From an uncultured Clostridium sp. (lineage in GTDB: Bacteria > Bacillota > Clostridia > TANB77 > CAG-508), in the NCBI GenBank assembly GCA_947303785.1, contig CAMYZH010000003.1, positions 596 to 64,595 of the forward strand: 64,000 nucleotides of DNA, read 5' to 3'. Below the pieces are notes generated by a model. That model saw nothing but the letters and a program-made list of their open reading frames with translations. It had not been told where the DNA came from and searched no databases. Shown one piece after another: positions 1 through 64,000 of this stretch (the first letter of the stretch is position 1; each line of letters starts with the position of its first letter). Both the position numbers and the translations under genes were made by a program.

Positions 1-424
1 AGCAATATTAAATGATATCGGTACAGAAGAACTTGCACACCTTGAAATGGTTGGCTCTATAGTTCATCAACTTACTGACGGTGCATCTGTTGAAGAGCTT
101 GAAAAAGCCGGTCTTGGAGCATATTACACAGATCATGGTGTTGATGTTTATCCTCAATCTGCAGCAGGAATTCCATTTACAGCAAGTTATATCGCAGCAA
201 AAGGCGACCCTGTTGCAAACCTACAAGAAAACTTGGCAGCAGAACAAAAAGCTCGTGCAACCTATGAAAAGTTAATAGATTTATGTGCAGATGACCCAGA
301 TGTTGTTGACCCTTTACGATTTTTGAGGCAACGTGAAGTCGTTCACTTTCAAAGATTTGGAGAAGCACTAAATGGTGTTCAAGAAAAATTAGCGCAAAAA
401 AAATTTTATCAGCAGTTTAACTAA
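1..424 (+). CDS. Manganese catalase (CotJC/YjqC-like), 5'-partial; the frame is open from base 2 (AILNDIGTEELAHLEMVGSIVHQL...)
   Basis: The translation matches the Mn-catalase C-terminal region. The ORF is open to the window edge, so the true start lies upstream of the window. Confidence 0.85.
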   Translation, partial: AILNDIGTEELAHLEMVGSIVHQLTDGASVEELEKAGLGAYYTDHGVDVYPQSAAGIPFTASYIAAKGDPVANLQENLAAEQKARATYEKLIDLCADDPDVVDPLRFLRQREVVHFQRFGEALNGVQEKLAQKKFYQQFN

Positions 425-428
425 ATTT

Positions 429-454
429 AAGAGCGAGAAAATCACTCGCTCTTT
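429..454 (+). terminator. Rho-independent terminator hairpin (agagcgag-N8-ctcgctct followed by a T-rich run)
   Basis: Perfect 8-bp stem immediately after the catalase stop codon, followed by T-rich sequence. Confidence 0.6.
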
Positions 455-578
455 CTGGTTCTATATTGTTTTCTAACATTAACACTGCTGTTTCTTCACT
501 ATTTACAAAGTCTTAAAATACTTTCATACCCTTTTCGATCAATAGGCTTTTTCTTTACCTTGATATAAACTTCCTTGC

Positions 579-1283
579 TTAGATCGTAGGTTCATCAAAT
601 CTCTTATTAGGCTCTATTTGCTGTGACAATTTATGAACAATTATCTCTAAACTATTCATTAATTTTTCTAATCTAGATGCATCACACCTAAGTGACCTAC
701 AAAGCTCAATTTGAAAACATGGAACCTTAGAGTGTTTATTAATATAATTACTTACAATTGTTTTGCTAGATGCATCAAATATGCAGTCTACAGTAGTATT
801 TCCAACTACTCTGAGTTGCTCAGTTATAATTTTAAGATACTCATCTTCAGAATTAATGTTTAATCCATAATTAGTTCCAACATCAATTTCAAATGGATAA
901 TCATCTTTACATCCATGAATTTCTATCATACACCCTATTTGTTTTTCTTCTATAGTTTTTAAAATAGCATTTTTATATGCTAGTGAAACTCCTTCATTTT
1001 CCGAATTTGGATCATCACCTAAATTACAGGTTCTAATTATACCATTAGAACCTGTTTTTGCACATAAAATTTCAACAATTGGTCCTGTTAAAGTCTCGGC
1101 ACCTTTTATTTTCCCTTTTCTAATTTGTCTAACAGCATGTGGCGCTGAAATTAGGATTGGAATTTTTCCTGATTTTATCATGAAATTATTTGAATTCTCA
1201 CCAAGGCTCCCATTACAATTATTTTGTACATATTTTTCATTAATTTTTCTTATATCTTTTATAAAATCTTCAATATCATTCAC
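579..1283 (-). CDS. Hypothetical hydrolase, possibly N-formylglutamate amidohydrolase-family
   Basis: 234-aa ORF. The segment ILISAPHAV resembles the FGase segment LLxTCEHgg. This is only weak pattern recall. Confidence 0.3.
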   Translation of the reverse strand: MNDIEDFIKDIRKINEKYVQNNCNGSLGENSNNFMIKSGKIPILISAPHAVRQIRKGKIKGAETLTGPIVEILCAKTGSNGIIRTCNLGDDPNSENEGVSLAYKNAILKTIEEKQIGCMIEIHGCKDDYPFEIDVGTNYGLNINSEDEYLKIITEQLRVVGNTTVDCIFDASSKTIVSNYINKHSKVPCFQIELCRSLRCDASRLEKLMNSLEIIVHKLSQQIEPNKRFDEPTI

Positions 1284-1336
1284 TATATCAACATCCTTCT
1301 TTATACGATTTATATTAGACTTTCTATTAAAAAATT

Positions 1337-2152
1337 TTATATTTCAAGTATTTTTTTCTTTAACTCATTAATAATAGCCTTTTTGTTCTCTGAATACAGT
1401 TCAAAATCTATTGATGCATTTTCAATTATATCTTTTTCTTCATTTTGTAATGAATTTTTATTTCTATTCCTCAAAAACAGATATATTACAACCAAATCCA
1501 TTAATCTATAAGCCATAGCTTTTTTATATTTAGGATTTTCTTTATCATCTATTTTTAAACGTTTAATTCTTGGCATTTTAGCAACAGTCCAGTCATCTTG
1601 CCTTTTATCTTTATATTCATATGGGCTCACTTCATTTCTAAAAAAGGCCATAGTCCATGAACGAATCATTTCATCATATTCAGGATTTCTAACAACTTTA
1701 TCTACAAAGTCTAATTCTATCTCTTCATCAAACATTTGAAGTGTTGCAAATGTTAAATTCATTTTTATATATTTATTATTGTCTAAATAATAAACCTTTT
1801 TTAAAAGCTCTAAATCTACCTTTATTGGTAATCTTCCACTAAAATATATTACTGTTTCTTTAAACTCAAATTTATCTTTTTCTGACAAATTATTTATTAA
1901 ATTAATCTCTTCTTGTTCTACCTGCATCTCATATAGTTCACAATTATATAAAAGATTTAATAATTTGTTTAAAAACTTCTGAATCTTAACTAGTTCTTCA
2001 TTATTTTGTAAATCTAAATAATCTCTAACATTATTTGTCAAATCATCATTTAAATCAACCAAAAATCCTTCGATTGCACTTTTAACTGTCTTTTCCTGAA
2101 ATGCATTTATCATTTTTTCATATTTATCATAATAATTATTAGAGTTTCCCAT
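1337..2152 (-). CDS. Hypothetical cytoplasmic protein
   Basis: 271-aa ORF with no recognisable motif. Confidence 0.4.
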   Translation of the reverse strand: MGNSNNYYDKYEKMINAFQEKTVKSAIEGFLVDLNDDLTNNVRDYLDLQNNEELVKIQKFLNKLLNLLYNCELYEMQVEQEEINLINNLSEKDKFEFKETVIYFSGRLPIKVDLELLKKVYYLDNNKYIKMNLTFATLQMFDEEIELDFVDKVVRNPEYDEMIRSWTMAFFRNEVSPYEYKDKRQDDWTVAKMPRIKRLKIDDKENPKYKKAMAYRLMDLVVIYLFLRNRNKNSLQNEEKDIIENASIDFELYSENKKAIINELKKKILEI

Positions 2153-2231
2153 TTCTTACCTTTCTCATCTATACATCTTTTGATTTAATATATCATTTTA
2201 AATCTAGCTAGTCAATCAATTTCCTTTTCAC

Positions 2232-2260
2232 TTTACTTTTACAAAATAAAAGTATATAAT
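2232..2260 (+). promoter_or_regulatory. Sigma-A-type promoter for aqpZ (TTTACT-17 bp-TATAAT)
   Basis: -35 TTTACT at 2232-2237, a 17-bp spacer, and -10 TATAAT at 2255-2260, about 45 bp upstream of the start codon. Confidence 0.5.
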
Positions 2261-2275
2261 CACGTCAAACAAATA

Positions 2276-2294
2276 TACGAATTCAAAATTCGTA
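2276..2294 (+). promoter_or_regulatory. Perfect palindrome TACGAATT-caaa-AATTCGTA between the -10 element and the RBS of aqpZ (candidate operator)
   Basis: 8+8 perfect inverted repeat sitting between the promoter and the Shine-Dalgarno sequence GAAGGAGG. Confidence 0.4.
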
Positions 2295-2306
2295 GAAGGA
2301 GGAAAA

Positions 2307-2990
2307 ATGAAAAAATATATTTGTGAATTCATTGGTACTTTTATACTAGTACTATTAGGATGTGGAACTGCTGCAGTTACAGGAGGAGCACTAAGTATAT
2401 TAGGTGTACTTACAATATCTTTTGCTTTTGGTTTAGCTATCGTTGCAATTGCATATTCAGTAGGAAGAATTTCTGGTGGACATGTAAACCCTGCCGTATC
2501 TCTTGCTATGTTGATTAGTGGAAAAATGACAGTAAAAGACTTTTGTGGTTATGTAGTAGCTCAAATTGCTGGAGCTTTTGCTGGAGCTGGAACACTTTAT
2601 GGAATATTAAGTGCTACAAATCTTACAGATCCAGGACTTGGTGCAAATGGATATGGAGAACTTTCAATGGTAGGATTAGCTCTAGGAGCTGCAGTTATCG
2701 TTGAAATTATTGCTACATGCATATTTGTTTTAGCAATCCTTGGTGTAACTCATGATGACAAATATGATTCAATGGCTGGTCTTGTAATTGGACTTGTATT
2801 AACACTTATTCATATAGTTACAATTCCATTAACAGGAACATCTGTAAACCCTGCAAGAAGCTTCGCTCCTGCCGTAATTGTTGGAGGAACAGCTTTATCT
2901 CAAGTATGGGTATTTATAGTAGCTCCATTTATCGGTGCTGCAATCGCTGCTGTAGTATGGAAATATATTTCTTCAAATTCTGAAGAATAA
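2307..2990 (+). CDS. aqpZ: Aquaporin Z / MIP-family water channel
   Basis: Two NPA boxes (HVNPAVS and SVNPARS) and six predicted TM helices. Confidence 0.9.
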   Translation: MKKYICEFIGTFILVLLGCGTAAVTGGALSILGVLTISFAFGLAIVAIAYSVGRISGGHVNPAVSLAMLISGKMTVKDFCGYVVAQIAGAFAGAGTLYGILSATNLTDPGLGANGYGELSMVGLALGAAVIVEIIATCIFVLAILGVTHDDKYDSMAGLVIGLVLTLIHIVTIPLTGTSVNPARSFAPAVIVGGTALSQVWVFIVAPFIGAAIAAVVWKYISSNSEE

Positions 2991-3022
2991 TTTTTATTTT
3001 AAACATATCAAAAGCCACTAGT

Positions 3023-3052
3023 TATATCTTAACTAGTGGCTTAATTCTTACT
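3023..3052. terminator. Bidirectional terminator hairpin (aagccactagtt...aactagtggctt)
   Basis: 12-bp perfect stem flanked by A/T runs, lying between convergent genes. Confidence 0.6.
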
Positions 3053-3064
3053 ATTTTAAAGAAA

Positions 3065-3829
3065 CTATTTTACTTCTTTAAGTTCCATATCTGCAGAGTC
3101 TTTTAATTCTTCAACAACAGTTTCTATTAAGCTATCGCCTTCTTCTAAGTCGATTTCTAAATCTTCTGCTGTAGCACCATTAAATGAAACAGTCAATTCA
3201 AGTACTTCATCAGATAACCATTTTACTTTACCTTCAGCTTCTACACTACTTGCACCTAATTCACTTGTAAATGAATCTTCAAAACCATCAACAGATTCTT
3301 CCATAGTAGATTTCATCAAATCTATAAAATCCTCATAATCATATACATCTTTAACAGATTCATATGTTTCTTTTATTAAATCTTCCATGTCAATTGTTAA
3401 AACAAGTTTTGTTAATGTTTCATCTGTTCCATAAAGATCCATTGTCCATTCTGTTCCATCTAATCCTGCAGTAGCACTCATATCAATTGTTCCTGAGAAA
3501 TGACGTTCTTTGTTACTTGAAGTTTTTGAAGATTTGCTTGATTTTGAAGATTTTTCATCTTCATCCTCATCTTCATCTTCGTCCTCATCTTCATCTTCGT
3601 CTTCATCTTTGCTAGATTTTTTAGATTCTTTTTCATCTTCATCATTTTTATCAGATTTTTTATTTTTCTTTTCTGATGATTGTGATGTTTCTTCTTTATC
3701 ATCTTCTTTGTCTCCACTTATTTTTACATAAGCAAAAATTCCACCAGCAACAGCTAAGCAAAGAACAAGTACTAAAATGATAACCCAAACCTTAACAGCT
3801 CCTTTTTCATTTAGAAATTTCTTACTCAT
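3065..3829 (-). CDS. Membrane-anchored highly acidic protein (Lys/Ser/Asp/Glu low-complexity region)
   Basis: N-terminal TM helix. The DNA contains a (TCATCY)n repeat that encodes a (DE)n tract. Confidence 0.5.
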   Translation of the reverse strand: MSKKFLNEKGAVKVWVIILVLVLCLAVAGGIFAYVKISGDKEDDKEETSQSSEKKNKKSDKNDEDEKESKKSSKDEDEDEDEDEDEDEDEDEKSSKSSKSSKTSSNKERHFSGTIDMSATAGLDGTEWTMDLYGTDETLTKLVLTIDMEDLIKETYESVKDVYDYEDFIDLMKSTMEESVDGFEDSFTSELGASSVEAEGKVKWLSDEVLELTVSFNGATAEDLEIDLEEGDSLIETVVEELKDSADMELKEVK

Positions 3830-3868
3830 TTCTTTTCCTCCTTAAATTTTTTCATTTAGATTTATATT

Positions 3869-4594
3869 TTATTTATTAAAATATACTTGATAATTATTTT
3901 TTTGAGACAATATTTCATTTTTTTCATCTTCTGTAAGATATCCATATTCAACCATTTTTGTCAATACAATTTTTTGCCTTTGTGAAGCAAGTTCAAAATT
4001 AACTGTCGGCGCATATACTGACGGTGCATTGGGGACTCCAACTATCATAGTTGCTTCATAATCATTAAGTTGAGATGGTAATTTTTGAAAATATCCTTCA
4101 CTTGCCTCTTTTAATGAATAATATCCATCTCCATAATAACATGTATTGATATATAATTCTAAAATCTCATCTTTTTTCATGTTTTTTTCAAATTTTCTAG
4201 CCATAAATCCTTCAGCTATTTTTCTAGTAATCTCCTTATTTTGAGTAAAATACGTATTTTTTGCAAGTTGCTGAGTAATAGTACTTCCTCCCTCTACCAG
4301 TTCCTTGCTTCTAATATTTCTTATAGTTGCCCTCAAAATAGAAATTAAATCGACTCCCTTATGTTCATAAAATCTATGGTCTTCTACAGCAATTAATGCA
4401 TCCTTATAAATTTTAGGAATCTCATCTAATTTTGAATAATTATCATTTCCTTTAATTTCAGCTATTTTTTCTTCTAAGCTAGTTTCTTTTAATGCAGTTT
4501 TATACATGGAATAACCTGTTCCAATAAAAATAGATCCTATAGCTAAAACTATTAGTAAAAATATTATTATGAGCTTAAATAATAATTTTTTCAT
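3869..4594 (-). CDS. Monofunctional peptidoglycan glycosyltransferase (GT51 transglycosylase)
   Basis: N-terminal TM helix, the EDHRFYEHKGVD motif and the TITQQLAKN motif, which are typical of GT51 enzymes. Confidence 0.8.
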   Translation of the reverse strand: MKKLLFKLIIIFLLIVLAIGSIFIGTGYSMYKTALKETSLEEKIAEIKGNDNYSKLDEIPKIYKDALIAVEDHRFYEHKGVDLISILRATIRNIRSKELVEGGSTITQQLAKNTYFTQNKEITRKIAEGFMARKFEKNMKKDEILELYINTCYYGDGYYSLKEASEGYFQKLPSQLNDYEATMIVGVPNAPSVYAPTVNFELASQRQKIVLTKMVEYGYLTEDEKNEILSQKNNYQVYFNK

Positions 4595-4718
4595 AAAAAT
4601 TATACTAACCCCTTATTTAAAGTTTGTCAAAATTTATTATACCATAATTTTGTCTGTAAAATATCATAAAAAAGTATATCATTATTATTTTACAATAACA
4701 ACTAAAAAAATATTTCAT

Positions 4719-6116
4719 TTATGTTACAATATTAGCATTAATCTTATTTTCAGCTTTTTCTGTTTTTTTATCCTCTACAGGCTCCTTTTCTTCAACCTTT
4801 TCTTTAGTTTTTTCTTCAACTTTTGAGTCATCCTCTTGTTCAGATTCTTCATCATCAAGTTTTAGTTTTTTAATTGGAAATTTAGTTCCTTCAATAAGTT
4901 GTTTACTATTTCTCTTTTTATTTTCAACATTTAATAATACATCTTCTGATTCATATTGACCAGGTATAGAAATTCTTGCAACAACACATAATTCTCCGTT
5001 TTTGTTCAAAAACATTTTCATATATCTATCAAAGTTTCCTTTTCCTATTGTAGATTTATATGCAGTAGTATATTCTGTAGATGTTTTATCTATTTCAGTA
5101 GATAAATCAAATGCATAATTTTCATAAAAATCTTTAACTGCATCTGATCCTTTTTCAGCTAAAGAACTTTCTTCTATTTTAGCAGCTTCTAATATTTCTG
5201 AATTAACAATAATGTCTCCAGTATAGACATCAACATTATATACATGATATTCATCAAAGTCATCTTTTCCTATAAAAAATACAACCGACAAAATGTTATC
5301 ATTTTGTGCCCAATAATAGTCACAAGTTGTAATTGCATCATCAGGTAATTTAGTAGCCTTTTCATAAAGTTTTAGTTCTGATTCAACATATCCTTTAATT
5401 TCTTTATTGCAACCTTCAATATAAATTGAATCAATATTAATTACAGGGACTTTATATGTATTTCCAGCAATAGTCTTATTTATAGTGTCATATACTAACT
5501 CTTCATCTTCGTCAACCTTAGTGATTTCTTTTTTATTTTTTTCTTCTTTTACCTCATTTGAAACAGTATTTTCTGATTTTTTACTACTTTTTTTATCAGA
5601 TTCTTCTTTTTCTTCATCTTCATTATCTTCATCTTTTTCTTCTTTTTCAAAAATACTCTCGACTTTTTCAAATATTGAAGATAATGATTCAGGCAATACT
5701 TCTAATTTATAAAGACCATAACAACCAGCAATAAGTAATATAATAATTAAAATTAAAATAAAAAATACTTTTAATCCAGTATGTTTTTTCTTTTTTTCTT
5801 TTTTATCTTCACTGGTTTTTTTTGTAAATTTAGGCTCTTCCTTAGGTTCTTCTTTAATTTCTTCCTTAACTTCTTCTTTAGCTTCTTCCTTAGCTTCAAT
5901 TTCTGAATTTTCTGGTGGTTTTATTTCCTGTTCTTCTGTTGGTACATTTTCATCACTTTTCTCTGCTTCATTAACTTCGTTTTCTGCTGTAATTTTAACT
6001 TCATTTGGAACTTCCATTTTTGCCTGTTCTTCTAAACTCTCTTGTAAATTTACTCCACAGCTCGTACAAAACTTAGCGTTTTCGGCAACGTCAGCTCCAC
6101 ATTTAGGACATTTCAT
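4719..6116 (-). CDS. Zinc-ribbon membrane protein with an acidic linker and an extracytoplasmic domain
   Basis: N-terminal CPKCG...CTSCG zinc-ribbon motif, a K/E-rich stretch, one TM helix, then a C-terminal domain. Confidence 0.5.
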   Translation of the reverse strand: MKCPKCGADVAENAKFCTSCGVNLQESLEEQAKMEVPNEVKITAENEVNEAEKSDENVPTEEQEIKPPENSEIEAKEEAKEEVKEEIKEEPKEEPKFTKKTSEDKKEKKKKHTGLKVFFILILIIILLIAGCYGLYKLEVLPESLSSIFEKVESIFEKEEKDEDNEDEEKEESDKKSSKKSENTVSNEVKEEKNKKEITKVDEDEELVYDTINKTIAGNTYKVPVINIDSIYIEGCNKEIKGYVESELKLYEKATKLPDDAITTCDYYWAQNDNILSVVFFIGKDDFDEYHVYNVDVYTGDIIVNSEILEAAKIEESSLAEKGSDAVKDFYENYAFDLSTEIDKTSTEYTTAYKSTIGKGNFDRYMKMFLNKNGELCVVARISIPGQYESEDVLLNVENKKRNSKQLIEGTKFPIKKLKLDDEESEQEDDSKVEEKTKEKVEEKEPVEDKKTEKAENKINANIVT

Positions 6117-6182
6117 AATAAATCCTCCTTTTTATCAATCTACAAAGATTATATCAAAAAAAAATTTTTTGTAAATAATTTA

Positions 6183-6929
6183 TTAACTAATAATTCCAGC
6201 AAATTTTTTATTTAAAAGATTTCTTCTATTTTTCCAATCAGGAACAAAAATACTAACAAAATTATAAAAATCCCTATTATGATTAATATATTTAAAATGA
6301 GCAAGTTCATGTACAACTACATATTCTATGCAATCAATTGGAGTTTTCACAAGATTCAGTGAAAATTCAACCATCTTCTTTTTAGGAATACAACATCCCC
6401 ATTTAGCCTTAAATTTCTTTATGTCTACACTAGGTTTAGGAATATTATATTCTCCCATCTTTTTTACATATATATTTACATACTCTATGCAGATTTTTAA
6501 GCACTCATTTTTTAACCATTTCTCATATATTTTCTTTATGTATTCAATATTATTTAAATATTTTGATTTAATTTTTATGACTAGTAAATTTTTTTCTTTA
6601 TTAGCATCTTCTTTAATAAACACTTCATTTTTCTTATCTTCAACAATTTTTATAAAGTATTTTTTTCCTAAAAAATAAAGAAATTCTCCTTCTTTAAAAA
6701 TATCCGTCTCTTTTTCATCTAACATCAAATCATATCTGTTTTTTTGAATTATTATCCACTTAATCTTTTCCTTTAAAAATCTATCTATTAGGCTTTGTGA
6801 CATTGATTTTGGAGCTTTTACTTCCAATGTACCATTCTCATTAAATTTCATATATAAATTTTTTATTTTCTTTCTTACAAGTCTGTAATTAATTATTACA
6901 CCATCTAAGTTAATTTCCATTATTTCCAA
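6183..6929 (-). CDS. YgjP/DUF45-family (WLM/M48-like) predicted metal-dependent hydrolase
   Basis: C-terminal HELAHFKYINHNRDF segment, which matches the DUF45 HExxH...NH signature. Confidence 0.7.
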   Translation of the reverse strand: MEIMEINLDGVIINYRLVRKKIKNLYMKFNENGTLEVKAPKSMSQSLIDRFLKEKIKWIIIQKNRYDLMLDEKETDIFKEGEFLYFLGKKYFIKIVEDKKNEVFIKEDANKEKNLLVIKIKSKYLNNIEYIKKIYEKWLKNECLKICIEYVNIYVKKMGEYNIPKPSVDIKKFKAKWGCCIPKKKMVEFSLNLVKTPIDCIEYVVVHELAHFKYINHNRDFYNFVSIFVPDWKNRRNLLNKKFAGIIS

Positions 6930-7002
6930 ATTAATCTCCTATAAAAAAGCTACTTCAAAAAGAAATGAAGTAGCTTTCATTTAACATTTTAATAATTTAA
7001 AA

Positions 7003-7806
7003 TTAATCTAATTCAACTATTGATTTATTATCATCATCATAAATATAAATAACAGTTTCACCATAGAATACCATTCTAATTTTTTCAGTCTTTCCATCTG
7101 CTTTTATTGTTAAAATCACTCTATTAATCTCATCATTATCTCCTGATTGTTTAGGATCTGTTAATGCCATTAATTTTACATCATCATATGTAGCAATCTC
7201 AGGAAGTTTTTCTAGTACACTTTGAACTATTTCATCATCATCTTCTAAAGAAAGATATTCATCTAAAAACTCACTATCACTTCCTTCAACATTATAACAA
7301 GCAGCATATGCTTTTATATCTAAATGGCCTTCAATAAATTTCTCCATTTTTTTCTGGCTTGTTAATCCTTCAACAAAATCATTAACTGCATCTAAATAAA
7401 ATTGTTCTCCATCAAAATTAATCTCATTTTCCTCTTCTTCTGTATCATCACCACTATTACCATCATCATCGTTATTGTCATTGTCATTGTCATCGTCATC
7501 ATCGTCATCGTCATTGTCATCGTCATCGTCATTGTCATTGCTGTTTGTTACATCATTAGTTTCATTTTTCTCATCATCTGTTTTAGTTTTATTATCTGCA
7601 TTCGTTTTATTATCATTTGATGTAGTAGTATTAGTAACATTCGTCATAGCTGTTCCTGTAGAATTATCTAAATTAATAACAGATACATTCTTATTCTTTT
7701 TTCCATCCATTCCAATGATTATAAATACTAATATTGCAATAGCAATAACAACTAAACACATAATAAGGGCAAATAATATTCTTTTATTTCTAAAAATATC
7801 CTTCAT
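7003..7806 (-). CDS. Membrane-anchored secreted protein with a poly-Asp/Asn tract
   Basis: N-terminal TM helix. The DNA carries a (GTCATY)n microsatellite (about 7462-7542) that encodes the DDDDDND... tract. Confidence 0.5.
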   Translation of the reverse strand: MKDIFRNKRILFALIMCLVVIAIAILVFIIIGMDGKKNKNVSVINLDNSTGTAMTNVTNTTTSNDNKTNADNKTKTDDEKNETNDVTNSNDNDDDDDNDDDDDDDDNDNDNNDDDGNSGDDTEEEENEINFDGEQFYLDAVNDFVEGLTSQKKMEKFIEGHLDIKAYAACYNVEGSDSEFLDEYLSLEDDDEIVQSVLEKLPEIATYDDVKLMALTDPKQSGDNDEINRVILTIKADGKTEKIRMVFYGETVIYIYDDDNKSIVELD

Positions 7807-8070
7807 TTTTCTTCCTTTCTTTATTTATCAATCTTTGATTTTCTAATTAATTACCATCTATATTATTATATTTGCTTTTTTAAAAAAAGTAAATACATTA
7901 TTCTCAAAAAACTTCACTTCTAGGCAAAATATAAGATTTATAAATTTCCGTCTTAAGCCAAAAATGACCTTAAAAGGTAGATTTTTATCAAAATTTATGG
8001 TATAATAAATATGTGGTGAGTCTTAAAAATTTAGGACTTTCAAAATACTTATATACAAGGAGAAATAATT

Positions 8071-8256
8071 ATGTTTTATATGTCAAAAGAAGAAAAATTT
8101 AATTTCGATATTGAAAATTTAAGACAAGATTTTGCAATTGAAAATATGAACATAACAGAATCAGATATTGAAGTATTGAAAAGGTTCTCAAACAATGAAA
8201 TCTCACAATCTGAAATGATTGACCTATTTAAAGGAAATACTCTAAAAGGAGTTTAA
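8071..8256 (+). CDS. Small protein translationally coupled to fic (putative Fic antitoxin/inhibitor)
   Basis: 61 aa, ending 3 nt before the fic start codon. The FAIEN segment only loosely fits the [ST]xxxE[GN] class-I antitoxin motif. Confidence 0.35.
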   Translation: MFYMSKEEKFNFDIENLRQDFAIENMNITESDIEVLKRFSNNEISQSEMIDLFKGNTLKGV

Positions 8257-8259
8257 GTT

Positions 8260-8862
8260 ATGGAAGATTTTTACACAGCACGAAATTCAATTTATTGCTA
8301 TCCAGGTACTAATTTATTAATAAATAAATTAGATATCCACGATAGCAATAAATTATTTGAATTAGAAAGACAAATAGTTTTAGCAAAATCATATATACTT
8401 AGGCAAAACACTTCTATACATGGTTTTGATAAAGCTCATTTTGTTTATATTCATAAATTTTTATTTGAAGACATATATCCATTTGCAGGCAAGTTTAGAA
8501 CTGAAAACATTGCTAAAGGCAATTTTACATTTGCAAATTGGGAATTTATTGAAACCGAATTAGATCGACTTCTTGAGGAATTAAAATCAGAAAACTTTCT
8601 AGAAAATTTAGATAAAAAAACTTTTTCCAAAAGACTTGCATATTATCTATCTGAATTAAATGTATTACACCCTTTTCGAGAAGGAAATGGTAGAACTATT
8701 AGAGAATTTATAAGACAACTTGCTTACAAAAATGGTTACCTAATAGATTTAACTCAAGTCACACCTCAAGAATTTTTTGATGCTTCAATTACATCTGTGT
8801 ATGAAACAAGCAAATTAGAAGATGTTATTTTTAAATGTTTAAAAGAAATAAAAAAAAGCTAA
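8260..8862 (+). CDS. fic: Fic/Doc-family protein (AMPylase-type)
   Basis: Canonical HPFREGNGRTIR active-site motif. Confidence 0.85.
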   Translation: MEDFYTARNSIYCYPGTNLLINKLDIHDSNKLFELERQIVLAKSYILRQNTSIHGFDKAHFVYIHKFLFEDIYPFAGKFRTENIAKGNFTFANWEFIETELDRLLEELKSENFLENLDKKTFSKRLAYYLSELNVLHPFREGNGRTIREFIRQLAYKNGYLIDLTQVTPQEFFDASITSVYETSKLEDVIFKCLKEIKKS

Positions 8863-8895
8863 GACAATATATTTCAAAAGTCTTAGCTTCTTTTT

Positions 8896-9492
8896 TTAAA
8901 TTAAATCAGAAGTATTGCTTGAATCAGATCCAAATAATACTAATTTATTATTATAGAAAATACCATATAATTTTACTTCTTGAGTATTTCCATTTGCAGA
9001 CACTTCTAAAGTAAAATCTGCTTTTCTAAACATTGTTAGTCTTTTAGTTTTTTCTAATTTTCCAATATCTTTAATTTTGATTTTTACATCATCAGAAGTA
9101 GCTGTTAAATATGACATTGTTCTATATATTGATTTTACTCCATCTACATATTCACTATCTTCATAATCAGCCTTTTTGGCATTTTTGTATTCCTTTTTAA
9201 ATGCTTTTTCTAAAGCCTTTTCATCATCTAAATCTAAATCTTCATTTTTTTGCATTTGTTGTAAAGCATATAATGCCCTTAAATTGACATTTTTTTCAAC
9301 AAACTTGTCCATTTTTTCATTATCACTCATACCATCAACGAAACCTTTTATTTCTTTCTTATATGAAGGTCTTAATAATAAAACTCCAGCTACTAAAGCT
9401 ACAATAGCAATTATAGCTATAATACATATTAACCATGTTTTACTAGTTTTTGCATTTTGAACTTTTTCTTCCATTTTAAAATCTCCTCTCAA
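8896..9492 (-). CDS. Membrane-anchored hypothetical protein
   Basis: N-terminal TM helix followed by a K/E/D-rich extracytoplasmic domain. Confidence 0.45.
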   Translation of the reverse strand: MRGDFKMEEKVQNAKTSKTWLICIIAIIAIVALVAGVLLLRPSYKKEIKGFVDGMSDNEKMDKFVEKNVNLRALYALQQMQKNEDLDLDDEKALEKAFKKEYKNAKKADYEDSEYVDGVKSIYRTMSYLTATSDDVKIKIKDIGKLEKTKRLTMFRKADFTLEVSANGNTQEVKLYGIFYNNKLVLFGSDSSNTSDLI

Positions 9493-9557
9493 TTCATATA
9501 TAAAAATTATATTTATAATTTAAACCATAGTCAATAAAAAGAGAGAACAAAAATTTA

Positions 9558-12146
9558 TCATTTTATTATCAGCATATTTCCATTATAGTCAATTTCAACT
9601 TCTGATTTAGGAATAATTACTTGCTCTAAAATCTTTCTAGCAACTAGCGTTTCTAGTTCTTTTTGAACAAATCTTTTAAGAGGTCTTGCACCATATATTG
9701 GATCATATCCATTATCAATTAAATAAGTTTTTGCATTTTCTGAAAGCTTAATTATAATTTGTCTATCTTCTAACCTTTTATTTAAATCTATTATCAATAA
9801 ATCCAATATTTTCTCAATTTCATTTTTCTTTAGTGGCTTATATAGTATAATTTCACTTAAACGATTTAAGAACTCTGGTCTAAATGTATGTTTTAATAAT
9901 TCATCTACTTTTTTCTCACACTCAGAAGAAATTTCCCCATTTTCATCTATTCCATCTAAAATAAATTCAGAACCTAAATTTGATGTAAGTATAATAATAG
10001 TATTTTTGAAATCTACGGTTCTTCCCTGAGAATCAGTAATTCTTCCATCATCTAGAACTTGTAATAAAACATTAAATACATCTGGATGTGCCTTTTCTAT
10101 TTCGTCAAACAAAACTACACTATATGGTTTTCTTCTTACAGCTTCTGTTAATTGTCCACCTTCTTCATATCCCACATATCCAGGAGGAGCACCAATTAAT
10201 CTAGAAACTGAATATTTTTCCATATATTCAGACATGTCTATCCTAACTATATTATGTTCATCGTCAAAAAGTGCTTCAGCTAAAGCTTTGGCAAGTTCAG
10301 TTTTACCTACGCCTGTTGGGCCGAGAAACATAAATGAACCTATAGGTCTGTTAGGATCTTGAATTCCAGCTCTTGAACGAATTATTGATTCAGTTACTCG
10401 AGTTACTGCATCATCTTGTCCAATAACTCTTTTATGAAGGATACTTCCTAGATTTAATATTTTATCTCTTTCACTTTCCATAAGTTTAGCAACCGGAATA
10501 CCTGTCCACTTTGCTATAATACGAGTAATTTCTTCATCTGTAACTTTAGTTCTAAGTAAATTTGATTTTTTAGAATCTTTAGCAACTTTTTCTTCTTTAG
10601 CTAAGTCTTCTTGCAATTTAGGAAGTTTTCCATATTTTAATTCAGCTGCTTTATTTAAATCATAATTTCTTTCTGCTTTTTCTATTTCAGAATTTACTTT
10701 TTCAATTTCTTCACGCAATTTCTGAACTTTTGAAATAGCATCTTTTTCATTATCCCACTTAGCCTTTAATTCTTTAAAATTATTTTGAAGATTTGCAATT
10801 TCTTTTTGTATCTCTTCTAATCTTTTTTGTGACATTTCATCTTTCTCTTTTTTTAACGCTGTCTCTTCTATCTGATATTGCGTAATTTTATGAGAAATTT
10901 CATCTAACTCAATTGGCATCGATTCCATTTCAGTTTTAATCATTGAACATGCTTCATCAATTAAATCTATTGCCTTATCAGGTAAAAATCTATCAGAAAT
11001 ATATCTATGTGAAAGTGTTGCTGCACTAATGATTGCATTATCACTTATTTCAACTCCATGATATACTTCATATCTTTCTTTTAATCCCCTTAAAATAGAA
11101 ATAGTATCTTCCACACTTGGCTCATCAACCATTACATGTTGGAAACGTCTTTCTAAAGCAGGATCTTTTTCAATGTATTTTCTATATTCATCTAATGTTG
11201 TAGCACCTATACAATGAAGCTCTCCTCTAGCAAGCATAGGTTTCAAAAGATTTCCAGCATCCATAGCTCCATCGGTTTTACCTGCACCAACAATTGTATG
11301 AAGTTCATCTATAAATAAAATAATTCTTCCATCACTTTTTTTAACCTCTTGCAATACAGCTTTTAATCTTTCTTCAAATTCTCCTCTATATTTAGCTCCT
11401 GCAACTAATGAGCCCATATCTAATGAAAAAATTGTACAATTTTTAAGTCCATCTGGAACATCTCCCCTTACAATCCTTAATGCTAATCCCTCTGCTATAG
11501 CAGTCTTTCCAACTCCAGGTTCTCCTATCAAACATGGATTATTTTTAGTTTTACGAGATAATATTCTTATAACATTTCTAATTTCATCATCTCTTCCTAT
11601 AACAGGATCTAATTTCTGTTGTCTTGCCATTTCAACTAAATCAGTACCATATTTTTTTAAAGCATCATAGGTTTCTTCAGGACTATCTGATGTAACTCTA
11701 GTATTTCCCCTAATATTTGATAATACCTTTAAAAATTCATTTTTTCCAATATTAAAAACTTTAAATAAATTTTTAATAACATTATTACCATTATCAAATA
11801 ATGATATCATTAAATGTTCTACAGAAACATATTCATCTTTCATTTTAGTTGCAATTTTCTCAGCATCTACAAGCATTTGGTCAACATCTTGAGCTACATA
11901 AACAGAATCCATTTTTCTAGCTCCCATAACCTGTGGCAGTTTCTTAACTTCATCTAAAACACTATTAGAAAAATTTTCACTTACATTCATTCTTTTTAAT
12001 ATTTCAGAAATCAAACTTTCTTCTATTTCTAATAAAGAATATAAAATATGTACTTGTTCAATCTGCTGATTTTGATTTTCTATAGCTAATTTTTGAGCAT
12101 TTGTTATTACTTCAATTGATTTTTGTGTTAATTTTTGAGTATTCAT
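9558..12146 (-). CDS. clpB: ATP-dependent chaperone ClpB
   Basis: 862 aa. Two AAA+ modules (GEPGVGKT and GPTGVGKT Walker A motifs) with a long coiled-coil middle domain, which is the ClpB architecture. Confidence 0.95.
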   Translation of the reverse strand: MNTQKLTQKSIEVITNAQKLAIENQNQQIEQVHILYSLLEIEESLISEILKRMNVSENFSNSVLDEVKKLPQVMGARKMDSVYVAQDVDQMLVDAEKIATKMKDEYVSVEHLMISLFDNGNNVIKNLFKVFNIGKNEFLKVLSNIRGNTRVTSDSPEETYDALKKYGTDLVEMARQQKLDPVIGRDDEIRNVIRILSRKTKNNPCLIGEPGVGKTAIAEGLALRIVRGDVPDGLKNCTIFSLDMGSLVAGAKYRGEFEERLKAVLQEVKKSDGRIILFIDELHTIVGAGKTDGAMDAGNLLKPMLARGELHCIGATTLDEYRKYIEKDPALERRFQHVMVDEPSVEDTISILRGLKERYEVYHGVEISDNAIISAATLSHRYISDRFLPDKAIDLIDEACSMIKTEMESMPIELDEISHKITQYQIEETALKKEKDEMSQKRLEEIQKEIANLQNNFKELKAKWDNEKDAISKVQKLREEIEKVNSEIEKAERNYDLNKAAELKYGKLPKLQEDLAKEEKVAKDSKKSNLLRTKVTDEEITRIIAKWTGIPVAKLMESERDKILNLGSILHKRVIGQDDAVTRVTESIIRSRAGIQDPNRPIGSFMFLGPTGVGKTELAKALAEALFDDEHNIVRIDMSEYMEKYSVSRLIGAPPGYVGYEEGGQLTEAVRRKPYSVVLFDEIEKAHPDVFNVLLQVLDDGRITDSQGRTVDFKNTIIILTSNLGSEFILDGIDENGEISSECEKKVDELLKHTFRPEFLNRLSEIILYKPLKKNEIEKILDLLIIDLNKRLEDRQIIIKLSENAKTYLIDNGYDPIYGARPLKRFVQKELETLVARKILEQVIIPKSEVEIDYNGNMLIIK

Positions 12147-12177
12147 ATAAACCTTCCCTCCTTTAATTGATATTAAA

Positions 12178-12207
12178 TTAGCACGTCCATTGCAGACGTG
12201 CCTCTAA
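12178..12207. promoter_or_regulatory. CIRCE-derived inverted repeat TTAGCACGTC-N7-GACGTGCctctAA, between hsp20 and clpB
   Basis: Read from the sequence, about 30 bp upstream of the clpB start codon. It is only partly similar to the HrcA operator consensus. Confidence 0.35.
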
Positions 12208-12223
12208 AATTTTAGTATATAAA

Positions 12224-12634
12224 TTAGTCAATAATAATTCGCTTTTTTGGCTCTTCTTGTTGTGGCTTATTTTCAGGAACAACCATTGTTAAAACTCCAT
12301 TTTTGAATGATGCTTTAATATCTTCTTCAGTAACATTGTCTCCAACATAGAAGCTTCTTGAACATTGTCCTGAATATCTTTCTCTGTAAATATAATTTCC
12401 ATCTTTTTCTTCATTGTTGATTTCTTTGTTTGTTTTTGCTGAAACTGTTAAATAGCCATTTTCTAATTCGATTTCAATATTTTCTTTTTCAAATCCTGGA
12501 ACATCTACAGTAAAGATATAATTTCCATCTTTTTCTTTAATGTCAGTTTTCATAATCTTAGCTTCCCTTTTATCCATAAGGTTTTCATCATTAAAAACCT
12601 CATCAAAAAAATTCCTTCTAGGTATCATCATCAT
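12224..12634 (-). CDS. Hsp20/alpha-crystallin small heat-shock protein
   Basis: Alpha-crystallin domain with the segment DVPGFEKENIEIELENGYLTV. Confidence 0.9.
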   Translation of the reverse strand: MMMIPRRNFFDEVFNDENLMDKREAKIMKTDIKEKDGNYIFTVDVPGFEKENIEIELENGYLTVSAKTNKEINNEEKDGNYIYRERYSGQCSRSFYVGDNVTEEDIKASFKNGVLTMVVPENKPQQEEPKKRIIID

Positions 12635-12727
12635 AACACATTCCTCCTTTATAAATTATGTGTTGACACCATATCTTTTTCTATAGTGTACGCATATTTA
12701 ATTTAATTATTTCTCTTTACAGTTAGT

Positions 12728-12770
12728 ATTATACAACTACTTTTTAGCAATGTCAATAGGAGAGTGCTAA
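12728..12770 (-). promoter_or_regulatory. hsp20-clpB promoter (TTGACA-17 bp-TATAAT on the minus strand) overlapped by a CIRCE operator (TTAGCAATG-N9-GAGTGCTAA, 12744-12770)
   Basis: Perfect sigma-A consensus hexamers with 17-bp spacing. The CIRCE match to TTAGCACTC-N9-GAGTGCTAA is 16 of 18 bases. Confidence 0.6.
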
Positions 12771-12780
12771 TTTTTTAAAA

Positions 12781-13362
12781 TTATTTTCTTTCTTCCTTTC
12801 TTCTATCTGGGAAGTTAATTTTTACTTCTTCTCTAGTCAATAAGTCAACATCAAAAAATGCTCTTTTTTTAAATCCTAAAATTGAAGCCAAAATGTTATT
12901 TGGGAACTGTTGAATAAGTGCATTAAAATTTCTTGTTGTTCCATTATAATACCTTCTAGCTTTTTCAATATCTTCTTCTATTTTTACAAGTTCCTTTTGC
13001 AAGCTCAAAAATTGTTCAGAAGCTTTTAAATCTGGATAATTTTCAACTGAAATAACAACATCTTTAATCATAGCTGATAATTTGTCTTCCTTTTTTTGTC
13101 TGTCACTAACAGTCATTCTCTCAGATAAGTCTGCTCTCATTGCAGCAATATCTTCAAGAGTCGTTTTTTCATGGCTTGTATATCCTTTTACAATAGCTTC
13201 AAGATTTGGAATTAAATCAAATCTTTTCTTTAAAACACTATCTACATTGCTAAATGCCTCATAATTTAAATTACTTGCTTTGGTAATTTTATTAAATATA
13301 TAAATAATATATCCTACAAGTATCACTAATAAAATAATTACAACTATAGTTCCTGGGTTCAT
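12781..13362 (-). CDS. LemA-family membrane protein
   Basis: N-terminal TM helix followed by a roughly 170-aa coiled domain, which is the typical LemA size and architecture. Confidence 0.7.
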   Translation of the reverse strand: MNPGTIVVIILLVILVGYIIYIFNKITKASNLNYEAFSNVDSVLKKRFDLIPNLEAIVKGYTSHEKTTLEDIAAMRADLSERMTVSDRQKKEDKLSAMIKDVVISVENYPDLKASEQFLSLQKELVKIEEDIEKARRYYNGTTRNFNALIQQFPNNILASILGFKKRAFFDVDLLTREEVKINFPDRRKEERK

Positions 13363-13394
13363 AAAATTCCTCCTCTTATGTGGTTTTTAATTTA

Positions 13395-14789
13395 TTATAT
13401 TTCTCCTAATTTTTTAATCCAATCTTTATATTGTCTACCTCTATCTTCGAAATTTTTAAAAAAGCCATAACTTGTTGCTGCTGGTGAAAGGATACATACC
13501 ATTTCTTTTTTTGTAACTTCAAAAGCCTTTTCTACAGCTTCTTTAATATTAGAAACCATAAATATTTTCTTATTAGAGTTAATTAATCTATTATATATTT
13601 CTTCTCCTGTCTTTGGAAGACAAATAATGTTTTCAACATTAGAAGCCTTAATAAAATCAATAACTTCAGTTTGGTCTACGCCTCTATCATTCCCACCAAT
13701 AATTAATGTATTAACATTTGGGATAGCGTTTATTGCATTAATTGTTGACTGTGGAATTGTAGAAATAGAATCATTATAAAATATAATATCTTTGAATTTT
13801 CCAACAAGCTCCATTCTATGTTCTAAGCCTTCAAAACACTTAATCGTATCTAAAGCTTTTTCAAAGCTTAAATTCATAATTTTTATAATTGCAAATATAA
13901 ACATAATATTATTTACAATATGCATTCCTTGAAGCTTCATATCAATATTTTTACTACATATTTTTTTATCATCAACAATTATATCATCACCATCTATATA
14001 TACTTTATTTTTAGAATTTGGCTTATGTTCTATACTAATTTTATAATCACTTATTTTATATCCATCAAAACTAAGGTCTTTCATATTTTGATTATCATCA
14101 TTATAAATAAAATAATCATCTTGTTTTTGAAATTTTGCAACATTAAATTTTGCAATTCCATAATCTTTAAATGAATTATAATAATCTAAATGTTCTGGGT
14201 ATAGATTTAAGAAAATTCCAATATTAGGTGATTTTGTAACATATTCTAATGCATGTGAACTAAGTTCTATTACTGCAATAGAATTATCTTTAAATTTTTC
14301 TATATCATTAAAAATGGGTTCCCCAATATTTCCAACTAAATAACTATCTAAGCCCTGATCTAATAATATCTTATGAATTAAACTACTAGTTGTACTCTTT
14401 CCTTTTGTTCCAGTAATACCTATTGTATAAATATTTATAAATCTTAAAAAAAGGTCTAATTGATTTGTAATTTTATCTTTAATATTCTCAATATTAATAT
14501 CTTTCATAGATATTCCTGGAGTTTTGATAATTAAATCATATTGTTCAAGATTATCTAAATAGTTATCTCCTACGATAACCTCAACATTTATATCATCTAC
14601 TAAATCTGGATTTTCTATTAATAGAGCTGTATTCTTATCTGCTATGAAAAGCTTTTGATTTGGATAATATTTTCTTATAAATCGATATGTTGATTTTCCT
14701 TCTTTTCCAAAGCCTAAAATAAGTATTTTTTTATTCTTAATAAAATATAATAAATTCTTTATCATAAAACACCTACTTAAATAATTCAT
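13395..14789 (-). CDS. murD: UDP-N-acetylmuramoyl-L-alanine--D-glutamate ligase MurD (or a MurD2-like paralog)
   Basis: KKILILGFGKEGKS Rossmann N-terminus, GITGTKGKSTT P-loop, EHRMELV segment, and C-terminal SPAATSYGFFKNFEDRG segment, all characteristic of MurD. Confidence 0.8.
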   Translation of the reverse strand: MNYLSRCFMIKNLLYFIKNKKILILGFGKEGKSTYRFIRKYYPNQKLFIADKNTALLIENPDLVDDINVEVIVGDNYLDNLEQYDLIIKTPGISMKDINIENIKDKITNQLDLFLRFINIYTIGITGTKGKSTTSSLIHKILLDQGLDSYLVGNIGEPIFNDIEKFKDNSIAVIELSSHALEYVTKSPNIGIFLNLYPEHLDYYNSFKDYGIAKFNVAKFQKQDDYFIYNDDNQNMKDLSFDGYKISDYKISIEHKPNSKNKVYIDGDDIIVDDKKICSKNIDMKLQGMHIVNNIMFIFAIIKIMNLSFEKALDTIKCFEGLEHRMELVGKFKDIIFYNDSISTIPQSTINAINAIPNVNTLIIGGNDRGVDQTEVIDFIKASNVENIICLPKTGEEIYNRLINSNKKIFMVSNIKEAVEKAFEVTKKEMVCILSPAATSYGFFKNFEDRGRQYKDWIKKLGEI

Positions 14790-16122
14790 TTTTCAATAAA
14801 ATTTCAAATTCTTTAGGAACATTGTGATTTTTATTATACTCACTTAATGGATTTTCATCTGATAATTCATAATGTTCATAATAATATTTTAGCAAATATG
14901 GTAAATTATCTTTATCTTCGCATTTCCTTATTGTCTCTGAAATTGCATATCTAACCTCACTATATGTTCCAACACATTCAAAAGGCTTAATTTCGCCGAA
15001 ACCACATAGTTCTATAAATGTTTCCAATAAATCTTTATTTTCAAACATATCTTTTCCAAAAATTTCAACTAATTTTTCTTTATATAAGAATGGACTTAAT
15101 ATTGAAAAAACAAATAAACATTTTGGACAATTACAACACCAAACCCATGGTTTTTGCTTAGAACCAACATTACAACTTTTAAAAACTCTATGATATTTTT
15201 CATATTTTGAAAAAAGTTTTGCTATTTGAATTTCACTTATTGGCCTTAACATACTAAAATAATATACATTAGATTTCAAATATTTATCAGCATATTCTCT
15301 AAAATCATTTTCAAATTCAATTGTTTTTGAATATTGATGATTAATATTTTCATTTTTTACATTAGTCTCATTAGCACTATTTTCATTAGAAACAGCAATA
15401 TATTTTTTTCTTAGAGCATATCCACATAAATATGTTGTAAAAGCAACCATAGCTGAAAATGGTGTATGACCATTTAAAAATCCTTTTTCATTTAAGTCTA
15501 AAAGATTTTTATCTATAATTCTATTTACTTCAATATATCTATCGTTTGAGAAACCTCCCAATTTAGCACATTCATCTGAAACATTATTTTTTCCAATTCT
15601 AAAAGCTAAAGAATCTTTTTGATATTTAGAAAGTATTTCCATTGTAACATTTGAATCTTTACCGCCACCAATTGGAATTATTATTCCTGATAAGTTATCT
15701 TCTTCATTACTAATTTCAATTGGTTTTCCTTGATTTACGAAATTCAAAAAACTATCCTGATCAATATCTATTTTATTAATATATCTAAACTCTCCTAGTC
15801 CTAAGTAATATAGTTTTTTATACCAACTCTTTTGGTATTCGTCTAAATATCCACATTTTATAATAAAATTTGGTGAACATGTAGCTTTAAAATAGCTAAT
15901 TGCTTCAACCATTCCCATATTAAAAACTATATTTCTAATTCTATTATCTATTTTTCTAAAATTAAATTTCTTTTTTAATATTTCCAATCTTGGATTAAAT
16001 TTAGCTAATTTTTCTATTTCAAAATCAAATTCTATAACAAATTTATCTTCTTTTTCAAAAATATTAAAATCATTATAAATAAAATTTGGGTATTTTTCCC
16101 TTAACTCTCTAAAACTCATCAT
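14773..16122 (-). CDS. Cys-rich PP-loop ATP pyrophosphatase-family protein, translationally coupled to murD (candidate MurL-like epimerase)
   Basis: IPIGGGKDS PP-loop motif (SGGxDS), a CNCPKC cysteine cluster, and a 17-nt overlap with the murD start. Confidence 0.45.
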   Translation of the reverse strand: MMSFRELREKYPNFIYNDFNIFEKEDKFVIEFDFEIEKLAKFNPRLEILKKKFNFRKIDNRIRNIVFNMGMVEAISYFKATCSPNFIIKCGYLDEYQKSWYKKLYYLGLGEFRYINKIDIDQDSFLNFVNQGKPIEISNEEDNLSGIIIPIGGGKDSNVTMEILSKYQKDSLAFRIGKNNVSDECAKLGGFSNDRYIEVNRIIDKNLLDLNEKGFLNGHTPFSAMVAFTTYLCGYALRKKYIAVSNENSANETNVKNENINHQYSKTIEFENDFREYADKYLKSNVYYFSMLRPISEIQIAKLFSKYEKYHRVFKSCNVGSKQKPWVWCCNCPKCLFVFSILSPFLYKEKLVEIFGKDMFENKDLLETFIELCGFGEIKPFECVGTYSEVRYAISETIRKCEDKDNLPYLLKYYYEHYELSDENPLSEYNKNHNVPKEFEILLKNELFK

Positions 16123-16266
16123 ATTCCCCTAATTAATTATTTAACTCATTATATAATCTTAAGTATATTTTTATTCCTATTCGCACTATTATCTTATTTA
16201 TTATATAAATAAATACTTTTGATATCAAGTATCATCTTACACAATTTTCATAACTTGTATCTGTTT

Positions 16267-18144
16267 TTAGTATTCTTCAACTTCATCAAATTGAGAATTA
16301 TAAAGTGAAGCATAAAATCCTTTCTTTTCTAGCAATTCCTCATGATTTCCCTGTTCAACAATATCACCATTATTAATAACTAAAATCATATCAGCATTTT
16401 TTATTGTAGATAATCTATGAGCAATAATGAAACTTGTTCTTCCTTTCATTAAATTGTCCATAGCAGCTTGTATTTGTATCTCTGTTCTTGTATCTATTGA
16501 ACTTGTAGCTTCATCTAAAATTAATATTTTGGGATTAGCTAAAATTGTTCTAGCAATTGTTAAAAGCTGTTTTTGACCTGCGGAAATATTAGTTGTTTCT
16601 TCATTTAATATCATATTATACGAATTTGGAAGTGTTTTTATAAAATGATGAACATGTGCAGCTTTAGCAGCTTCGATTACTTCATCATCTGTTGCATCAG
16701 GTTTGCTATATTTAATATTATCTTTAATAGTTCCACTAAATAACCATGTATCTTGAAGAACCATGCCAAAATTTCGTCTTAAGTCACCTTTTTTGAAATC
16801 TTTAATATTATATCCATCTATTGTAATTTTTCCACCATTCAAATCATAAAATCTCATAAGTAGTTTTACAATTGTAGTCTTTCCAGCTCCAGTAGGTCCA
16901 ACAATAGCAATTTTCTGTCCCTCTTTTATATCTGCATTAAAATCATTAACTACAATTTTATCTGGATTATAACCAAATTTTACATGATCAAATTTAATAT
17001 TTCCCTTTAACACTGATATATCTACAGGATTAGACTTACTATCTTCTTCCTCTGGTTCATCTAAAAAGTTTAAAACTCTTTCAACTGCTGCAACCATTGT
17101 TTGAAGTTGCGCTAATACTTGGGCCATTTCTCTTATAGGTTGAGTAAATTGTTTGTTATATTGTATGAATGATTGAATATCACCTACCTGAATTTTTCCC
17201 ATCATTGTTAAATATCCACCAATTATTGCAACAAAAACATAACCTAAATTACTAATAAATGTCATTAGTGGATGCATTAAACCGCCCATAAACTGAGACT
17301 TTCTTCCAGCTGTATATAATTTTTCATTATTTTCTTTAAACTCTTTTAATACTTCTTCTTCTCTATTAAAAACTTTTACAATTTGCTGACCACTATAAAC
17401 TTCTTCAACTTGCCCATTTACATCTCCTAATATATTTTGTTGATCTTTAAAATATTTTTGAGATTTTCCTACTATCATTTTTAAAAATATAGTAGAAACT
17501 GGCAATATTAATAATGATATAAAAGTCATTGGAATATTAATAGAAATCATCATTACCAATATTCCGACTATTGTACAGATTGAAGTAATAACCTCAGTAA
17601 TACTTTGATTAAAACTTTGTCCAAAAGTATCAATATCATTTGTAACTATTGAAAGAATTTCTCCTTTACTTCTCTTATCATAAAAATTCATAGGTAATTT
17701 ATGTATTTTCTTAGACATATTATCTCTTAATTTATATGTTAATTTTTGAGATACATTTGTCATTATTAATCCTTGAATTAGTGAACATAATCCACTAATA
17801 AGATATAAAACAACAAGTATAATAACAATTTTTAAAATATAATCAAAATTAATTCCACCAACTCCAGAAATTTTCTTTACAATTCCGCTATATATCTCTG
17901 TTGTAACTTTTCCTAATATTTTAGGTCCAACTATAGTAAAAATTGTGCTTGCTATTGCAAAAATAAATACAATTATAAGCTTCCATTTATGTTCTGCCAG
18001 ATACCCTTTAGCCAATCTTTTTAATGTTCCTTTAGTATCTTTTGCTTTTTCTGCAAATATTTTTTGTGCATGGCCTCCACCTATATTTTTCTTTTTTGTC
18101 TCCATTTTTTCATTACTTTTCTCGTTCATATTATTGCTCTTCAC
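16267..18144 (-). CDS. ABC exporter, fused permease and ATPase (type I exporter half-transporter)
   Basis: Six TM helices, GPTGAGKTT Walker A motif, LSGGQKQ signature and ILDEATS Walker B motif. Confidence 0.9.
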   Translation of the reverse strand: MKSNNMNEKSNEKMETKKKNIGGGHAQKIFAEKAKDTKGTLKRLAKGYLAEHKWKLIIVFIFAIASTIFTIVGPKILGKVTTEIYSGIVKKISGVGGINFDYILKIVIILVVLYLISGLCSLIQGLIMTNVSQKLTYKLRDNMSKKIHKLPMNFYDKRSKGEILSIVTNDIDTFGQSFNQSITEVITSICTIVGILVMMISINIPMTFISLLILPVSTIFLKMIVGKSQKYFKDQQNILGDVNGQVEEVYSGQQIVKVFNREEEVLKEFKENNEKLYTAGRKSQFMGGLMHPLMTFISNLGYVFVAIIGGYLTMMGKIQVGDIQSFIQYNKQFTQPIREMAQVLAQLQTMVAAVERVLNFLDEPEEEDSKSNPVDISVLKGNIKFDHVKFGYNPDKIVVNDFNADIKEGQKIAIVGPTGAGKTTIVKLLMRFYDLNGGKITIDGYNIKDFKKGDLRRNFGMVLQDTWLFSGTIKDNIKYSKPDATDDEVIEAAKAAHVHHFIKTLPNSYNMILNEETTNISAGQKQLLTIARTILANPKILILDEATSSIDTRTEIQIQAAMDNLMKGRTSFIIAHRLSTIKNADMILVINNGDIVEQGNHEELLEKKGFYASLYNSQFDEVEEY

Positions 18145-20411
18145 TTCCTTCCTGAATATGGTGTCTATCTAACTCTTCCCTGCTTAGTTGTGATAATGCA
18201 ATTTGTCTATAAGTTTCACAATTTTCCATTAACTCTTCATGAGTACCTTTTCCAACGATTTTACCATCATCTAATGTTATAATTTGATCTGCATTTAAAA
18301 CTGTATTAATTCTTTGGGCTACTATAATTACTGTTTTATCTTTAGTCACCTTTGCAAGTTCTTCTCTAAGTAATGAATCAGTCTTATAATCCAATGCAGA
18401 AAAACTATCATCAAATATGTATATTTCAGGATTAGAAGCAATTGCTCTTGCTATTGAAATTCTTTGTTTTTGGCCTCCTGATACATTTGTTCCTCCTTGA
18501 GAAATCAATGTTTTATATTTTTTTGGTTTTTCCTCTATAAACTCTGCAGCCTGTGCTATTCTAGCTGCTTCATACATTTTCTCATCACTCATATTTTCAT
18601 CTGCAAACTTAATATTTGATTCTATTGTTCCAGAAAATAGTATTCCTTTTTGTGGAACAAATCCAATAATATCCCTTAACTGTTTTTGAGATACCTCTTT
18701 AACATTAACTCCATCAACCCTTAATTCTCCACCAGTTACATCATAAAATCTAGGAATTAGATTAATAACTGTAGATTTACCACTACCAGTACTACCAATT
18801 ATGGCTGTAGTTTTTCCGAGGTTCTGCTGTAAAGTTAATATCAGTTAAAATCTCCATATCTGCATCTGGATATCTAAAAGAAACGTTTTTAAATTCCACT
18901 AATCCTTTTTTAGTTTTATCAAATTCTTTTAACTCTTTGCCGTCCTCAACACTTAAACTTTTCTCTAATACTTCATTAATTCTATTAGCACTTACTGCTG
19001 CTCTAGGTAACATTATTGATATTATCGAAATCATTAAAAACGACATAACTATATGCATCGTATACTGCATAATTGCCATCATATCACCGACTTGCATAAC
19101 TCCTTGGTCAATACTATGTCCACCAAACCAAATAATCATAAGTGTAATACCATTCATTAAAAGCATTAATAATGGCCACATGAATGACATTACTTTATTT
19201 ACAAAAACATTTACTTTTGTTAAATCCAAATTTGCTCTATCAAATCTTTTTTCTTCATCTCTTTCTTTGTTAAACGCTCTAATTACAGGAATTCCAGTTA
19301 AAATTTCTCTTGTTACAAGATTAATTTTATCGATTAGTACTTGTAGTTTTTTGAATTTGGGCATTGCAATTATAAAAAGTAATAGAACAACAAAAATAAT
19401 ACTTATTATTGCAAATCCAATAATCCAAATCATGGATGTTGCACCAATTCCTAAAACTCTTATAAATCCACCAATTCCCATTATTGGGGCAAATACAACT
19501 GTTCTAAACATCATTTGAATCATGCCTTGAATTTGTTGAATATCGTTTGTACTTCTTGTGATTAGAGAAGCTGTTGAAAACTCTCTGAACTCCTTATTTG
19601 AATACTTTAATACTTTTTCAAACACTTCTTCTCTTAATTTTTTAGCAAGCAAACATGCCATTCTCGAAGACAAATATAAAATTACAATTCCTGAAGCCAT
19701 AATAAAAAATGCAATTCCTAGCATTTGAAATCCTGACTTCCATAAATATTTTTTCTGAATTTTATCAGTATTCATTCCAATAGCTTCATATTCACCATTT
19801 ACAGTAACTATTGCCGTTTGGTCAATCATTCCTCCTAAATTTTTATCAATTACTTCTCCTAGTTGGTTTATCATCTTCTGAGATTGTTCAGAAGGCATGT
19901 TTTTTATAATTTCTAATAAACTACTATTTTCAAATGTTATGGCAACTTGGTCTGGCATTGTTGAAAGTACATATTTTTTTAACTGCTCACTTTTGTTTTC
20001 ATCTTCTAATATAGAAACCATAACTAATGGCTTGGCAAGTATATTTTGTAGCTTTTCTTGATTATCTTTTGAAATCTTTTTTAACTCATATATATTTTCA
20101 TTTTCAAGTAATGGATATTCTTTTAATTTTTTTTCATATTCTTCTTTTGATAAATCATATTTCGAAAGTAATTTATAATTTTTTAAAATTGTCTCATCAT
20201 CAGTAGTTGCAACAAGTATATTATTCATTGTTTTTTCTCTGATTGCAACAGGCACACAATTTTCAATTCCATTTTGTTGAATTCCAATATTTACAATTTT
20301 TGAAGTATAGTCTGGTAGCGCTAGTTCTCCCATTGCTTGAATTACTAATAATAAAATAACAATAATAACTGATTTCCATGTTAATTTAAGTTTTTTTAGT
20401 AGTTTGAACAT
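18131..20411 (-). pseudogene. Second ABC exporter half-transporter disrupted by a +1 frameshift at the Walker A motif (about 18805)
   Basis: ORF 18792-20411 ends ...NFTAEPRKNYSHNW*. Removing one C from CCTCGG restores ...EPGKTTAIIGSTGSGKST..., which continues into ORF 18131-18592 (LSGGQKQRISIARA). Confidence 0.75.
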
Positions 20412-20515
20412 ATTATTAAATTTCCCTCTCTTATAAAATATTTTATATTATATCATCAAATATGTGAATTTGCCAATATATAAAATCCTAATGACAAACT
20501 TCTAAAAATAGAAAA

Positions 20516-20545
20516 AACGCAGAATATTTTTATTCTGCGCTTTAT
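20516..20545. terminator. Bidirectional terminator (cgcagaata-ttttt-attctgcg)
   Basis: Hairpin flanked by T-rich runs on both strands, lying downstream of rny. Confidence 0.6.
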
Positions 20546-20548
20546 TTT

Positions 20549-22150
20549 TTATTTTGCATATTCAATAGCTCTAGTTTCACGAATTACATTTACTTTAATT
20601 TGACCTGGATATTCCATTTCTTCTTCAATCTTTTTCGCAACATCACGAGCAAGAATTAACATATCATTATCAGAAATCTTTTCAGGTTTTACAACTAATC
20701 TAACTTCTCTACCAGCCTGAATAGCAAATGATTTTTCAACACCCTCAAAAGATTCGGCAACTCTTTCAAGATCTTGTAATCTTTTAATATAAGTTTCTAG
20801 TGTTTCTCTTCTAGCACCTGGTCTAGATGCAGAAATTGCATCTGCAGCTTGAACTAAAACAGCTTCTAATGATTTTGGTTCAACATCACCATGATGAGCT
20901 TCTACAGCATTTATTACAATATCGCCTTCTTTATAACGTTTTAATACATCAACACCAATTTCTACGTGTGTTCCTTCCATATCATGGTCTAAAGCTTTTC
21001 CTATATCATGAAGTAATCCAGCACGTGCAGCAAGTTTTGAATTTAATCCTAATTCATCTGCCATTATTCTAGATAAATGAGATACTTCAATTGAATGATT
21101 TAATACGTTTTGACCATAACTTGTTCTATATTTAAGCTTTCCTAGAAGTTTTACTATATCTGGATTTAAACCATTTACTCCTGTTTCTAAAACGGCTCTT
21201 TCTCCTTCTTCTTTAATTATAGTTTCAACTTCTTCTTTTGCTTTTTCAACCATTTCTTCTATTTTAGCAGGGTGTATTCTTCCATCTTCTAAAAGTTTCT
21301 CTAGTGCAATTCTTGCAACTTCACGTCTAAGTGGATCAAATCCTGAAATAATAACTGCTTCTGGTGTATCATCTATTATTAGGTCAATTCCTGTTAGTGT
21401 TTCTAATGTTTTAATATTTCTACCTTCTCTACCTATAATTCTACCTTTCATTTCATCATTTGGTAATGATACAACTGATACTGTAGTTTCAGAAGTATGA
21501 TCTGCTGCACATTTTTGTATTGCATAACTAACCATTTCTTTAGCAATTTTTGAAGAGTCTTCTTTATATTTATTTTCATAATCTCTTATCTTTTGAGCTT
21601 TTTCAGCTGATATTTCACTTTCTAGCGAATCAAGTAATTGTTTTTTTGCTTCATCAACTGTCAATCCTGATATTCTTTGTAATTCTTGCACTTCTTCTTC
21701 TTTCTTTTTTTCTAAATCAGCCTTAATTTCATCATTTTCAAGAATTCTTTTTTCAAGATCTTTTTCTTTATTTTCTAAAGATTGTACTCTCCTATCTAAA
21801 TTCTCTTCTTTTTGAATAAGTCTTTTTTCTTGTTGTCCTAATTCTGTTCTCCTCTCTTTAATCTCTTGATCTAAATCATTTCTAAGTTTAAGCATTTCTT
21901 CTTTTGCTTTAAAAATTTCTTCTCTTTTTGTATTTTCAGCTTCTATTTTTACAGTTTCAAGTAATCTCTTAGCTTCATTTTCAGCACTTTTTATTTTAGA
22001 TTCAGCAATTCTTTTTCTAATAGTAATTCCTAAAGGTATGAATATTGCTGCTGAGATTAAAAGAGTAATTATAACAATTAGTACTTCATTCATTATAATC
22101 AACCTCTTTTCTATTAATTTTTCAATGTTCATTAAATATATAAACTTCAC
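20549..22150 (-). CDS. rny: Ribonuclease Y
   Basis: N-terminal TM helix, coiled coil, KH domain and HD domain (LLHDIGKA), at the expected length of 533 aa. Confidence 0.9.
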
Positions 22151-22307
22151 TATAAATTTTATATTTTAATATACCGTATCTATTTTATATTCATAATATA
22201 AATTTGTCAAGCATAGAATTTGGGGTAAAATGAATTATTAAAAGAGGTTATAATTTTGTTTATAACCCCTTTTAATAATTTTTATATTGATTTCCCAAAA
22301 AATACTT

Positions 22308-23189
22308 TTATGCTCTAGGATGAGCTTTTTTATATATATCTTTTAATCCATCATCTTGATATTTCATATATATTTGTGTTGAAGAAATATCAGAATGTCC
22401 AAGCATCATCTGAATTGATTTCAAATCTGCTCCATTTTGTAAAAGATGTGTTGCAAATGAATGTCTTAAAACATGTGGCGTAATATCTTTTGAAATATGA
22501 GCTTGTTCTTTATAATATTTGATAATTTTCCAAAATCCTTGTCTTGTTAATCTTTTTCCATTTACATTAACAAATAATGCTTTTTCATTCTCATTTTTAA
22601 TCATAACTGGTCTAGCATTGTTTACATATTCATTTAAGGCTTTTATAGAAATATTTCCAAGTGGTATAGTTCTTTTTTTAACACCATTTGTACATACAAC
22701 AAATGATTTATCAAAATTAACATCTTCTAAATTTAAAGAAATAATTTCTGTAACTCTCATTCCTGTAGCATATGCAAATTCTAACATTGCCTTATCTCTA
22801 ATTCCTTTTAAATCAACATTTTTAGGCTGTTCAAGTAATAATTCTACTTCTTCTGATGATAAAATACTTGGAGCCTTTTTTTCTATTTTAGGTGATTCTA
22901 GTCCTTCAGTGGGATCTTTTTTTACTTTTTTATTTCGTAATTGATATTGATAAAAAGATCTAATTGAAGCTAAATTTCTTGATATTGTAGAAGATTTTTT
23001 ACCTTCTTCTTTTAAATAATCTATATATTTTCTTATCTCTTGTTCATCTATTTTAGTATAAACTAATCTTTTGCTATCTAAGTATTCTTCAAATTGAACA
23101 ATATCTCTTTTGTATGATTGCAATGTATTTGCAGATAATTTTTTATCATTCTCTAAAAAATCTAAGAAAAGTTTAATTTGTTTTTCCAT
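22308..23189 (-). CDS. xerD: Tyrosine recombinase XerD/XerC-type
   Basis: HVLRHSFATHLLQNGADLKSIQMMLGHSDISSTQIY C-terminal catalytic box; 293 aa. Confidence 0.8.
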   Translation of the reverse strand: MEKQIKLFLDFLENDKKLSANTLQSYKRDIVQFEEYLDSKRLVYTKIDEQEIRKYIDYLKEEGKKSSTISRNLASIRSFYQYQLRNKKVKKDPTEGLESPKIEKKAPSILSSEEVELLLEQPKNVDLKGIRDKAMLEFAYATGMRVTEIISLNLEDVNFDKSFVVCTNGVKKRTIPLGNISIKALNEYVNNARPVMIKNENEKALFVNVNGKRLTRQGFWKIIKYYKEQAHISKDITPHVLRHSFATHLLQNGADLKSIQMMLGHSDISSTQIYMKYQDDGLKDIYKKAHPRA

Positions 23190-23317
23190 TTATTAGTCCC
23201 CCATCCGAAATAATAACCTAAAATAAATCTATTTTACATTGAATAATTAATCACAAATTTACATAAATTATTTATATGTAATGTTATATCAGAAGTTCTA
23301 AAAAAAGTAAATAGTTT

Positions 23318-23926
23318 TTATAGATATTTTTTAAAGAGATTTAAAAAAAATGTTGACACATATGCCTCTAGCAATGACGAGATTATTACTATTAAAATTG
23401 CAATTAACACAAAGAATAAATATTTAATAATTTCAAACTTTATATCACTCTCTTTTTTTAATGTATTCTTCACAAAATTTACCCCAGCCACTAGAACTAT
23501 AAACATAGATGTTAGATATATTATGTTATGAAAAAGCATTCCACTACAAATAAAAATAATTGATGTTTTTATAGATTGTGTGGCAAAAATTGCAGAAATT
23601 GTATACCCAATAGAAAATGCTTTTTTTACAATCATAAAATAAGAAATTGGAAGTCCTATAATTGTTGTTGATAAACATGCGGCAACCAAAAAATCTTTTA
23701 TATTTCTGTGAATTGATGTAGTAAAAACATCTTTTTGATTAACATTTTGACTACTCTTAATGTTATTAATTCTTTCACTAGTGATTTCTTTAATTATTCT
23801 CTTTTCAGAATTATTAGTGTTATTTATACAGAAAATAGCAATTACAATTCCTGTTATAGTGATTATTAGCAACCTCAAATATTCTGTAATATTATTATAA
23901 AAATATTCCTTAACATATGTCCTCAT
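23318..23926 (-). CDS. SpoIIM-family (DUF95) polytopic membrane protein
   Basis: About 200 aa with 4-5 TM helices and a position next to xerD, as seen in Clostridia/Bacilli. The family assignment rests on architecture only. Confidence 0.4.
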   Translation of the reverse strand: MRTYVKEYFYNNITEYLRLLIITITGIVIAIFCINNTNNSEKRIIKEITSERINNIKSSQNVNQKDVFTTSIHRNIKDFLVAACLSTTIIGLPISYFMIVKKAFSIGYTISAIFATQSIKTSIIFICSGMLFHNIIYLTSMFIVLVAGVNFVKNTLKKESDIKFEIIKYLFFVLIAILIVIISSLLEAYVSTFFLNLFKKYL

Positions 23927-23971
23927 TTGTCCCTCCCTTTTTTCATAAGTATTCCAATAAAATAAAAATAT

Positions 23972-24000
23972 GTGTCAAATGGGACGCCCTTTTTTGACAC
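23972..24000. repeat. Palindromic repeat unit GTGTCAAATGGGACGCCCTTTTTTGACAC (family locus 1a)
   Basis: Self-complementary unit. It recurs at 24063, 48685, 48757, 60354, 60391, 62579 and 62651. Confidence 0.8.
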
Positions 24001-24062
24001 ACTTTTAATTAAATATTTCAATAAAATTGATTAAACAGGCTAAATTTGGGGCAAAAAATGTG

Positions 24063-24094
24063 AGTGTCAAAAAAGGGCGTCCCGTTTGACACTC
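24063..24094. repeat. Palindromic repeat unit in inverted orientation (locus 1b), separated from 1a by about 62 bp
   Basis: Reverse complement of unit 1a with a single mismatch. Confidence 0.8.
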
Positions 24095-24101
24095 ACACCT
24101 A

Positions 24102-25331
24102 TTACATTAATTTGTCTAAATCAGAAAAGATTTCTTCTTTATTCATATTTCTACCAATAAATACAAGTTTGACCATCCTATCACCAACTTCATCATCCCA
24201 TTGTTTCATAATGCTTGGATCTTCTTTTATCATTTGTTCTAATTCTTCTTTTGGCGCAGATGCAATCCAGTATCCCGCTTCTGATAATTGTAATTGTTTT
24301 CCTGCTTGCTCAAAAATGTAAGACATATCATAATCATTCTTAAACCAAACCAAACCCTTACATCTAATTACATTTTTAGGAAATTTAAAATTAACATATT
24401 CTTCAAATTTCTTCGAATCAAAAGGTTTTCTAGAAGTATATACAAATGTTCCTATGCCATATTCTTCAGCTTCTCCTTCATCATGGTGATGATGGTGCCC
24501 ATGATGCTCATGCTCGTGTTCATGCTCTTCATCTTCGTCTTCATCCCCATCATGATGATGGTGGTGTTCATGATCATGATCTTCATCATCATCTTCTTCA
24601 TCTTTTTCTAGTTCTTGAATCCATCCAGCAGAACCAGATATTTTGTCAAAATCAAAATTTCTAGTATCCATAATTTGTCCAACATCAACTTTAGCATAAT
24701 TAGTTTCAATTATCTCTGCAGTTGGTTGAAGAGTTTTAATAACTTTTCTTACCTCATTTAATTCATCTTCTGATATTTCATCAACTTTATTTAATACTAT
24801 AACATTACAAAACTCAATTTGTTGAATCAAAAGGTTTTCAATATCTTCTTCATCAATATCTTCTTTAACTAAATTTTCTCCACATCCAAATTCTGTAGCT
24901 AGTCTTAATGCATCAACAACAGTAACAATATTGTCTAATCTGCAAAGATTTGTCATTCCATAATCAGATAATGAATTTTCTAATACAGAAATTGTTTGAG
25001 CAATTGGCAATGGTTCACAAATACCACTAGCTTCAATCAAAATATAGTCAAATTGTCCTGTTTTCAAAATGTCAACTATTTGTTTCATTAAATCTTCTTT
25101 TAATGTACAACAAATGCAACCGTTTGATAAAGGAACAACTTTTCCATTATCTTTTTCTTGAATAAATCCTCCATCTTGAATTAATTTAGCATCAATATTA
25201 ACTTCCCCTATATCATTTACAATTACCGCAACCTTATATCCTTCTTGATTATTCAAAATATGATTCATTAGTGTTGTTTTTCCAGCACCTAAGTAACCTG
25301 TTAATAATGTAATTCCTGTAGTCTTACTCAT
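24102..25331 (-). CDS. COG0523/CobW-family GTPase with a His-rich insert (Zn metallochaperone-like, ZigA/YciC/Zng1 type)
   Basis: GYLGAGKTTL P-loop, CxCC-like GCICCT segment, and a HDHEHHHHHD...HHGHHHHHDEG histidine tract. Confidence 0.85.
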   Translation of the reverse strand: MSKTTGITLLTGYLGAGKTTLMNHILNNQEGYKVAVIVNDIGEVNIDAKLIQDGGFIQEKDNGKVVPLSNGCICCTLKEDLMKQIVDILKTGQFDYILIEASGICEPLPIAQTISVLENSLSDYGMTNLCRLDNIVTVVDALRLATEFGCGENLVKEDIDEEDIENLLIQQIEFCNVIVLNKVDEISEDELNEVRKVIKTLQPTAEIIETNYAKVDVGQIMDTRNFDFDKISGSAGWIQELEKDEEDDDEDHDHEHHHHHDGDEDEDEEHEHEHEHHGHHHHHDEGEAEEYGIGTFVYTSRKPFDSKKFEEYVNFKFPKNVIRCKGLVWFKNDYDMSYIFEQAGKQLQLSEAGYWIASAPKEELEQMIKEDPSIMKQWDDEVGDRMVKLVFIGRNMNKEEIFSDLDKLM

Positions 25332-25364
25332 TAATTATTTCCTCCTTCATAACTTAAAACAAAT

Positions 25365-25718
25365 TTACTGAACTTTCTTATATAAAGTATCATTTCCAGA
25401 AGAATCTTTAACATTTAAAGTATCTCCTTTTATACTATATTCAGTTTCAAATGGACTAGTATTTCCATCATATAAAATAGAAATTTTATTATCTTTAATT
25501 GAATATGTAAATTTCATTTCTGATCCATATACATTATAATCTCCTGTTCCATCTTCATTGAAAGTATATGTATAATCAGCTCCTTCATATCTCCAACTTC
25601 CTACTATTGATTCTGTTTTTTCTTTCTTTTCTTCTTTTTCCTTTCCACATCCTGTTAGTAGTAAAGCACTACCAAATAGCAATACTATTATTGCTAAACT
25701 TGTAACTATTTTTTTCAT
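25365..25718 (-). CDS. Small lipoprotein
   Basis: Signal peptide and lipobox (LLTGC), 117 aa. Immediately upstream of the CobW gene, so probably co-transcribed. Confidence 0.5.
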   Translation of the reverse strand: MKKIVTSLAIIVLLFGSALLLTGCGKEKEEKKEKTESIVGSWRYEGADYTYTFNEDGTGDYNVYGSEMKFTYSIKDNKISILYDGNTSPFETEYSIKGDTLNVKDSSGNDTLYKKVQ

Positions 25719-25792
25719 AGCAATCCTCCTTAATAAAAAATTAATTTATCTAGTGTAAAAATTTATGTAACAAATTTATTGTAAATTATCTT

Positions 25793-26515
25793 TTACTCAT
25801 ATTTTTCTAAAAGATACTCCCATAACTGTACGTGATTAGATATAAATACCATACACATCAAAAAGCCATACCAAATAACAAATGCTATAATCCCTGTAGC
25901 CGCTTTTCCTTTGTTAAGTTTTTTGGCTATATGCATTGAAATAAATGCAAAAAAAACGACTATAATTCCTGAAATAAAATTGTATAAATTTAAAGCAAAA
26001 CTCTCTCTGCCATCAATAATTACAATTGAAACTCCTCCTATTAAAGATGCAATAGTTGCAACTTTCCAATTAGTTTTTTTCTTTTCTTCACTATCTGTTT
26101 CTTGTGAAATAATCTCATTATTTTCAGTTGTCACTACTTTTTTCGGCTCTTCTTTTTTCTTTTCTTTCACCTCAGTTTCTATTTTTTTTTGAACATTTTT
26201 ATGATTTTTAAGTGTATTATATTCTTCTGTCCACCCTAAAGAAAATGTAATCCCAGCTAGAAACTCATTTATCCCTGTCTCAGACATATAATTATTTTCG
26301 AGTTTTCTTCTTGCCTTTATAATAATAGTACTTCTTTGTTTTTTTTCACAATTCACAAATAATGGACCTATATTTTCATTTAAAGCCATCTCTAATAATT
26401 TTTTTTCATTTTTCAATTGTGGTGCTGTATCTGCAAATATTGAAACAAATTTTTTATTACTTAATAATATTTCTTCTCCATATTTTTCTATTATATTCTT
26501 TAATACTTCTTCCAT
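25793..26515 (-). CDS. Membrane protein, paralog 1 of a triplicated family (conserved ~100-aa N-domain plus a TM region)
   Basis: N-terminal domain (IIEKYGEEILL...ALGW) shared with ORFs 26534-27496 and 27496-28242. Confidence 0.5.
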   Translation of the reverse strand: MEEVLKNIIEKYGEEILLSNKKFVSIFADTAPQLKNEKKLLEMALNENIGPLFVNCEKKQRSTIIIKARRKLENNYMSETGINEFLAGITFSLGWTEEYNTLKNHKNVQKKIETEVKEKKKEEPKKVVTTENNEIISQETDSEEKKKTNWKVATIASLIGGVSIVIIDGRESFALNLYNFISGIIVVFFAFISMHIAKKLNKGKAATGIIAFVIWYGFLMCMVFISNHVQLWEYLLEKYE

Positions 26516-26533
26516 AATAAACCTCTCAACATT

Positions 26534-27496
26534 TTAAGGCATGTACAATATATACCATTTTAATCCGATTCTACCAATTGTTACATAAATATCAGATGTT
26601 CCTATCATACTAATGTTCACTTTATATTCATAAGCTGAACTTATATTAACATTTGCATCATATCTTTCTTTTATATCTTCTTCAATATCTTTTATCTCAG
26701 AATCACTTAATTTTTTACTATCTAAATAATTAACTTGAATATCTTGACCTAATGTAAATAGATTTACCCACATCATATCAGAACCATATTTTTCTTTCAT
26801 CTTATCTCTATATTGTGGTGGAAAATATGAAAAACATTTTTCTTGATCTTTTTGACAGCTTTTGAAAAATCCTCCTATCATTTCCTTATAATTTGGATTT
26901 ATAAATCTATATGCAAAATATCCACATACAGCAATTATAATAATTGTTATTATTATACCAATCATACTTCCAGATGATGTTGCAATTTTTGTTTTTCCAC
27001 CAGCTCCGGCAACACCTTTAAGAAGTGTATGTGGCTGAGCTTTAGGTTTTGAAATTGGCTTAGTAGCAGATTGTACATTGTTTGGTATTTCGACTTTACC
27101 ATTTGGGGAAGAATTTACATTTTCTTCTGGTTGACTTTGTAATTTTCCAACATTATGATTTGTTATTAAATCAACATAAGACTTATCCCAACCTAATGCA
27201 AATATGAAACTAGTTAAAACAGTTTCACTATTTTTCCTTGTTAACTCCTGAACATTTTCTAATCTTTTTTTAGCGATGGTTAAATTTTTCTTTTTTTCTT
27301 CTTCCTTGCACTCAACTAAAAGTTCATTAACCTTTTTATCTAATGCCAAAGTTAATGCTCTTTTTTCTTTTTTCATTTCGGGATATTCATTTGAAAAAAC
27401 CTGAATAAGCTTATTTCTATCAAGCAAAATCTCCTTTCCATTATCTTCAACGATTTTTTTTAATTCATGTCTCATGCTAACTATCTCCTTTCTCAT
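26534..27496 (-). CDS. Membrane protein, paralog 2 of the triplicated family
   Basis: Same N-terminal domain, one TM helix and a distinct C-terminal domain. Confidence 0.5.
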   Translation of the reverse strand: MRKEIVSMRHELKKIVEDNGKEILLDRNKLIQVFSNEYPEMKKEKRALTLALDKKVNELLVECKEEEKKKNLTIAKKRLENVQELTRKNSETVLTSFIFALGWDKSYVDLITNHNVGKLQSQPEENVNSSPNGKVEIPNNVQSATKPISKPKAQPHTLLKGVAGAGGKTKIATSSGSMIGIIITIIIIAVCGYFAYRFINPNYKEMIGGFFKSCQKDQEKCFSYFPPQYRDKMKEKYGSDMMWVNLFTLGQDIQVNYLDSKKLSDSEIKDIEEDIKERYDANVNISSAYEYKVNISMIGTSDIYVTIGRIGLKWYILYMP

Positions 27497-28242
27497 TAAA
27501 AAATTTTAATTCCAAATAATGTTGAAATTCCCATTGAAATAAACATACTTATAGTCAAAATAAGAACCATAATCGGAAAACACCAAACTTCTTTTTTGGT
27601 ATTTTTTGTAGAAACATATGCAATTATTGCACATGCTTCCATTATTATAGAAAATGGTAATAAATCATATTCCCCACTCATTATTGTCATAATTATCATA
27701 AATGGAAAACAATAAACTATTATCATAACACAAAACATTCCTAGAAATCCCAAAGCTTGAATATAACTTGTTGGCTCACTATTAATTGAAACATTTTTTA
27801 TTCTTCTATCATTTTTGGTAGATATTACTTCTTGTCCTTCGTTAGTACTTTTTTCTTCATTTTTATTAATATTTTTAGCCATATTATTATCATTCTTTGG
27901 TTTCTCTATAAAACTAGAATATCTATTTTGATTTTTACTCAATTTCTGATATTCATCATTCCACCCAAGTCCATAAGAAATTCCTTTTAAAACACTATTT
28001 AATCCTTCTTCAGACATATAACTATCCAATTTCCTTTTAACTTTTATTATGCAAATTTCTCTTTGACTATCTTTACAATTTACAAACAATTCCCCAATGT
28101 TTTCACTAAATGCTATTTGTAAAAGTTTCTTTTCCTTTTTCATACTAGGTGCTTCGTCTGAAAATATTGATATAAATTTTTTTGAATTTAATAAAATTTC
28201 TTTTCCATATTTATCTATTATTTTTTTAACTATCTCTTTCAT
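27496..28242 (-). CDS. Membrane protein, paralog 3 of the triplicated family
   Basis: Same N-terminal domain and three TM helices. Its stop codon overlaps the start of paralog 2. Confidence 0.5.
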   Translation of the reverse strand: MKEIVKKIIDKYGKEILLNSKKFISIFSDEAPSMKKEKKLLQIAFSENIGELFVNCKDSQREICIIKVKRKLDSYMSEEGLNSVLKGISYGLGWNDEYQKLSKNQNRYSSFIEKPKNDNNMAKNINKNEEKSTNEGQEVISTKNDRRIKNVSINSEPTSYIQALGFLGMFCVMIIVYCFPFMIIMTIMSGEYDLLPFSIIMEACAIIAYVSTKNTKKEVWCFPIMVLILTISMFISMGISTLFGIKIF

Positions 28243-28260
28243 AAATAATTCCTTCCAATA

Positions 28261-29709
28261 TTACAAATCTTCTAGCTGTTTTCTAAGATTTTCATATTGT
28301 TCTTGTAAATCTCTATAATTTTCATCATATTCTTCGTATTCTGAAAATATAGTCTCTTTTGAATTTTCTATCTCTTCAAATTTTCCTCTTAAAATAGCCA
28401 TTTTCTCATTTCTTGAATTTAACAAATTAGAAATTTTATCAAATTCTGCTAGTTTCTCTTCTAATTTTTCCCTATATAATTTTTGAGTTCTTGATAATTC
28501 TTTTTGCGTATTTTTCTCTTTTTTCTTAATTAGAAATATTTTTTTCTTCTTATTTAGGTTCTCTTTTCCTGACACTATTTCATTATAAATGTCAATTTCT
28601 TTTTCTACCGCATTTTTTCTTTCTTCCAAATCACTTATTTCTTGTTCTAGTTTTTCTAATTCTTCAAGAGTTTCTTCATATTCTTTTGAGCATTGTTCCA
28701 CTCGATTGCCTAAAACATCATGTTTTCTAGTTTTTGATTTTATTAAAGCATCTACTTGTTCCAGCTTCTCATTTAATTCATATTCTTTAATAGCTCGTTC
28801 GTATATTTTTTGAAGTTTTGATATTTTACTTAAATCTATTATTCCAGAAACTGACATATCATCCTGACTACGTTGCATACTCATTTGAGATAGTTCTTTT
28901 TCTAAATATGCATCAAATCTATCTTGTTTGCTTAAACATTCCAACGATAATTTTCTATAAAAACAATGTGTACCTTCCATGTTTTTATAAGAATCTTCAA
29001 TTCCGTCACTTCCCATAAAGCATGCTGCTACAGGTTTTTGAATCATGTTTATTACACAATATCTTATACTTTCAGTAGCATCATTATCACACATGGATGT
29101 TGTTACATTAGTTTCGCACCTTTCATCCCATGGAATAGGTTGCTCAATTTCTCCATTCTCATAAAGCACATCACATCTTCCATCACCCTGTTGAATAAGA
29201 ATTAAGAAATTTTTTAATATCAGTCCACAAATTAATGTTGTTCCATAAATATGATTTAACCTATTTCCAGATAAATATAATTCTTTTGTACTTTGACTAT
29301 TTTCGCAATTTATATTAATTTCTTCCTCAGTAACTATATTTTGTTTTAAATCTTCTTTAACTTTTTCATTCCAATCATCTATAATTTGTGTAGTTAAATT
29401 GTTTAAAACAAATTCTGTACTATCTTTATCTGAAAATATTTTTTCTAATTCATCATTTTTTTCTTCATAAATTTTAGCAAATTCTGATAAATTTTTAATC
29501 GCCGACTCAACTGCAAATTTCGAACCTATACTACTTCTAAAACATGTTGAATCACCATGGCCATCGGCTATGGTGATGATATAATTCGAATCTGTTTTTA
29601 AAAAACCTGAATTATCTTCACAAGGAATATTTTTAGTTATATGGCTATTACCTCTAACAGTTTTGTTAAAAATAAATAAATCATTCATATCCTTAATAGA
29701 TGTTAGCAA
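28261..29709 (-). CDS. PP2C-family Ser/Thr phosphatase (PphC/YegK-like) with a C-terminal coiled coil
   Basis: PP2C motifs CEDN, IADGHGDS, YGTTL, QQGDGR and MGSDGIED, followed by a long E/K-rich coiled coil. Confidence 0.7.
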   Translation of the reverse strand: MLTSIKDMNDLFIFNKTVRGNSHITKNIPCEDNSGFLKTDSNYIITIADGHGDSTCFRSSIGSKFAVESAIKNLSEFAKIYEEKNDELEKIFSDKDSTEFVLNNLTTQIIDDWNEKVKEDLKQNIVTEEEININCENSQSTKELYLSGNRLNHIYGTTLICGLILKNFLILIQQGDGRCDVLYENGEIEQPIPWDERCETNVTTSMCDNDATESIRYCVINMIQKPVAACFMGSDGIEDSYKNMEGTHCFYRKLSLECLSKQDRFDAYLEKELSQMSMQRSQDDMSVSGIIDLSKISKLQKIYERAIKEYELNEKLEQVDALIKSKTRKHDVLGNRVEQCSKEYEETLEELEKLEQEISDLEERKNAVEKEIDIYNEIVSGKENLNKKKKIFLIKKKEKNTQKELSRTQKLYREKLEEKLAEFDKISNLLNSRNEKMAILRGKFEEIENSKETIFSEYEEYDENYRDLQEQYENLRKQLEDL

Positions 29710-29749
29710 ATACTTACATCATTCTCCTTCTCTGTAGGTTTTTTTAGTA

Positions 29750-30511
29750 CTATTCCCAGTCATCTAAATTCCAATCTTCTTCAATATCGCCATCATCAGT
29801 AACACCTGAATCACTTACATCTGAATCATCTAATATTCCATCATTTAAAGCATCACTTACTACACTTCCACCAGTTACTAATTGGCCTGCATCATTTTTG
29901 GTTTGTGACTGTAACTTACTTGATGTTATTGTCACATATTTTAGTAATTTTTTAAATTTATCTAAATCATCTGTTTTTATAACTGCTTCTGAATTTCCAA
30001 CGATTTCTGCTATTGCTTTATCATCAGCATCATCTCCAATTGCAAATCCTATTTTAGTTGCATATCTAAACCATTTATTTTGTTTTATACTATCTAATGC
30101 ATCTTCATAATCATCAGTAGGATATCCGTCTGTCATAAATATAATTATTGGTAATTTAGCTCCTATTGTTGCATTAAGATATTGATCTTTATGCAATTTT
30201 GATTCAAGTTCTTTAAGAGCTGAACCAATATCAGTAACACCTCCTGCTTTAAGGTTAGAATATATAAAATCTTCGATATATTCTGGACCATTGTAAGTTA
30301 TCCAATTACAACCGCTATTAAATTCAAGTATTGCAATTCTTATGTGTGCATCTCCATTATGTTTTGCTTCTTCCTCTAGTGCTTTTGTAGTTTCAACCAT
30401 AGCAGCATTTAATGTTGCAATTTTTTCATTCTCCATACTTCCTGATGTATCTAGTACAAAAAATACTGTTAAATCTGGTCTTGTTTCAATTTTTCCTGGC
30501 ATATTTGGCAT
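29750..30511 (-). CDS. von Willebrand factor A (vWA) domain protein with an acidic C-terminal tail
   Basis: MIDAS motif VLDTSGSM and an overall vWA fold pattern. Confidence 0.8.
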   Translation of the reverse strand: MPNMPGKIETRPDLTVFFVLDTSGSMENEKIATLNAAMVETTKALEEEAKHNGDAHIRIAILEFNSGCNWITYNGPEYIEDFIYSNLKAGGVTDIGSALKELESKLHKDQYLNATIGAKLPIIIFMTDGYPTDDYEDALDSIKQNKWFRYATKIGFAIGDDADDKAIAEIVGNSEAVIKTDDLDKFKKLLKYVTITSSKLQSQTKNDAGQLVTGGSVVSDALNDGILDDSDVSDSGVTDDGDIEEDWNLDDWE

Positions 30512-30527
30512 ATTAAATTCCTCCTAT

Positions 30528-31844
30528 TTACTTTATATATATTTTATATTTTTCAATATCAATTGAAATTCCTGTTTTTAAAGGTACTATATCTTTAGAT
30601 ATAACTTTTTTTATTTTGCCACTTGGTGTTGTAGCATTCCATACAATAGTCGACATATTTGCTAAACCATATAAGTTTGGATTCGATTTATTTCTAACCA
30701 CTTTTGCAACTGGCTTTAATGCTTCATTTGTATTACTTCTACCTATTTGGAAATTATATATTCTAGTATCTTCTTTTCCAGGTGCTAAGAAATTATCTAT
30801 TTCTATATAATTTTTAATGTTCAAATCTTTATTACAACAATCACATGAAGTTATTTCGTTTTTAAGGAATACTGAATTACCGCATTTTTCACAAATTATT
30901 ATATCATTTCTAAATTTTGCAATATTCTCCATCCATTCAATTTCTCTTGGTCTATAATTTACATTTTTTATTAGAGCTTCTCTACTGAAAGCCTTTATAA
31001 AGATGTCTTTTATGTAACTTGGGAAATATGGCCATATACTAATAACATTTTGATGTATTGCTTGCAAAGGACTGTTACTCTTATCTTTAGGATCTAGCAT
31101 AAATGTAGCACCTTTTCCATATAATTCATCAGATAGTGCATCAATATTTCCACATTTTTTTATTTTCTTACCTTCCAGTGGGTGTGTATTTGTAAAAAGC
31201 ATAAATATTAAAAGTGCTAGTGAATATAAATCGCTCATTGTATCAGGCTTTATTTTACCTTTTCCCATTACTATTTCTGGAGCCATATAACGTGGTTTTC
31301 CTAAAACTCCCATATCTATTCCATTTGGAGATACATTATCATTATCACCAATTAAAATACTTCCTGTATTTGGATTAATGAAAAAATTACCATCATTCAA
31401 ATCTTGATAACTATATCCAATATTATGTAATTTTCTAAATGCAGAAACCATATTTAGTGTTGCATCACATACAACTTTAAAGTTCTTAAAATGTACATTT
31501 CCTAGAATATACTCTGTTATGGTATAATAACCATCTTTAACTAAATCCATAACATATCCAAATGTGCCATCTTTTTTTTCAGTTACATCAATTGGCCATA
31601 AAAACTCTTTGCCTGGTGTAGTTTTTTCTTTATTATTAACTAAATTTTCATAAAATTTATCTGGAACAGCTCCATCTTTTCTTTTTTTATACCATTTTAA
31701 AGCTTTTAGACTTGAATCATAATCTACCAGGTATACATATCCTTGTCCACCTTCACCTAAAAGCTTTTGAACAACTATTTTCTTTCCATCAATTGTACGA
31801 ATAATTGTGCCTATTCTTAATCCTTTCTCATCAGCTATTTTAAT
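30528..31844 (-). CDS. Divergent Ser/Thr protein kinase (YegI-like) with a C-terminal Cys4 zinc ribbon; there is no ATG start
   Basis: Gly-loop GEGGQGYVY, the segment ALKWY, catalytic YQDLNDGN, the APE motif YMAPE and CEKCG...CDCC. The frame is open from the TAA at 31854-31856 and its first ATG lies after the Gly-loop. The sequence AAAGGGGGAG precedes ATT and ATA codons. Confidence 0.7.
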   Translation of the reverse strand: MKIADEKGLRIGTIIRTIDGKKIVVQKLLGEGGQGYVYLVDYDSSLKALKWYKKRKDGAVPDKFYENLVNNKEKTTPGKEFLWPIDVTEKKDGTFGYVMDLVKDGYYTITEYILGNVHFKNFKVVCDATLNMVSAFRKLHNIGYSYQDLNDGNFFINPNTGSILIGDNDNVSPNGIDMGVLGKPRYMAPEIVMGKGKIKPDTMSDLYSLALLIFMLFTNTHPLEGKKIKKCGNIDALSDELYGKGATFMLDPKDKSNSPLQAIHQNVISIWPYFPSYIKDIFIKAFSREALIKNVNYRPREIEWMENIAKFRNDIIICEKCGNSVFLKNEITSCDCCNKDLNIKNYIEIDNFLAPGKEDTRIYNFQIGRSNTNEALKPVAKVVRNKSNPNLYGLANMSTIVWNATTPSGKIKKVISKDIVPLKTGISIDIEKYKIYIK

Positions 31845-32075
31845 CTCCCCCTTTTAGCTTTTGAATATAGTTTAAGCTTTTTGCCAACCAAATAAACTTC
31901 AAAATTATTGATATAATACATTTTATATATTTCAAAATATATTAGCACTTTTAAACATTAACAATTTTTTTAATTATATCATAATTATAGCTTTTATCAA
32001 TAAAAAAATGTATTTTATTTAACCTTAAAACTCATTTTAATAGTTTAATTTAACTATTATGCTTAAGATAATAAA

Positions 32076-32330
32076 TCAATTATTCCAATATTTTTTATAA
32101 AAATAGCATAACAAGTCAATAGTATCTTTTTCAACATTTTGTTCATTAAAAATATCATTTTTATCAACTCTTGTTACATATTTATTATCTTTCTTATTTT
32201 TTATAGATTGTAATATATCTATAGGTATTTTCATAACAGTTAATTTATCCATATAACCTAAAATCTCATACACTTCTTTATAGGTCTTAGCAGTAATCAT
32301 TTCTATTTCCTTTCTAAATTTCAATTCCAC
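32076..32330 (-). CDS. Truncated member of the small cassette-partner family (N-terminal half only)
   Basis: Shares the TYKEVYEIL...KIP.DIL motifs with ORFs 38745, 40637 and 43968, and ends right after the YxxYW motif. Confidence 0.4.
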   Translation of the reverse strand: MELKFRKEIEMITAKTYKEVYEILGYMDKLTVMKIPIDILQSIKNKKDNKYVTRVDKNDIFNEQNVEKDTIDLLCYFYKKYWNN

Positions 32331-33672
32331 CTTTTGGTCTAGAAGTTTCCTGTAATAAATCCATATTTTCTGCTATTCTGCTAGCTCCTTCTTCTATTCT
32401 TTCTGCGCCTATTTTTTCAAGCAAGTCAGAAGCATTAGGTCTTGGATTATCTTCAATTTCATGAGGTCCAAACATTCTAATTATTTTTTCAATTACTTTA
32501 TCACAATTTTCACTGATACTATTTAAAGTATAATCGTTTGTAATAACAATATCTCCAAGGCAATTACGATTTTCATAATAATCATCAACACTCGTTTTAT
32601 ACTGCTCAAAAGGAAGCCCTTGTCTATATTTTGAATTATGAAACATGCTTAGAACAGATTCAGGCTTCACAAATACTCTAATAATATTTGTATCTCCCAT
32701 TGCTTTCTTAATTTCATCTAATTCAAAAAAATATGAATCTTCTTTTGAATCTCCAAATGCATCTGAATCTGAAAATACTACTACATCCCCACTTATATTT
32801 ATAGCATCTCTAGGAATTGCTTTTAGTATATCAGGAAGTTTCCATAAATTTCCTATACGAAACTCCAGCACATCAGAATCAAGGTGAATTGCTCCTTTAA
32901 TTTTTCCAGCTAAAGTTTTTGAAAAAGTTGTTTTTCCAGAATCCGGATATCCAGCTACAAGTATCAATAATTTATTTTTACCTTTATATTCAAAACTTTC
33001 ATATTTAGCTTCATAAACTTCGTCTTCCGTTAATTTGGCTCCTTCTGTAACTTCATGTATGTAAAATAATAACTCATTAATATATTCTTTTCTTTCTTCT
33101 TCGCTTTTTATTTCCCTTAATAATCTTAAATTATTTGTACCAATTATTTCTTCAACTTTATCTGCTAAGTCTCTGATTGTTTTAGTATATTTTATAGCTT
33201 TTCTATTGTAAGGAATTTTATCCCCATAAATCCCTGCTTCAGCTGCAGAAAATCTTTCATGTCTTCTCTTTCCTAGTTCAAAAGCAACTAATACAGGTAA
33301 AGTTTGTTTATCTTCTGGGACCCAAAATTGTTGTATAGGTAAATTCTGTTTATCATCTGCCATTGTAATTCTTTCAGGTTTACACTTTTTTATTTTATTC
33401 ATAAATTCTGGATTATCATATATTACTGGAATTAAAAGATTTTCTGTCATTGATTCTTCAGGTAAAGATTCAAACTCTCTCTGTAAATTAAAATATTTTT
33501 GATTTTCAAATATAATCATAAAAATCTCTTCAGTTCTGAACTGAGTTTTAATACTAGGCAAAAAAACTCCTGTCGTTCCATTCTTTTTCCAAATCTTTAA
33601 TAATTCATATAAGGCTTGTTTTACTTCAGCTTGTGTTTTATAACCTTTTCCGCTTTTGCTTTTATTTCCCAT
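32314..33672 (-). CDS. Cassette large protein 1: C-terminal P-loop kinase-like domain (AAA_33/zeta-toxin-like)
   Basis: LILVAGYPDSGKTT Walker A motif followed by a DSD segment. The N-terminal 240 aa has no recognisable match. Confidence 0.45.
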   Translation of the reverse strand: MGNKSKSGKGYKTQAEVKQALYELLKIWKKNGTTGVFLPSIKTQFRTEEIFMIIFENQKYFNLQREFESLPEESMTENLLIPVIYDNPEFMNKIKKCKPERITMADDKQNLPIQQFWVPEDKQTLPVLVAFELGKRRHERFSAAEAGIYGDKIPYNRKAIKYTKTIRDLADKVEEIIGTNNLRLLREIKSEEERKEYINELLFYIHEVTEGAKLTEDEVYEAKYESFEYKGKNKLLILVAGYPDSGKTTFSKTLAGKIKGAIHLDSDVLEFRIGNLWKLPDILKAIPRDAINISGDVVVFSDSDAFGDSKEDSYFFELDEIKKAMGDTNIIRVFVKPESVLSMFHNSKYRQGLPFEQYKTSVDDYYENRNCLGDIVITNDYTLNSISENCDKVIEKIIRMFGPHEIEDNPRPNASDLLEKIGAERIEEGASRIAENMDLLQETSRPKGGIEI

Positions 33673-33800
33673 TAATTACTCCAATCTCATTAATTATATT
33701 TTTCACAATATATCACGATTTCTCCCACGTGTCAAATTTATGTTAACAAACTATCTACTTAAAAGTTTTTCTCCTTTTAATTCCAAAAATTAACTACAAA

Positions 33801-33835
33801 AAAACAGTAAAAATTTAACTATTTACTGTTTTTTA
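33801..33835. terminator. Terminator hairpin (aacagtaaa...tttactgtt followed by a T run)
   Basis: Overlaps the stop codon of the NUDIX gene. Confidence 0.5.
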
Positions 33836-34467
33836 TTAATACTTTTCATTTTAGAAATATACTTTTCATATATTGGTTTCATTTTTGCTTGGGTTGTGAC
33901 TTTTACAACATCATCAATATCAACCCATTTAACCTCACAATTTTCATCTTCTTTTATTCTTAAATTCTCAGTTTCATTTGCTTCCCATAGATAAACGCAA
34001 TCTAAATGTAAATGTGGTGATACAAATTCACCATTTTTAATGTGACCATCAATGGCCACTATCTGAAATCCATATAAATCATTAATTAATAATTTCAAAT
34101 CATTTATTCCGGTTTCTTCTTTTGCTTCTTTTAAAGCCACATGTATTAAATCACTATCTCCATCTGCATGTCCGCCTGTCCATGCCCATGATTTAAAAAT
34201 ATTATGGTATACCATTAATATTTTTGTTCTTTCTTTATTTATTATCCAATTTGATGCTGTAAAATGACACATTTTGTTTTTTCTTGTTAGTACATCTTCA
34301 AATGTGTTTATATATTCAAGTATCTGCTTTTTATCACTTTTTTCTTGTTCATTAAATGGTTTATATTTTTCTATTTGTTCTTTTATGTTCATTTTTTCTC
34401 CTGCCTTTATATACTGATTAATATATATGGGCGAAGCCGCAGCTAGATACAAATGTGCCCATCTCAT
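33823..34467 (-). CDS. NUDIX hydrolase
   Basis: Nudix box GGHADGDSDLIHVALKEAKEETGI. Confidence 0.8.
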   Translation of the reverse strand: MRWAHLYLAAASPIYINQYIKAGEKMNIKEQIEKYKPFNEQEKSDKKQILEYINTFEDVLTRKNKMCHFTASNWIINKERTKILMVYHNIFKSWAWTGGHADGDSDLIHVALKEAKEETGINDLKLLINDLYGFQIVAIDGHIKNGEFVSPHLHLDCVYLWEANETENLRIKEDENCEVKWVDIDDVVKVTTQAKMKPIYEKYISKMKSINKKQ

Positions 34468-34496
34468 AAGTATCTTATATTAGCTGTGGCTAAGTG

Positions 34497-35105
34497 TTAG
34501 AAGATGTTATGTATTTCTTGTAGTTGTTTTTGCAAGCTTTGAAGCGACAAAGCTTTTCCACAACATTTTTTCAGAAATTTCTGCCATTCTTCATCGTCAG
34601 GTTCATATTTTTTTTCTGGAGACGCTACCGGTACTGGTAGTAAACTCTCCTCCTCCGTCCATAAAATGACATATTTGCCATTTATGGCTAATATATCAAA
34701 GCTTTTATCATATTTATCCTCTACAAGGATAAATTCTTCTCCCGTTTCTGGCCAAATTTCCATATCTTCAAAAAATCTGTCCAAACACTTTTCAAGTTCA
34801 TCTGCTTGATTATCCAAACCTTCAAGTGTATTGGGTGTATCTATTTGAAGATACAACGTAGATTGTCCATCTAGTCTTTCTATGATAAATGATTTCCCGG
34901 TTGTTACTTCTTGGAAAAGCATCACTTCATAGTCTTCTGGCTCCTGCACAGGCTCTTCTATGCGGGAACACCCTAGAAGTTCAACTACTAATACCAAACA
35001 CACCACTAATACTACATTCCGAAGATTTCTACTCATTTTCTCCTCCTTTCCTCGGAAACCATCCCACAATACTCTTATCAATTGCTCTTTGAGCATTTGG
35101 GACAT
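34497..35105 (-). CDS. Putative lipoprotein
   Basis: Signal sequence and LLGCS lipobox; no other recognisable motif. Confidence 0.4.
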   Translation of the reverse strand: MSQMLKEQLIRVLWDGFRGKEEKMSRNLRNVVLVVCLVLVVELLGCSRIEEPVQEPEDYEVMLFQEVTTGKSFIIERLDGQSTLYLQIDTPNTLEGLDNQADELEKCLDRFFEDMEIWPETGEEFILVEDKYDKSFDILAINGKYVILWTEEESLLPVPVASPEKKYEPDDEEWQKFLKKCCGKALSLQSLQKQLQEIHNIF

Positions 35106-35225
35106 TTATAATAACACAGCTGCAATATTTGCAAGCCTTCTTTTATTATACCATTTTTTCTTATATTTTCAAGTTTTTCGCTCCACAAGTATTCTTTTCT
35201 AATCAAAAACTTCAATTTTCTTTAA

Positions 35226-36734
35226 TTAATTCTTTTTAGCAATCCTTCTTGCAACCCAAACTACTAATATAGCAACAATAACTCCAATAACAGGTATTAA
35301 TAACATACTCATATTAAATGAAGACTTTTCATTTAACACATTTTCATCACTATCTGAATTTTGATTATTATCATCAAATAGAACTTTCTCACCATTATAA
35401 TCAGTATCTGTTATAGCAAAACCATCTACATATAAGGTATAGCCATTTAAATTAATATTACTATTATCTGAAACATCATTATTCAATGCCGTTATATAAG
35501 AATCTCCTGTTAAAGTCAATGTAGAACTACTATCTAATGTAATACTAATTGATTTTGCAGTATTATCACCATTAATTGTTCCAGAATAACTACTTCCATT
35601 TTTTAATGAAAAATCCAATGTAGAAATATTATCAACTAAAATATCACCTTCAATTTTCTGATTTTTAGCATTTAAAGTAACATTTCCACCATTTGAACCT
35701 GATGTTCCCCATTTTGCTGCACCTACTTTTAAAAATCCTCCATCAGAATCATTATTTATTATTTCATTATTTTCTAGTTCTATAACAGTACTTGTATTTG
35801 TAACAAATATTATCTCACCTTTATTATTAACAATTTTAGAATCTTTAGCAGTAAATGAAGATGTTCCTACATCGGCATCTCCTGACATAGATTGATATAT
35901 AAATATAGATTTATATGTTTCTGAATTTCCATTTAGTTTAGTATTTGTAGCCTCCATTGTCACATTATTTAAAGTAACAGAATTCTTACCTTCTACAACA
36001 ACACCCTCTGAGGCTGTTGATATTAAATTAGCATCATTAACAGTAATATCTGCTGTTGAATAAATTACAGGAGAACCTGTTCCATGTGATGTATATGTAC
36101 CACCATTTACAGTTAAAGTTCCTCCCCCTCTATCACTTCTTATTGGAGCCGATGAATTTCCATCTGTTTCAGCTGTTACATTATTTGCAGTTAATGTTCC
36201 TCCTCCTGTTACCATTATTGCTCCAGAATTGTTGCTTGAAGTTTTTATATTAGTATCTGAAATATTTATTGTTCCATTTGAATAAGCAAATACTGCATTT
36301 GCATGTGATCCATCTGTCGTGACATTTCCATCATTTATATTTAGTGTTCCTTCTTCTACCAAAACAGCTGCATTCGTTCCATAAAAATCAGAATCATCTC
36401 CATCAGAATCTCCTGTTTTTGTAATTGTTGAACTTGAAATAGTAGATGTTCCTCCTGTTACTAATATAGCATTTTGAGAACCTTCACTAGAAGAATATGT
36501 TTGCCCATCATTTGTAGTATCACTTGATATTTCAGTTGCTCCTGTATGTGATACATTACTACTTTCTTCAGGAGCATGTCCATTTTCATCAGGCTTTTCT
36601 GGCGGTGTCCCTCCATTTTGAGTTGGCATTTCTCCACTTGGTTTTTCTGGCGGTGCCGCATATACACTTGTAAAATTTAACATTATTGCTAATACAATTA
36701 AAATAGCAAATAAGATTTTAGTCATTTTTTTCAT
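35226..36734 (-). CDS. Cell-surface parallel beta-helix repeat protein with a C-terminal TM anchor
   Basis: Signal peptide, a repeated GGTLT(A/V)NN...T beta-helix pattern, and a C-terminal hydrophobic anchor plus RRIAKKN. Confidence 0.6.
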   Translation of the reverse strand: MKKMTKILFAILIVLAIMLNFTSVYAAPPEKPSGEMPTQNGGTPPEKPDENGHAPEESSNVSHTGATEISSDTTNDGQTYSSSEGSQNAILVTGGTSTISSSTITKTGDSDGDDSDFYGTNAAVLVEEGTLNINDGNVTTDGSHANAVFAYSNGTINISDTNIKTSSNNSGAIMVTGGGTLTANNVTAETDGNSSAPIRSDRGGGTLTVNGGTYTSHGTGSPVIYSTADITVNDANLISTASEGVVVEGKNSVTLNNVTMEATNTKLNGNSETYKSIFIYQSMSGDADVGTSSFTAKDSKIVNNKGEIIFVTNTSTVIELENNEIINNDSDGGFLKVGAAKWGTSGSNGGNVTLNAKNQKIEGDILVDNISTLDFSLKNGSSYSGTINGDNTAKSISITLDSSSTLTLTGDSYITALNNDVSDNSNINLNGYTLYVDGFAITDTDYNGEKVLFDDNNQNSDSDENVLNEKSSFNMSMLLIPVIGVIVAILVVWVARRIAKKN

Positions 36735-36912
36735 GATATCTTCATTCCTTTCCTTTGTTTAGATTACATTAAATATATTAAATAAACATTAAAAAAACAT
36801 TGAAAAAATATGACTTTTGTGAAAATTTCTTTTCAAATTTTTATGTTGTATAAAAATTTGAATAGTGCTAAAATCTTATTGTATGAATTTATTATAAAGG
36901 AGATAAAAAAAT

Positions 36913-37509
36913 ATGAAAGAAAAAAACATAACAAAAGTTTTATTAATAATATCAGTCATTCTTATTATTGCATTAATCTTATTTATATTTAAAAATAATG
37001 GCAATAAAAATAGCACCAACAATAATAAGGCAAATGAAAACCCAGTAGCAACAAATTCCCCTTCACAAGTAAAAACCTTAAGTGTTGATGAAGCATTACC
37101 TATTCTTCAATCCAAATTTGAAATGATTGAAAAAATCTACTTTTCTCCCAACCTTTTCTTTATTGTAAATCAAGGTGAAGAAATAAAAGACTTTGATGAA
37201 ATTATTTTAAGATATGGTACTGAAAATTTTCTTGAAGAAATTCATAATAATATGCCTACATGTATTAACATTGATAATGGAAAATACTATTATATTCCAG
37301 GAGGCGGAGCCGTTGAATATGCTGGATTTGATGGCTTTGAAAATGTAAAGGTTACAGATTCTACAATTACAGCCACTCTAAAAACAAAACAAACTACATT
37401 TAATGGTACTGAATGGGTTTCAACAGATGATAAATCTAGTGAATTTACTCTTGTAAAAAGTGGTGATAAATGGTTAATTGATGTTTTTAATTCTTCAGAT
37501 TTTAACTAA
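36913..37509 (+). CDS. Membrane-anchored hypothetical protein
   Basis: N-terminal TM helix, 198 aa. Confidence 0.45.
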   Translation: MKEKNITKVLLIISVILIIALILFIFKNNGNKNSTNNNKANENPVATNSPSQVKTLSVDEALPILQSKFEMIEKIYFSPNLFFIVNQGEEIKDFDEIILRYGTENFLEEIHNNMPTCINIDNGKYYYIPGGGAVEYAGFDGFENVKVTDSTITATLKTKQTTFNGTEWVSTDDKSSEFTLVKSGDKWLIDVFNSSDFN

Positions 37510-37548
37510 TTTTTTATCATGTTCATGTATTTCTTAAAAATAATTTTA

Positions 37549-37590
37549 AAGCCAATATAGCAAGCAAGGGGAAGTTTTACAACTTCCCCT
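37549..37590 (+). terminator. Rho-independent terminator (gcaaggggaagtt...aacttccccttgc followed by TTTTTT)
   Basis: 13-bp perfect stem and T tract after the ORF that ends at 37509. Confidence 0.7.
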
Positions 37591-37837
37591 TGCTTTTTTC
37601 TAATTTTAAAAAAACTTCAACCAAAAGGCTTATATTTTTATACTATATATCATCTTATAAACTAAATATATTTTTTATAAAACTTCTCGTTTTTAATTTC
37701 AATAGGTGTTTTATTATTTTCATTTTCAATACTTTCTGTATTTTTCTTTTGCTTCTATTTTTTTGACTTATGACACAAATAAAAAAATACCAAAACAACT
37801 AAAATTTTTAACAACTTTAATCGTTTTGGTATTAATA

Positions 37838-38587
37838 TTAATCACAATATGAAATTACACATTTACCATTGTAATTTTCTATATGAAATTCCATGTTTAA
37901 TTGTTCTCTATAATCTTCATCATAGACAATGTCTACATCAGCGATATAATCTAAATCTGAATAGTCTCCCTTTAAAGTAATACTTTTAACTTCATATTCC
38001 AAGCCTGTAGCTCCTCCATCAAAATAATACAAATATCCATTTACGTTTTTAAAAGATTTCGTAAAATTATTTTCAAACCATTGCTCGGTCATATAATCAA
38101 GCATTTTTGTTTTATACTCTGAATACTTAATATTGGTTTTTACATAGTTATCATCTGTTTTTTCTGTATTTGTTCCTAAATCTGTATAGCCTAATGTCTC
38201 TAGTAATGCCTCTGGTGAACCTTGCTGAACACCTACTAATTCTAAATAATTTTGTATTGCATTTTTAATTTCGTCATTTGAAAAAGTCTTATTCTCAACT
38301 CTATTAGTTGTAGTATTACTGTTAGAACTTGTTTCAGAATCGATATTATTCTCTGTTTCAGCAATATTATTATTTGTATTAGATGTTTCACTTATTGTAT
38401 TTTGCAAATTATTAGCATTATTTGCTAATTCACTTACTTGCTTATTTAGTTCTGCTACCTTATTATCAGCTAATTGCTTATCATTATTTAATTTGTAAAT
38501 AAAATATGCCATTACACCAATAGTAATAATAAATAGTATTAATAAAATTGTAGATAAACTAATCTTTGTAGTTTTCTTTTCTTCCAT
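37838..38587 (-). CDS. Membrane-anchored hypothetical protein
   Basis: N-terminal TM helix and a coiled-coil segment. Confidence 0.45.
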   Translation of the reverse strand: MEEKKTTKISLSTILLILFIITIGVMAYFIYKLNNDKQLADNKVAELNKQVSELANNANNLQNTISETSNTNNNIAETENNIDSETSSNSNTTTNRVENKTFSNDEIKNAIQNYLELVGVQQGSPEALLETLGYTDLGTNTEKTDDNYVKTNIKYSEYKTKMLDYMTEQWFENNFTKSFKNVNGYLYYFDGGATGLEYEVKSITLKGDYSDLDYIADVDIVYDEDYREQLNMEFHIENYNGKCVISYCD

Positions 38588-38744
38588 TGTATCCTATCTC
38601 CTTCTTTTGTATAATTTATTTTATAATCATACTATATCATTATTTTTATATTTTGACAATGATTTTCTAAAGTTCTTTAACTTTAACAAATCCTATATTT
38701 AGCATACACAGATTATATGAAAAAGCCAAATAAAACTTGCTAAT

Positions 38745-39203
38745 TCATCTTATTTTTAAAATATTTTTAATTGATTTCCAAATTTTTTTATACCACTTTA
38801 TATTAGAAACATCTACCAACGATGTCTCTTGATTTTTTTCTTCAGAACTACGATTATTTGTTCTATATTTATTATCAAAGATAATATTGGGATTATACTT
38901 TTCTTTTTTATATTCTTCAAGTAATTGCATATCATATTTTTCTTTGCTTAATATTTTTTCTCTTTGCTCACTTGTAGCCCAATAATCTCTAAATAAAATA
39001 GCTATAATAGTTTGTGCAATATCAGATACATTTTGTTCTTTCAAAGTAATATCTGGATTATATTCAAAGTCGTAATCATAATTAGCATACTTTGAAAACA
39101 TTTTAATTTTTTTTGCAGGAATTTTATCAAAATCTTCTTTTGAAACATATTTCAATATATCTAATACCTCTTTATATGCATTCGCATATTCAACTTTTAC
39201 CAT
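38745..39203 (-). CDS. Conserved small cassette-partner protein A (~150 aa; SUKH/SMI1-like 'KIPxxI(F/L)xxF(L/S)' motif and C-terminal 'EKYNPxxIF' motif)
   Basis: Paralogous to ORFs 40637 and 43968, and in part to 32076. Lies 19 nt downstream of the large gene. Confidence 0.5.
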   Translation of the reverse strand: MVKVEYANAYKEVLDILKYVSKEDFDKIPAKKIKMFSKYANYDYDFEYNPDITLKEQNVSDIAQTIIAILFRDYWATSEQREKILSKEKYDMQLLEEYKKEKYNPNIIFDNKYRTNNRSSEEKNQETSLVDVSNIKWYKKIWKSIKNILKIR

Positions 39204-39222
39204 CTAAATTATGTCCTTTCTC

Positions 39223-40500
39223 TTACTTTATAGGTATTTCATTAGTATTTTCTAAGCTATGTTCATCTTTTGAAATTTGACGTTCAACATCGTTTTTGGC
39301 TTTAGAATCTTTTATCTTATCAAAAGTTTCTTCTGCTAGTGCTCTGACTGTTTTTTTATATCTATGACTTTCATAATATTGTTCTAATCCTTCAATAAAT
39401 TCAGCAAGTCCTGGATATTTTTCAATATGTGTCAAATCCATAACTTGTCGTTCAGGAATAGTTCTTCTTTTACCATCAATTTCAATAGACTCTTCAGGTC
39501 TTGCAACTAAAAGACCTCTTGATTCATATTGTTTTACTAATTGTACATATTCTTGAAATTTAAATAACAAATTACAATCATGACATCTTGGACTATCCAG
39601 ATAAATCACATCATTTGGATTAACTTGGCTTAACATTGAGCTCAAAAAATCTAAACCATTTGATTGATGTTTTCCATCGTGTGAAAACAATCTAAGCATA
39701 TCTGCAGTTATTCTAACTCCACGAGGTCTGCCATCACTATCAATAATTCTAGTATGAGTATTATGAGGTGCTTTCATTTGATTAATCCACAGCAGGCGTT
39801 CATCATTATAATCAATCTCTTCCATAATTGGATTATCTTCTTCATTTAGTAAAGTTCCTCTTAGTCTATCAATAATTGGTAATGTTTTTTCTCTAACTAC
39901 TAATGTCAATCTATTTCTTTCATCAACTAATCTAAGGATTTCCTCTTTATTTCCATATGCATCTTGGCGAACTAAATCTGTAATTTTATCATTCAATTCT
40001 TCAAATTTTTCAACTATGTTTATTCCAGATTCATTTAGGTCACTAATTGAGGAATTTACCATTTCTAAATCTTCATCACTTATGCTGTGTTCATATTGTG
40101 TTTTAGTCGCATTAAAAATAAAATATACATTATCTTCCATATATTGTCTTATCATTTCAAAACCTTCTATTCTTGATAAAGAATCTTTTGAACCTTTATC
40201 TTTAGCAGAATCTGGCACAAATGGTTTGTGAGAAATCCCATTAAAATCTCCTATTCGTTGCTGAAATGATGCTGTTATTAATCTATTATAAAGTTGTAAT
40301 ACCCCTTCTAATCCATATGAAATGTAAGTTTTTTCTATAGCTGATTGTCCTAATCCACCAGAAGCATTATCGCCTATTAGTGGTCGTAATCCTTCACTCA
40401 ATATACTTTTTATATTACTTTGAGAAGTAAAATGAAATGCAACATTTTCTCTTATATTTCTATAATCTTCCAATAAAGCTAATTTATTATCTATTTCCAT
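39223..40500 (-). CDS. Cassette large protein 2 (425 aa, cytoplasmic, no recognised domain)
   Basis: ORF with no signal peptide. It is unrelated to the other large cassette proteins. Confidence 0.4.
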   Translation of the reverse strand: MEIDNKLALLEDYRNIRENVAFHFTSQSNIKSILSEGLRPLIGDNASGGLGQSAIEKTYISYGLEGVLQLYNRLITASFQQRIGDFNGISHKPFVPDSAKDKGSKDSLSRIEGFEMIRQYMEDNVYFIFNATKTQYEHSISDEDLEMVNSSISDLNESGINIVEKFEELNDKITDLVRQDAYGNKEEILRLVDERNRLTLVVREKTLPIIDRLRGTLLNEEDNPIMEEIDYNDERLLWINQMKAPHNTHTRIIDSDGRPRGVRITADMLRLFSHDGKHQSNGLDFLSSMLSQVNPNDVIYLDSPRCHDCNLLFKFQEYVQLVKQYESRGLLVARPEESIEIDGKRRTIPERQVMDLTHIEKYPGLAEFIEGLEQYYESHRYKKTVRALAEETFDKIKDSKAKNDVERQISKDEHSLENTNEIPIK

Positions 40501-40636
40501 TAATTACTCCTAATTGATACATAATTATTTTTTATTTTATCATTACCCAAAAAAATAACAATAGATTTTAAGTTACTAGATAATGGTTTGTTATAGTTCA
40601 GGTAATCATAAATAAATACTATAATCTAATATACAT

Positions 40637-41104
40637 TTAGTTGATTTTCCTTATAAAATCACTAAAGAATCTCTTTATTTTATCAATAAAAGTCTCTTTT
40701 TCATATTTTATCATAGCAGTATTTTCAGTTTGTGCTTGTTCTTCTATCGACCATTTTGGTTTATTTTTAAACAAATTATCAGGATTGTATTTCTCTCTTC
40801 TTTGTTTTTCTATTTCACTTATACAATACTTATCATATTTTTGCCATAACTCATTTTCACCTTCTGAAGCTAGAAATCTCACATACATTTGAACTATAAG
40901 AGCTTTTGTTTCTGTCATTAAATCTTGTTCTAATAATTCCTTATCTTTATCTAATTCAAATTCATAATCATTGTCCATTTCTTTTTGCACATTATCAATA
41001 AATATGCTCGGTATTTTATTCAGTTCATCTTCTGACATGATTTTAAATATTTCATTCAATTCTGTATATGCTCTTTTGTACGCATTTTTCTTAGCTTCTG
41101 TCAC
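40637..41104 (-). CDS. Conserved small cassette-partner protein B
   Basis: Carries the NKIPSIFIDNV and EKYNPDNLFKN segments. Overlaps the upstream large gene by 14 nt. Confidence 0.5.
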   Translation of the reverse strand: MTEAKKNAYKRAYTELNEIFKIMSEDELNKIPSIFIDNVQKEMDNDYEFELDKDKELLEQDLMTETKALIVQMYVRFLASEGENELWQKYDKYCISEIEKQRREKYNPDNLFKNKPKWSIEEQAQTENTAMIKYEKETFIDKIKRFFSDFIRKIN

Positions 41105-43250
41105 TTCGTTTTTCCTCCCTTTGTGTACTCCTAGTTTGCATTAATGAATCTATTGTTTTTTTTGCGTTTTCATGCTCGCAAACAACACCTATATCTTTTG
41201 CTATTTGTTTAACAACATCGCTTGTTACCCTGTGTTTTTGTTCCGCTTGTTGACATGCAAAATCATAGTCTTTTACATAGTCAAGTATATACATGTTACT
41301 CTCATTTTTAGCTCCAAACATATCTTTATATTTTTGGACAAGTATGTCTCTTTTTTGTTTTGTTATTTCTAATGGTTGCCCCTCCTTAGTTTTCTTGATT
41401 TCTTCTTCAAAAGCAATCCTTACAACATTTTCTAGATTTGTTCCCGCCATGAGATTACTTTCATTTCCCAATAATACAGTAATACCATCTAAAATTTCAA
41501 ATGAAAAATTCTTTATTTCTTCTTCTGTTAAAGTATTAATTAGTTCATTTTTATATTCTAAAATCTCAAAAATTGCACTAGGGCGCTCTCCTGGTGTTAT
41601 TTGCAACTCAAGTAGTTTCAAGAATTTCTTTAAGTCTTCCTTTGGAACTTCATAAAACTTTCTTCCATCAAAGTATTTGTCTGATATATAACTTGCATAG
41701 TAAGATTTTCCCTCCAACAAAACACCAACTACATCCGCTTCATCTTTCACTTTATTCTGTATTTGGTACAATGGTAAAATGTGATTTCTTCTATAATAAA
41801 TTGATTCTTCATCAATGTTAGAAAAGTCTAATTCTGGTGAGTAATACAATTCCTTTCTATTAGTTTCAATTTCTACCATACCAAAATGTGTTCTATATTT
41901 TTTTTCTGCAATTTCTTTTCCAAAAACCATTTCTGCAAATTTTGATTTACTGCCTAATATATATTCTCCTATTGCTTCTTTGTCCTTACCTGAAGGCTCT
42001 AATCCAGCCAGCATTGTCCTTGCCCATGCATTTTCGAAATCATATCCACTATATGTAATATATGGCTTATCAACTCTAATTTCTTCTCCATCTAACATAA
42101 TATTTTTATGCTTTTCAAGGTAATGATTAATTACAGAATCTGCAAAAGTATCTGCCATTCCTTCTTCTATGAAATGTGATGGTCTATTTTGGGTGTAAGC
42201 AAAATCAAACATTGATAGCAAATGTGAATATTCATGAATTAGAAATCCTAAATTTCTATTAGTATTATTTTTGTGTTTATTTGATATTTTAATATTTCTA
42301 AACACATGATATGCTCTGCCATTTACATTTGGTTCTAAATTTGCAAAAACTATATCACTTCTTTTAAATATTATTTCTAATCGTTCTTTTTTATCATCTG
42401 TAAAACCATTTCCTAAAGTATCTTCTAAAAATTCTCTAATCATTGTTTGAGCTAAATTATCTAAGCTTGCAATTTGGGGATCAACATATCTACTAAAACT
42501 GTTAATAACAATGTCTCTGTTTTTCTTTTCAGAAATTTCAGTTAAAAGGGATTGTTTAATATCTTTATCCTCAATTTCTGCAATGTATTCTGCTCTACTT
42601 TTATCATCAAGTGTTTTTATATGATTTAAATGAGAATTATATTCCTCCATTTCATCAAGCAATTCTTGTTCATCAAAGTCGAATTCTGAATGTGATTTTA
42701 CAATTTGAGTTCTATAATATTGATCAGTAACATATGGTAAAAACATGTCACTTCCACCTTGCACCAATATTTTAGCTCTATTAAAATCAGATGAAATTGA
42801 TTCCATAACTTCTTCTAATAGCTGAATAGAATTACACTTTGATAAATATTGAATTATAATATCACTTGATTTTCCATTTTCATTTATATACTGAAAAACT
42901 TTTTCTTTATTTATTAATGAAATCAATTGTCCCTGATAATATGGTCTTGCCGCTTCTATTTTATCTAGTAATATTCGGACATCTGGTAAAGCATCAAATA
43001 ATTTCTTATCCAATACCTCCATCTCTATAAAAACGTCTAAATTTTTCGAGATTTCCTCTTCTGACATCTTTGCATAATTTTCTCGTATTTTATTATAAAA
43101 AACTCTTTCTTCATCGTTTTCTGCATTTAAACATTCTTCAGCAATTGCTATATCATCTTTAGATATATATTCATAAACCTGCTCAATATTTTCAACATTG
43201 TAAAAACTTATCAATTCTTCATCTGTAATTTTTCCGGGTAAAAGCAACAT
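41091..43250 (-). CDS. Cassette large protein 3: 719 aa with a HExxH zincin-like metallopeptidase motif (IHEYSHLL...EEGMAD)
   Basis: HEYSH motif followed by a downstream Glu. No signal peptide. Confidence 0.45.
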   Translation of the reverse strand: MLLLPGKITDEELISFYNVENIEQVYEYISKDDIAIAEECLNAENDEERVFYNKIRENYAKMSEEEISKNLDVFIEMEVLDKKLFDALPDVRILLDKIEAARPYYQGQLISLINKEKVFQYINENGKSSDIIIQYLSKCNSIQLLEEVMESISSDFNRAKILVQGGSDMFLPYVTDQYYRTQIVKSHSEFDFDEQELLDEMEEYNSHLNHIKTLDDKSRAEYIAEIEDKDIKQSLLTEISEKKNRDIVINSFSRYVDPQIASLDNLAQTMIREFLEDTLGNGFTDDKKERLEIIFKRSDIVFANLEPNVNGRAYHVFRNIKISNKHKNNTNRNLGFLIHEYSHLLSMFDFAYTQNRPSHFIEEGMADTFADSVINHYLEKHKNIMLDGEEIRVDKPYITYSGYDFENAWARTMLAGLEPSGKDKEAIGEYILGSKSKFAEMVFGKEIAEKKYRTHFGMVEIETNRKELYYSPELDFSNIDEESIYYRRNHILPLYQIQNKVKDEADVVGVLLEGKSYYASYISDKYFDGRKFYEVPKEDLKKFLKLLELQITPGERPSAIFEILEYKNELINTLTEEEIKNFSFEILDGITVLLGNESNLMAGTNLENVVRIAFEEEIKKTKEGQPLEITKQKRDILVQKYKDMFGAKNESNMYILDYVKDYDFACQQAEQKHRVTSDVVKQIAKDIGVVCEHENAKKTIDSLMQTRSTQREEKRSDRS

Positions 43251-43316
43251 ATCTATATTGGCTTAGTAATTCCTTTATATTCCTATATGATTTATACTCC
43301 AATTGTTTAATCCTCC

Positions 43317-43676
43317 TCAATCAATACTACAACTAGAATTTTTTTCTACCGTGGTTTGAAATTTAATTCCATATTCTTGTTCTAATATTTTCTTTTTTCG
43401 ATTTTCAAAAATATTAATATATCCAAGCATGTCTGGATCTACCTTTCCCTCTAATTCCTTTTTTACCCTTTTTTCAACTTCTTTTATAATTTCGTTTTCT
43501 GTCATTTCATTTGTACCCCTTTTATCTTTAATTTTAATTAATACATTTCCTTCATTTTCATACTCCAAATTTTTACTATTGGAAACCATATTTTTAATAT
43601 TATCAAATAGGCTATCAATAGTATAATTATCATCTATTAGAGATCCCCTTTCGAATTCTTTTACAAGTAATTTCAT
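43317..43676 (-). CDS. Hypothetical 119-aa protein
   Basis: ORF only. Confidence 0.3.
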   Translation of the reverse strand: MKLLVKEFERGSLIDDNYTIDSLFDNIKNMVSNSKNLEYENEGNVLIKIKDKRGTNEMTENEIIKEVEKRVKKELEGKVDPDMLGYINIFENRKKKILEQEYGIKFQTTVEKNSSCSID

Positions 43677-43967
43677 TATATCATAAATTTTTATTTTGGT
43701 TACAATTTTATAAAATACTTTATGATATATATAATTCCACTTGTGTGTAATAAACTGGACATTGTATAATAGTTAACACTTTCAGTTTTAATTTTTTACT
43801 GAATATATTATTTACAATAAAAAAAATCAACCATCTCTGATTGATTTCATATCATCTGTTCTATAAAAAAGTTCGAACAAATACGTCATTGGTGTGATTC
43901 GTAGACAGGTATGCAAAAAATCGCACCATTTATTTATCATTTTATAAAATTCAATTTTTTATTTTAT

Positions 43968-44426
43968 TTAATTTTTATGAAAAAGATTTTTTATTAAATT
44001 TAATATTTTTTGATACCATTTTTCTTCTTGCACAAGAGTCATTCTTATTTCTTCAAATGTTTGTGTTTTTTCTGGTATAATTCTATTTCTATTTTTGAAT
44101 ATATCATCTGGATTATATAAATTTCTTTTATCTTCTTCTTTTTGTATAGTTATTTTTTTTGCTTTTCGTAGATATTCGCTTTTTTCACTTTCATTACAAA
44201 TATAATCTTGATAAACTAATGCAATTAATCCTCTTGTTTGAGATTTTAAATTTTGTTCATTTAATTTTTTAGTTTTATCATACTCAAATTTATATGTTTG
44301 TGATTGAATATTTTTTAAAAAGTCCAAAAATATTTGTGGAATTTTGTTCTTTAATTCCTCTGATGTATATTCTAATATACAATTAAATTCTACGGCTGCC
44401 TCACTCAATTCTTTTGTTACCATATC
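43968..44426 (-). CDS. Conserved small cassette-partner protein C (start revised to the MVTKE Met, 2 nt after the upstream stop)
   Basis: gaaTGAtATGgta junction. Carries the NKIPQIFLDFLKN and NLYNPDDIFKN segments. Confidence 0.5.
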   Translation of the reverse strand, partial: DMVTKELSEAAVEFNCILEYTSEELKNKIPQIFLDFLKNIQSQTYKFEYDKTKKLNEQNLKSQTRGLIALVYQDYICNESEKSEYLRKAKKITIQKEEDKRNLYNPDDIFKNRNRIIPEKTQTFEEIRMTLVQEEKWYQKILNLIKNLFHKN

Positions 44427-45348
44427 ATTCTCCTTGTTCAATATGACTTTGTTCTGGTTGTTCTTTTTCTTCAATCGCCATTCTTAAATCACGAAAAGTT
44501 CGTTCCTTTTCTTCTATACTATCCTCTGCCACCTTTTCAAAATCTTCTCGCTGTATTTGACCTTCTGGCTCTATATTTTCTTTAGCTTTTACTAAAGTAC
44601 TTCTTTGTTCTTCACTTAAAGATATTTCTCCAGATTTTACTGCATCTTCAATATCTCTTATTATATCCATAGAAGCAGGTTCTATTGTAATTTCACCATA
44701 AGCACCCATTCCATAAACAAATCCATCACTACTTATTGTCTTTCCTTTATATTCGATTTCTCCATTATCAGTTAAAAGAAAATCTTCTACACTTTCTCCT
44801 GTAAATTTCCCATTAGCAAGCATATCTGCAATATCATCTATTTCACTATGTCTAGGCTTACTCATATCAATTTTAATTTCTGGAATTCTATCTTTATTAT
44901 TCTTAAAATATTCAGATTTTCTTTCAATTGTATCTGCTTTTTCTTTTTCTCCACGTTGTTGCAATATTTTAATAGTTTCCTCTGCATTACCTATTATTTC
45001 AGAATGTTCTAATCCATCAATAATACTATCAAAATTCTCTAATGGTTGTGGTTCAGAGCTTGTTATTACACCATTTGAATCAAATATAACATCTATTTGC
45101 TGATAGGTTTCATTCTTTCGTATATATACCGTTTCTTCAAATGGTTTGTCACTATTATCTAATAATTCTCTTATACATGTTCTGGTATCTCCACTATGAA
45201 GTGGTTCAAATGGAAGTCCTCCTAATCCAGAAACATATACAATAGTACTATCGCTTAAATCCATTCCTTTAGTTATAAATTCTTGATATTTTAAATAATC
45301 ATCTTCATAAAGCATCTCAATATCATTCATTACTTCTCCATCTATCAT
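44425..45348 (-). CDS. Cassette large protein 4 (307 aa, acidic, no recognised domain)
   Basis: ORF with RBS aaaggagag. No signal peptide. Confidence 0.4.
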   Translation of the reverse strand: MIDGEVMNDIEMLYEDDYLKYQEFITKGMDLSDSTIVYVSGLGGLPFEPLHSGDTRTCIRELLDNSDKPFEETVYIRKNETYQQIDVIFDSNGVITSSEPQPLENFDSIIDGLEHSEIIGNAEETIKILQQRGEKEKADTIERKSEYFKNNKDRIPEIKIDMSKPRHSEIDDIADMLANGKFTGESVEDFLLTDNGEIEYKGKTISSDGFVYGMGAYGEITIEPASMDIIRDIEDAVKSGEISLSEEQRSTLVKAKENIEPEGQIQREDFEKVAEDSIEEKERTFRDLRMAIEEKEQPEQSHIEQGE

Positions 45349-45670
45349 AATTATACTCTCCTTTATTTATTCTAATCTTTCTGGATTTGATTTTTCGATA
45401 TATCTCAAATTCTGTTCTTGGCATATTCTAATTAAAGCTTTAGCTCTATCAGTTTGTTCTTTTGTCGTTTTTGCCTTTTCATATACATCTCATTGTATTA
45501 TAATTATAATCTTTTATATATTTTTTTCAATCCTTTTTATTATTTACACCAATAAGTAAAAAAAAAATAAGCCAATATAAATTGACTTTTTAAAATGATA
45601 TGATATTCATTTTTTAAATTACTCAACCTCGCCTATAGCACTTTTTTACAAATTTGAGCAAAATCACCAT

Positions 45671-45753
45671 TGGTGCGGGTGAGAGGACTTGAACCCCCAC
45701 GGTCTCCCACTAGATCCTAAGTCTAGCGCGTCTGCCAGTTCCGCCACACCCGC
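45671..45753 (-). tRNA. tRNA-Leu (anticodon UAG) with an encoded CCA end
   Basis: The reverse complement folds as a cloverleaf: GCGGGTG acceptor, CTAGA-cTTAGga-TCTAG anticodon arm, long variable arm, GTTCAAGT T-loop and ...CACCA 3' end. Confidence 0.8.
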
Positions 45754-45834
45754 ATATCCAACTGACAAGAATTATATTAACACATAAAGTAACCTCTTGT
45801 CAATTAGTTTTTTAAATTTTATTTTCACATTTTT

Positions 45835-46827
45835 TTATTCACACATTATGTCATAATAAGTACAAAACTCGTATCCCTCTGCTTGATACTTTTCAATAAG
45901 CTGTGGTAAGAATTCTACTGTAACCTGCTTATCTCCTGCATCGTGCATTAAAATAACTAAATTATCATCACCTTCTGCTGTTTCATTTAGTTCATTCCAC
46001 ATTGCCTCAATTGTAGTACTTCCGGCAGAATCACCAGTTAAGCAATTCCAGTTTGTGTATGTTATTTCATTTTCTTTTAATAAATTAATTGCTTCTTGTT
46101 TTACTGATTCATATTTTCCTCCAGAAGAACCTCCTGGAAATCTAAACAAATGTGGATTATAGTTTGGAACTCCGATTGCATTTCTAATTACAGCTAAAGT
46201 TTGATTATATTCATCTAATGTAGCTTGAGGTGAAGCATAAATTTGACTATAAACATGTGAATATCCATGACTTGCAATAAAATGTCCTTCATCATATGCC
46301 CTTTTTAATGTATCTGGATATCTTTCAACATTTGATCCTAAAACAAAAAAAGTGGCTTTTACATCATATTTTTTTAATATATCTAATACTTCTGGTGTTA
46401 CAATTGAAGGTCCATCATCAAAAGTTAAATAAACTTTCTTTGTTTCCTCAAAATATACGTCTACTACCTTTTTAGCAATTTCAGGACTATACTTTGGCAT
46501 CTGTGATTCCATTGCAATATTAAAATCATGTGTTGGAAATCTTAATGCTTGTCTGGTTTCTGAGCTTTGAGTTGGTGTTGGAGTTAATTCTGGAGTTGTA
46601 GTAGGAGTTTGAGTTGGTTGAAGTTGTTGCTCTTTTTCTCCTATTCCAACTGTACTTGGCATGCCTGTTTTTTCTGTTTTTGAGTTATCTTGTTTGAACA
46701 TTTTAAACGCTGTATACCCTGTAAAAACTATAATTCCAATTGTAATGATTGCAATAATGATACAAAAAATTATTATTTTATTATCTTTTTTAGTTCCTTC
46801 TTCAAAATATAATGGTTGTTTATACAT
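45835..46827 (-). CDS. Polysaccharide (peptidoglycan GlcNAc) deacetylase, NodB-family, membrane-anchored
   Basis: TM helix, Thr/Pro linker, and the TFDDGP and HGYSH motifs. Confidence 0.85.
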   Translation of the reverse strand: MYKQPLYFEEGTKKDNKIIIFCIIIAIITIGIIVFTGYTAFKMFKQDNSKTEKTGMPSTVGIGEKEQQLQPTQTPTTTPELTPTPTQSSETRQALRFPTHDFNIAMESQMPKYSPEIAKKVVDVYFEETKKVYLTFDDGPSIVTPEVLDILKKYDVKATFFVLGSNVERYPDTLKRAYDEGHFIASHGYSHVYSQIYASPQATLDEYNQTLAVIRNAIGVPNYNPHLFRFPGGSSGGKYESVKQEAINLLKENEITYTNWNCLTGDSAGSTTIEAMWNELNETAEGDDNLVILMHDAGDKQVTVEFLPQLIEKYQAEGYEFCTYYDIMCE

Positions 46828-47028
46828 ATTTCCTTTTCCTTAAACTTCTTGTCCTATTTTTCTCATTAATTCTATCACATTATATCCTTTTTTACAATTA
46901 AATTTTTTACCAAAAAATATTTATTTTTTAAGGATTTTAGAATATAATATCAATATCTAGAAAGATTATGAATATAATTTTTCTTTGAAGAAAATATCAT
47001 TCAAAATTCTAGGAAGGAATGATTATAT

Positions 47029-47916
47029 ATGAAAAAAATATTATTTAAAGGCTGTGGAACAGCTATTGTTACACCATTTAATGAAAATGGTGTTGATTTA
47101 CAAGAATTTGAAAAATTGATTGAATTTCAAATTCAAGAAGGTGTTGATGCTATTATTGTTTGTGGAACTACAGGTGAAAGCTCTTGTATGACTGTAGATG
47201 AAAGAAAAGAAACTATCTTATGTGCATTAAAAGTTGCAAATCACAGAGTTCCAATCATTGCAGGAACTGGCGGAAACTGTACTCAAAATGTTATTGAATT
47301 TACAAAATGGGCTGAATCAGTAGGTGTTGATGGTGCTCTAATAGTTACTCCTTATTATAACAAAACAACTCAAAGCGGTTTAATTGCGCATTATACAGCA
47401 ATTGCAAACTCTACTTCTCTACCTATTATTCTTTATAGTGTACCTAGTAGAACAGGTGTAAACATTACCCCTGAAACATGTTTTGAACTATCAAAAATCT
47501 CAAATATTGTTGCTATAAAAGAAGCAAGTGGAAATCTATCTCAAATTGCTGAAATTAAATCTTTATGTCGTGAAAATTTACATGTCTATTCAGGAAATGA
47601 TGATCAAATCGTTCCTATTCTTTCTCTTGGAGGACTTGGAGTTATTTCAGTTTTATCAAATGTAGCTCCAAAATATACTCATGAAATGGTTCACAATTAT
47701 CTAAATGGCAACATAGTTGAAGCTACTGATATGCAATTAGATTCAATTGGATTGATTAAGGCTTTGTTCTGCGAAGTAAATCCTATTCCTGTAAAAGCTG
47801 CTTTAAATATGTTAGGATATAATGTAGGAATCCCAAGGCTCCCACTAATTGAAATGTCAGAAAAAGGTAAGGAAAGAATGAGATTAGAATTAAAAAATTT
47901 CGGACTATTAAAATAA
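47029..47916 (+). CDS. dapA: 4-hydroxy-tetrahydrodipicolinate synthase
   Basis: GTTGES motif and active-site Lys context (AIKEASG); 295 aa. Confidence 0.9.
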   Translation: MKKILFKGCGTAIVTPFNENGVDLQEFEKLIEFQIQEGVDAIIVCGTTGESSCMTVDERKETILCALKVANHRVPIIAGTGGNCTQNVIEFTKWAESVGVDGALIVTPYYNKTTQSGLIAHYTAIANSTSLPIILYSVPSRTGVNITPETCFELSKISNIVAIKEASGNLSQIAEIKSLCRENLHVYSGNDDQIVPILSLGGLGVISVLSNVAPKYTHEMVHNYLNGNIVEATDMQLDSIGLIKALFCEVNPIPVKAALNMLGYNVGIPRLPLIEMSEKGKERMRLELKNFGLLK

Positions 47917-47919
47917 AAT

Positions 47920-48684
47920 TTGGAGGAAAATATGATAAAAGTATTAATTAATGGTTGTAATGGTAAAATGGGACAAGAATTATCAAAATCAATCGAAAAA
48001 AATGATAATTTTCAAACAATTTGCGGAGTTGATCGACTAGATACAGGAGATAATAAATATCCAGTATATACTGATCTTTCAAAAATCACAGAAGAACCTG
48101 ATGTAATTATAGATTTTTCAATTCCAAAAGCAACATTGGAAATATTAGAATACGCATCTAAAAAGAAAATTCCAGTTGTTATCGCTACTACTGGTTTTAC
48201 TGCTGAAGAATCTGAAAAAATTAAAGATTATTCAAATACAATTCCAATATTCCAATCATCAAACATGTCTTTTGAAATTAGCCTTATGAATCATATTGTA
48301 GCTGAAGTTGCTAAATATTTAAGCAATTCTGATATTGAAATCATTGAAACACATCATAACAGAAAAATTGATGCACCTTCTGGAACAGCTCTAACTTTAG
48401 CAAACACTATTAATGAAGCTTTAGATAATAAATATCATTATGAATATAATAGACACGCAAAACATGAAAAAAGAGATCCAAAAGAAATAGGTATACATTC
48501 AATCAGAGGTGGAAATGTTGTTGGTGAACATACAGTAAAATTCTATTCAGATACTGAATGTTTTGAGATTACACATACATCACAAAGTAGAGGTGTGTTT
48601 GCAGATGGTGCACTTCATGCGGCTGAGTTTTTGGTTGTACAAGATTCAGGATATTATAATATGTCAAATATTTTCAAAAACTAA
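47920..48684 (+). CDS. dapB: 4-hydroxy-tetrahydrodipicolinate reductase
   Basis: N-terminal NAD(P)-binding segment GCNGKMG and the ETHHNRKIDAPSGTA motif. Confidence 0.9.
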   Translation: MEENMIKVLINGCNGKMGQELSKSIEKNDNFQTICGVDRLDTGDNKYPVYTDLSKITEEPDVIIDFSIPKATLEILEYASKKKIPVVIATTGFTAEESEKIKDYSNTIPIFQSSNMSFEISLMNHIVAEVAKYLSNSDIEIIETHHNRKIDAPSGTALTLANTINEALDNKYHYEYNRHAKHEKRDPKEIGIHSIRGGNVVGEHTVKFYSDTECFEITHTSQSRGVFADGALHAAEFLVVQDSGYYNMSNIFKN

Positions 48685-48714
48685 TGTCAAACGGGACGCC
48701 CCTTTTTGACACTC
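48685..48714. repeat. Palindromic repeat unit (locus 2a)
   Basis: ATGTCAAACGGGACGCCCCTTTTTGACACTC, starting directly after the dapB stop codon. Confidence 0.8.
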
Positions 48715-48756
48715 TTTTTAAAACAAATATCTATAAGATTCAAAGAAATAAAAAAA

Positions 48757-48788
48757 GAGTGTCAAAAAGGGGCGTCCCGTTTGACACT
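48757..48788. repeat. Palindromic repeat unit in inverted orientation (locus 2b)
   Basis: GAGTGTCAAAAAGGGGCGTCCCGTTTGACACT, abutting the stop codon of the convergent LtaS-like gene. Confidence 0.8.
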
Positions 48789-50707
48789 TACTTGCTAAAC
48801 ATATTGTAATAAATAACTTTCCAGTACTCTTGTAATTTATCATAATATGGAGAGTTTTTATCATTGGCATTAAATCTATTTCCATCTTTATCAATTACAT
48901 AATGATTTGTAATAACAGGAAGTTCTTCCCTTAGTTCCTGAATATATTTTGTATATGAATCTGTTGGCATTCCTGCTGTTTCCAATAGCAAACTTTCCAA
49001 ATAATTTGAACTAGTTTCAATTCCTGATTTTTCTTCTATATCATAATTAGCCCAAATAAAGAAAGGTACAACTTGCATTGCTGTCTCTGTATCATATCCT
49101 TCTCTTACGTGATACCAATAATCTTGATTTACATTTGGTTGATGATCTCCAAAAAATAATAAAATAGTCTTTTCATCATAATTTTTCAAATAATTAATAA
49201 ATCCTTCTAAAGCCTTATCTGCAAAATATTCAGATTGAAAATAACTAATAGCAGCATCATTTTGAGGAACGAATTTATTAACCTCTTCCTTTATATAAAC
49301 ATATGGCATATGATTTTGCATTGTAACAATAAAAGAAAAATTCTTCTCTCCTTTTTCTTTATTGTTCATAATATCATAATAAACATTATATGTTGACTCA
49401 TCAGTTGTATACTGCCCAATTCCATATTGAAGATTTAGCATTTTATCCTTAAATAAAGCATTATCAAAACCAAGTAATTTATATATTTTTTCTCTACTAT
49501 ATCCACTCTTATCCCAAGAATGCATTCCATATGTATTATATCCTAGTTTATTCATATATGAAACAATAGATTGCTTAACATCTTTTGTAACATATTGCTG
49601 ATATGGCATAGACCCTGATGGTAAGAAAGCAGTAGCATTTTGTGTTAAAAATTCATACTCTACATTCGCAGTTCCTCCACCAAATTGTGATGAATGCATT
49701 ACTCCACTAACCACATTTTCCTGTTTAATCAATTCATGAAAATAAGGAATTGGATCTTCATTTAATCCTTCAACATCATATACCATATTCAAATCAGCAA
49801 AAGATTCATTCATAATAACAACTACATTTGGATAATCATTTTCATTATTCCAAAATTCGGTATTTTCAATAATTTTATTAGTATCATCCTCATATTTTGC
49901 AAGCACATTTTGAACTTCCTTAACACTATAATTAGCAGGTTTTTTTACAGAAATATCTTTAGCCATCCTAGCAATTGTAAGCCCTGCACCAGAATTGGCG
50001 TATGCTCTATTTATATTCCAAAGTTCAACATCATCAGTAAAATAATTAGGTCCAACTAATGCAATAATACCTACAAAACCTATTAATACAGTTATTGCTT
50101 TAGCTTTAGTTCCTCTTCCTTCTCTTTTATCTTCTATTTTAACAAACTTAAAAGTAATAAATAAACATCCAATAAAAATAATAGTTGCAATTACAAAATT
50201 TTGATTAATTCCAAGTTTAATACCTTTAGCAACATTTGCTGCTGTTCTAATAGAATATATATCAGAAATAGTAATTGACATGCCTCTTAAATCTGTAACA
50301 ACATAATTTATTACTCCAAATAAAAATGTTACACACATTATAACTGTACATGTAAGTTTAGATCTATTAGTCAACCCATAGATAATCCAGTATATAAAAA
50401 TTAGTAAAAAATAATTTGCAAAAAATTTAGGAAACTTAAAAAAGTCCATAAAGGCAGCACAAAAAGCAGTTGAACGTTCTTTCCAACTACTTTTAAAACC
50501 TAACATTTTGTTAAAATAAACTTCATTTCCATTAAGAAATTCAGATATAAAGTAACACTCTAAAAAAAATAACATTATAAAAATTAATTTCTTATAATCA
50601 ATCTTTTTTAAAACATTTTTAACAAATTGTCCTATTTTTTTTAATTTGTAAAATCTAGTATCATTTCCCTCATTTGTTTCTACAACTACTACTTCTTTAC
50701 TATCCAT
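48788..50707 (-). CDS. LtaS-family sulfatase-like phosphoglycerol transferase (lipoteichoic acid synthase-like)
   Basis: Five N-terminal TM helices plus an extracellular alkaline-phosphatase-superfamily domain; 639 aa. Confidence 0.7.
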   Translation of the reverse strand: MDSKEVVVVETNEGNDTRFYKLKKIGQFVKNVLKKIDYKKLIFIMLFFLECYFISEFLNGNEVYFNKMLGFKSSWKERSTAFCAAFMDFFKFPKFFANYFLLIFIYWIIYGLTNRSKLTCTVIMCVTFLFGVINYVVTDLRGMSITISDIYSIRTAANVAKGIKLGINQNFVIATIIFIGCLFITFKFVKIEDKREGRGTKAKAITVLIGFVGIIALVGPNYFTDDVELWNINRAYANSGAGLTIARMAKDISVKKPANYSVKEVQNVLAKYEDDTNKIIENTEFWNNENDYPNVVVIMNESFADLNMVYDVEGLNEDPIPYFHELIKQENVVSGVMHSSQFGGGTANVEYEFLTQNATAFLPSGSMPYQQYVTKDVKQSIVSYMNKLGYNTYGMHSWDKSGYSREKIYKLLGFDNALFKDKMLNLQYGIGQYTTDESTYNVYYDIMNNKEKGEKNFSFIVTMQNHMPYVYIKEEVNKFVPQNDAAISYFQSEYFADKALEGFINYLKNYDEKTILLFFGDHQPNVNQDYWYHVREGYDTETAMQVVPFFIWANYDIEEKSGIETSSNYLESLLLETAGMPTDSYTKYIQELREELPVITNHYVIDKDGNRFNANDKNSPYYDKLQEYWKVIYYNMFSK

Positions 50708-50718
50708 AACAAATTTTC

Positions 50719-51972
50719 CTAAATATTATTATTTTTCCAATAATCATTATACAATTTTTTTGCTGTTTCTGGGCTATCAACACCCTCTTTATTTTTTATA
50801 GGTGCAAAATCTATCTCCCTTACACCTCTTAAAATTGCAATCTCATCAACATAATTAAATGAATCAAAAATAAAAGTTTCAAACTTATAAGAATTAGGTT
50901 CTTCAGGTTTTACAATTTCAGCATTTTCATTCATATAGCTATTCTTCTTATGTGCCTTATGATATGGTAAATTGGCATTAGCCAATTTATCTAATATATT
51001 AATACTAAATAAATTACACATAATATGAGATTCACCATATATTAGGTCTCCCTCATCATCAACAGCTTCAGCAAGTTCTTCTGGAAGTTCAGAATATTCA
51101 ATTACTCCAACTTTCCCATCTTTCTTACAAATAACTCCAACTCTTTCTTTTGGTCCATTCTTGATTACTGATTTAGTAGCAATATCCACTCCTCTTTGTT
51201 CAGCCAAACCAATTAAAGTAGGATCAGCCATTTTTAATAAAATATTATCAATACTTCCAATAAATACCCATTGTACTCCACGTTTTTTCATATCATCAAG
51301 ACAACCATGGATTTTCATTGACTTAAAAATTCCACCATTTCCATCAGAAGCCTCTTTGATTAATTTATTTTCGCCAATTAATAGTTTTCCATTTTCATCA
51401 ATTAATGGCATTTGACCTTGTTTAAAAAACATGACTCTATCTTTTGGATAATCAAAATAGTTGTTTTCTTCAAAAAACTCAACAATCTCATCATTATTAT
51501 CTGGGCTGGTCATAATATACCAAGGAATTACAACATTATATTTATTATTAGCCCTTTTTAAAGTATCACATACAATCTCAAATAAATACTTTGGCTTTGG
51601 ATCTACATCAATTTTAAAAATACCTTTTGGCCTACTAAATCCAAGTCTAGTTCCTTGGCCTCCAGACATGGTAGCAACAGCAAATTTTCCAGAATTAATA
51701 ATTTCTACACCCAAATTATCTATTATTGATAATTCTTCATTTGATAACTTATTCTTTTTTAGTGCACAAATAGGTTCTATATTTTTTTCTTTTATAGTTT
51801 CATTTTTAGTAAGGTCTTCATATAATTTTTTTATATTATCCATATCCATATTTTCGATTTGTTCAATTATTTTTTTCTTTTCTTCTTCATTAAATTTTTC
51901 CATGATTTTAATAATATGTTCTTGGCCATATTTTTTTAGTTTATTAATATAATTTTCCATGAAATATTTCAT
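50719..51972 (-). CDS. UDPGP-family UDP-sugar pyrophosphorylase (eukaryotic UAP1/AGX-like)
   Basis: VATMSGGQGTRLG nucleotide-binding loop, characteristic of UAP1-type enzymes. Confidence 0.65.
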   Translation of the reverse strand: MKYFMENYINKLKKYGQEHIIKIMEKFNEEEKKKIIEQIENMDMDNIKKLYEDLTKNETIKEKNIEPICALKKNKLSNEELSIIDNLGVEIINSGKFAVATMSGGQGTRLGFSRPKGIFKIDVDPKPKYLFEIVCDTLKRANNKYNVVIPWYIMTSPDNNDEIVEFFEENNYFDYPKDRVMFFKQGQMPLIDENGKLLIGENKLIKEASDGNGGIFKSMKIHGCLDDMKKRGVQWVFIGSIDNILLKMADPTLIGLAEQRGVDIATKSVIKNGPKERVGVICKKDGKVGVIEYSELPEELAEAVDDEGDLIYGESHIMCNLFSINILDKLANANLPYHKAHKKNSYMNENAEIVKPEEPNSYKFETFIFDSFNYVDEIAILRGVREIDFAPIKNKEGVDSPETAKKLYNDYWKNNNI

Positions 51973-52043
51973 CCCCCTATACGTTAATTGTACGTAAAAC
52001 TTTTATTATTATATAATACTTTAACAAAAAAGTAAATACCACA

Positions 52044-52070
52044 AAAAGGCCTCAAAATTGAGGTCTTTTT
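52044..52070. terminator. Bidirectional terminator (aggcctcaa-aa-ttgaggtct)
   Basis: Perfect hairpin with T runs on both strands, downstream of galE. Confidence 0.6.
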
Positions 52071-52115
52071 AACTTATTATACACTTTTCATATAAAAAAC
52101 TAAAGCTCTTTTATG

Positions 52116-53117
52116 CTATTCAATATTATTCTTAGTATATCTCCAAGCATCTCTGCACATCTGCTCTAAATCTCGAGTTGCTACCCAGCCTAATTCATTT
52201 TTTGCTTTAGTAGGATCAGCATAGCAAACCGCAATATCGCCTGGTCTTCTATTAGTAATTTCATATTTTATTTTTATATTATTTGCATCCTCAAAAGCTT
52301 TAACAATATCTAGAACAGAATACCCCTTGCCAGTTCCTAAATTATAAGCTTCTACTCCAGTCATTGTTCTTACTTTATCAACAGCTTTTAAATGTCCTAA
52401 ACTTAAATCGACAACATGAATATAATCTCTAACACCAGTACCATCATGAGTATCATAGTCATTGCCAAAGACATTAAGATGATCAAGTTTTCCAGAAGCA
52501 ACATAATTAATATATGGCATCAAATTATTTGGAATTCCATTAGGATTTTCTCCAATTTCACCACTTTCATGAGCACCAATTGGATTAAAATATCTAAGTA
52601 AAATAACACTCCATTCATTATCTGATCTATATACATCAGTCAATATCTGTTCAATCATAAGCTTAGTCCATCCATATGGATTACTAGCTGAAAGAGGAAA
52701 ATCTTCTCTTATTGGAACAGTTGCTGGATCTCCATAAACCGTTGCAGATGAGCTAAACACTATTTTTTTGCAACCATATTTTCTCATCAAATCAATTAAT
52801 ACTAATGTTCCTGTAACATTATTGTGATAATATTCAATAGGTTTTGCACAAGATTCTCCAACTGCTTTAAAACCTGCAAAATGAATCACTTCTTTAATAT
52901 CATTTTCAATAAATACTTTTTCTAATTCATCTCTATCTAATAAATCTACCTTATAAAACTTAAAATCTTTACCAGATAATTCTTTTATTTTGTCACACAT
53001 TTCAATTTTGCTATTAGAAAGATTATCAACAATAACTATTTCTTCTCCTCTTTTTAATAACTCAATAGAAGTATGACTTCCAATAAATCCAGTTCCTCCA
53101 GTAACTAAAATTGACAT
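52116..53117 (-). CDS. galE: UDP-glucose 4-epimerase
   Basis: [11 protein letters not shown] motif, the YxxxK catalytic motif context and the GalE-like C-terminus. Confidence 0.85.
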
Positions 53118-53118
53118 T

Positions 53119-54972
53119 TTAATCTCCCTTCTTCTTTTTTAATATTTTCATTGAATTTATAATAGCAATAACAGTAACACCAACATCGGCAAAAACTGCA
53201 AGCCACATATTTGAATAGCCTATCGTGCTTAAACATAAAACTATTATTTTTACAAATAATGCAAATAAAATATTTTGTTTTACTGTTTTCATAGTCTGTT
53301 TAGATATTTTAACAGCATCTACAATTTTTGTAAGCTCATCTGTCATAATAACCACATCTGCAGCTTCAATTGCAGCATCTGATCCAATTCCTCCCATAGC
53401 AATTCCAACATCTGCACGTGCAAGACATGGACTATCATTTACACCATCACCAACAAAAATAACCTTTCCTTTTCCCTTATCAATAATTTTTTCTAATTCT
53501 ATCAATTTTTCATCTGGTAACAGTTTTGCTTTAAAATCCTTTATTCCTGCCTCTTTTGCCATATATTTAGCAATACTTTCTTCATCACCTGTAGCCATAA
53601 AAGTGTGTTTTATACCAATTTTCTTTAAATTCTTAATTGCATCTTTTGCATCTGGTTTTATTTGATCAGAAATTAAAATATAACCTTTATATTCTCCATT
53701 AATCGCAAGATATACAATAGTTCCCACTTCATTTATTTGCTTAAATTTAATATTATTTTCCTTCATTAAATCAGCATTACCTATTAATGTATCACTAAAA
53801 AATACTCTTGCATGTATTCCTTTTCCTGTAATTTCTTCAAGTTCTTCTATTTTATTTTCATCATATTTTCCATTATACATATTTTTTATTGAAATCGCAA
53901 TTGGGTGATTTGAAAATTTTTCACAATGTGCTGCAATTCTGATAAATTCCTGTTTCGAAATATCACGAACTTCAATTTTTTGAATTTCAAAAACTCCTTT
54001 TGTTATAGTCCCTGTTTTATCAAAAACAATATATTTAGATTTTGATAAAGTTTCAATATAATTACTTCCTTTAATTAAAATTCCATTTTTTGAAGCTTTT
54101 CCTATTCCTGAAAAAAATCCAAGAGGTACAGAAATAACTAATGCACATGGGCAGGAAATAACTAAAAAAGTTAATGATCTATAAATCCAAACAGTAATAT
54201 CATTTTTTAATATTAACCATGGAATAAAAGCTAAGCATACAGCAAGTAAACAAACTATTGGTGTATAAAATTTTGCAAATTTAGTAATAAATCTCTCGGT
54301 ATGAGCTTTTTTAGATGTAGCCTCTTCAACAAGTTCTAAAATCTTGCTAACCGTTGAATCTTCAAATTTTTTAGTAACCTCAATTTCAATAACACTATTT
54401 AAATCGATGGAACCGCTGTATATAATATCATTTTCTGATACATTGATTGGAACAGCTTCTCCTGTAATCATTTTAGTATCAATCATAGCCTTTCCACGAA
54501 CTACAATCCCATCTAAAGGAACTTTTTCTCCTGGTTGTACGATAATTCTTTCCCCAATTTCCACCTCACTTGGGTCTACACGTTTAGTTTTCTTATTTTT
54601 ATAAATATTAGCATATTCTGGTTTTAATTTTATTAACTCTTTTATTGAATTTCTAGAATTACCAACAGCAATTCTTTGAAATTCTTCACCCATTTGGTAT
54701 AAGAACATTACAGCAATAGCTTCTGGAAATTCATTTATACAAATTGCTCCTATGGTTGCAACACACATTAAAAAGTTCTCGTCAAAAATTTCTCCTTTGA
54801 ATATATTTTTTATAGCTTTTAGAATAATATCAAAAGCAATAATTATATATGAAATTCCAAATAATATTAACCTAATAATTTCTTTATATGGAATCTCAAA
54901 ATATACTAAAATTAATGAAGAAATCGCAAATATAAGACAAATTGCTGATCTAATAATATATCTTTTATTCAT
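53119..54972 (-). CDS. cadA: Cd/Zn/Co-type heavy-metal translocating P1B-ATPase (no fused HMA domain)
   Basis: CPC in TM6, DKTGTIT, HP motif and [10 protein letters not shown] segment. Confidence 0.9.
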
Positions 54973-54989
54973 GGGAAATATCCTCCAAA

Positions 54990-55214
54990 TTATTTAATAG
55001 TAGCATCAGGCTCTATTTTATTTACAATCTTCTCAACATCTTTCATAACCTTAAGTGCATCTTCTTCAGAAAAACTACTAAATTCTATTGTTAATTTCTC
55101 CATCATAAAATTTAATGTTGCTTCCTTAACTCCGTCTAATTTGTTAATTCTTTCTTCTATTTTTGCTGCACAATTTGCACAATCAATATTTTTAATTGAA
55201 AATGATTTTTTCAT
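54990..55214 (-). CDS. Heavy-metal-associated (HMA) domain metallochaperone
   Basis: CANC metal-binding motif in a 74-aa ferredoxin-like protein. Confidence 0.75.
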   Translation of the reverse strand: MKKSFSIKNIDCANCAAKIEERINKLDGVKEATLNFMMEKLTIEFSSFSEEDALKVMKDVEKIVNKIEPDATIK

Positions 55215-55582
55215 ATATTCTCCCTCTTTTCTAAAACATGTTCTAATGCCATTTCAAAAACAATCTTTACATGTTCATCATTTAAAGAATAAATAACCAT
55301 TTTCCCATCTTTTTTATATTTAACTAAATTTGCTTCCCTTAAAATCTTTAATTGATGTGATATTGCAGATTTTGTCATTCCAAGCAGTTGAGCTAAATCA
55401 CATACACACATTGATTCTTTATCTAAAGCCCACATAATTTTTGCTCTAGTACTATCTCCCAGTATTTTAAAAAAATCAGAAACATCAAATAAAATATTTT
55501 CCTCAAGCATCTGTTTTCTTACATTTTCAATAATTTCCTCATGTAAAACATCACATTCTTGATCTTCCATTTTATCCTCCAT
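55211..55582 (-). CDS. cadC: ArsR/SmtB-family metalloregulator (CadC-like)
   Basis: HTH segment CVCDLAQLLGMTKSAISHQLKIL with the CVC metal-sensing motif. Confidence 0.85.
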   Translation of the reverse strand: MEDKMEDQECDVLHEEIIENVRKQMLEENILFDVSDFFKILGDSTRAKIMWALDKESMCVCDLAQLLGMTKSAISHQLKILREANLVKYKKDGKMVIYSLNDEHVKIVFEMALEHVLEKRENI

Positions 55583-55717
55583 TTAACTATTTATTCTTTA
55601 TATGAAAATTATAGTTGAACAGATATTCAACTGTCAATATGTTTAACACAAATGTAACAAAAAAACCTAAAACATTAAACACAAATTGTTTAACATTTTA
55701 GGTCTTTTTTATATTTT

Positions 55718-56326
55718 CTATTCTGGTAAGATTTTAATTGTGTAATAAAAATATCTTTCTTCTCCATTTACTAGATAAGAAATACTTGTTGTCAAATGTG
55801 TTGGTGAAGATATTTTGCTTAAATCTACTGATAAGCTTTGTTTATAAATTCCGCTACTTTTATATTTTATACTAGATGATACAGAACTAGAATTATTAGA
55901 AATAGCTCCATTCGAATCTAATATTTCATATTTAGCAGTTTTCCCCTCTGTATAATTATATTTTCCAGAATTATTATTATTCATAAGAATAGTAATACCA
56001 ATTGTCGATTTTCCATAATTTCTTTTTACTCTAATTGTAGATGTTAGCTTATTATCTGTTAATACATCTGATTCAAATTCCAAATTTGTAAGCAATCCAA
56101 CTCCAGTCATTGTTTCATATCTTCCAAACAAACTATTTAATCCAATTTCCAGTTTTTTATCTTCTAATGTATTAATTAGTTCCACATTTCCATTTATATT
56201 TAATTTGGATTGCCACAGCGAATATCCAGTACTCATAAAAATTATAACTATAATAACTATAACTATAATTAAAAGCAATTTTACTGGACTTTTAGTATTT
56301 CGTCTAAGTTTATAATTTTTACCCAT
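55718..56326 (-). CDS. Secreted or membrane-anchored beta-rich protein (possible SipW-type substrate)
   Basis: N-terminal KLLLIIVIV...STGYSLW region resembles a SipW-cognate signal peptide. Confidence 0.4.
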   Translation of the reverse strand: MGKNYKLRRNTKSPVKLLLIIVIVIIVIIFMSTGYSLWQSKLNINGNVELINTLEDKKLEIGLNSLFGRYETMTGVGLLTNLEFESDVLTDNKLTSTIRVKRNYGKSTIGITILMNNNNSGKYNYTEGKTAKYEILDSNGAISNNSSSVSSSIKYKSSGIYKQSLSVDLSKISSPTHLTTSISYLVNGEERYFYYTIKILPE

Positions 56327-56339
56327 TTAAACCCCATTT

Positions 56340-57401
56340 TCATCTTTTTAATATAAATCTATATATAGTATTATCTCCTAAAACACAAAACCAAGTTTCT
56401 TCTTCATTTTCATTATTCCAATACAATATTGGTTTAAACAATTCTTCAGAAACTTTTAATACTTCTTCAAATTCTCTAACATTAACTAACTTTTGTCCTT
56501 CAACATCTATTCTAGAGTTTGTTTCAACTAGTTTTTCCTCACAACCTTTAATAATCTTGTTTAATTCTATTTTGTATTCATTTCTAACAGTATTACTATT
56601 TTCAGTTTTAATTAATAATACTATTATTAAAACTAAAGAAATAGTCAATGTCACGGTAACAATGCTTCTTTTAGCCAAATCAGTTTCATTATTTTCTTGA
56701 ACCATTTTGGTGATTACTTGAGGTCTTGCAGAATCTTTGACATTTGAAGAAACAGTAGTAATTTTAGAGCCTATCTCAAAAACAATGTCAGGAGAATAGA
56801 CATTAGTAACTTCCTTTCCAAGTACATTTGTAGTTGAAGTAATTCCCATATACACTGTATATTTAGCGTTAACCTGCATTCCTAATTCTTCTTGGAATGC
56901 CTTTATAGTATCAATATTATTTTTAATATTCAAATTAATAGTTTGATCTATTTCAAAATTATCAGATTCAACACTTAATTCTGTCATAGGTACTATAACA
57001 TCTGTCTTTTTCCATACTTTCTGCTCTTGTCCATCCTTTGTATATGTAGCCTCTAAGAAACCATTAATCTGATATGTATATTTAATATCAGAAGATTGAT
57101 TTGCAACATATTGATATTTCATGTTAATATCAACATTATCCATTAAATCAGTTATAAAAACATTATCTTCTCCAACATTATCTTTATCTATATAGCTATT
57201 TTCAACCATATTCACATCATATGTATATGATGATTTATTATTATATTCATATATACTAGCTTTAATATAGCTTTTTTTGTTTGCAGAATTAAAAGAATTA
57301 TATAAAACTACTATTGACATTATTATGATAGCTAGAAGAATAATTAAATACGTATTTCTGACTGACTTCCTTATTTTGACCTTTCTTTTGTTTTTTTTCA
57401 T
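56340..57401 (-). CDS. Bitopic membrane protein (two TM helices with a large extracytoplasmic domain)
   Basis: TM helices at about residues 18-40 and 255-275. Confidence 0.4.
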   Translation of the reverse strand: MKKNKRKVKIRKSVRNTYLIILLAIIIMSIVVLYNSFNSANKKSYIKASIYEYNNKSSYTYDVNMVENSYIDKDNVGEDNVFITDLMDNVDINMKYQYVANQSSDIKYTYQINGFLEATYTKDGQEQKVWKKTDVIVPMTELSVESDNFEIDQTINLNIKNNIDTIKAFQEELGMQVNAKYTVYMGITSTTNVLGKEVTNVYSPDIVFEIGSKITTVSSNVKDSARPQVITKMVQENNETDLAKRSIVTVTLTISLVLIIVLLIKTENSNTVRNEYKIELNKIIKGCEEKLVETNSRIDVEGQKLVNVREFEEVLKVSEELFKPILYWNNENEEETWFCVLGDNTIYRFILKR

Positions 57402-57427
57402 AATCTTTTCCTCTTTCGTTTATTCTT

Positions 57428-58606
57428 TTAAACTCCTTTTTCAATACTTGAAGTATCTGGTCCTTTTATAATACCACTATTATTTAACCAAACTGCTGGC
57501 AACCCAAGATACCTGATAGAAAATAATTGTTTTGCAATTATTTGTTCTTCAGCAACAGGATTAAAATCTGCAGATTGATTATTATCTCCTTTTGTAATTA
57601 AATAACACTTTCCATCTTCATAATATTTTGAAATAACTCTATGAATAACAGTAAAATCATCTTTCTGATATTGAATGATATCTCCAACTTCAATTTCATC
57701 AGATGTACATTTCTTTAGAATTGCAACATCTCCAACCATCAATGTATTTTCCATACTTCCAGTAGCTATTGCAACAGGTCTAATTGGAAATATTCCAATT
57801 CCAAACCAAAGCATAATAACTATAGAAACCACTAAAGGTATTAAAGACTTGGGATTACTAGTAGTTTCTACTTGTTTTTTCTCTTTTCTCAAATTTTCTC
57901 GAACTTTAAGATAATGAACATACGCAAAAAGGACAGCAGACACTGAAACTTCCACAAATGTGGACATAATCCAAGAAATTTTTGGTAATATTGGTGAAAT
58001 AAACCAAAATGAAGTGGTAATTGTTCTATATACTATTGCAGGTCTATATGATTTATTCATTGCAATATATGTACATAAAACATTTTCCAAAACAACTGGT
58101 AAAAGTGTTGCAATCAAAAATTTAAGCCATGCTTTACCAACTAATTCATCAAAAGTACCAATGTCTATAAAAACAAAAACACAAGTTACAAGTAAAGCTA
58201 TAAAGGACTTATCTTTTTCATAGACATTATTTATTAACTTAAATCTTATATATTCTTTTGCTATAATTGGCAATATATATACAAATCCATTTATTATTAT
58301 TCCAATAGGTGTAGTAGAATATGGATTTTTTCCTATCTCTAAAAAGAGCTCTGATAATATAAAAATACCAATATTTACTAAAGATGCTATTAAAGCATAT
58401 TCTGTGACCTTACTTCTAATTTTAACATTCTCACTTGAAGGTGCAGTAAAGAACTTTGCAAAAATCACAAAAACAATCCAAAATAGCGGATTAACAACCA
58501 AGGAGTACATTGTTCCATACCCTTTTATCGTGTAATTCGCTATCATGGAGTACATAGCCAATATTATAAGCATAAAAATAGTATTTCTTATTGACTTTTG
58601 TAACAT
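57428..58606 (-). CDS. Signal peptidase I of SipW/Sec11 (ER-type) class fused to a ~250-aa N-terminal polytopic membrane domain
   Basis: GSMENTL box and VIHRVI His box (Ser-His dyad type) plus KGDNN, preceded by about 8 TM helices. Confidence 0.7.
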   Translation of the reverse strand: MLQKSIRNTIFMLIILAMYSMIANYTIKGYGTMYSLVVNPLFWIVFVIFAKFFTAPSSENVKIRSKVTEYALIASLVNIGIFILSELFLEIGKNPYSTTPIGIIINGFVYILPIIAKEYIRFKLINNVYEKDKSFIALLVTCVFVFIDIGTFDELVGKAWLKFLIATLLPVVLENVLCTYIAMNKSYRPAIVYRTITTSFWFISPILPKISWIMSTFVEVSVSAVLFAYVHYLKVRENLRKEKKQVETTSNPKSLIPLVVSIVIMLWFGIGIFPIRPVAIATGSMENTLMVGDVAILKKCTSDEIEVGDIIQYQKDDFTVIHRVISKYYEDGKCYLITKGDNNQSADFNPVAEEQIIAKQLFSIRYLGLPAVWLNNSGIIKGPDTSSIEKGV

Positions 58607-58675
58607 ATATTTCTCTTTTCACTTTTATTTGAGTATTTATTAAATCTTATTTTTTTACAAAATCAAAGATTTATT

Positions 58676-59209
58676 TTACCCATTAAACTCAGTTGTAGAT
58701 TGTGAATATAATAATTCTATATCAAAATCAGCATTTGCTTTTTCAACTATAGAAGATGTTTTCCATTTTACAGTAAAACTAAATGATGTAGATTCATCTG
58801 GTTGTAACACTTCTTGAGAAACATTATCAGGAATTAAAACTTCAATTTCGCTATTTGAAAAAGAAGTAGTTGTTCCTTTATTATAAAGTTTAAATCCATC
58901 TAATTTAGCTGGAACTGTTCCACCATTTTTTATATATGCTGTAACTGTACATCCATCGCCTGGATATGTAAGTTTAACGCTTACATTAAGCTTAGTAGGA
59001 TCATCTGTACTAACTTTAGCATCACCATGGTCAGGTGATGTTACTGTTCCATTTGTAAATACAACAGAGAATTTTCCTTCCGCATCAGCACTTCCTGATA
59101 TATTTAAAACTTGATTAAATGCTGCATATCCAATTGCTAAAGCTAATAACAAAACAATTAGTGCAACTACAATTACTTTTGATTTGTTTTTCATATTTTT
59201 CCTCCTCAA
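58676..59209 (-). CDS. TasA/camelysin-like secreted protein with a SipW-cognate-class signal peptide
   Basis: KVIVVALIVLLLALAIGYAAFNQ resembles the TIGR04088-type signal (…GTxAxF). The mature domain is beta-rich. Confidence 0.5.
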   Translation of the reverse strand: MRRKNMKNKSKVIVVALIVLLLALAIGYAAFNQVLNISGSADAEGKFSVVFTNGTVTSPDHGDAKVSTDDPTKLNVSVKLTYPGDGCTVTAYIKNGGTVPAKLDGFKLYNKGTTTSFSNSEIEVLIPDNVSQEVLQPDESTSFSFTVKWKTSSIVEKANADFDIELLYSQSTTEFNG

Positions 59210-59379
59210 ATCTTTTTTGATAAATTGAGTATAGCATATGTAGTTTAAAATTTTAAGTCTTTTGTGTTTCTTTTTGATTACAATTGTGTTACATTTGTAT
59301 TTTTTTATTTTATGTAATTTACGAATTATTTCATATATATTATAATATTAATATAATTAATTAATTGAGGTAATTACAA

Positions 59380-60354
59380 ATGAGTTTTGAAAACACAAAA
59401 GATTTATTAAGTTTTTTTTCTGAAGAAAATTTAAGTTTTCTAAAAAACATTAATCAAGAACTATCTAAAATTGATATTCTAACTGAAAAGAACAGAGAAA
59501 AGAAAGAAAAATATTCTTTATTTTTAACTGCCCTTACCACAAAAGACTTTTCAAATACAAATAAAGAATACTTTTTAGATGTAAAAAATATTTATTCCCT
59601 TTTAGATAATAATTCTATAACACTAAAAAATTTAAAAAATACTCTTTCACTTTTAAATGCAAGGCTATTAACATTAGTATTATCAAATGAAAACAGTAAT
59701 ACTGCAGGGCTTGTAAATCAGATAAATGACTTGTTAAATCAATATATAGAACTACTAGATGATATGAAAAAAACATTTGTGCAAAACAATATAACTATAA
59801 ACACATTTACATCATATCATTCTACTAAACTATTACTTACCACATTTGATATGGAACTTGGGGATAATTTAGATGAACAATTAACCCTTGCTTCACCTAA
59901 TGCTACATTTGGTAAAATCGAAACTACATATTCTGATTTATTAGGAATGACCGAAAATGAAACATTAATTATTTCTGAAAAAGAAAACAAAGTATACCTT
60001 CCATATAAGAAAACAGAATTAAAATCATATATGACACAATATCCGAACTCATATTATTCATATAAAAATGTTATAGAAAAAGAATTTATATTACCACTTA
60101 ATTATTTCTCTCATAATCCTTCAATAGCAAGATTCAGAGAGACATACGCATTATATCGTGACAGAGAAGCCTCAAGCATTGTAGAATCTTTAAAACAAGC
60201 ATTTCATCTTGCGTTTAAAGCAGAACTAAATCCCGCAATAATAGCTGCTTGCAAGACAAAAAAACAACTTAACAATTATCTATTATGTTTAAACGAAAAT
60301 AAAGCAGAAGAATTTGCAGATTTTAAAATAGTATATGATATGAATCCAATATAG
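59380..60354 (+). CDS. Hypothetical helical protein
   Basis: ORF with no recognisable motif. Its stop codon overlaps repeat unit 3a. Confidence 0.4.
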   Translation: MSFENTKDLLSFFSEENLSFLKNINQELSKIDILTEKNREKKEKYSLFLTALTTKDFSNTNKEYFLDVKNIYSLLDNNSITLKNLKNTLSLLNARLLTLVLSNENSNTAGLVNQINDLLNQYIELLDDMKKTFVQNNITINTFTSYHSTKLLLTTFDMELGDNLDEQLTLASPNATFGKIETTYSDLLGMTENETLIISEKENKVYLPYKKTELKSYMTQYPNSYYSYKNVIEKEFILPLNYFSHNPSIARFRETYALYRDREASSIVESLKQAFHLAFKAELNPAIIAACKTKKQLNNYLLCLNENKAEEFADFKIVYDMNPI

Positions 60355-60417
60355 TGTCAAATGGGACGGAGGATTTTGACACTAAATTTATGTCAAATGG
60401 GACGCCCTTTTTTGACA
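60354..60417. repeat. Two direct copies of the palindromic repeat unit (locus 3: 60354-60383 and 60391-60417)
   Basis: GTGTCAAATGGGACGGAGGATTTTGACACT and TGTCAAATGGGACGCCCTTTTTTGACA. Confidence 0.8.
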
Positions 60418-60502
60418 GCTTTAAAATGTATAAATAAAAAACACTAATATGTCACAGTTTTTAACTACATTCCATATTAGTGTTTTTATATTTCTTTAGT
60501 TT

Positions 60503-61951
60503 TTACATTCTAACATAAACTGAAGCTGTTCCGCCTAAAACTTTAAATACACCAAATCCTTCTGCATCTATTATTATTTCATCACCTTGATGATCTAAAA
60601 TATCGGTAAACCATTCTCCTGCGAATTTCTTTCCAACATACATTCTTTTATATCCATCATATTTATCAGAAATTATAACTGCAAGTCCAGATTTATAATG
60701 CTCATCATCTCCAAGTCTTGTAAAGCCCACCACATTAGGATCATCAAAGTAGTCTATTTGCTCTCCATATGCTCTATCTTTTCTAATCTCTAATAAATCC
60801 TTTAATTTTCCAACAGGATTAATATCATCATGCTTAATTCCATAATAATCTCCATAAAAAATGCAAGGATAACCTTCCTTATTAAGTAAAATAATTGCAT
60901 ATGCACTTTCTTTAAACCAACCTTCAACCCACGATTCTAATGATTGCCCTGGCTGTGTATCGTGATTATCAACAAATGTAACACATCTATCAGGATTATT
61001 TTTTAGAAGAGTATTATCCAGTAGCTTAGATAGATCATACTCTCCATTAGACCTTGAAGCCATCCAAAAATTATAATGAAGTGGTACATCAAAAAGCCCT
61101 AAAGCCCCGCCAGTTTTATCTATATAATCAATAAGTTCGGTAACATCTGCATTCCAATACTCTCCAACTGAATATAATTCTTTTTTAGAATAATTTCTCA
61201 TATCATTTATAAACATTTTTATAAAGTCTGAATCAATGTGTTTAACAGCATCAAATCTCATACCATCAATTCCAGTAAAATCAATATACCATTTTCCCCA
61301 TTTTAAGCATTCATCTACAACTTCTGGATTTTGGAAATCTATATCAGCTCCCATCAAATAATCAAAATTTCCATGTTCTTTATCAACATTCATTTTCCAA
61401 GTCTTATTTTTTATTTTATATAATCCAAATTCTTTGGTTCTAGAATTATAGTCTATACCACTAAAATGTGTCCAATTCCACTCAAAATCAGAATACTTAT
61501 GATTTCTTCCGGGAAAAGTAAACTTAGTCCAAACCTCCACTGTTTCTTCTTTACCAATCTCCTTATTCCTATTGTTCCAGTCACATCTAATGGCTTTGAT
61601 TGTTTGAGTTTTGTCTCCTCCCATTTTATGATTTAAGACTATATCTGCATAAACATCAATACCATTTTGTTGCAAACTTATTATTGCATTTAAATACTCA
61701 TCTTTTGTCCCATACTTAGTTGCAATAGTTCCTTTTTGGTCAAATTCACCTAAATCATATAAGTCATATACTCCATATCCAACTTCACTCTCACCATTTA
61801 TTCCTTTATATGCTGGAGGTAGCCAAATTGAAGTAATACCTAATTTTGATAGTTCTTCTCCCTTTTTTGTAAGACTATTCCATAGATTTTTATTACAATT
61901 TAAATACCATTCAAAATATTGCATCATTACACCGTTGATTTCTTTTTTCAT
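60503..61951 (-). CDS. Cytoplasmic alpha-amylase (GH13)
   Basis: MMQYFEWY N-terminal motif, GH13 catalytic motifs (GMRFDAVKH), and no signal peptide. Confidence 0.9.
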   Translation of the reverse strand: MKKEINGVMMQYFEWYLNCNKNLWNSLTKKGEELSKLGITSIWLPPAYKGINGESEVGYGVYDLYDLGEFDQKGTIATKYGTKDEYLNAIISLQQNGIDVYADIVLNHKMGGDKTQTIKAIRCDWNNRNKEIGKEETVEVWTKFTFPGRNHKYSDFEWNWTHFSGIDYNSRTKEFGLYKIKNKTWKMNVDKEHGNFDYLMGADIDFQNPEVVDECLKWGKWYIDFTGIDGMRFDAVKHIDSDFIKMFINDMRNYSKKELYSVGEYWNADVTELIDYIDKTGGALGLFDVPLHYNFWMASRSNGEYDLSKLLDNTLLKNNPDRCVTFVDNHDTQPGQSLESWVEGWFKESAYAIILLNKEGYPCIFYGDYYGIKHDDINPVGKLKDLLEIRKDRAYGEQIDYFDDPNVVGFTRLGDDEHYKSGLAVIISDKYDGYKRMYVGKKFAGEWFTDILDHQGDEIIIDAEGFGVFKVLGGTASVYVRM

Positions 61952-61970
61952 CTGTTAAAAATTCCTCCTA

Positions 61971-62501
61971 CTACTCTGCATTCTTTATTTCTTGAATTTT
62001 TTCATTTTTCTGCAATTCAGGTTCTAAAAACTTAAAGCACTTTTTATTTTTGTTCATAACAGCAACACCTACATCTATGTCATTTCTTAATCTTTTACTT
62101 GCGTATTTTACAATAATTGGCTTATTATCAATAGCTTTTAAAACTACATCTTTGTCATCTCTCATATGTTCAGATGCAAAATACAATATTTGGCCAGACT
62201 TTTCTAGTCCCGCAAGCAATAAATCTTTGTCCTCCTTCAAAGATTCGTCTACATAGCAATAAGTCCATCCCAGCTTACTTACAGATTCATAAACTATTTC
62301 TCTATCTTTTCTTAAATCATTTCCTGCAAATTCTAAAGCTTCTGGATTGTTTTTTACAGCATCTAACACGATTTCTCTATCATCGTGAAATCTGTCTGCA
62401 GCAAACTCCAAAAGCTTACCATTTTCATTTACAGTCTTCAACACATATTCCCTATTATCGCAATTCTGTCTCATTTGCGTAATTTCAGGTGCTTCGGGCA
62501 T
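61971..62501 (-). CDS. DUF4116 repeat protein
   Basis: Four repeats of the pattern ...D(R/K)E(I/V)VLxAVKNNPxALE(F/Y)A.... Confidence 0.65.
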   Translation of the reverse strand: MPEAPEITQMRQNCDNREYVLKTVNENGKLLEFAADRFHDDREIVLDAVKNNPEALEFAGNDLRKDREIVYESVSKLGWTYCYVDESLKEDKDLLLAGLEKSGQILYFASEHMRDDKDVVLKAIDNKPIIVKYASKRLRNDIDVGVAVMNKNKKCFKFLEPELQKNEKIQEIKNAE

Positions 62502-62565
62502 TTTAATCCTTCCCTTCTTACTCTACTTTTTTTATTTTATATATATTTAAAAAAAAAATCAAGTA

Positions 62566-62693
62566 TGTCAAACGGGACTGTCAAATGGGACGGGCTATTT
62601 TGACACTCTAAAAAAATAAATACCAATAAGTTTTAGTATTAATACTTAAAGAGTGTCAAAATAGCCCGTCCCATTTGACAGCCCCGTTTGACA
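62566..62693. repeat. Compound palindrome: [partial unit][full unit]-42 bp-[full unit, inverted][partial unit, inverted] (locus 4)
   Basis: TGTCAAACGGGAC|TGTCAAATGGGACGGGCTATTTTGACACTC ... GAGTGTCAAAATAGCCCGTCCCATTTGACA|GCCCCGTTTGACA. Confidence 0.8.
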
Positions 62694-62694
62694 T

Positions 62695-62735
62695 AAAAAA
62701 GTCACCTAATTCAGGTGTAGCCTAAATTAGGTGAT
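62695..62735 (-). terminator. rnpB terminator (cacctaatt...aattaggtg followed by T run on the minus strand)
   Basis: Perfect 9-bp stem immediately 3' of the RNase P RNA, then TTTTTTAT. Confidence 0.65.
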
Positions 62736-62740
62736 ATAAA

Positions 62741-63100
62741 AAGTAAGTCTATAAGCCGGGTTCTGTCTTGAATAGCCATTTATCTAGGATATATATCACT
62801 ATATACCTCAAGCCACCTACGCTAAACCAAAAAGAGACGAGCAGTCTTTATCTTTTTGTTAATTGCAAGATGTTGCTCCAGGTGGGGTTTACACGAACAA
62901 GGAATATCACTATTCCTCCGGTGAGCTCTTACCTCACCTTTTCACCCTTACCTTATATATTATAAGGCGGTAATTTTCTGTTGCACTTTCCTTAAGGTCT
63001 CCCTCACTAGACGTTATCTAGCACCATTGCTCTATGGGGCCCGGACTTTCCTCTCATGAATTCTCACGAATTTCATCAGCGACTATTCGGCTTACTCTAT
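62741..63100 (-). ncRNA. rnpB: RNase P RNA, bacterial type A
   Basis: The reverse complement contains GGAAAGTCCGGGC-CCATAG-GCA, AAGGAAAGTGCAACAGAAA, GGTAAGGGTGAAAAGGTG-GGTAAGAGC-CACC, GTGTAAACCCCACC-GGAGCAA and the 3' GACAGAACCCGGCTTA. The 5' UAAGCCG pairs with the 3' CGGCUUA to form P1. Confidence 0.85.
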
Positions 63101-63207
63101 GTATTATTTTAACTGTTTTTATGTCTTATGTCAATTAGATTTTTTGTCTTAAGTTAATCTTTAAATAATAGAAAAGAGAAGCTGCCAGAGCAGCTTCTCT
63201 GAAAGGA

Positions 63208-63438
63208 TTATTGCGGTTTCGTCGTCCGGCAAAGGAAGATTATTTGTCTTCCTTTTGCCACGAAACACACTTTTTCGCCTCTTACGAGGCTTAAAGCAGT
63301 TTGGTAGGCACTCTTCCTGTTTTTATAAATGAAAAATAGCCCACCCTTTTTAAGGGTTATTTCTATTCTTTTACCGGTCTGCTCGACAGACACCACTATA
63401 TCAGTGTTTGCCTCTCCATTAGATGTCAATATTGTCAT
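63208..63438 (-). CDS. Doubtful small ORF (76 aa) overlapping stable hairpins
   Basis: ORF only. The same region has GAAGCTGC-caga-GCAGCTTC and GGCAAAGGAAGA-N8-TCTTCCTTTGCC hairpins. Confidence 0.2.
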   Translation of the reverse strand: MTILTSNGEANTDIVVSVEQTGKRIEITLKKGGLFFIYKNRKSAYQTALSLVRGEKVCFVAKGRQIIFLCRTTKPQ

Positions 63439-63625
63439 TCTTTCTCCTTTACTTTTGTTTGGTTTTTATGTAACCTTATTCTAATTATAACACTTTTTAC
63501 TCTAGCTATCAACAGCACAATTCTATAAATTTATGTACACACCTTCACATTTCAATACTTTTAATATTTATCCACTTTCCTAAAAAATAATCATATCTGA
63601 CTAAAATAAACACAAAAATAAGGCT

Positions 63626-63880
63626 TTAATTAAAAGCCTTATACTCAAAATTACTCATAAATTCAAATAACTCTTGAACTCTTTTTAATGTAATAATCTC
63701 ATTTTTCTGCAATGCTGACTTTTTAAGTTCAGTCACCATCTCTTTTTTATAGCAATTTTTTTGCATTTTATAAATCAAATAACGAATTCCCATATAATCA
63801 AAATATATTTGATATCCATCATTTAAATCTTTCCAAAATTGTTTAAAATTATATTCTTCCATAACTTCAATCCCTATCAA
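63626..63880 (-). CDS. Hypothetical 84-aa protein
   Basis: ORF only. Confidence 0.35.
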   Translation of the reverse strand: MIGIEVMEEYNFKQFWKDLNDGYQIYFDYMGIRYLIYKMQKNCYKKEMVTELKKSALQKNEIITLKRVQELFEFMSNFEYKAFN

Positions 63881-63940
63881 AACACTTATTAATAAACACT
63901 CAAATCAAAACTATTTATTTACAAGTTTAACACTATTTAA

Positions 63941-64000
63941 TCATTTCTTCAAACTGAGCTTCAGAAATAACAGATATTCCTAACTGATTTGCCTTATCTA
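63941..64000 (-). CDS. 3' end of a gene continuing beyond the window (...DKANQLGISVISEAQFEEMIK*), possibly the BRCT-like C-terminus of a DNA ligase
   Basis: Open minus-strand frame running to the window edge. The identification is weak. Confidence 0.25.

Follow-up and report, generated by a model that had tools for sequence, protein, structure and literature searches.

A putative REP/REPIN-like interspersed hairpin repeat family at gene 3′ ends in low-GC uncultured gut Clostridia

The closest described counterparts of the repeat reported here are the REP, BIME and REPIN elements of Enterobacteria and Pseudomonas. Like our repeat, these are imperfect, extragenic, multi-copy palindromes of 20–40 bp which are found downstream of ORFs between tandem or convergent genes, are often arranged as inverted doublets able to form a single long hairpin, have no target duplications, are patchily distributed between related genomes and in many cases lie ≤ 15 nt from a stop codon (features compared, including closeness to stop codons, from PMC3733652, PMC12306157 and PMC5581495). 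REP dimers have been reported downstream of ORFs, between both unidirectional and convergent genes (PMC3733652). The defining mark of tagged REPs is a conserved tetranucleotide, GTAG (or CGTC), which stays unpaired at the stem foot, and Di Nocera et al. (2013) listed no tagged REP families for Firmicutes (PMC3733652). In the CGTC-tagged group, which includes dRS3 of Neisseria, the tag can be TGTC, no dedicated transposase is known and head-to-head dimers predominate; the unpaired tag stands at the foot of an 8–9 bp stem, with a loop of 4–5 nt and a CCA tail (PMC3733652). REPINs replicate as a unit, and in RAYT-associated REPs a single-copy RAYT (Y1 HUH) gene of the same genome is flanked by repeats. 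Bacterial MITEs, such as the Correia elements of Neisseria, RUP of the pneumococcus and bcr1 of the Bacillus cereus group, have target-site duplications (TA and others), a conserved internal sequence and mostly a known or suspected parent IS. They resemble our repeat in being small and non-coding, in having terminal inverted repeats and in forming transcribable hairpins which can act as terminators or promoters.

We analysed a 64,000-nucleotide stretch of DNA from an uncultured Clostridium sp. (hereafter the window), which has 27.6% G+C, is 86.8% coding and contains 58 ORFs, 51 of them minus-strand. A search with the pattern TGTCAAA-N(8-16)-TTTGACA returned 8 exact matches, all with a 13-base interior, against 0.01 expected (mean of dinucleotide-preserving shuffles), which bears out the recurrence of a self-complementary unit at four loci described in the initial annotation of this DNA (Table 1). 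The unit is 27 bp long and reads TGTCAAAY-GGGACG-N6-TTTGACA. Its conserved block is an asymmetric 14-mer, TGTCAAAYGGGACG, which is followed by 6 variable, lineage-specific bases and then by TTTGACA; position 14 was G in 55 of 57 units, though it lies outside the search pattern. The sequence GGGACGCCC, which had been proposed as the conserved core, was present in only 5 of the 8 window units and is a lineage-specific variant rather than the core. Across genomes the conserved core occurs in several ‘dialects’ (AAAT, AAAC, AATT and AGTT).

The 13-mer TGTCAAAYGGGAC has 10 copies in the window at ≤ 1 mismatch, which correspond to the 8 units and to 2 outer 13-bp half-units bracketing the pair at locus 4. 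A covariance model built from 56 distinct units, pooled from all sources, scored the 8 window units at 40–45 bits; no further copies were found by scanning the window with this model, all other sites scoring ≤ 12 bits. In a repeat search of the window the hairpin unit was the sole interspersed non-coding repeat family, and the repeat families found at the units reached only a few bases past the unit edges. At the Rfam gathering threshold no family matched the unit, the only passes in the window being RNase P and one tRNA, and in E-value mode the loci matched generic long-hairpin (miRNA precursor) models, all of them sub-threshold. The unit sequence had no match in the literature searched, which also had nothing specific on MITEs or REPs in Clostridia. 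The repeat is thus not a known annotated one by either route. Similarity to CRISPR arrays was rejected by eye, there being no spacers and the direct copies being only 6–9 bp apart, as were the Spo0A box (TGTCGAA), cre, CIRCE, the LexA box, dif and tRNA-like motifs.

Table 1 Coordinates of the units, half-units and spacers of the repeat in the window.
Feature	Position	Strand	Basis and remarks
Unit 1, TGTCAAATGGGACGCCCTTTTTTGACA	23973..23999	+	Exact pattern match; left member of locus 1 inverted pair
Locus 1 spacer	24000..24064		Unlike the spacers of loci 2 and 4
Unit 2	24065..24091	-	Pattern and covariance model; forward relative to CobW-family gene
Unit 3	48685..48711	+	Pattern and covariance model; starts at first base after dapB stop codon (48682-48684)
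Locus 2 spacer	48712..48759		Unit arms extend inward as CACTCTTTTT / AAAAAAAGAGTG
Unit 4	48760..48786	-	Pattern and covariance model; forward relative to sulfatase/LtaS-like gene
Unit 5, variable part GAGGAT	60355..60381	+	Pattern and covariance model; starts at first base after TAG of ORF 59380-60354
Unit 6	60391..60417	+	Pattern and covariance model; direct copy 9 bp after unit 5
Outer half-unit TGTCAAACGGGAC	62566..62578	+	Tandem 13-mer abutting unit 7
Unit 7, variable part GGCTAT	62579..62605	+	Pattern and covariance model; left member of locus 4 pair
Unit 8	62654..62680	-	Pattern and covariance model; right member of locus 4 pair
Outer half-unit, minus-strand TGTCAAACGGGGC, 1 mismatch	62681..62693	-	13-mer search at ≤ 1 mismatch

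All four loci lie within the non-coding 13% of the window (by simple arithmetic, 0.13^4 ~ 3e-4), in agreement with their initial description as intergenic. At loci 1, 2 and 4 two 27-mers are paired in inverted orientation across spacers of 65, 48 and 48 bp, respectively, and locus 3 consists of two direct copies; this is the layout first reported, except that locus 4 is nested or duplicated and not a simple pair. Every locus had also been said to abut a stop codon directly. This is so at locus 2 (on both sides, at 0–1 nt) and at locus 3 (0 nt), and approximately so at locus 1 (10 nt), but not at locus 4, which follows the RNase P RNA gene and its terminator.

Locus 1 separates two minus-strand genes, being bounded by the stop of a gene for a CobW-family GTPase (24102-25331) and by the start of one for a SpoIIM-like protein (23318-23926). 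Unit 1 precedes the start of the SpoIIM-like gene (23926) by 47 nt; it was matched by the covariance model at 23970-24002 with 44.9 bits, and its RNA fold is −14.1 kcal/mol (z −4.7). Unit 2 lies 10 nt after the CobW-family stop, and its stem is lengthened by GTGAG/CTCAC and then followed by UUUUUU, so that it is terminator-like; the region 24050-24100 on the minus strand folds at −24 kcal/mol (z −5.6). Locus 2 fills the entire spacer between the convergent dapB (stop 48684) and sulfatase/LtaS-like (stop 48788) genes. Here unit 3 is followed by CUCUUUUU and folds at −10.2 kcal/mol, and unit 4, which lies 1 nt after the stop of the sulfatase/LtaS-like gene (48788-50707, minus strand) and is followed by UCUUUUUUU, folds at −14.6 kcal/mol; the fold of the whole locus is −62.9 kcal/mol (z −14.8). 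The units of locus 3 are followed by a separate AT-rich bidirectional hairpin terminator at ~60436-60489, as read from the sequence, and then by a convergent alpha-amylase gene. Locus 4, with a fold of −84.8 kcal/mol as a whole (z −19.4), sits between the rnpB terminator (62702-62734) and a DUF4116 gene, the RNase P RNA gene itself being of class A and running from 62736 to 63098 on the minus strand.

To place the repeat relative to genes we classified 50 sites of the 13-mer at non-redundant loci, of which 38 lay between tandem genes, 9 between convergent genes, 1 between divergent genes and 2 in apparently over-called ORFs. Units were restricted to intergenic DNA lying 3′ of genes. The distances from unit to stop codon clustered at 0–13 nt. 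Among the units ≤ 15 nt from a stop codon, 16 were forward relative to the upstream gene, with the conserved 14-mer leading when read in the sense of that gene, and 2 were reverse. This orientation bias could partly reflect the replication strand rather than transcription, since 51 of the 58 window genes share one strand.

The alignment of 56 units is consistent with a hairpin of 15 pairs: 81% of cells were paired, as against 41–50% when the partner columns were slid. Three pairs outside the conserved stem covary, changing among U-A, G-C and A-U, each of these outer pairs being formed in 26–29 units compared with 18–20 in shuffles (p ~0.003–0.008). The inner pairs are G-U or G-C and never A-C. 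G-U pairs become A-C mismatches on the complementary strand, and the forward strand therefore folds better; for a unit next to a stop codon this is, almost always, the sense strand. The folding energies are −10 to −24 kcal/mol (z −3.4 to −5.6) for single units and −57 to −85 kcal/mol for the inverted doublets (loci 1, 2 and 4). The outer stem of 7–8 bp (TGTCAAA/TTTGACA) is often lengthened by locus-specific flanking pairs, which gives a unit of ~27–33 bp.

The fold also separates the repeat from the tagged REPs. Read on the other strand, the conserved block begins with CGTC (CGTCCCRTTTGACA), as in the CGTC-tagged REPs, but there is no unpaired tag at the foot of the stem: the CGTC lies inside the loop, in an inner part of ~13 nt, the 5′ TGTC pairs with GACA, and the flanks of the unit are variable and tend to pair. 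In contrast to REPINs, the three doublets of the window have unrelated, non-conserved spacers.

The most likely activity of the repeat, judging from these sequence features, is that of an RNA-level 3′-end hairpin co-transcribed with the upstream gene; the unit would form the end of the upstream mRNA. Units 2, 3 and 4, which precede U-runs, are the only terminator-like structures behind their genes, and there the combination of hairpin and U-run would terminate transcription of the CobW-like, dapB and sulfatase genes. Units 5–8 have no terminator feature of hairpin plus U-run. A T-run follows only ~6 of the 16 stop-adjacent units in other genomes, loci 3 and 4 have their own separate canonical terminators, and one unit sits between accD and accA; termination is therefore not the general role. 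Where the U-run is lacking, the hairpin may protect the mRNA 3′ end from exonucleases, and a unit starting ≤ ~15 nt past the stop codon may hinder the ribosome during termination, an effect reported for REPs of E. coli. The early suggestion of a hairpin terminator or RNA-stability element is thus supported in part, by the 16:2 bias, the G-U asymmetry and the stable folds, and is weakened as regards termination by the restriction of the U-tail to some units and by the separate terminators of loci 3 and 4. A promoter reading was rejected: each unit contains outward TTGACA hexamers, but no unit-based promoter passed the scan.

We then asked where else the unit occurs. A scan of one genome per species (596 Gb) found it in 40 DNA stretches, with ~17 chance matches expected. 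The high-GC matches look like chance noise, and ~27 matches came from MAGs of low-GC uncultured Clostridia from human, chicken and rabbit gut, including 14 from a single MAG; the units of these MAGs also agree at bases outside the search pattern, GGGACGGTTCT being the most frequent form. In metagenomes, a search for the window-type 27-mer gave 12 contigs from other low-GC species. The unit is accordingly present in many Clostridia MAGs and not restricted to the window, which disposes of one outcome that would have counted against the initial annotation. Viral contigs gave one chance-like match only, and the phage and plasmid collections gave nothing beyond chance-level matches to the unit. The genes adjoining units were overwhelmingly housekeeping genes. 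In the MAGs, units were arranged as singles, direct tandems, inverted doublets (spacers of 8–130 bp) and nested copies, with single units and direct tandems as common as doublets. One MAG had an identical 70-bp doublet at three loci and a 180-bp composite at two, so some elements were copied whole.

One identical unit was found outside the Clostridia, in three closely related Bacteroidaceae genomes, where it lies inside a AAAAAAGG...CCTTTTTT hairpin flanked by two housekeeping genes. No clean empty site for this copy was found: in relatives whose methyltransferase is 82–90% identical the intergenic region is wholly different, and the borders of the insertion are therefore not definable.

Relatives of the window were found via homologues of its proteins, DapB leading to three contigs (L041, L042 and L043) and the amylase to L057 and L058–L061. 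In L041 (98% protein identity) the same doublet follows dapB as in the window, and an extra 2.0-kb segment with a disrupted ABC-type ATPase gene begins exactly at the right end of the doublet, its edges being direct copies of the 13-mer, GTCCCGTTTGACAC and ATCCCTTTTGTCAC. The synteny with the window resumes beyond this segment, which is therefore a real indel and not a chimera. The L042 contig (94%) ends inside a unit and has an 8-bp duplication, TCAAACGG. Sample DRR507835 contains a strain, represented by L042 and L057, that is ~95–99% identical in DNA. L057 has an identical amylase protein, ~98.6% DNA identity and an unchanged locus 3. Locus 4 of this contig has one unit (unit 8) and degenerate 13-mers in place of the nested pair of the window, unit 7 and the outer half-unit at 62681..62693 being absent. 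L043 (85%, syntenic over 20.7 kb) has no unit, and its dapB/sulfatase spacer is a plain hairpin terminator. The syntenic L058–L061 (79% protein identity) have no units either, and have unrelated long palindromes at the same intergenic positions.

In total, no unit was found in ~42 kb of syntenic DNA of relatives whose flanking proteins (DapB, amylase) are 79–85% identical. Strain-level structural differences at units were seen at ≥ 96% DNA identity, at two loci, and some relatives’ contigs end inside units. The absence from syntenic relatives together with the strain-level indels indicates that the family is lineage-restricted and that its loci are structural hot spots. Comparison of related strains, which the initial annotation had proposed, thus showed units to be present or absent by lineage and the structure of locus 4 to differ in L057. 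An invertible switch was rejected, since the orientation of the locus 2 spacer does not differ between the window and L041.

The plain terminator of L043 raises the question of whether the units could be ordinary intrinsic terminators, alike by convergence or local descent and without any copying mechanism. The arms of that orthologous hairpin, AGAGTATCAGAAAA / TTTTTTGATACTCT, do resemble the unit arms, and an outer stem of an A-run and a T-run is typical of bidirectional terminators. However, the GGGACG is invariant, and identical 27-mers occur at non-orthologous sites in genomes ~72% identical in DNA (one such 27-mer is on a contig whose dapA and that of the window share only 72% DNA identity), which excludes convergence; furthermore, many units have no T-run or lie inside operons. 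We consider this explanation very unlikely.

The 2.0-kb segment of L041 bears on another alternative, namely that the unit is a site for a host-encoded site-specific recombinase and borders small mobile cassettes in the manner of the Xer-dependent pdif/xrs modules of Acinetobacter plasmids, which are also short sites with two inverted arms (bioRxiv 10.1101/2022.12.17.520857; PMC10132070). This segment, absent from the window, lies exactly at the end of a unit between direct 13-mers, and the contig L013 has a complete ToxIN/AbiQ module between inverted units, so that two variable segments (ToxIN and the ABC ATPase) are bordered by units. Candidate defence genes (PDC-S01 and PDC-S04/Fic) adjoin units, L005 and L013 have a common flank on one side of the unit only, and an IS1202-family IS lies a few bp from a unit in L033. 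On the other hand, the units are chromosomal and very numerous, at about one locus per 16 kb, a density at which active sites would scramble the chromosome; most flank nothing, and most neighbours are housekeeping genes in conserved order. A Xer/dif site has an 11-6-11 structure, is bound by XerC/D and flanks gene modules, whereas the 27-bp unit, with its unequal arms, has by eye no likeness to the dif consensus, and no recombinase was seen nearby. The gene-orientation bias and the G-U asymmetry would be unexpected for a double-stranded DNA site, slippage or short-repeat recombination explains the indels equally well, and some of the MAG joins could be assembly chimeras. Taken together, we regard a recombination site as decidedly improbable.

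The spread of the repeat is best considered together with the possibility that the doublets are MITEs, that is, deletion derivatives of a DDE-type IS with terminal inverted repeats TGTCAAATGGGACG... which were moved in trans. The element ends read TG...CA, the inverted arms of the doublets are perfect over 27–33 bp, identical elements of 62–70 bp are found at several loci of one MAG, and in L033 an ISNCY/IS1202-like transposase gene lies between two units (248.6 bits against NF033594, for which the cut-off is 250). Against this, no direct target-site duplication flanks any element: none was found at the more than 15 element borders inspected, where the flanks were more often complementary to each other. 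Singles and direct tandems are as frequent as doublets, and the window doublets, having unrelated spacers, have no conserved interior of the kind found in Correia, RUP and bcr1. The IS in L033 was rejected as a parent element; it has its own ends, TTTTTAGTAAAAATGTCCC, and its own target duplication of ~31 bp (as aligned with the transposase-free L024 allele), and it has therefore merely inserted a few bp from a unit. A duplication of this length places it in the IS1202 subgroup reported not to target xrs. No homologue of its transposase was found in the window or at the other loci, and no parent IS with the unit ends was found in the DNA searched. The MITE-like option of the initial annotation is therefore disfavoured, for want of both a target-site duplication and a parent transposon with the unit ends, and we judge it unlikely.

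We also looked for a mobilising enzyme of the REP type. The 2422 ORFs of the window and of 68 loci (~460 kb) yielded no Y1/RAYT/IS200-like gene, all matches having E ≥ 0.2, and no RAYT flanked by units was found in this DNA, which differs from the arrangement of RAYT-associated REPs. This was a limited search with three phmmer queries (IS200, IS608 and E. coli RAYT), and the best match to the RAYT query was a YqeY protein. Group 1 RAYTs do occur in Clostridia (PMC5581495), and one may lie outside the ~460 kb searched. We suggest that an enzyme acting in trans, from a gene at another place in the genome, would produce new copies; by analogy, this may be an HUH/Y1 (RAYT)-type enzyme specific for hairpins in single-stranded DNA. 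Alternatively, copies could spread by recombination or gene conversion. Once in place, the hairpins may provoke slippage, palindrome extension and recombination, which would give rise to the tandem duplications of 8–35 bp, the nested copies and the strain-level indels.

The asymmetry of the conserved block invites comparison with the uptake sequences (DUS/USS) of Neisseria and Pasteurellaceae, in which a short asymmetric core occurs in closely spaced inverted copies that form terminator hairpins (PMC1852404). Applied here, the 14-mer would accumulate through competence uptake and its inverted pairs would have been co-opted as terminators. The asymmetric core is identical across genera and has ‘dialects’, inverted pairs at gene ends are common, and an identical unit is present in a Bacteroidaceae genome, all of which fits with this precedent. 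However, uptake sequences are about ten times denser (~1 per kb, as opposed to ~1 per 6–8 kb here), also occur as coding and lone copies and belong to naturally competent Proteobacteria, whereas none of the 10 copies is coding in a window that is 87% coding, and almost no 13-mer lacks a partner arm. The motif is also wholly missing in related species, and to our knowledge no sequence-specific DNA uptake is known in Gram-positive bacteria. This origin seems to us the hardest of all to credit.

A more speculative reading, to which we give little weight, is that TGTCAAAYGGGACG may be the recognition signal for a dedicated protein common to several genera of gut Clostridia, with a host system that inserts hairpins 3′ of stop codons and/or exchanges accessory cassettes (ToxIN, ATPases). 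If this were true, the units would be a chromosomal counterpart of Xer-dependent modules, or else a means of REP spread that is independent of a transposase. On the same reading the motif would have been transferred at least once into Bacteroidaceae.

Of the options proposed in the initial annotation, a REP/BIME-like element is the best fit, the repeat being short, extragenic, multi-copy, present as inverted doublets, patchy and unstable. Unlike REP, BIME and REPIN elements, the clostridial unit is identical across genera. We conclude that it probably represents a previously undescribed REP/REPIN-like interspersed hairpin repeat family of low-GC uncultured gut Clostridia which would act as a 3′-end hairpin. 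As such it varies a known theme and is not a system of a new kind.

Much is known of REP-type repeats in Proteobacteria, whereas there is hardly any description of them from low-GC Firmicutes and none from the uncultured small-genome gut Clostridia which are dominant in many metagenomes. In these organisms the family breaks assemblies and marks differences between near-identical strains, with indels of 75 bp to 2 kb, and it probably sets the 3′ ends of many mRNAs. What stands out is its position 0–13 nt after stop codons with a 16:2 orientation bias, its identity across genera and the lack of a visible transposase. The family is therefore a convenient case for studying how RAYT-less REP-like elements spread and whether stop-proximal hairpins regulate translation outside E. 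coli.

A strain with about 96% DNA identity to the window (L041; L handles denote stretches fetched from other genomes, each with its own coordinates) carries an extra 2.0-kb segment between the convergent dapB and sulfatase/LtaS-like genes which is missing from the window. Directly repeated copies of the hairpin unit's 13-mer arm border this segment, which contains a frameshifted gene for an ABC-type ATPase (510 + 73 aa). In L013, two inverted units flank a complete type III toxin-antitoxin module, which also includes a terminator; L005 has only the left flank in common with this site. Genes matching two candidate defence families, PDC-S01 (L005) and PDC-S04 (L034), each immediately adjoin a unit.

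In L033, an insertion sequence (IS) with a gene for an ISNCY/IS1202-like DDE transposase is inserted a few bp away from a unit. The termini of the IS are TTTTTAGTAAAAATGTCCC, a motif which is also repeated internally in several copies, and the target duplication is approximately 31 bp; the IS fits the long-duplication IS1202 subgroup. The empty allele was present in L024.

Coordinates of features in the window and in stretches from other genomes
Feature	Location	Strand	Remarks
Toxin-antitoxin module, type III	L013:2105-3098		
AbiQ/ToxN gene	L013:2237-2764	minus	
toxI-like repeat	L013:2835-2946		39 nt, 2.8 copies
Extra 2.0-kb segment	L041:917-2949		window point 48787/48788
AAA_14/DUF4143 ATPase gene	L005:492-1784	minus	PADLOC PDC-S01 match
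Fic/DOC gene	L034:3832-4311		PDC-S04 match
IS	L033:1987-3713		~1.7 kb
Transposase ORF	L033:2140-3516	minus	
Empty allele of IS site	L024:4960-5003		
Clostridia-type unit, exact	L008:5587-5613; also L015, L028		TGTCAAATGGGACGGTTCTCTTTGACA
Unrelated long palindromic elements	L058:11453-11616; L058:9190-9400; L004 and L020 (inner 90 bp)		
Ordinary terminator hairpin	L043:10754-10822		orthologous dapB/sulfatase spacer; window 48685-48787
Low-complexity runs, trinucleotide period	window 3533-3639, 5580-5914, 7456-7553, 24513-24616		inside several minus-strand ORFs
RNase P RNA, bacterial class A	window 62736-63098	minus	280 bits
tRNA (one)	window 45674-45753	minus	

The nearest named homologues for the window were Clostridia MAGs and Candidatus Scatovivens; taken with its class A RNase P RNA and a G+C content of 27.6%, they assign the window to uncultured gut Clostridia. 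Its period-3 runs are of GAT/GAA type on the coding strand and encode acidic protein stretches, that of the CobW-like gene being also His-rich; these runs are unrelated to the hairpin repeat family.

The exact Clostridia-type unit was also found in Bacteroidaceae with 51% G+C (L008, L015 and L028), enclosed by a AAAAAAGG/CCTTTTTT hairpin, with a GH31 gene on one side and a gene for a THUMP methyltransferase on the other. At the same position, relatives have unrelated sequence, including a different palindromic element (L062), and the Bacteroidaceae copy may represent a cross-phylum transfer.

At the dapB/sulfatase spacer, the syntenic relative L043 has a terminator whose arms (AGAGTATCAGAAAA / TTTTTTGATACTCT) are near-identical to the window units' outer arms, with a compensatory pair (TGTCA and TGACA in the window units versus TATCA and TGATA in L043). 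GGGACG is missing from this hairpin, which could be a decayed relative of the unit, its progenitor or a coincidence. In relatives without the unit, equivalent intergenic positions are occupied by different, unrelated long palindromic elements, some of which have inverted ends of approximately 28–33 bp and a GGTCGCTGCGCAA-type motif in common. In this clade, several families of hairpin repeats seem to replace one another.

Follow-up and report, generated by a model that had tools for sequence, protein, structure and literature searches.

The DNA analyzed here, a 64-kb window from a low-GC Clostridia-like bacterium, carries six open reading frames on the minus strand of positions 25793-31844, each of them where a sequence-only reading of the same stretch had put it. 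In order of transcription they encode a Ser/Thr kinase, a vWA protein, a PP2C phosphatase, and three paralogs (A, B, and C) that begin with a common N-domain (ND). The genes are indeed as tightly packed as described, with intergenic gaps of 16, 40, 18, 20, and 18 nt, and a candidate sigma-A promoter (31973..32000, minus strand; TTGATA, 16 nt, TG-n-TATAAT) precedes the kinase start by about 130 nt. This is the top promoter-like site in 23900-32400 by consensus match only (11 of 12 positions, with an extended -10), and a relative, L093, retains both hexamers around a diverged spacer. We cautiously favor the view that the six genes form one operon, in which a Firmicutes lineage of the TerY-P triad is joined by three lineage-specific proteins of a client family. 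The downstream segment on the same strand (24077..25718) holds the lipoprotein gene (DUF5640, 25365-25718) and the gene for a COG0523/CobW GTPase with a His-rich insert (24102-25331) that had been named as neighbors, and Pfam (DUF5640, cobW) agrees on both. The first minus-strand terminator-like hairpin lies at 24092-24077, the terminator scan found no such site from 25793 to 24092, and the two genes may be co-transcribed with the six; they are not conserved partners of the triad, being absent downstream of it in L001, L093, and 80 genome loci. The palindromic-repeat locus said to bound the operon does not adjoin the six genes: its elements (23972-24092) lie past the COG0523 gene, 1.7 kb further downstream than claimed, and are copies of a dispersed 29-nt repeat present five times in the window.

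The kinase (438 aa; 30528..31844, minus strand) combines a Hanks domain (Pfam Pkinase, 7e-14), a Zn ribbon, and an FHA-like beta sandwich, and has more than 4456 homologs of about 432 aa. The motifs quoted for it earlier (GEGGQG, YSYQDLNDGNFF, GDNDNV, YMAPE, and CxxC..CxxC) are all present and invariant in 22 homologs, as are the Gly-loop, K50, D148, N153, D167, and APE, and K50, D148, N153, and D167 occupy the positions of catalytic residues when the kinase is aligned with PKC-theta. Catalytic death had been named as a finding that would count against the proposal; the Lys, Asp, Asn, and DFG-Asp are all retained, no TM segment is predicted, and at the sequence level the protein is a cytoplasmic Hanks-type enzyme with a full set of catalytic residues. 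Alignments A6 and A8 show no variation at any of the four Cys of the Zn ribbon (C318, C321, C334, and C337; 30834..30893, minus strand), and profile comparison weakly links the ribbon to other Zn-ribbon proteins, S27e and MTH1184 among them. Behind it (30531..30812, minus strand), an AF2 model (pLDDT 93.2 for aa 303-438) and Foldseek place the beta sandwich: about 30 top matches in the PDB are FHA domains (APLF, DgcB, GarA, and FhaA among them), with E of 0.009-0.5, probability up to 1.00, and TM of about 0.6 relative to the target, and because no match reaches E<=0.001 the assignment is to the fold only. Zn ribbon and FHA-like sandwich together make up the modeled kinase C-terminus.

The N-terminus of the kinase has no ATG, GTG, or TTG start. 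An ATT codon at 31844 aligns with Met1 of the closest homolog, P0004, and the ATT and a Shine-Dalgarno sequence are both retained in L093; because the start is this conserved ATT, public gene calls truncate the protein, to 340 or 402 aa. The missing canonical start, the shortened annotation, and the fast divergence of the ND paralogs described below could all be taken as signs of a decaying operon, in which the kinase start was lost (ATG to ATT), the triad is non-functional here, and the paralogs drift neutrally. We think this very improbable: the kinase frame is open over all 438 codons with every catalytic residue intact, its N-lobe is conserved as protein in the 95%-identical relative, where synonymous changes are many, the ATT and the Shine-Dalgarno sequence are identical in both genomes, and none of the five genes downstream is broken, their ribosome-binding sites being well spaced. 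The ATT start may point to low or regulated expression of the kinase.

The vWA protein (253 aa; 29750..30511, minus strand; Pfam VWA, 3.5e-13) carries the intact MIDAS motif ascribed to it (DxSxS, in VLDTSGSM), has no predicted TM segment, and is cytoplasmic. It ends in an acidic di-Trp tail, EEDWNLDDWE, whose motif W..DD.W is kept in nearly all of the 45 tails displayed from 85 vWA proteins of the lineage; the last 40 residues of all 85 average 1.9 Trp and 12 Asp/Glu. The PP2C phosphatase (28261..29709, minus strand; Pfam PP2C_2, 4.7e-27, aa 19-273) likewise has the long coiled coil that had been described, a C-terminal stretch of about 190 aa in which residues 283-481 match solely SMC/Rad50/LmuB-type coiled coils. 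It measures 482 aa from TTG 29709 and 475 aa from ATG 29688, and the ATG is probably the start; its homologs begin MN(D/N)xYxFNK.

Three adjacent genes of the same classes make up the TerY-P triad, summarized as a TerY-like vWA protein, a PP2C, and a Ser/Thr kinase with a C-terminal Zn ribbon (Anantharaman, Iyer, Aravind 2012; PMC11090510, PMC4978471, PMC7699616), and TerY_C proteins are encoded beside the triad in 30 of 80 related genome loci. BLASTP of all three proteins upholds the proposed likeness to E. coli YegI (23% identity over 348 aa, E=1e-11), YegL (28% identity, E=6e-11, DxSxS aligned), and PphC (E=5e-5). The window trio is a lineage of the TerY-P triad found in Firmicutes, distantly homologous to YegI/YegL/PphC. 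YegI, an active kinase in vitro (bioRxiv 10.1101/819920), shares with the window kinase an Asn for Lys in an atypical catalytic loop and Cys residues after the kinase domain, but it is a 648-aa two-pass membrane protein whereas the window kinase lacks TM segments. The gene order also differs (yegL-pphC-(yegJ)-yegI in E. coli; kinase-vWA-PP2C in the window), there is no acidic W tail on YegL and no coiled coil on PphC, and the YegI/PphC(YegK)/YegL module has no ND genes and adjoins the Hsp70-like yegD. Compared with TerY-P as summarized, the window lineage adds the FHA-like domain behind the kinase Zn ribbon, the di-Trp vWA tail, the PP2C coiled coil, and, as a fourth component, the multi-copy ND family; ter genes, McrBC/CoCoNuT genes, and DNA-processing genes are absent from the window. 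The kinase/vWA/PP2C trio itself was already known; the new element is ND.

The three paralogs do share an N-domain of about 100 aa, as had been claimed, with 36-59% identity among the NDs, and the ND profile matches no other ORF of the window at E<=10. Paralog A (248 aa; 27496..28242, minus strand; profile E=9e-42) consists of ND (aa 1-100, nt 27943-28242) joined through a polar linker to three predicted TM helices (166-184, 194-212, and 221-239 by hydropathy). Paralog C (240 aa; 25793..26515, minus strand; E=6e-39) has the same plan, with ND at aa 1-101, a Lys/Glu-rich linker, and predicted TM helices at 151-169, 174-192, and 207-225 by hydropathy; neither A nor C matches a Pfam, NCBIfam, or PADLOC family. 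In paralog B (313 aa; 26534..27475, minus strand; E=6e-32), a single TM helix comes after ND and a linker, and the C-terminal domain behind it, about 125 aa long, could be assigned to no known family. Its start is most likely 27475, not 27496: AAGGAG sits 9 nt before ATG 27475, and the alternative start gives 320 aa where database calls give 313 aa. Its ortholog in L093 is 72% identical. The description of the paralogs as membrane proteins holds in the window, where hydropathy gives 3, 1, and 3 TM segments in A, B, and C, and each begins with the all-alpha ND of about 100 aa, which a disordered linker connects to a membrane module that varies; it does not extend to the family at large, in which 76% of ND proteins are soluble.

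ND has no match among Pfam, NCBIfam, and PADLOC models or PDB sequences and folds. The AF2 model is all-alpha (pLDDT 97.1), Foldseek against the PDB returns nothing below E=4.7, and none of 121 members checked has a Pfam family on ND itself. At E<=1e-3 the family comprises 437 representative clusters, half of the proteins carry an N-terminal Zn ribbon, and the domain has an invariant acidic loop, DxAPxLxKE, and no conserved Ser/Thr. The C-terminal modules behind it include TM segments, Sel1, TPR, LRR_5, MORN, DUF6273, FtsZ, Hsp70, a dynamin-like GTPase, an SF1 helicase, and TcaA-like ectodomains; most are binding repeats and not classical toxins. These features point to a previously undescribed helical head domain.

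The kinase-vWA-PP2C order is retained in 75 of 80 genome loci, and ND genes, in 1-6 copies, adjoin the triad in 54 of these 75. Of all 103 ND genes in the 75 loci, 76 lie downstream of the triad on the same strand, and 27 loci have an ND gene whose start is no more than 600 nt from the PP2C stop; 21 triad loci have no ND gene, many of them cut by contig ends. In the reverse direction, kinase and vWA genes adjoin five of seven independently sampled ND proteins, and for one ND protein, the helicase fusion of L090, no triad lies within reach. These counts are not those of a family widespread without triad neighbors, the pattern that had been named as evidence against the association. The E. coli module has no such partners, as the sequence-only reading held, but in gut Firmicutes ND turns out to be a regular, expandable fourth part of the triad. 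Between the window and L093 the kinase, vWA, and PP2C proteins are 95%, 97%, and 81% identical, and the ND paralogs 45-72%, with at least four ND copies in L093 and three in the window. The ND proteins are recurrent, copy-number-variable, and fast-diverging companions of the triad. Some relatives' loci adjoin integrase, HNH, TraG-like ATPase, or toxin-antitoxin genes.

Polymorphic cargo proteins likewise pair an unvarying helical head at the N-terminus with C-termini that vary, and ND could be a targeting or export head like LXG/WXG100 that delivers cargo to a secretion or assembly ATPase, the triad merely regulating the machine. Many related triad loci adjoin a TraG/VirD4-like coupling ATPase, a membrane partner, or an FtsK/EssC-like ATPase, many also encode a transglutaminase-like protein beside the triad, and summaries of TerY-P report triads linked to WXG100/FtsK modules. 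We nevertheless consider this improbable. The window and its closest relatives, L001 and L093, lack such an ATPase, and the ND-triad association here is independent of ATPase genes; ND is on the predicted cytoplasmic side in TM variants; and the N-terminal Zn ribbons, the many fusions to cytoplasmic proteins (FtsZ, Hsp70, helicase), and the lack of toxin domains among ND proteins in a Pfam check argue against it as well.

Our preferred reading, held with guarded confidence, is a phospho-switch that docks diversifying sensors or effectors via ND, probably in biological conflict. ND would be a constant docking head that plugs a changing protein repertoire into the kinase/vWA/phosphatase switch, its acidic loop being a candidate ligand of the vWA MIDAS metal. 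The kinase would phosphorylate Thr/Ser of linkers or partner proteins, the FHA-like domain would read phospho-Thr, and the PP2C phosphatase would reset the switch. The variable C-terminal parts would be the sensors or effectors, in the window the small 3-TM modules and the 1-TM protein with an ectodomain. The sequence-only reading called the function of the E. coli module unknown, which is only partly true of the triad, because the triad has a name, TerY-P, and a TerY-P-like relative is reported to be antiphage: as summarized in PMC11090510 and PMC7699616, TerY-P-like modules are antiphage, and the TerY-P cassette of Gao et al. 2020 was shown to defend against T7-like phages. That cassette holds the same three enzyme classes, but its kinase ends in an OB fold with no Zn ribbon, in place of the Zn ribbon and FHA-like domain of the window, and it has no ND proteins. 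PADLOC gives no match for the window vWA, PP2C, and ND proteins and only generic ones for the kinase (PD-T4-6, mad6). The GAP1-N2 GTPase-centric conflict systems (Kaur et al. 2020, PMC7159879) have a similar kinase(ZnR + beta-rich domain)/PP2C/vWA theme and, like ND, variable partners including tubulin/FtsZ, Hsp70, TM, and repeat proteins, but are reported from actinobacteria only and built on GAP1 and GTPase genes, both absent here. The effector-associated domains (EAD) of the same study are, like ND, small helical constant domains heading variable modules; ND falls outside their definition because it is never seen fused to a core triad component, and Pfam models of the domains from that study do not match it. 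Given the diversification pattern and the antiphage activity of the TerY-P-like relative, a role in conflict (phage or mobile-element defense, possibly through membrane effectors) is the most likely function.

A possible but less probable alternative is housekeeping envelope or stress signaling, with the ND membrane proteins as input sensors or regulated targets that function in the cell envelope, division, or membrane remodeling, and the triad as a PrkC/PrpC-like or PpkA/PppA/Fha-like phospho-relay or as a TerY-P metal-sensing switch, a role once hypothesized for TerY-P according to its summaries. In the window the operon is surrounded by housekeeping genes (RNase Y, XerD-like recombinase, and SpoIIM), and the lipoprotein gene and the COG0523 gene, the latter of zinc-chaperone type, follow it without an intervening terminator; no defense island is evident around it. 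The kinase occurs in only 6 of 2.9 million viral contigs, and FtsZ, dynamin-like GTPase, Hsp70, and TcaA-like ectodomains, to which ND is fused, are cell-biology proteins. The four domain types found here, Hanks kinase, PP2C, FHA, and vWA, also serve as a post-translational on/off switch of a membrane-associated assembly in the threonine-phosphorylation pathway of the P. aeruginosa H1-T6SS (PpkA with its vWA domain, the PP2C PppA, and Fha1). The likeness is one of analogy only: PpkA is a fusion of the kinase with a periplasmic vWA domain, Fha1 stands as a protein of its own, the pathway has no Zn ribbon or ND family, and the window has no T6SS genes. The lipoprotein and COG0523 neighbors, moreover, are not conserved. 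Conflict better fits the divergence and turnover of ND between close relatives, which far exceed those of the triad, with 0-6 copies per locus, and would be unusual for housekeeping partners; integrase, HNH, or TraG-like genes at some loci also speak against a housekeeping role.

The six-gene operon proposed in the sequence-only reading is present as described: all six ORFs were found, co-oriented and closely spaced on the minus strand (25793-31844) with intergenic gaps of 16, 40, 18, 20, and 18 nt, and every motif cited in that reading is there. The first three genes, encoding a kinase, a vWA protein, and a PP2C phosphatase, very probably constitute a TerY-P-type triad, which is defined as a TerY-like vWA protein, a PP2C phosphatase, and a Ser/Thr kinase with a C-terminal zinc ribbon (PMC11090510). 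In the window, a vWA protein with a MIDAS motif, a PP2C phosphatase, and a kinase with a zinc ribbon C-terminal to the kinase domain are encoded by adjacent co-oriented genes (the gaps of 16 and 40 nt), and this identity agrees with the finding that proteins with a TerY_C domain (PF15616) adjoin the triad in 30 of 80 related genome loci. The likeness to the E. coli yegI-yegL-pphC module also held up in BLASTP comparisons (kinase to YegI, E=1e-11; PP2C to PphC, 5e-5; vWA to YegL, 6e-11). All three proteins are homologous to their E. coli counterparts but distant from them (23-28% identity); the gene order is kinase-vWA-PP2C in the window and yegL-pphC-yegI in E. coli, and the YegI kinase crosses the membrane twice whereas no hydrophobic segment was found in the window kinase.

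The kinase (Pfam Pkinase, 7e-14) belongs to a family that is, as far as its sequences tell, very large and uniform: the protein collection yielded more than 4456 scored members, about 432 aa long, and 507 loci of this type, counting this lineage alone, occur among 185,579 species-representative genomes, mostly in Oscillospiraceae, Lachnospiraceae, Ruminococcus, and Blautia, with some in Coriobacteriia, Treponema, and Bacteroidales. A phage-borne origin was considered and rejected, as only 6 of the 2.9 million viral contigs searched carry the kinase. The Gly-loop (GxGGQG), the Lys of ALKWYK, YSYQDLNDGNFFI, CDNDNV, and GKPRYMAPE are invariant in 22 aligned members, as are the four Cys of the CxxC..CxxC that follows the kinase domain. 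In a PKC-theta profile alignment, the Lys, Asp, Asn, and Asp of the family match the VAIK Lys, the catalytic-loop Asp and Asn, and the DFG Asp, and these residues are conserved in the window kinase as K50, D148, N153, and D167. Two substitutions are unusual, the HRD Arg to Gln and the catalytic-loop Lys to Asn. The same Asn is found in YegI (GDVNQNS), whose alignment to the window kinase spans 348 residues and which is reported to autophosphorylate in vitro (bioRxiv 10.1101/819920). Because the catalytic residues are kept and an autophosphorylating relative shares the Asn, the window kinase is probably active.

The kinase ORF has no canonical start codon, and we place its start at ATT 31844 (438 aa), which aligns with Met1 of a 74% identical database protein (P0004) whose gene has ATG at the matching position. 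The ATT stands directly 3' of AAAAGGGGGAG in the window (31838-31853, minus strand), and the corresponding stretches of the two closest related loci are at about 385-400 in L093 and 3040-3056 in L001; in L093, whose kinase is 95% identical, the AAAAGGGGGAG-ATT arrangement is kept despite many synonymous differences downstream. We give very little credence to the notion that the operon is decaying, with this arrangement kept in L093 and the catalytic residues intact. Owing to the ATT start, public annotations carry a shortened kinase of 340 or 402 aa, which begins at an internal codon and omits the ATP-binding lobe with the Gly-loop and catalytic Lys. Of the other starts, that of PP2C is probably at 29688 and that of paralog B, the second of the membrane proteins, most likely at 27475.

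Beyond the catalytic domain, kinase residues 303-438 are modeled by AlphaFold2 with a pLDDT of 93 as a zinc ribbon followed by a beta sandwich. Almost all of the best Foldseek PDB matches of this tail are FHA domains, including APLF, DgcB, GarA, and FhaA (probability up to 1.0, TM about 0.6 relative to target, E 0.009-0.5), and the tail shows the 11-stranded FHA beta sandwich, at Foldseek E>=0.009; no Pfam FHA match was found at E<=0.1. In A8, an alignment of kinase C-terminal fragments, R59 is nearly invariant and N94 invariant, and both are putative equivalents of the canonical FHA phospho-Thr residues (Arg, Ser-x-x-His, Asn). On the predicted model, the C-terminal domain is thus FHA-like at the level of fold, and phospho-Thr binding is putative. 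This sets the window apart from the TerY-P antiphage system of Gao 2020: the kinase of that experimentally tested TerY-P-like defense system carries an OB fold (PMC11090510), whereas the window tail gives FHA and not OB matches.

The vWA protein (Pfam VWA, 3.5e-13) is 28% identical to YegL, with which its MIDAS residues (DxSxS, Thr, and Asp) align. Throughout the lineage, its C-terminus is a conserved acidic di-Trp tail (W..DD.W-COOH) that YegL lacks; in the window the tail reads EEDWNLDDWE-COOH (29750-29782), and a tail of this kind recurs in the vWA genes of the related loci L001-L087. The PP2C protein matches PF13672 (PP2C_2) at 4.7e-27 and has the motifs ED, DGHGD, and GSDG, and matches of its C-terminal ~190 residues are limited to coiled-coil proteins (SMC, Rad50, LmuB). 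In a second difference from the Gao 2020 system, neither protein has a defense match in PADLOC-DB 2.0: the vWA protein has no match at all, and PP2C matches no defense family, only giving four weak coiled-coil matches (LmuB/JetC, E 0.007-0.076). NCBIfam likewise yielded no family for either protein. Reading this negative as a test for TerY-P presumes that the library includes TerY-P models, which is our assumption. The kinase gave only PD-T4-6 and mad6 matches in PADLOC.

The last three genes encode membrane proteins, paralogs A, B, and C, which as proposed share an N-terminal domain of about 100 aa, here called ND (36-59% identity; profile E = 9e-42 for A, 6e-32 for B, and 6e-39 for C). Pfam, NCBIfam, and PADLOC have no family for these three proteins, no Pfam family covers ND itself in any of 121 members scanned, and the ND profile matches no other ORF in the window at E<=10. 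A word-indexed search with the three ND sequences returned 2 proteins, and an exhaustive HMM search was needed instead; run against 1.84 billion representative proteins, it found 437 ND-containing clusters at E<=1e-3. AlphaFold2 models ND as eight helices with a pLDDT of 97. Comparison with solved structures gave E=0.025 at best by sequence and E=4.7 at best with Foldseek against the PDB, and the predicted fold is apparently new. The conserved positions are Gly11, Asp27, Pro30, Glu35, and Trp93, and the motif DxAPxLxKExK lies in the loop between helices 3 and 4. A role for ND as phospho-acceptor was rejected because no Ser/Thr column is conserved, the best reaching 62%.

In most members ND is N-terminal, and what follows it varies. 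A zinc ribbon of ~35 aa (CxxC..CPFCG) precedes ND in 74 of 150 members and is missing from the window copies and their closest relatives. Among 121 members, the modules after ND include Sel1 repeats (31), BspA-type LRR (14), and MORN (7), in addition to TPR, DUF6273, dockerin, and SH3, and single cases show fusion to FtsZ, Hsp70, a TcaA-like ectodomain, a UPF1-like SF1 helicase, and a dynamin-like GTPase. In the window paralogs, a polar linker separates ND from the predicted TM helices, of which there are 3 in A, 1 in B, and 3 in C. Since 76% of 259 ND proteins lack a TM segment, these three belong to a membrane-anchored minority, and for the same reason the idea that ND proteins are generally membrane or surface proteins was rejected.

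We consider ND, with good confidence, a genuine component of the triad system. Kinase alignment yielded 80 genome loci, and six-frame ORFs in their flanks were searched with the ND profile. The complete kinase-vWA-PP2C order is found in 75 of the 80, and at least one ND gene lies in the retrieved flanks of 54 of these 75 (51 of 68 if only loci with 3 kb of flank or more are counted). At the complete-triad loci, 76 of 103 ND genes are downstream of the triad on the same strand, and 27 loci have the start of an ND gene no more than 600 nt from the PP2C stop. Copies per locus number 1 (26 loci), 2 (18), 3 (4), 4 (3), 5 (1), or 6 (2). All 80 loci together hold 104 ND genes in 1.28 Mb, a massive enrichment given how rare ND is overall (437 of 1.8 billion clusters). 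In the reverse direction, we examined the contigs carrying seven ND proteins picked to represent diverse architectures: five (P0136, P0251, P0164, P0134, and P0267) adjoin kinase and vWA genes, one sits on a short contig with ND paralogs only, and one is a helicase fusion. The association thus survived a check on whether ND occurs widely apart from the triad. The helicase fusion, with no triad within 10 kb upstream, means that ND is not strictly confined to triad loci; at this locus (L090, 9974-14071), ND heads a 1356-aa UPF1-like SF1 helicase beside RecQ helicase and ParE/Phd and PIN toxin-antitoxin genes. The acidic di-Trp vWA tail, for its part, is found also at loci without ND genes. At another locus (L096, 1544-13519), an HNH gene and the triad come first, then five ND proteins whose fusion partners are, one each, FtsZ, TPR, Sel1, a domain without assignment, and a dynamin-like GTPase, with an integrase gene nearby.

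The flanks of related triads contain further recurrent genes. A transglutaminase-like gene is found at 34 related loci (31 belonging to the set of 80 genome loci), and other such genes encode a TraG/VirD4-like ATPase together with its membrane partner, FtsK-like ATPases, and additional vWA paralogs (loci L008, L023-L027, L052, L057, L069, L073, L076, L077, and L092). The recurrence of the two kinds of ATPase around the triad in relatives would suit ND serving those ATPases as a head for export or assembly, but such ATPases are absent from the window, which carries the minimal set of triad and three ND genes and none of these extras, and we regard this explanation as improbable. The TraG/VirD4-like ATPase of relatives matches PADLOC mad8 at 1.3e-16, and with the mad6 match of the kinase this gives a weak link to MADS that is only a lead.

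Comparison with L093 shows where the system changes. The kinase, vWA protein, and PP2C are 95%, 97%, and 81% identical between the two loci, and ND paralogs A, B, and C are 45%, 72%, and 67% identical to their best L093 counterparts; ND genes number three in the window and at least four in L093. In the fourth L093 paralog (6792-7379), a C-terminal stretch is 50% identical to the PP2C coiled coil, a sequence similarity that suggests recombination between genes of the system. A constant head, fast-changing tails, and variable copy number are the signature of diversifying partner sets, which are described for conflict systems by Kaur et al. 2020 (PMC7159879), as is a theme of kinase (zinc ribbon and beta-rich domain), PP2C, and vWA with tubulin and Hsp70 partners. 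ND resembles the EADs of that study in being small, non-enzymatic, mostly alpha-helical, terminal, and placed ahead of variable modules. However, EADs require a homotypic copy on a core component, and ND fails as an EAD because no core component carries one: no ORF in more than 80 loci fuses ND to a kinase, vWA, or PP2C domain.

We lean, by a little, toward a model in which the triad is a phospho-switch that recruits diversifying ND proteins, with a role in conflict favored. ND would act as a docking head that recruits variable proteins to the switch, and its invariant acidic loop could plausibly serve as a ligand for the MIDAS metal of the vWA protein, in analogy to the ligands of integrin I-domains. 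The kinase would phosphorylate the linkers or partner proteins, the FHA-like domain would read phospho-Thr, and the PP2C phosphatase would reset the switch; among the C-terminal modules, repeat proteins may be sensors, and small TM modules, for example those of paralogs A and C, may be effectors. A conflict or defense role is favored because of the diversification, the integrase, HNH, and toxin-antitoxin neighbors at some loci, and the experimentally demonstrated antiphage activity of a TerY-P-like relative (PMC11090510, PMC7699616). It is weakened by the lack of defense-HMM matches and of classical toxin domains and by the housekeeping context of the window operon, which would fit housekeeping signaling in envelope, division, or stress, a possibility that we hold to be real but rather unlikely. 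A further-reaching form of the phospho-switch model, which we put forward tentatively and would not expect to hold in full, is that ND is a new-fold adaptor plugging fast-diversifying sensors and effectors (membrane modules, Sel1/TPR/LRR proteins, FtsZ, dynamin-like GTPases, Hsp70, helicases) into a kinase/FHA/PP2C/vWA switch, giving gut Firmicutes a kinase-centered multi-receptor system for immunity or conflict that is organized like adaptor-based innate immunity, with docking through the vWA MIDAS rather than homotypic pairing.

The triad itself is already known. In the libraries and literature examined, a scope that excludes the founding TerY-P paper, the FHA-like kinase tail, the vWA di-Trp tail, the PP2C coiled coil, and above all the expandable ND family are undescribed. 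ND constitutes a new domain family missing from Pfam and NCBIfam, and its proteins, with a constant, confidently folded head and swappable C-termini encoded beside the switch, offer a handle on the partners or substrates of TerY-P and supply candidate partners for a widespread but mechanistically opaque signaling and defense module. The kinase start assigned here corrects a systematic mis-annotation. If the conflict reading is true, the system would be a kinase-based multi-receptor defense architecture abundant in the gut microbiome.

Co-transcription of the operon genes is inferred. Of the promoter-like sites in the region, the best (TTGATA, 16 nt, TG-n-TATAAT; 32000-31973, minus strand) precedes the kinase by ~130 nt, and its hexamers are also kept in L093. 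Upstream of the operon are two overlapping genes (32076-33672, minus strand), one with a 452-aa product that has weak P-loop matches at most (Zeta_toxin, AAA_33) and the other with an 84-aa product that has no family match. The Rfam scan detected no regulatory RNA within the operon or close to it; its sole matches in the window are RNase P RNA (class A, 280 bits; 62736-63098, minus strand) and one tRNA (45674-45753, minus strand). Downstream, with no terminator-like site in between, is a COG0523/CobW GTPase gene (24102-25331, minus strand) with a long His/Asp/Glu-rich insert (HDHEHHHHHDGDEDEDEEHEHEHEHHGHHHHH) comparable to zinc-starvation metallochaperones. The first minus-strand terminator-like hairpin (24092-24077) lies past the COG0523 gene, and therefore this gene and the lipoprotein gene may be read through; both were rejected as members of the system, since neither adjoins the triad in any relative examined. 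The palindromic repeats that had been taken to bound the operon do exist, but they are located at 23972-24092, beyond the COG0523 gene, where they form two inverted copies of a dispersed 29-nt element, GTGTCAAAYGGGACGCCCYTTTTTGACAC. This element has five copies in the window (zero expected), at 23972-24000(+), 24064-24092(-), 48684-48712(+), 48759-48787(-), and 60390-60418(+). Often the copies are paired in inverted orientation at the ends of genes, and they look like REP-like bidirectional terminators.

Follow-up and report, generated by a model that had tools for sequence, protein, structure and literature searches.

Four pairs of genes, each consisting of a large gene (L1 to L4) followed by a small one (S1 to S4), were located on the minus strand of the window, the 64-kb stretch of DNA from a gut Clostridia genome that was analysed here. 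All eight open reading frames were found at the coordinates given in a preliminary description of the locus, except that the start assigned to S4 (44426) was one codon too many and its ATG lies at 44423. The four pairs had also been described as one array, but the arrangement is discontinuous: pairs 2-4 are adjacent at 38745-45348, with a 119-aa open reading frame between pairs 3 and 4, while pair 1 lies 5 kb away, separated from the others by five unrelated genes that include a NUDIX gene and genes for secreted or membrane proteins. Of the reported junctions of -14 to +19 nt, those of pair 2 (+19 nt) and pair 3 (-14 nt) stood, whereas the starts in pairs 1 and 4 were revised, giving +1 nt for pair 4 and, for pair 1, +13 nt with the S1 ATG at 32300, which has a good ribosome binding site, or -17 nt with a GTG at 32330. 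The large proteins were indeed mutually dissimilar, with no blastp match among the four at E<0.01, and the small proteins proved to be true paralogues, 27-35% identical, with blastp E values of 1e-13 to 1e-19 among S2, S3 and S4 and about 1e-4 for S1.

L1 (32314..33672, minus strand) encodes a 452-aa protein in which a P-loop kinase-like domain had been noted. The Walker A motif, GYPDSGKT, is intact, but the profile matches that point to an NMP-kinase-like domain are weak and all below threshold (Pfam Zeta_toxin, E 6e-4; PHROGs ATPase, 2.7e-6; an AdkA-like protein in the PDB, 0.02). The C-terminal tail, residues 413-452 (32317..32436, minus strand), was aligned by hand with the type C tails and had a weak leave-one-out rank of 0.25. 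The adjoining S1 (32076..32300, minus strand; 74 aa from the ATG) is C-terminally truncated, as had been proposed. The HMM aligned to profile positions 6-76 only, so that the protein ends after about residue 75 of the ~150-residue family profile; the long helix, the YNPD motif and the amphipathic helix are all missing. Nothing resembling the lost half could be seen downstream of S1, and L1 itself appears intact.

Pair 2 consists of L2 (39223..40500, minus strand), an intact 425-aa protein, and S2 (38745..39203, minus strand), an intact small partner of 152 aa recognized as an open reading frame with a family match. L2 belongs to a family of its own with only 34 members, and the alignment of these homologues showed that H23, Y62 and E112-E115 in the globular domain are invariant. 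The AlphaFold model had a pLDDT of 87 and its best Foldseek matches were to KptA/Tpt1, at a non-significant E of 0.2-1; the model suggests that the globular domain may be ART/KptA-like. The type B C-terminal tail, residues 381-425 (39226..39360, minus strand), carries the motif [ST]xxxLG[KE]ETLxxxKD throughout the family and was modelled as a detached helix of low confidence (pLDDT 52-63). Orthologues of S2 (87-88% identity) are paired with orthologues of L2 in three loci from other genomes (L003, L100 and L101).

L3 (41091..43250, minus strand) encodes an intact 719-aa protein and is the large gene in which a HExxH motif had been recognized; the sequence HEYSH, followed by EEGMADTFA, is zincin-like. 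No match to L3 was found in Pfam or the PDB. Its tail, residues 674-719 (41094..41231, minus strand), was also assigned to type C by hand alignment and, although it served as a seed of the type C (tC) tail model, its leave-one-out rank was weak (0.29). S3 (40637..41104, minus strand), an intact small partner of 155 aa identified by its open reading frame and family match, starts with GTG behind a GGGAGG ribosome binding site and overlaps L3 by 14 nt. In loci L005 and L103, an L3 orthologue (81-85% identity) stands beside an orthologue of S3 as its pair. The 119-aa open reading frame (43317..43676, minus strand) had no family match in Pfam, NCBIfam, PADLOC or PHROGs searches. Its last 62 residues share 97% identity with a gene of 62 aa that immediately precedes the L3 orthologue in L103 and, judging from this identity, probably represent a small gene that moves together with the L3 cassette.

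Pair 4 is decayed in the opposite sense. L4 had been taken to be a complete gene, but the 307-aa open reading frame at 44425-45348 is the C-terminal half of a protein family of 568-582 aa. In tblastn searches, residues 235-582 of full-length homologues (L001, 576 aa; L017, 582 aa) aligned to 45480-44428, and translation showed that an in-frame TAA splits the open reading frame from a pseudogene fragment at 45349-45480, so that the 5'-truncated remnant occupies 44425..45480 (minus strand). The part lost is the N-terminal zincin-motif domain, in which the homologues carry HEMKH...NEGATQRFA. What is left has a weak TBP-TOTE match (E 1.4e-3) and a type C tail, residues 263-307 (44428..44562, minus strand), that matches the hand-aligned type C tails and recurs in the 582-aa homologues from mobilizable elements. 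S4 (43968..44423, minus strand), identical in sequence to P0001, is an intact small partner of 151 aa with a family match. It begins with a helical N-domain (residues 1-100 all helices in the AlphaFold model, pLDDT >86), continues with the motif YNPDDIF and a disordered linker, and closes with an amphipathic helix that is cationic. The cassette decay previously suspected was thus seen in S1 and in L4.

All four pairs, together with unrelated cargo that includes a vWA/PP2C/kinase triad, lie in a strain-variable island (23927..45670) that extends from SpoIIM- and XerD-like genes to a tRNA-Leu gene (anticodon TAG; 45671..45753, minus strand, ARAGORN). The tRNA is 323 bp from the start of L4, close to the 320 bp reported. 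In relatives, the same flanks (dapA, a deacetylase and tRNA-Leu on one side, SpoIIM and XerD on the other) enclose only 4.5-12 kb of different content, and the same tRNA-Leu stands at the same boundary in L003, L100, L101 and L103. The proposal that the tRNA is an integration hotspot was borne out by the comparison of relatives, in which 1, 3, 1 and 4 cassettes of differing content were found at the one site, with one to three in the relatives. No att-like copy of the tRNA 3' end, no DNA-level repeats common to the small-gene paralogues and no type IV secretion or relaxase gene were found in the window.

The small proteins had been assigned to the SUKH/SMI1 family. This identity was ruled out by the absence of any HMM match in a profile search and by the AlphaFold model, which is all-alpha rather than alpha/beta. 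There was likewise no match in Pfam, NCBIfam, PADLOC or PHROGs, nor was anything similar to the model found among PDB folds, and no similarity to known secretion adaptors, SecB or other chaperones was detected. The family has 4,908 matches in a 90%-clustered database (4,432 clusters at 50% identity), which come from uncultured gut Clostridia; almost all stand alone, are about 150 aa long and have neither a Pfam domain nor a name, and one is a fusion of the small domain with an ADP-ribosylglycohydrolase. In its members a conserved, acidic five-helix N-domain is followed by a conserved YNPDxIF motif and by a linker that is disordered and variable; the protein ends in an amphipathic helix that is cationic (net charge +4.5) and has a hydrophobic moment of 0.75, compared with 0.38 for internal segments. 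Neither a transmembrane segment in the C-terminus nor a DNA-binding domain was detected. Selection on the small genes is purifying (dN/dS 0.17), and the family is absent from sequenced plasmids and nearly absent from phage collections.

When about 100 loci fetched from other genomes were searched with the family HMM, 100 of 114 small genes had a coupled upstream open reading frame on the same strand, whose end lies between about -100 and +150 nt ahead of the small gene. The pairing is much more frequent than chance would allow, and the adjacency and translational coupling of the large and small genes are obligate. The upstream partners fell into 47 families unrelated by blastp, 80-1,658 aa in length, with few recognizable domains (RelA_SpoT, A_deaminase, Amidoligase_2, PHP and GH10) and no Pfam match to MPTase-PolyVal or ArdC. 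The association of a conserved small partner with unrelated, effector-like large proteins holds both in the window and in other genomes, and the two-gene module is previously undescribed. In several operons (L025, L075, L094 and L045) two or three tail-bearing proteins share one small gene. The small gene was kept and the large gene decayed in L039 and L044, while L100 has small genes that are chimeric and a tandem duplication with small genes at its ends, and L003 a chimeric remnant. Among 30 locus groups that span 8 kb or more, nine carried a mobile-element hallmark, namely a relaxase, serine recombinase or DUF6076 gene. Integrative mobilizable elements make up about 30% of the longer loci; in these the module comes shortly after the relaxase, in the order NikA/MobC, relaxase (PF03432), large protein(s), small protein; about 70% of loci have no such hallmark within 6 kb.

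An acidic C-terminal tail is perhaps the only thing that the large proteins have in common, a reading of the sequences that we hold tentatively. The tail is short (about 35-45 aa), helix-prone, rich in Glu and Gln and poorly conserved. Three tail-type HMMs (E<=0.1) recognized it in 21 of the 47 partner families (about 45%, leaving about half with no tail recognized by the models) and in 9 of 507 control C-termini (<2%), eight of which proved to be additional proteins with a tail, encoded in the same operons or immediately after a small gene. The 'IGKxT' tail HMM matched at least nine unrelated proteins, in each case only at positions 8-26 residues from the C-terminus. The hand-made alignments carry a selection bias, limited by these controls and by a leave-one-out PSSM test in which 20 of 20 tails ranked <0.33 (median 0.063). 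The tail is found in either gene order, with the large gene ahead of the small one or behind it (L031, L042), and is under purifying selection; in L2, dN/dS was 0.26-0.35 for the tail and 0.40-0.47 for the body. Its likeness follows that of the small-protein N-domain (Mantel rho 0.24, p about 3e-4), a covariation that could in part be co-inheritance of adjacent DNA, and does not track the last 45 residues of the small protein.

The reading we favor, with somewhat less than even confidence, is that the small protein is a tail-docking adaptor that serves interchangeable cargo enzymes, possibly exported by conjugative secretion. The large genes would encode swappable cytoplasmic enzymes, in the window a P-loop kinase-like protein, a possible ADP-ribosyltransferase-fold protein and zincin-motif proteins. 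The N-domain of the small protein would bind the tail, the amphipathic helix would position the complex on the inner side of the membrane, and the invariant surface motifs NKIP, EQN and YNPDxIF would touch a common third component. In the most speculative step, that component would be the coupling protein of a conjugative type IV secretion system, and the enzymes would then be exported into recipient cells or escort mobilized DNA into them. The window might, with similar reservation, be seen as four copies of a cargo-plus-adaptor cassette, pairs 2 and 3 intact, pairs 1 and 4 decayed. Several observations argue for a shared adaptor rather than cognate immunity, 1) several tail-bearing proteins can share one small gene, 2) L1 looks intact while S1 is truncated and 3) about 30% of the loci are directly downstream of a relaxase gene. 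Counted against this reading are the weak tail signal in L1 and L3, the half or so of partner families in which the models recognized no tail, the lack of homology to known secretion adaptors and the decay of pair 4, where the large gene is truncated and the small one is intact, the pattern expected of toxin-antitoxin pairs; the absence of type IV secretion and relaxase genes from the window, the absence of the family from sequenced plasmids and the roughly 70% of loci with no mobile-element hallmark also count against it.

The polymorphic toxin/immunity arrangement originally suggested does not fit in its classical form. The polarity is reversed, the N-terminal body being variable, the tail shared and the downstream partner conserved, and no trafficking domain is present in the large proteins. 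One conserved protein cannot provide specific immunity to dozens of unrelated catalytic domains except through the shared tail or a PanA-like promiscuity. The latter defines the main rival, rather unlikely in our judgment, in which the large proteins are growth-arresting toxins and the small protein, like that of Panacea (DUF4065), is a hyperpromiscuous antitoxin that neutralizes them by direct binding. It is also the closest version of the idea in the preliminary description. A promiscuous antitoxin domain has precedent (PMC8832971, PMC10440598), and such a system would account for coupled two-gene operons with partner swapping, toxin-typical domains (RelA/SpoT, Zeta-like P-loop, possible ART fold, deaminase), cassettes on mobile elements and in a variable island, retention of the small gene in pair 4, L039 and L044, and the fusion to ADP-ribosylglycohydrolase, a known antidote-type enzyme. 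However, partners of up to 1,658 aa are far larger than typical type II toxins, a tail common to unrelated partners is needless for cognate neutralization of catalytic domains, and operons with several tail-bearing proteins per small gene, like the truncated S1 beside an apparently intact L1, count against an antitoxin. The strictly conserved motifs and membrane-type helix would have no role, the acidic N-domain and the lack of a detected DNA-binding domain speak against it, and there was no PADLOC or Pfam antitoxin match.

The vWA/PP2C/kinase triad, the strain-to-strain variation of the hotspot, the resemblance of the cationic helix to membrane-active peptides and the TBP-TOTE match of L4 could instead suggest a two-gene anti-phage or anti-plasmid defence, in which the large protein senses or acts on invaders and the small one is a common executioner, disrupting the membrane via its amphipathic helix, or a membrane anchor. 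We consider this improbable, since no PADLOC model matched, the partners are enzyme-like rather than sensor-like, a place just downstream of a relaxase fits element-encoded offensive or establishment roles equally or better, and near absence from phage collections leaves no arms-race counterpart visible. Slightly less probable still is a dedicated folding chaperone or proteolysis adaptor, modelled on SecB-like toxin-antitoxin-chaperone systems, with the tail as a chaperone-addiction or degron-like extension and the small protein controlling partner stability with no export. The detached, low-confidence helix of the tail, its covariation with the N-domain and the translational coupling are consistent with such a function, which leaves the amphipathic helix and the relaxase linkage unexplained and finds no similarity to SecB or other chaperones. 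That the small gene is selfish or structural, serving only as a recombination anchor by which functionally unconnected neighbours are shuffled, as the L100 chimeras and duplication and the L003 remnant might suggest, is very improbable given the purifying selection on the small genes, paralogues only about 30% identical with no DNA-level repeats in the window, the tight translational coupling and a tail kept at the protein level in either gene order.

The proposed adaptor module can be compared with several known systems. In Panacea (PanA, DUF4065)/NetFlax, one antitoxin domain occurs in two-gene operons with dozens of unrelated toxins (PMC8832971, PMC10440598). The conserved small domain, partner swapping over evolution and RelA/SpoT-type partners are common to both, but here there is no DUF4065 sequence match, the partners are much larger and end in a common tail, an amphipathic helix of membrane type is present in the small protein and some operons have several partners per small gene. 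SUKH/SMI1-KNR4 proteins are also small, cytoplasmic and encoded directly downstream of diverse effector-like genes, often in arrays with decayed copies; in this module it is the partners that vary and the small protein that is conserved, the reverse of what cognate immunity shows, and the partners lack N-terminal trafficking domains. The type IV effectors of Xanthomonas and Stenotrophomonas have a variable N-terminal enzymatic head and a conserved XVIPCD that is read by the type IV coupling protein, and their genes are scattered or clustered on the chromosome (PMC8740702). The large genes here likewise combine a variable head with a conserved C-terminal region and have a small gene immediately downstream. 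However, the XVIPCD is folded and about 120 aa long, the present tail is about 35-45 aa and poorly conserved, and the Xanthomonas downstream genes encode variable cognate immunity lipoproteins instead of a conserved protein (PMC8740702); that system is Gram-negative and no homology with the module was detected. Polyvalent proteins, escort effectors found near transfer genes on conjugative elements and phages and proposed to be delivered together with DNA (PMC5512222), share part of the domain repertoire of the partners (zincin metallopeptidase, ART and RelA/SpoT), but they fuse many domains in one giant polypeptide, whereas the module has separate enzymes with a common tail and partner. In the Legionella Dot/Icm system, the small acidic adaptors IcmS, IcmW and LvgA bring many unrelated effectors to the coupling protein via short C-terminal motifs (PMC9302130). 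These adaptors show no homology to the small protein, are encoded once, in the secretion locus, rather than beside each partner (PMC9302130), and serve a secretion system of which no counterpart was identified here; the Glu-rich (E-block) C-terminal signals of Legionella effectors have a parallel in the tails described here, whose acidic sequences contain much Glu and Gln.

The four gene pairs lie on the minus strand, each comprising a large gene (L1-L4) followed by its small partner (S1-S4): L1 at 32314-33672 with S1 at 32076-32300/32330, L2 at 39223-40500 with S2 at 38745-39203, L3 at 41091-43250 with S3 at 40637-41104, and L4 at 44425-45348 with S4 at 43968-44423. All eight open reading frames named in the preliminary description were present, and the tight coupling that it reported was borne out, the pairs being bicistronic operons with measured junctions of -14 to +19 nt (pairs 1-4: +13 or -17, +19, -14 and +1 nt). 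The large proteins had been called mutually unrelated, and no blastp match was found among the four. S2, S3 and S4 were 32-35% identical to one another, and S1 aligned to their first ~75 residues with 27-34% identity. The pairs are real, but they do not form a contiguous array, as pair 1 is set 5 kb apart from pairs 2-4, with unrelated genes between. The truncation of S1 was upheld, but L4 turned out, by tblastn with full-length homologues, to comprise just the C-terminal half of a protein of 568-582 aa. The homology reached upstream to 45480, crossing an in-frame TAA, and the N-terminal region absent from L4 bears the sequence HEMKH...NEGATQRFA in the full-length homologues. Consequently, pairs 2 and 3 are intact, while the small gene of pair 1 and the large gene of pair 4 are truncated.

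A pseudogene fragment of the L4 family (45349-45480, minus strand) matched residues ~235-280 of the proteins of 576-582 aa. Just upstream of it, at 45530-45503, lies a strong promoter-like site (TTGAAA-16-TATAAT). Between pairs 3 and 4 there was a 119-aa open reading frame (43317-43676, minus strand) with no family match, the last 62 residues of which matched, at 97% identity, a 62-aa gene lying immediately upstream of the L3 orthologue in the relative L103 (5594-5782); the L3 cassette thus seems to include a very small third gene. The sole likeness between cassettes at the DNA level was a 38-nt stretch across the start codon and just upstream of L1 and L2 (33666-33703 and 40494-40531, 74% identity), which may serve both genes in translation initiation or regulation. 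Two strong terminator-like hairpins (37562-37595, plus strand, and 37786-37833, minus strand) face each other between convergent genes (36913-37509, plus strand, and 37838-38587, minus strand) and mark the end of a transcription unit running on from S2.

The cassettes occupy an island (23927-45670) that adjoins tRNA-Leu (45671-45753, minus strand), in a window with housekeeping genes of the chromosome on both flanks (ClpB, Mur ligase, ABC transporters, dapA/dapB, sulfatase, UDPGP and a P-type ATPase). Four relatives had a common frame, dapB - dapA - (dCMP deaminase) - polysaccharide deacetylase - tRNA-Leu ... SpoIIM - XerD-like recombinase, within which the content between the tRNA and SpoIIM differed from one to another and from the window, so that the cassette content is indeed variable among relatives. 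L101 had one L2-type pair and a Bro-N fragment, L003 one L2-type pair and a chimeric small-gene remnant, L103 an L3-type pair with other genes and cobW/DUF5640, and L100 a 568-aa protein paired with a small gene and, in addition, two tandem copies of a unit consisting of an L2-type gene, small gene, Bro-N gene and genes of 40 aa and 170 aa. In the window, the island held the four pairs along with ~12 kb of further cargo, among which were a NUDIX gene and a vWA/PP2C/protein-kinase triad. The cobW-family GTPase and DUF5640 genes adjoined SpoIIM in the window (24102-25718) and L103 (13146-14749) and were absent from L100, L101 and L003, so the inner edge of the variable region differs among relatives.

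In L100 (2227-12512), the duplicated unit was ~4 kb long with a 425-aa large protein in each copy, and the chimeric small genes had the same C-terminal 40 residues joined to N-domains, the folded helical part of the small protein, whose identity to S2 was 52% and 73%. An open reading frame of 235 aa in L003 (3086-3793) had the C-terminal half of a small gene at its end. These chimeras indicate that recombination within the small genes reshuffles and deletes cassettes. No long direct repeats or att-like copies of the tRNA 3' end were found in the window, so the paralogues are old rather than recently duplicated. The triad, on the minus strand at 28261-31830, consisted of PP2C (28261-29709), vWA (29750-30511) and a Ser/Thr kinase (30528-31550). 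The Gly-rich loop and ALKW lysine region of the kinase lay in frame upstream of the first ATG, from 31551 to ~31835, and no ATG, GTG or TTG followed the preceding stop, indicating either a non-canonical start (ATA/ATT after the ribosome binding site GGGGGAG) or a damaged gene.

The small proteins had been likened to SUKH/SMI1 immunity proteins, a label that failed both in sequence and in fold. An hmmscan of S1-S4 against Pfam at E<=1 returned no SUKH, SMI1 or Imm family, only unrelated noise (E>=0.003), and NCBIfam likewise gave no match to these families. Nothing significant was obtained, even with the threshold relaxed to E<=1, when the small proteins were compared with Pfam, NCBIfam, PADLOC and PHROGs, nor when nine window proteins were compared with SUKH/SMI1, Imm, PADLOC, PHROGs and NCBIfam; the PADLOC protein models gave only noise, the best being PtuA, which matched a coiled-coil stretch of L2 at E 1.4e-4. 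In the PDB, a sequence search with a profile of 50 family members found no match, an exact-sequence look-up of the small proteins of the window found no record, and neither sequence nor fold homology was seen to known type IV secretion adaptors or signal domains (XVIPCD, IcmSW-type). The SUKH/SMI1-KNR4 fold is alpha/beta. The AlphaFold model, based on a 50-member alignment, was all-helical, so the fold test fails as well as the sequence test. A role as a transcription factor was set aside, as the N-domain is acidic and had no significant helix-turn-helix match.

In the model, residues 1-100 form the N-domain at pLDDT >86, with helices at 5-18, 23-26, 31-40, 62-76 and 79-103. Beyond it come a YNPDDIF turn of weak order, a disordered segment at 118-135 (pLDDT <50) and, at 137-149, a terminal helix. 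Among 89 full-length members, the helix made by the final ~14-18 residues is strongly amphipathic (hydrophobic moment 0.75 on average, versus 0.38 for internal segments) and has a net charge of +4.5, whereas the remainder is acidic (-3.2); in these members no segment was hydrophobic enough to span a membrane. The invariant or nearly invariant residues were concentrated in NKIP, Y.F, L.EQ and E....YNP..F. The family is large, with 4,908 clusters (90% identity) at E<=1e-3 in a set of 5.8 billion proteins, none with a Pfam domain or name, and exhaustive HMMER searches gave 4,432 clusters at 50% identity, of which 2,609 reached E<=1e-10. It is among the larger families without a name or model, and almost all of its members come from gut metagenomes, the named source genomes being uncultured gut Clostridia such as Clostridium sp. 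CAG:571. Nearly all members were stand-alone proteins of ~150 aa, the exceptions being a few tandem doublets and one fusion with ADP-ribosylglycohydrolase and DUF6508. This protein (P0247, 642 aa) contains a complete small domain including the amphipathic helix, then the ADP-ribosylglycohydrolase (PF03747, E 2e-60) and DUF6508, and was the only clear domain fusion found. The family was absent from PLSDB plasmids and INPHARED phages; IMG/VR gave two matches, at least one of which (L018) resembles a mobilizable element.

The pairing extended well beyond the window. About 100 loci were fetched (9 from a genome collection, 8 by exact-protein look-up, 2 IMG/VR viral contigs and 80 from a metagenome collection), in which the family HMM identified 114 small genes. 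For 100 of the 114, a same-strand reading frame ended ~-100 to +150 nt upstream, and single-linkage blastp clustering (E<1e-5) grouped these 100 upstream proteins, 80-1,658 aa long, into 47 families. Only five Pfam enzyme domains were recognized among 40 representatives, GH10, adenosine deaminase, Amidoligase_2, RelA_SpoT and PHP; matches to LysR came from a false partner. The L2 family had only 34 members in the database where the small family has 4,908, and in two loci (L002 and L006) small proteins 53-63% identical to S2 lay behind large proteins of a wholly unrelated kind. The gene neighborhood of the small protein places dozens of "dark" protein families in one functional class. The preliminary description was right in recognizing a conserved partner beside diverse effector-like proteins in a variable tRNA-linked island. 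The polymorphic toxin/immunity arrangement that it proposed was not supported: the large proteins have no common N-terminal trafficking region, no LXG, Rhs, WXG or signal-peptide domain was matched in them, their common part is a C-terminal tail, and, unlike immunity proteins that vary along with a cognate toxin domain, one small-protein family serves 47 unrelated partner families.

The tail is a short acidic stretch that recurs at the C-termini of the 47 partner families in three types, 1) type A, F[ST]xx[EQ]IGK[AS]T[VI], 2) type B, [ST]xxxLG[KE]ETLxxxKD, which includes the L2 family, and 3) type C, [ST]x[DE]hhxKh[AG]x[DE]xh, which includes L1, L3 and L4; all three then run into a Glu/Gln/Arg-rich end. 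The type A HMM matched only 8-26 residues from the C-terminus, in at least 9 unrelated proteins, and three of its matches that came from the "background" set were further proteins of the same operons. In a leave-one-out test with a position-specific matrix, 20 hand-aligned tails all ranked in the top third against 334 control C-termini (median rank 0.063), the ranks of the L1 and L3 tails being weak (0.25-0.29). At E<=0.1, the three type-specific HMMs matched 21 of the 47 partner families versus 9 of 507 control C-termini. Three of the nine controls were extra operon members, five belonged to one 679-aa family and one was the PP2C of the island, which was rejected as a type C tail bearer because it gave several weak coiled-coil matches, a compositional artefact. 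The 679-aa family lies directly downstream of the small gene in loci whose upstream neighbor is an unrelated LysR gene; the tail, seen downstream also in L042, therefore belongs to the partner C-terminus on either side of the small gene. A Gibbs sampler seeking a single ungapped motif did not converge (15.7 bits) and an iterated "IGKxT" HMM did not spread past six families, indicating several tail types with variable spacing and not one motif. A 42-aa tail alignment retrieved only short fragments from the 5.8-billion-protein database.

The tails have a mean charge of -2.5 over the last 45 residues, with Q, R, E, D and A enriched and aromatic residues depleted, and in the AlphaFold model of L2 the tail is a detached helix (pLDDT 52-63). 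Between L2 orthologues, dN/dS was 0.26-0.35 in the tail versus 0.40-0.47 in the body, values based on small counts. Among pairs with unrelated large proteins, tail similarity correlated with small-protein similarity (Mantel rho 0.24, p ~5e-4; body-segment control, rho 0.13). The correlation resided in the N-domain (rho 0.24, p ~3e-4) and was absent for the last 45 residues of the small protein (rho -0.06).

A PDB sequence search with L1-L3 found nothing significant. The P-loop kinase-like domain attributed to L1 stood insofar as the Walker A motif is intact, but every match of its NMP-kinase-like similarity fell below family thresholds. Zeta_toxin scored 19.7 bits against a Pfam cutoff of 22.3 and covered only the P-loop (residues 230-269), and residues 236-398 matched an AdkA-like protein in the PDB at E 0.02. 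The HExxH metallopeptidase motif of L3 was confirmed (HEYSH...EEGMADTFA) and resembles that of the full-length L4 family, but neither L3 nor the full-length L4 family had a Pfam match to go with these zincin motifs, and the local alignment of L3 with the L4 family was only ~3 SD above shuffled sequences. The model of L2 (pLDDT 87, pTM 0.82) comprised a globular domain, a long helical hairpin and the tail. Its best Foldseek matches in the PDB were repeatedly KptA/Tpt1, an ADP-ribosyltransferase-fold enzyme (E 0.2-1), and H23, Y62 and E112/E115 were invariant in the family; a KptA/Tpt1-like ADP-ribosyltransferase fold is a lead from the predicted structure and not an assignment.

Integrative mobilizable elements accounted for 9 of the 30 locus groups of at least 8 kb, and NikA/MobC and a relaxase (PF03432) lay directly upstream in 8 of the 30 longer locus groups. 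The order was NikA/MobC-like gene, MobA/VirD2 relaxase (PF03432), one to three tail-bearing proteins and the small gene; the same elements, inserted in a murA-like gene of the EPSP_synthase family, also held a divergent DUF6076 gene, a Bro-N gene and a serine recombinase. Full-length relatives of L4 reside on such elements. One recurrent element with the module was seen in eight fetched loci (L014-L017, L039, L044, L061 and L075), and a single small-protein cluster of it occurred on up to 94 contigs. The literature searched made no mention of DUF6076. The mobile-element hallmark was absent from most loci, and neither the window nor any fetched locus showed type IV secretion or coupling-protein genes. 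No counterpart of the family, of the shared tail or of the link to mobilizable elements was met among the profile libraries, named proteins and literature searched.

The module is established as a variable enzyme body with a short shared tail, together with a conserved helical protein carrying a membrane-type helix, and was rated as belonging with promiscuous two-gene conflict or transfer modules. Since the small protein remains constant while its neighbors change fold, it cannot recognize the catalytic domains individually, and the tail is the sole common feature that it might recognize. The small protein would recognize its partners through the tail, which is under purifying selection and whose variation follows the N-domain. 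Its strictly conserved motifs, invariant across partners, argue for a further, common interaction, and its C-terminus, being cationic and amphipathic, points to the membrane as its site of action.

The main rival is that the small protein is a hyperpromiscuous antitoxin like that of Panacea (PMC8832971, PMC10440598). The tight bicistronic coupling and the partner swapping (47 families) are features in common with type II toxin-antitoxin modules, and the toxin-like domains of the partners, the decay pattern of pair 4 and the fusion of the small domain to an ADP-ribosylglycohydrolase all speak for this explanation. However, it does not account for the tail that the partners share, the conserved motifs or the membrane-type helix. 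An adaptor used in common also agrees better than a cognate antidote with operons that have several tail-bearing proteins and one small gene, and with the apparently intact L1 beside the truncated S1. The DUF4065 profile of Panacea had no Pfam match at E<=1. If the small protein is an antitoxin, it would be a second Panacea-like hyperpromiscuous one, of a different fold. If it is an adaptor, it and the tail would provide a sequence handle for proteins delivered or deployed by mobile elements of abundant uncultured human-gut Clostridia, and a portable tag to target proteins. Under either reading, the tRNA-Leu site clearly illustrates a hotspot at which cassettes vary between strains.

For the adaptor, because the module so often follows a relaxase, the fate that we prefer, and can only infer, is that the small protein would pass the tail-bearing enzymes to a conjugative type IV coupling protein. 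The further proposal, that gut Clostridia and their integrative mobilizable elements use dozens of unrelated tail-tagged enzymes and a dedicated 150-aa membrane-associating adaptor that reads the tail, for injection through a conjugative type IV system into recipients or rivals, is speculative, and we hold it to be improbable as it stands. Effectors of type IV systems combine a variable head with a common C-terminal recognition region; here the tail was detected in 21 of 47 families and was weak for L1 and L3. The proposed parallels to the hand-over are the escort proteins discussed for conjugative elements (PMC5512222), the Xanthomonas XVIPCD effectors (PMC8740702) and Legionella IcmSW/LvgA/DotM, whose effectors have acidic C-terminal signals (PMC9302130). 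By analogy, and with the same low expectation as the injection proposal to which it is tied, such a tag-and-adaptor system might be a previously undescribed Gram-positive counterpart of XVIPCD/IcmSW recruitment, its cassettes gathering at tRNA-linked hotspots.
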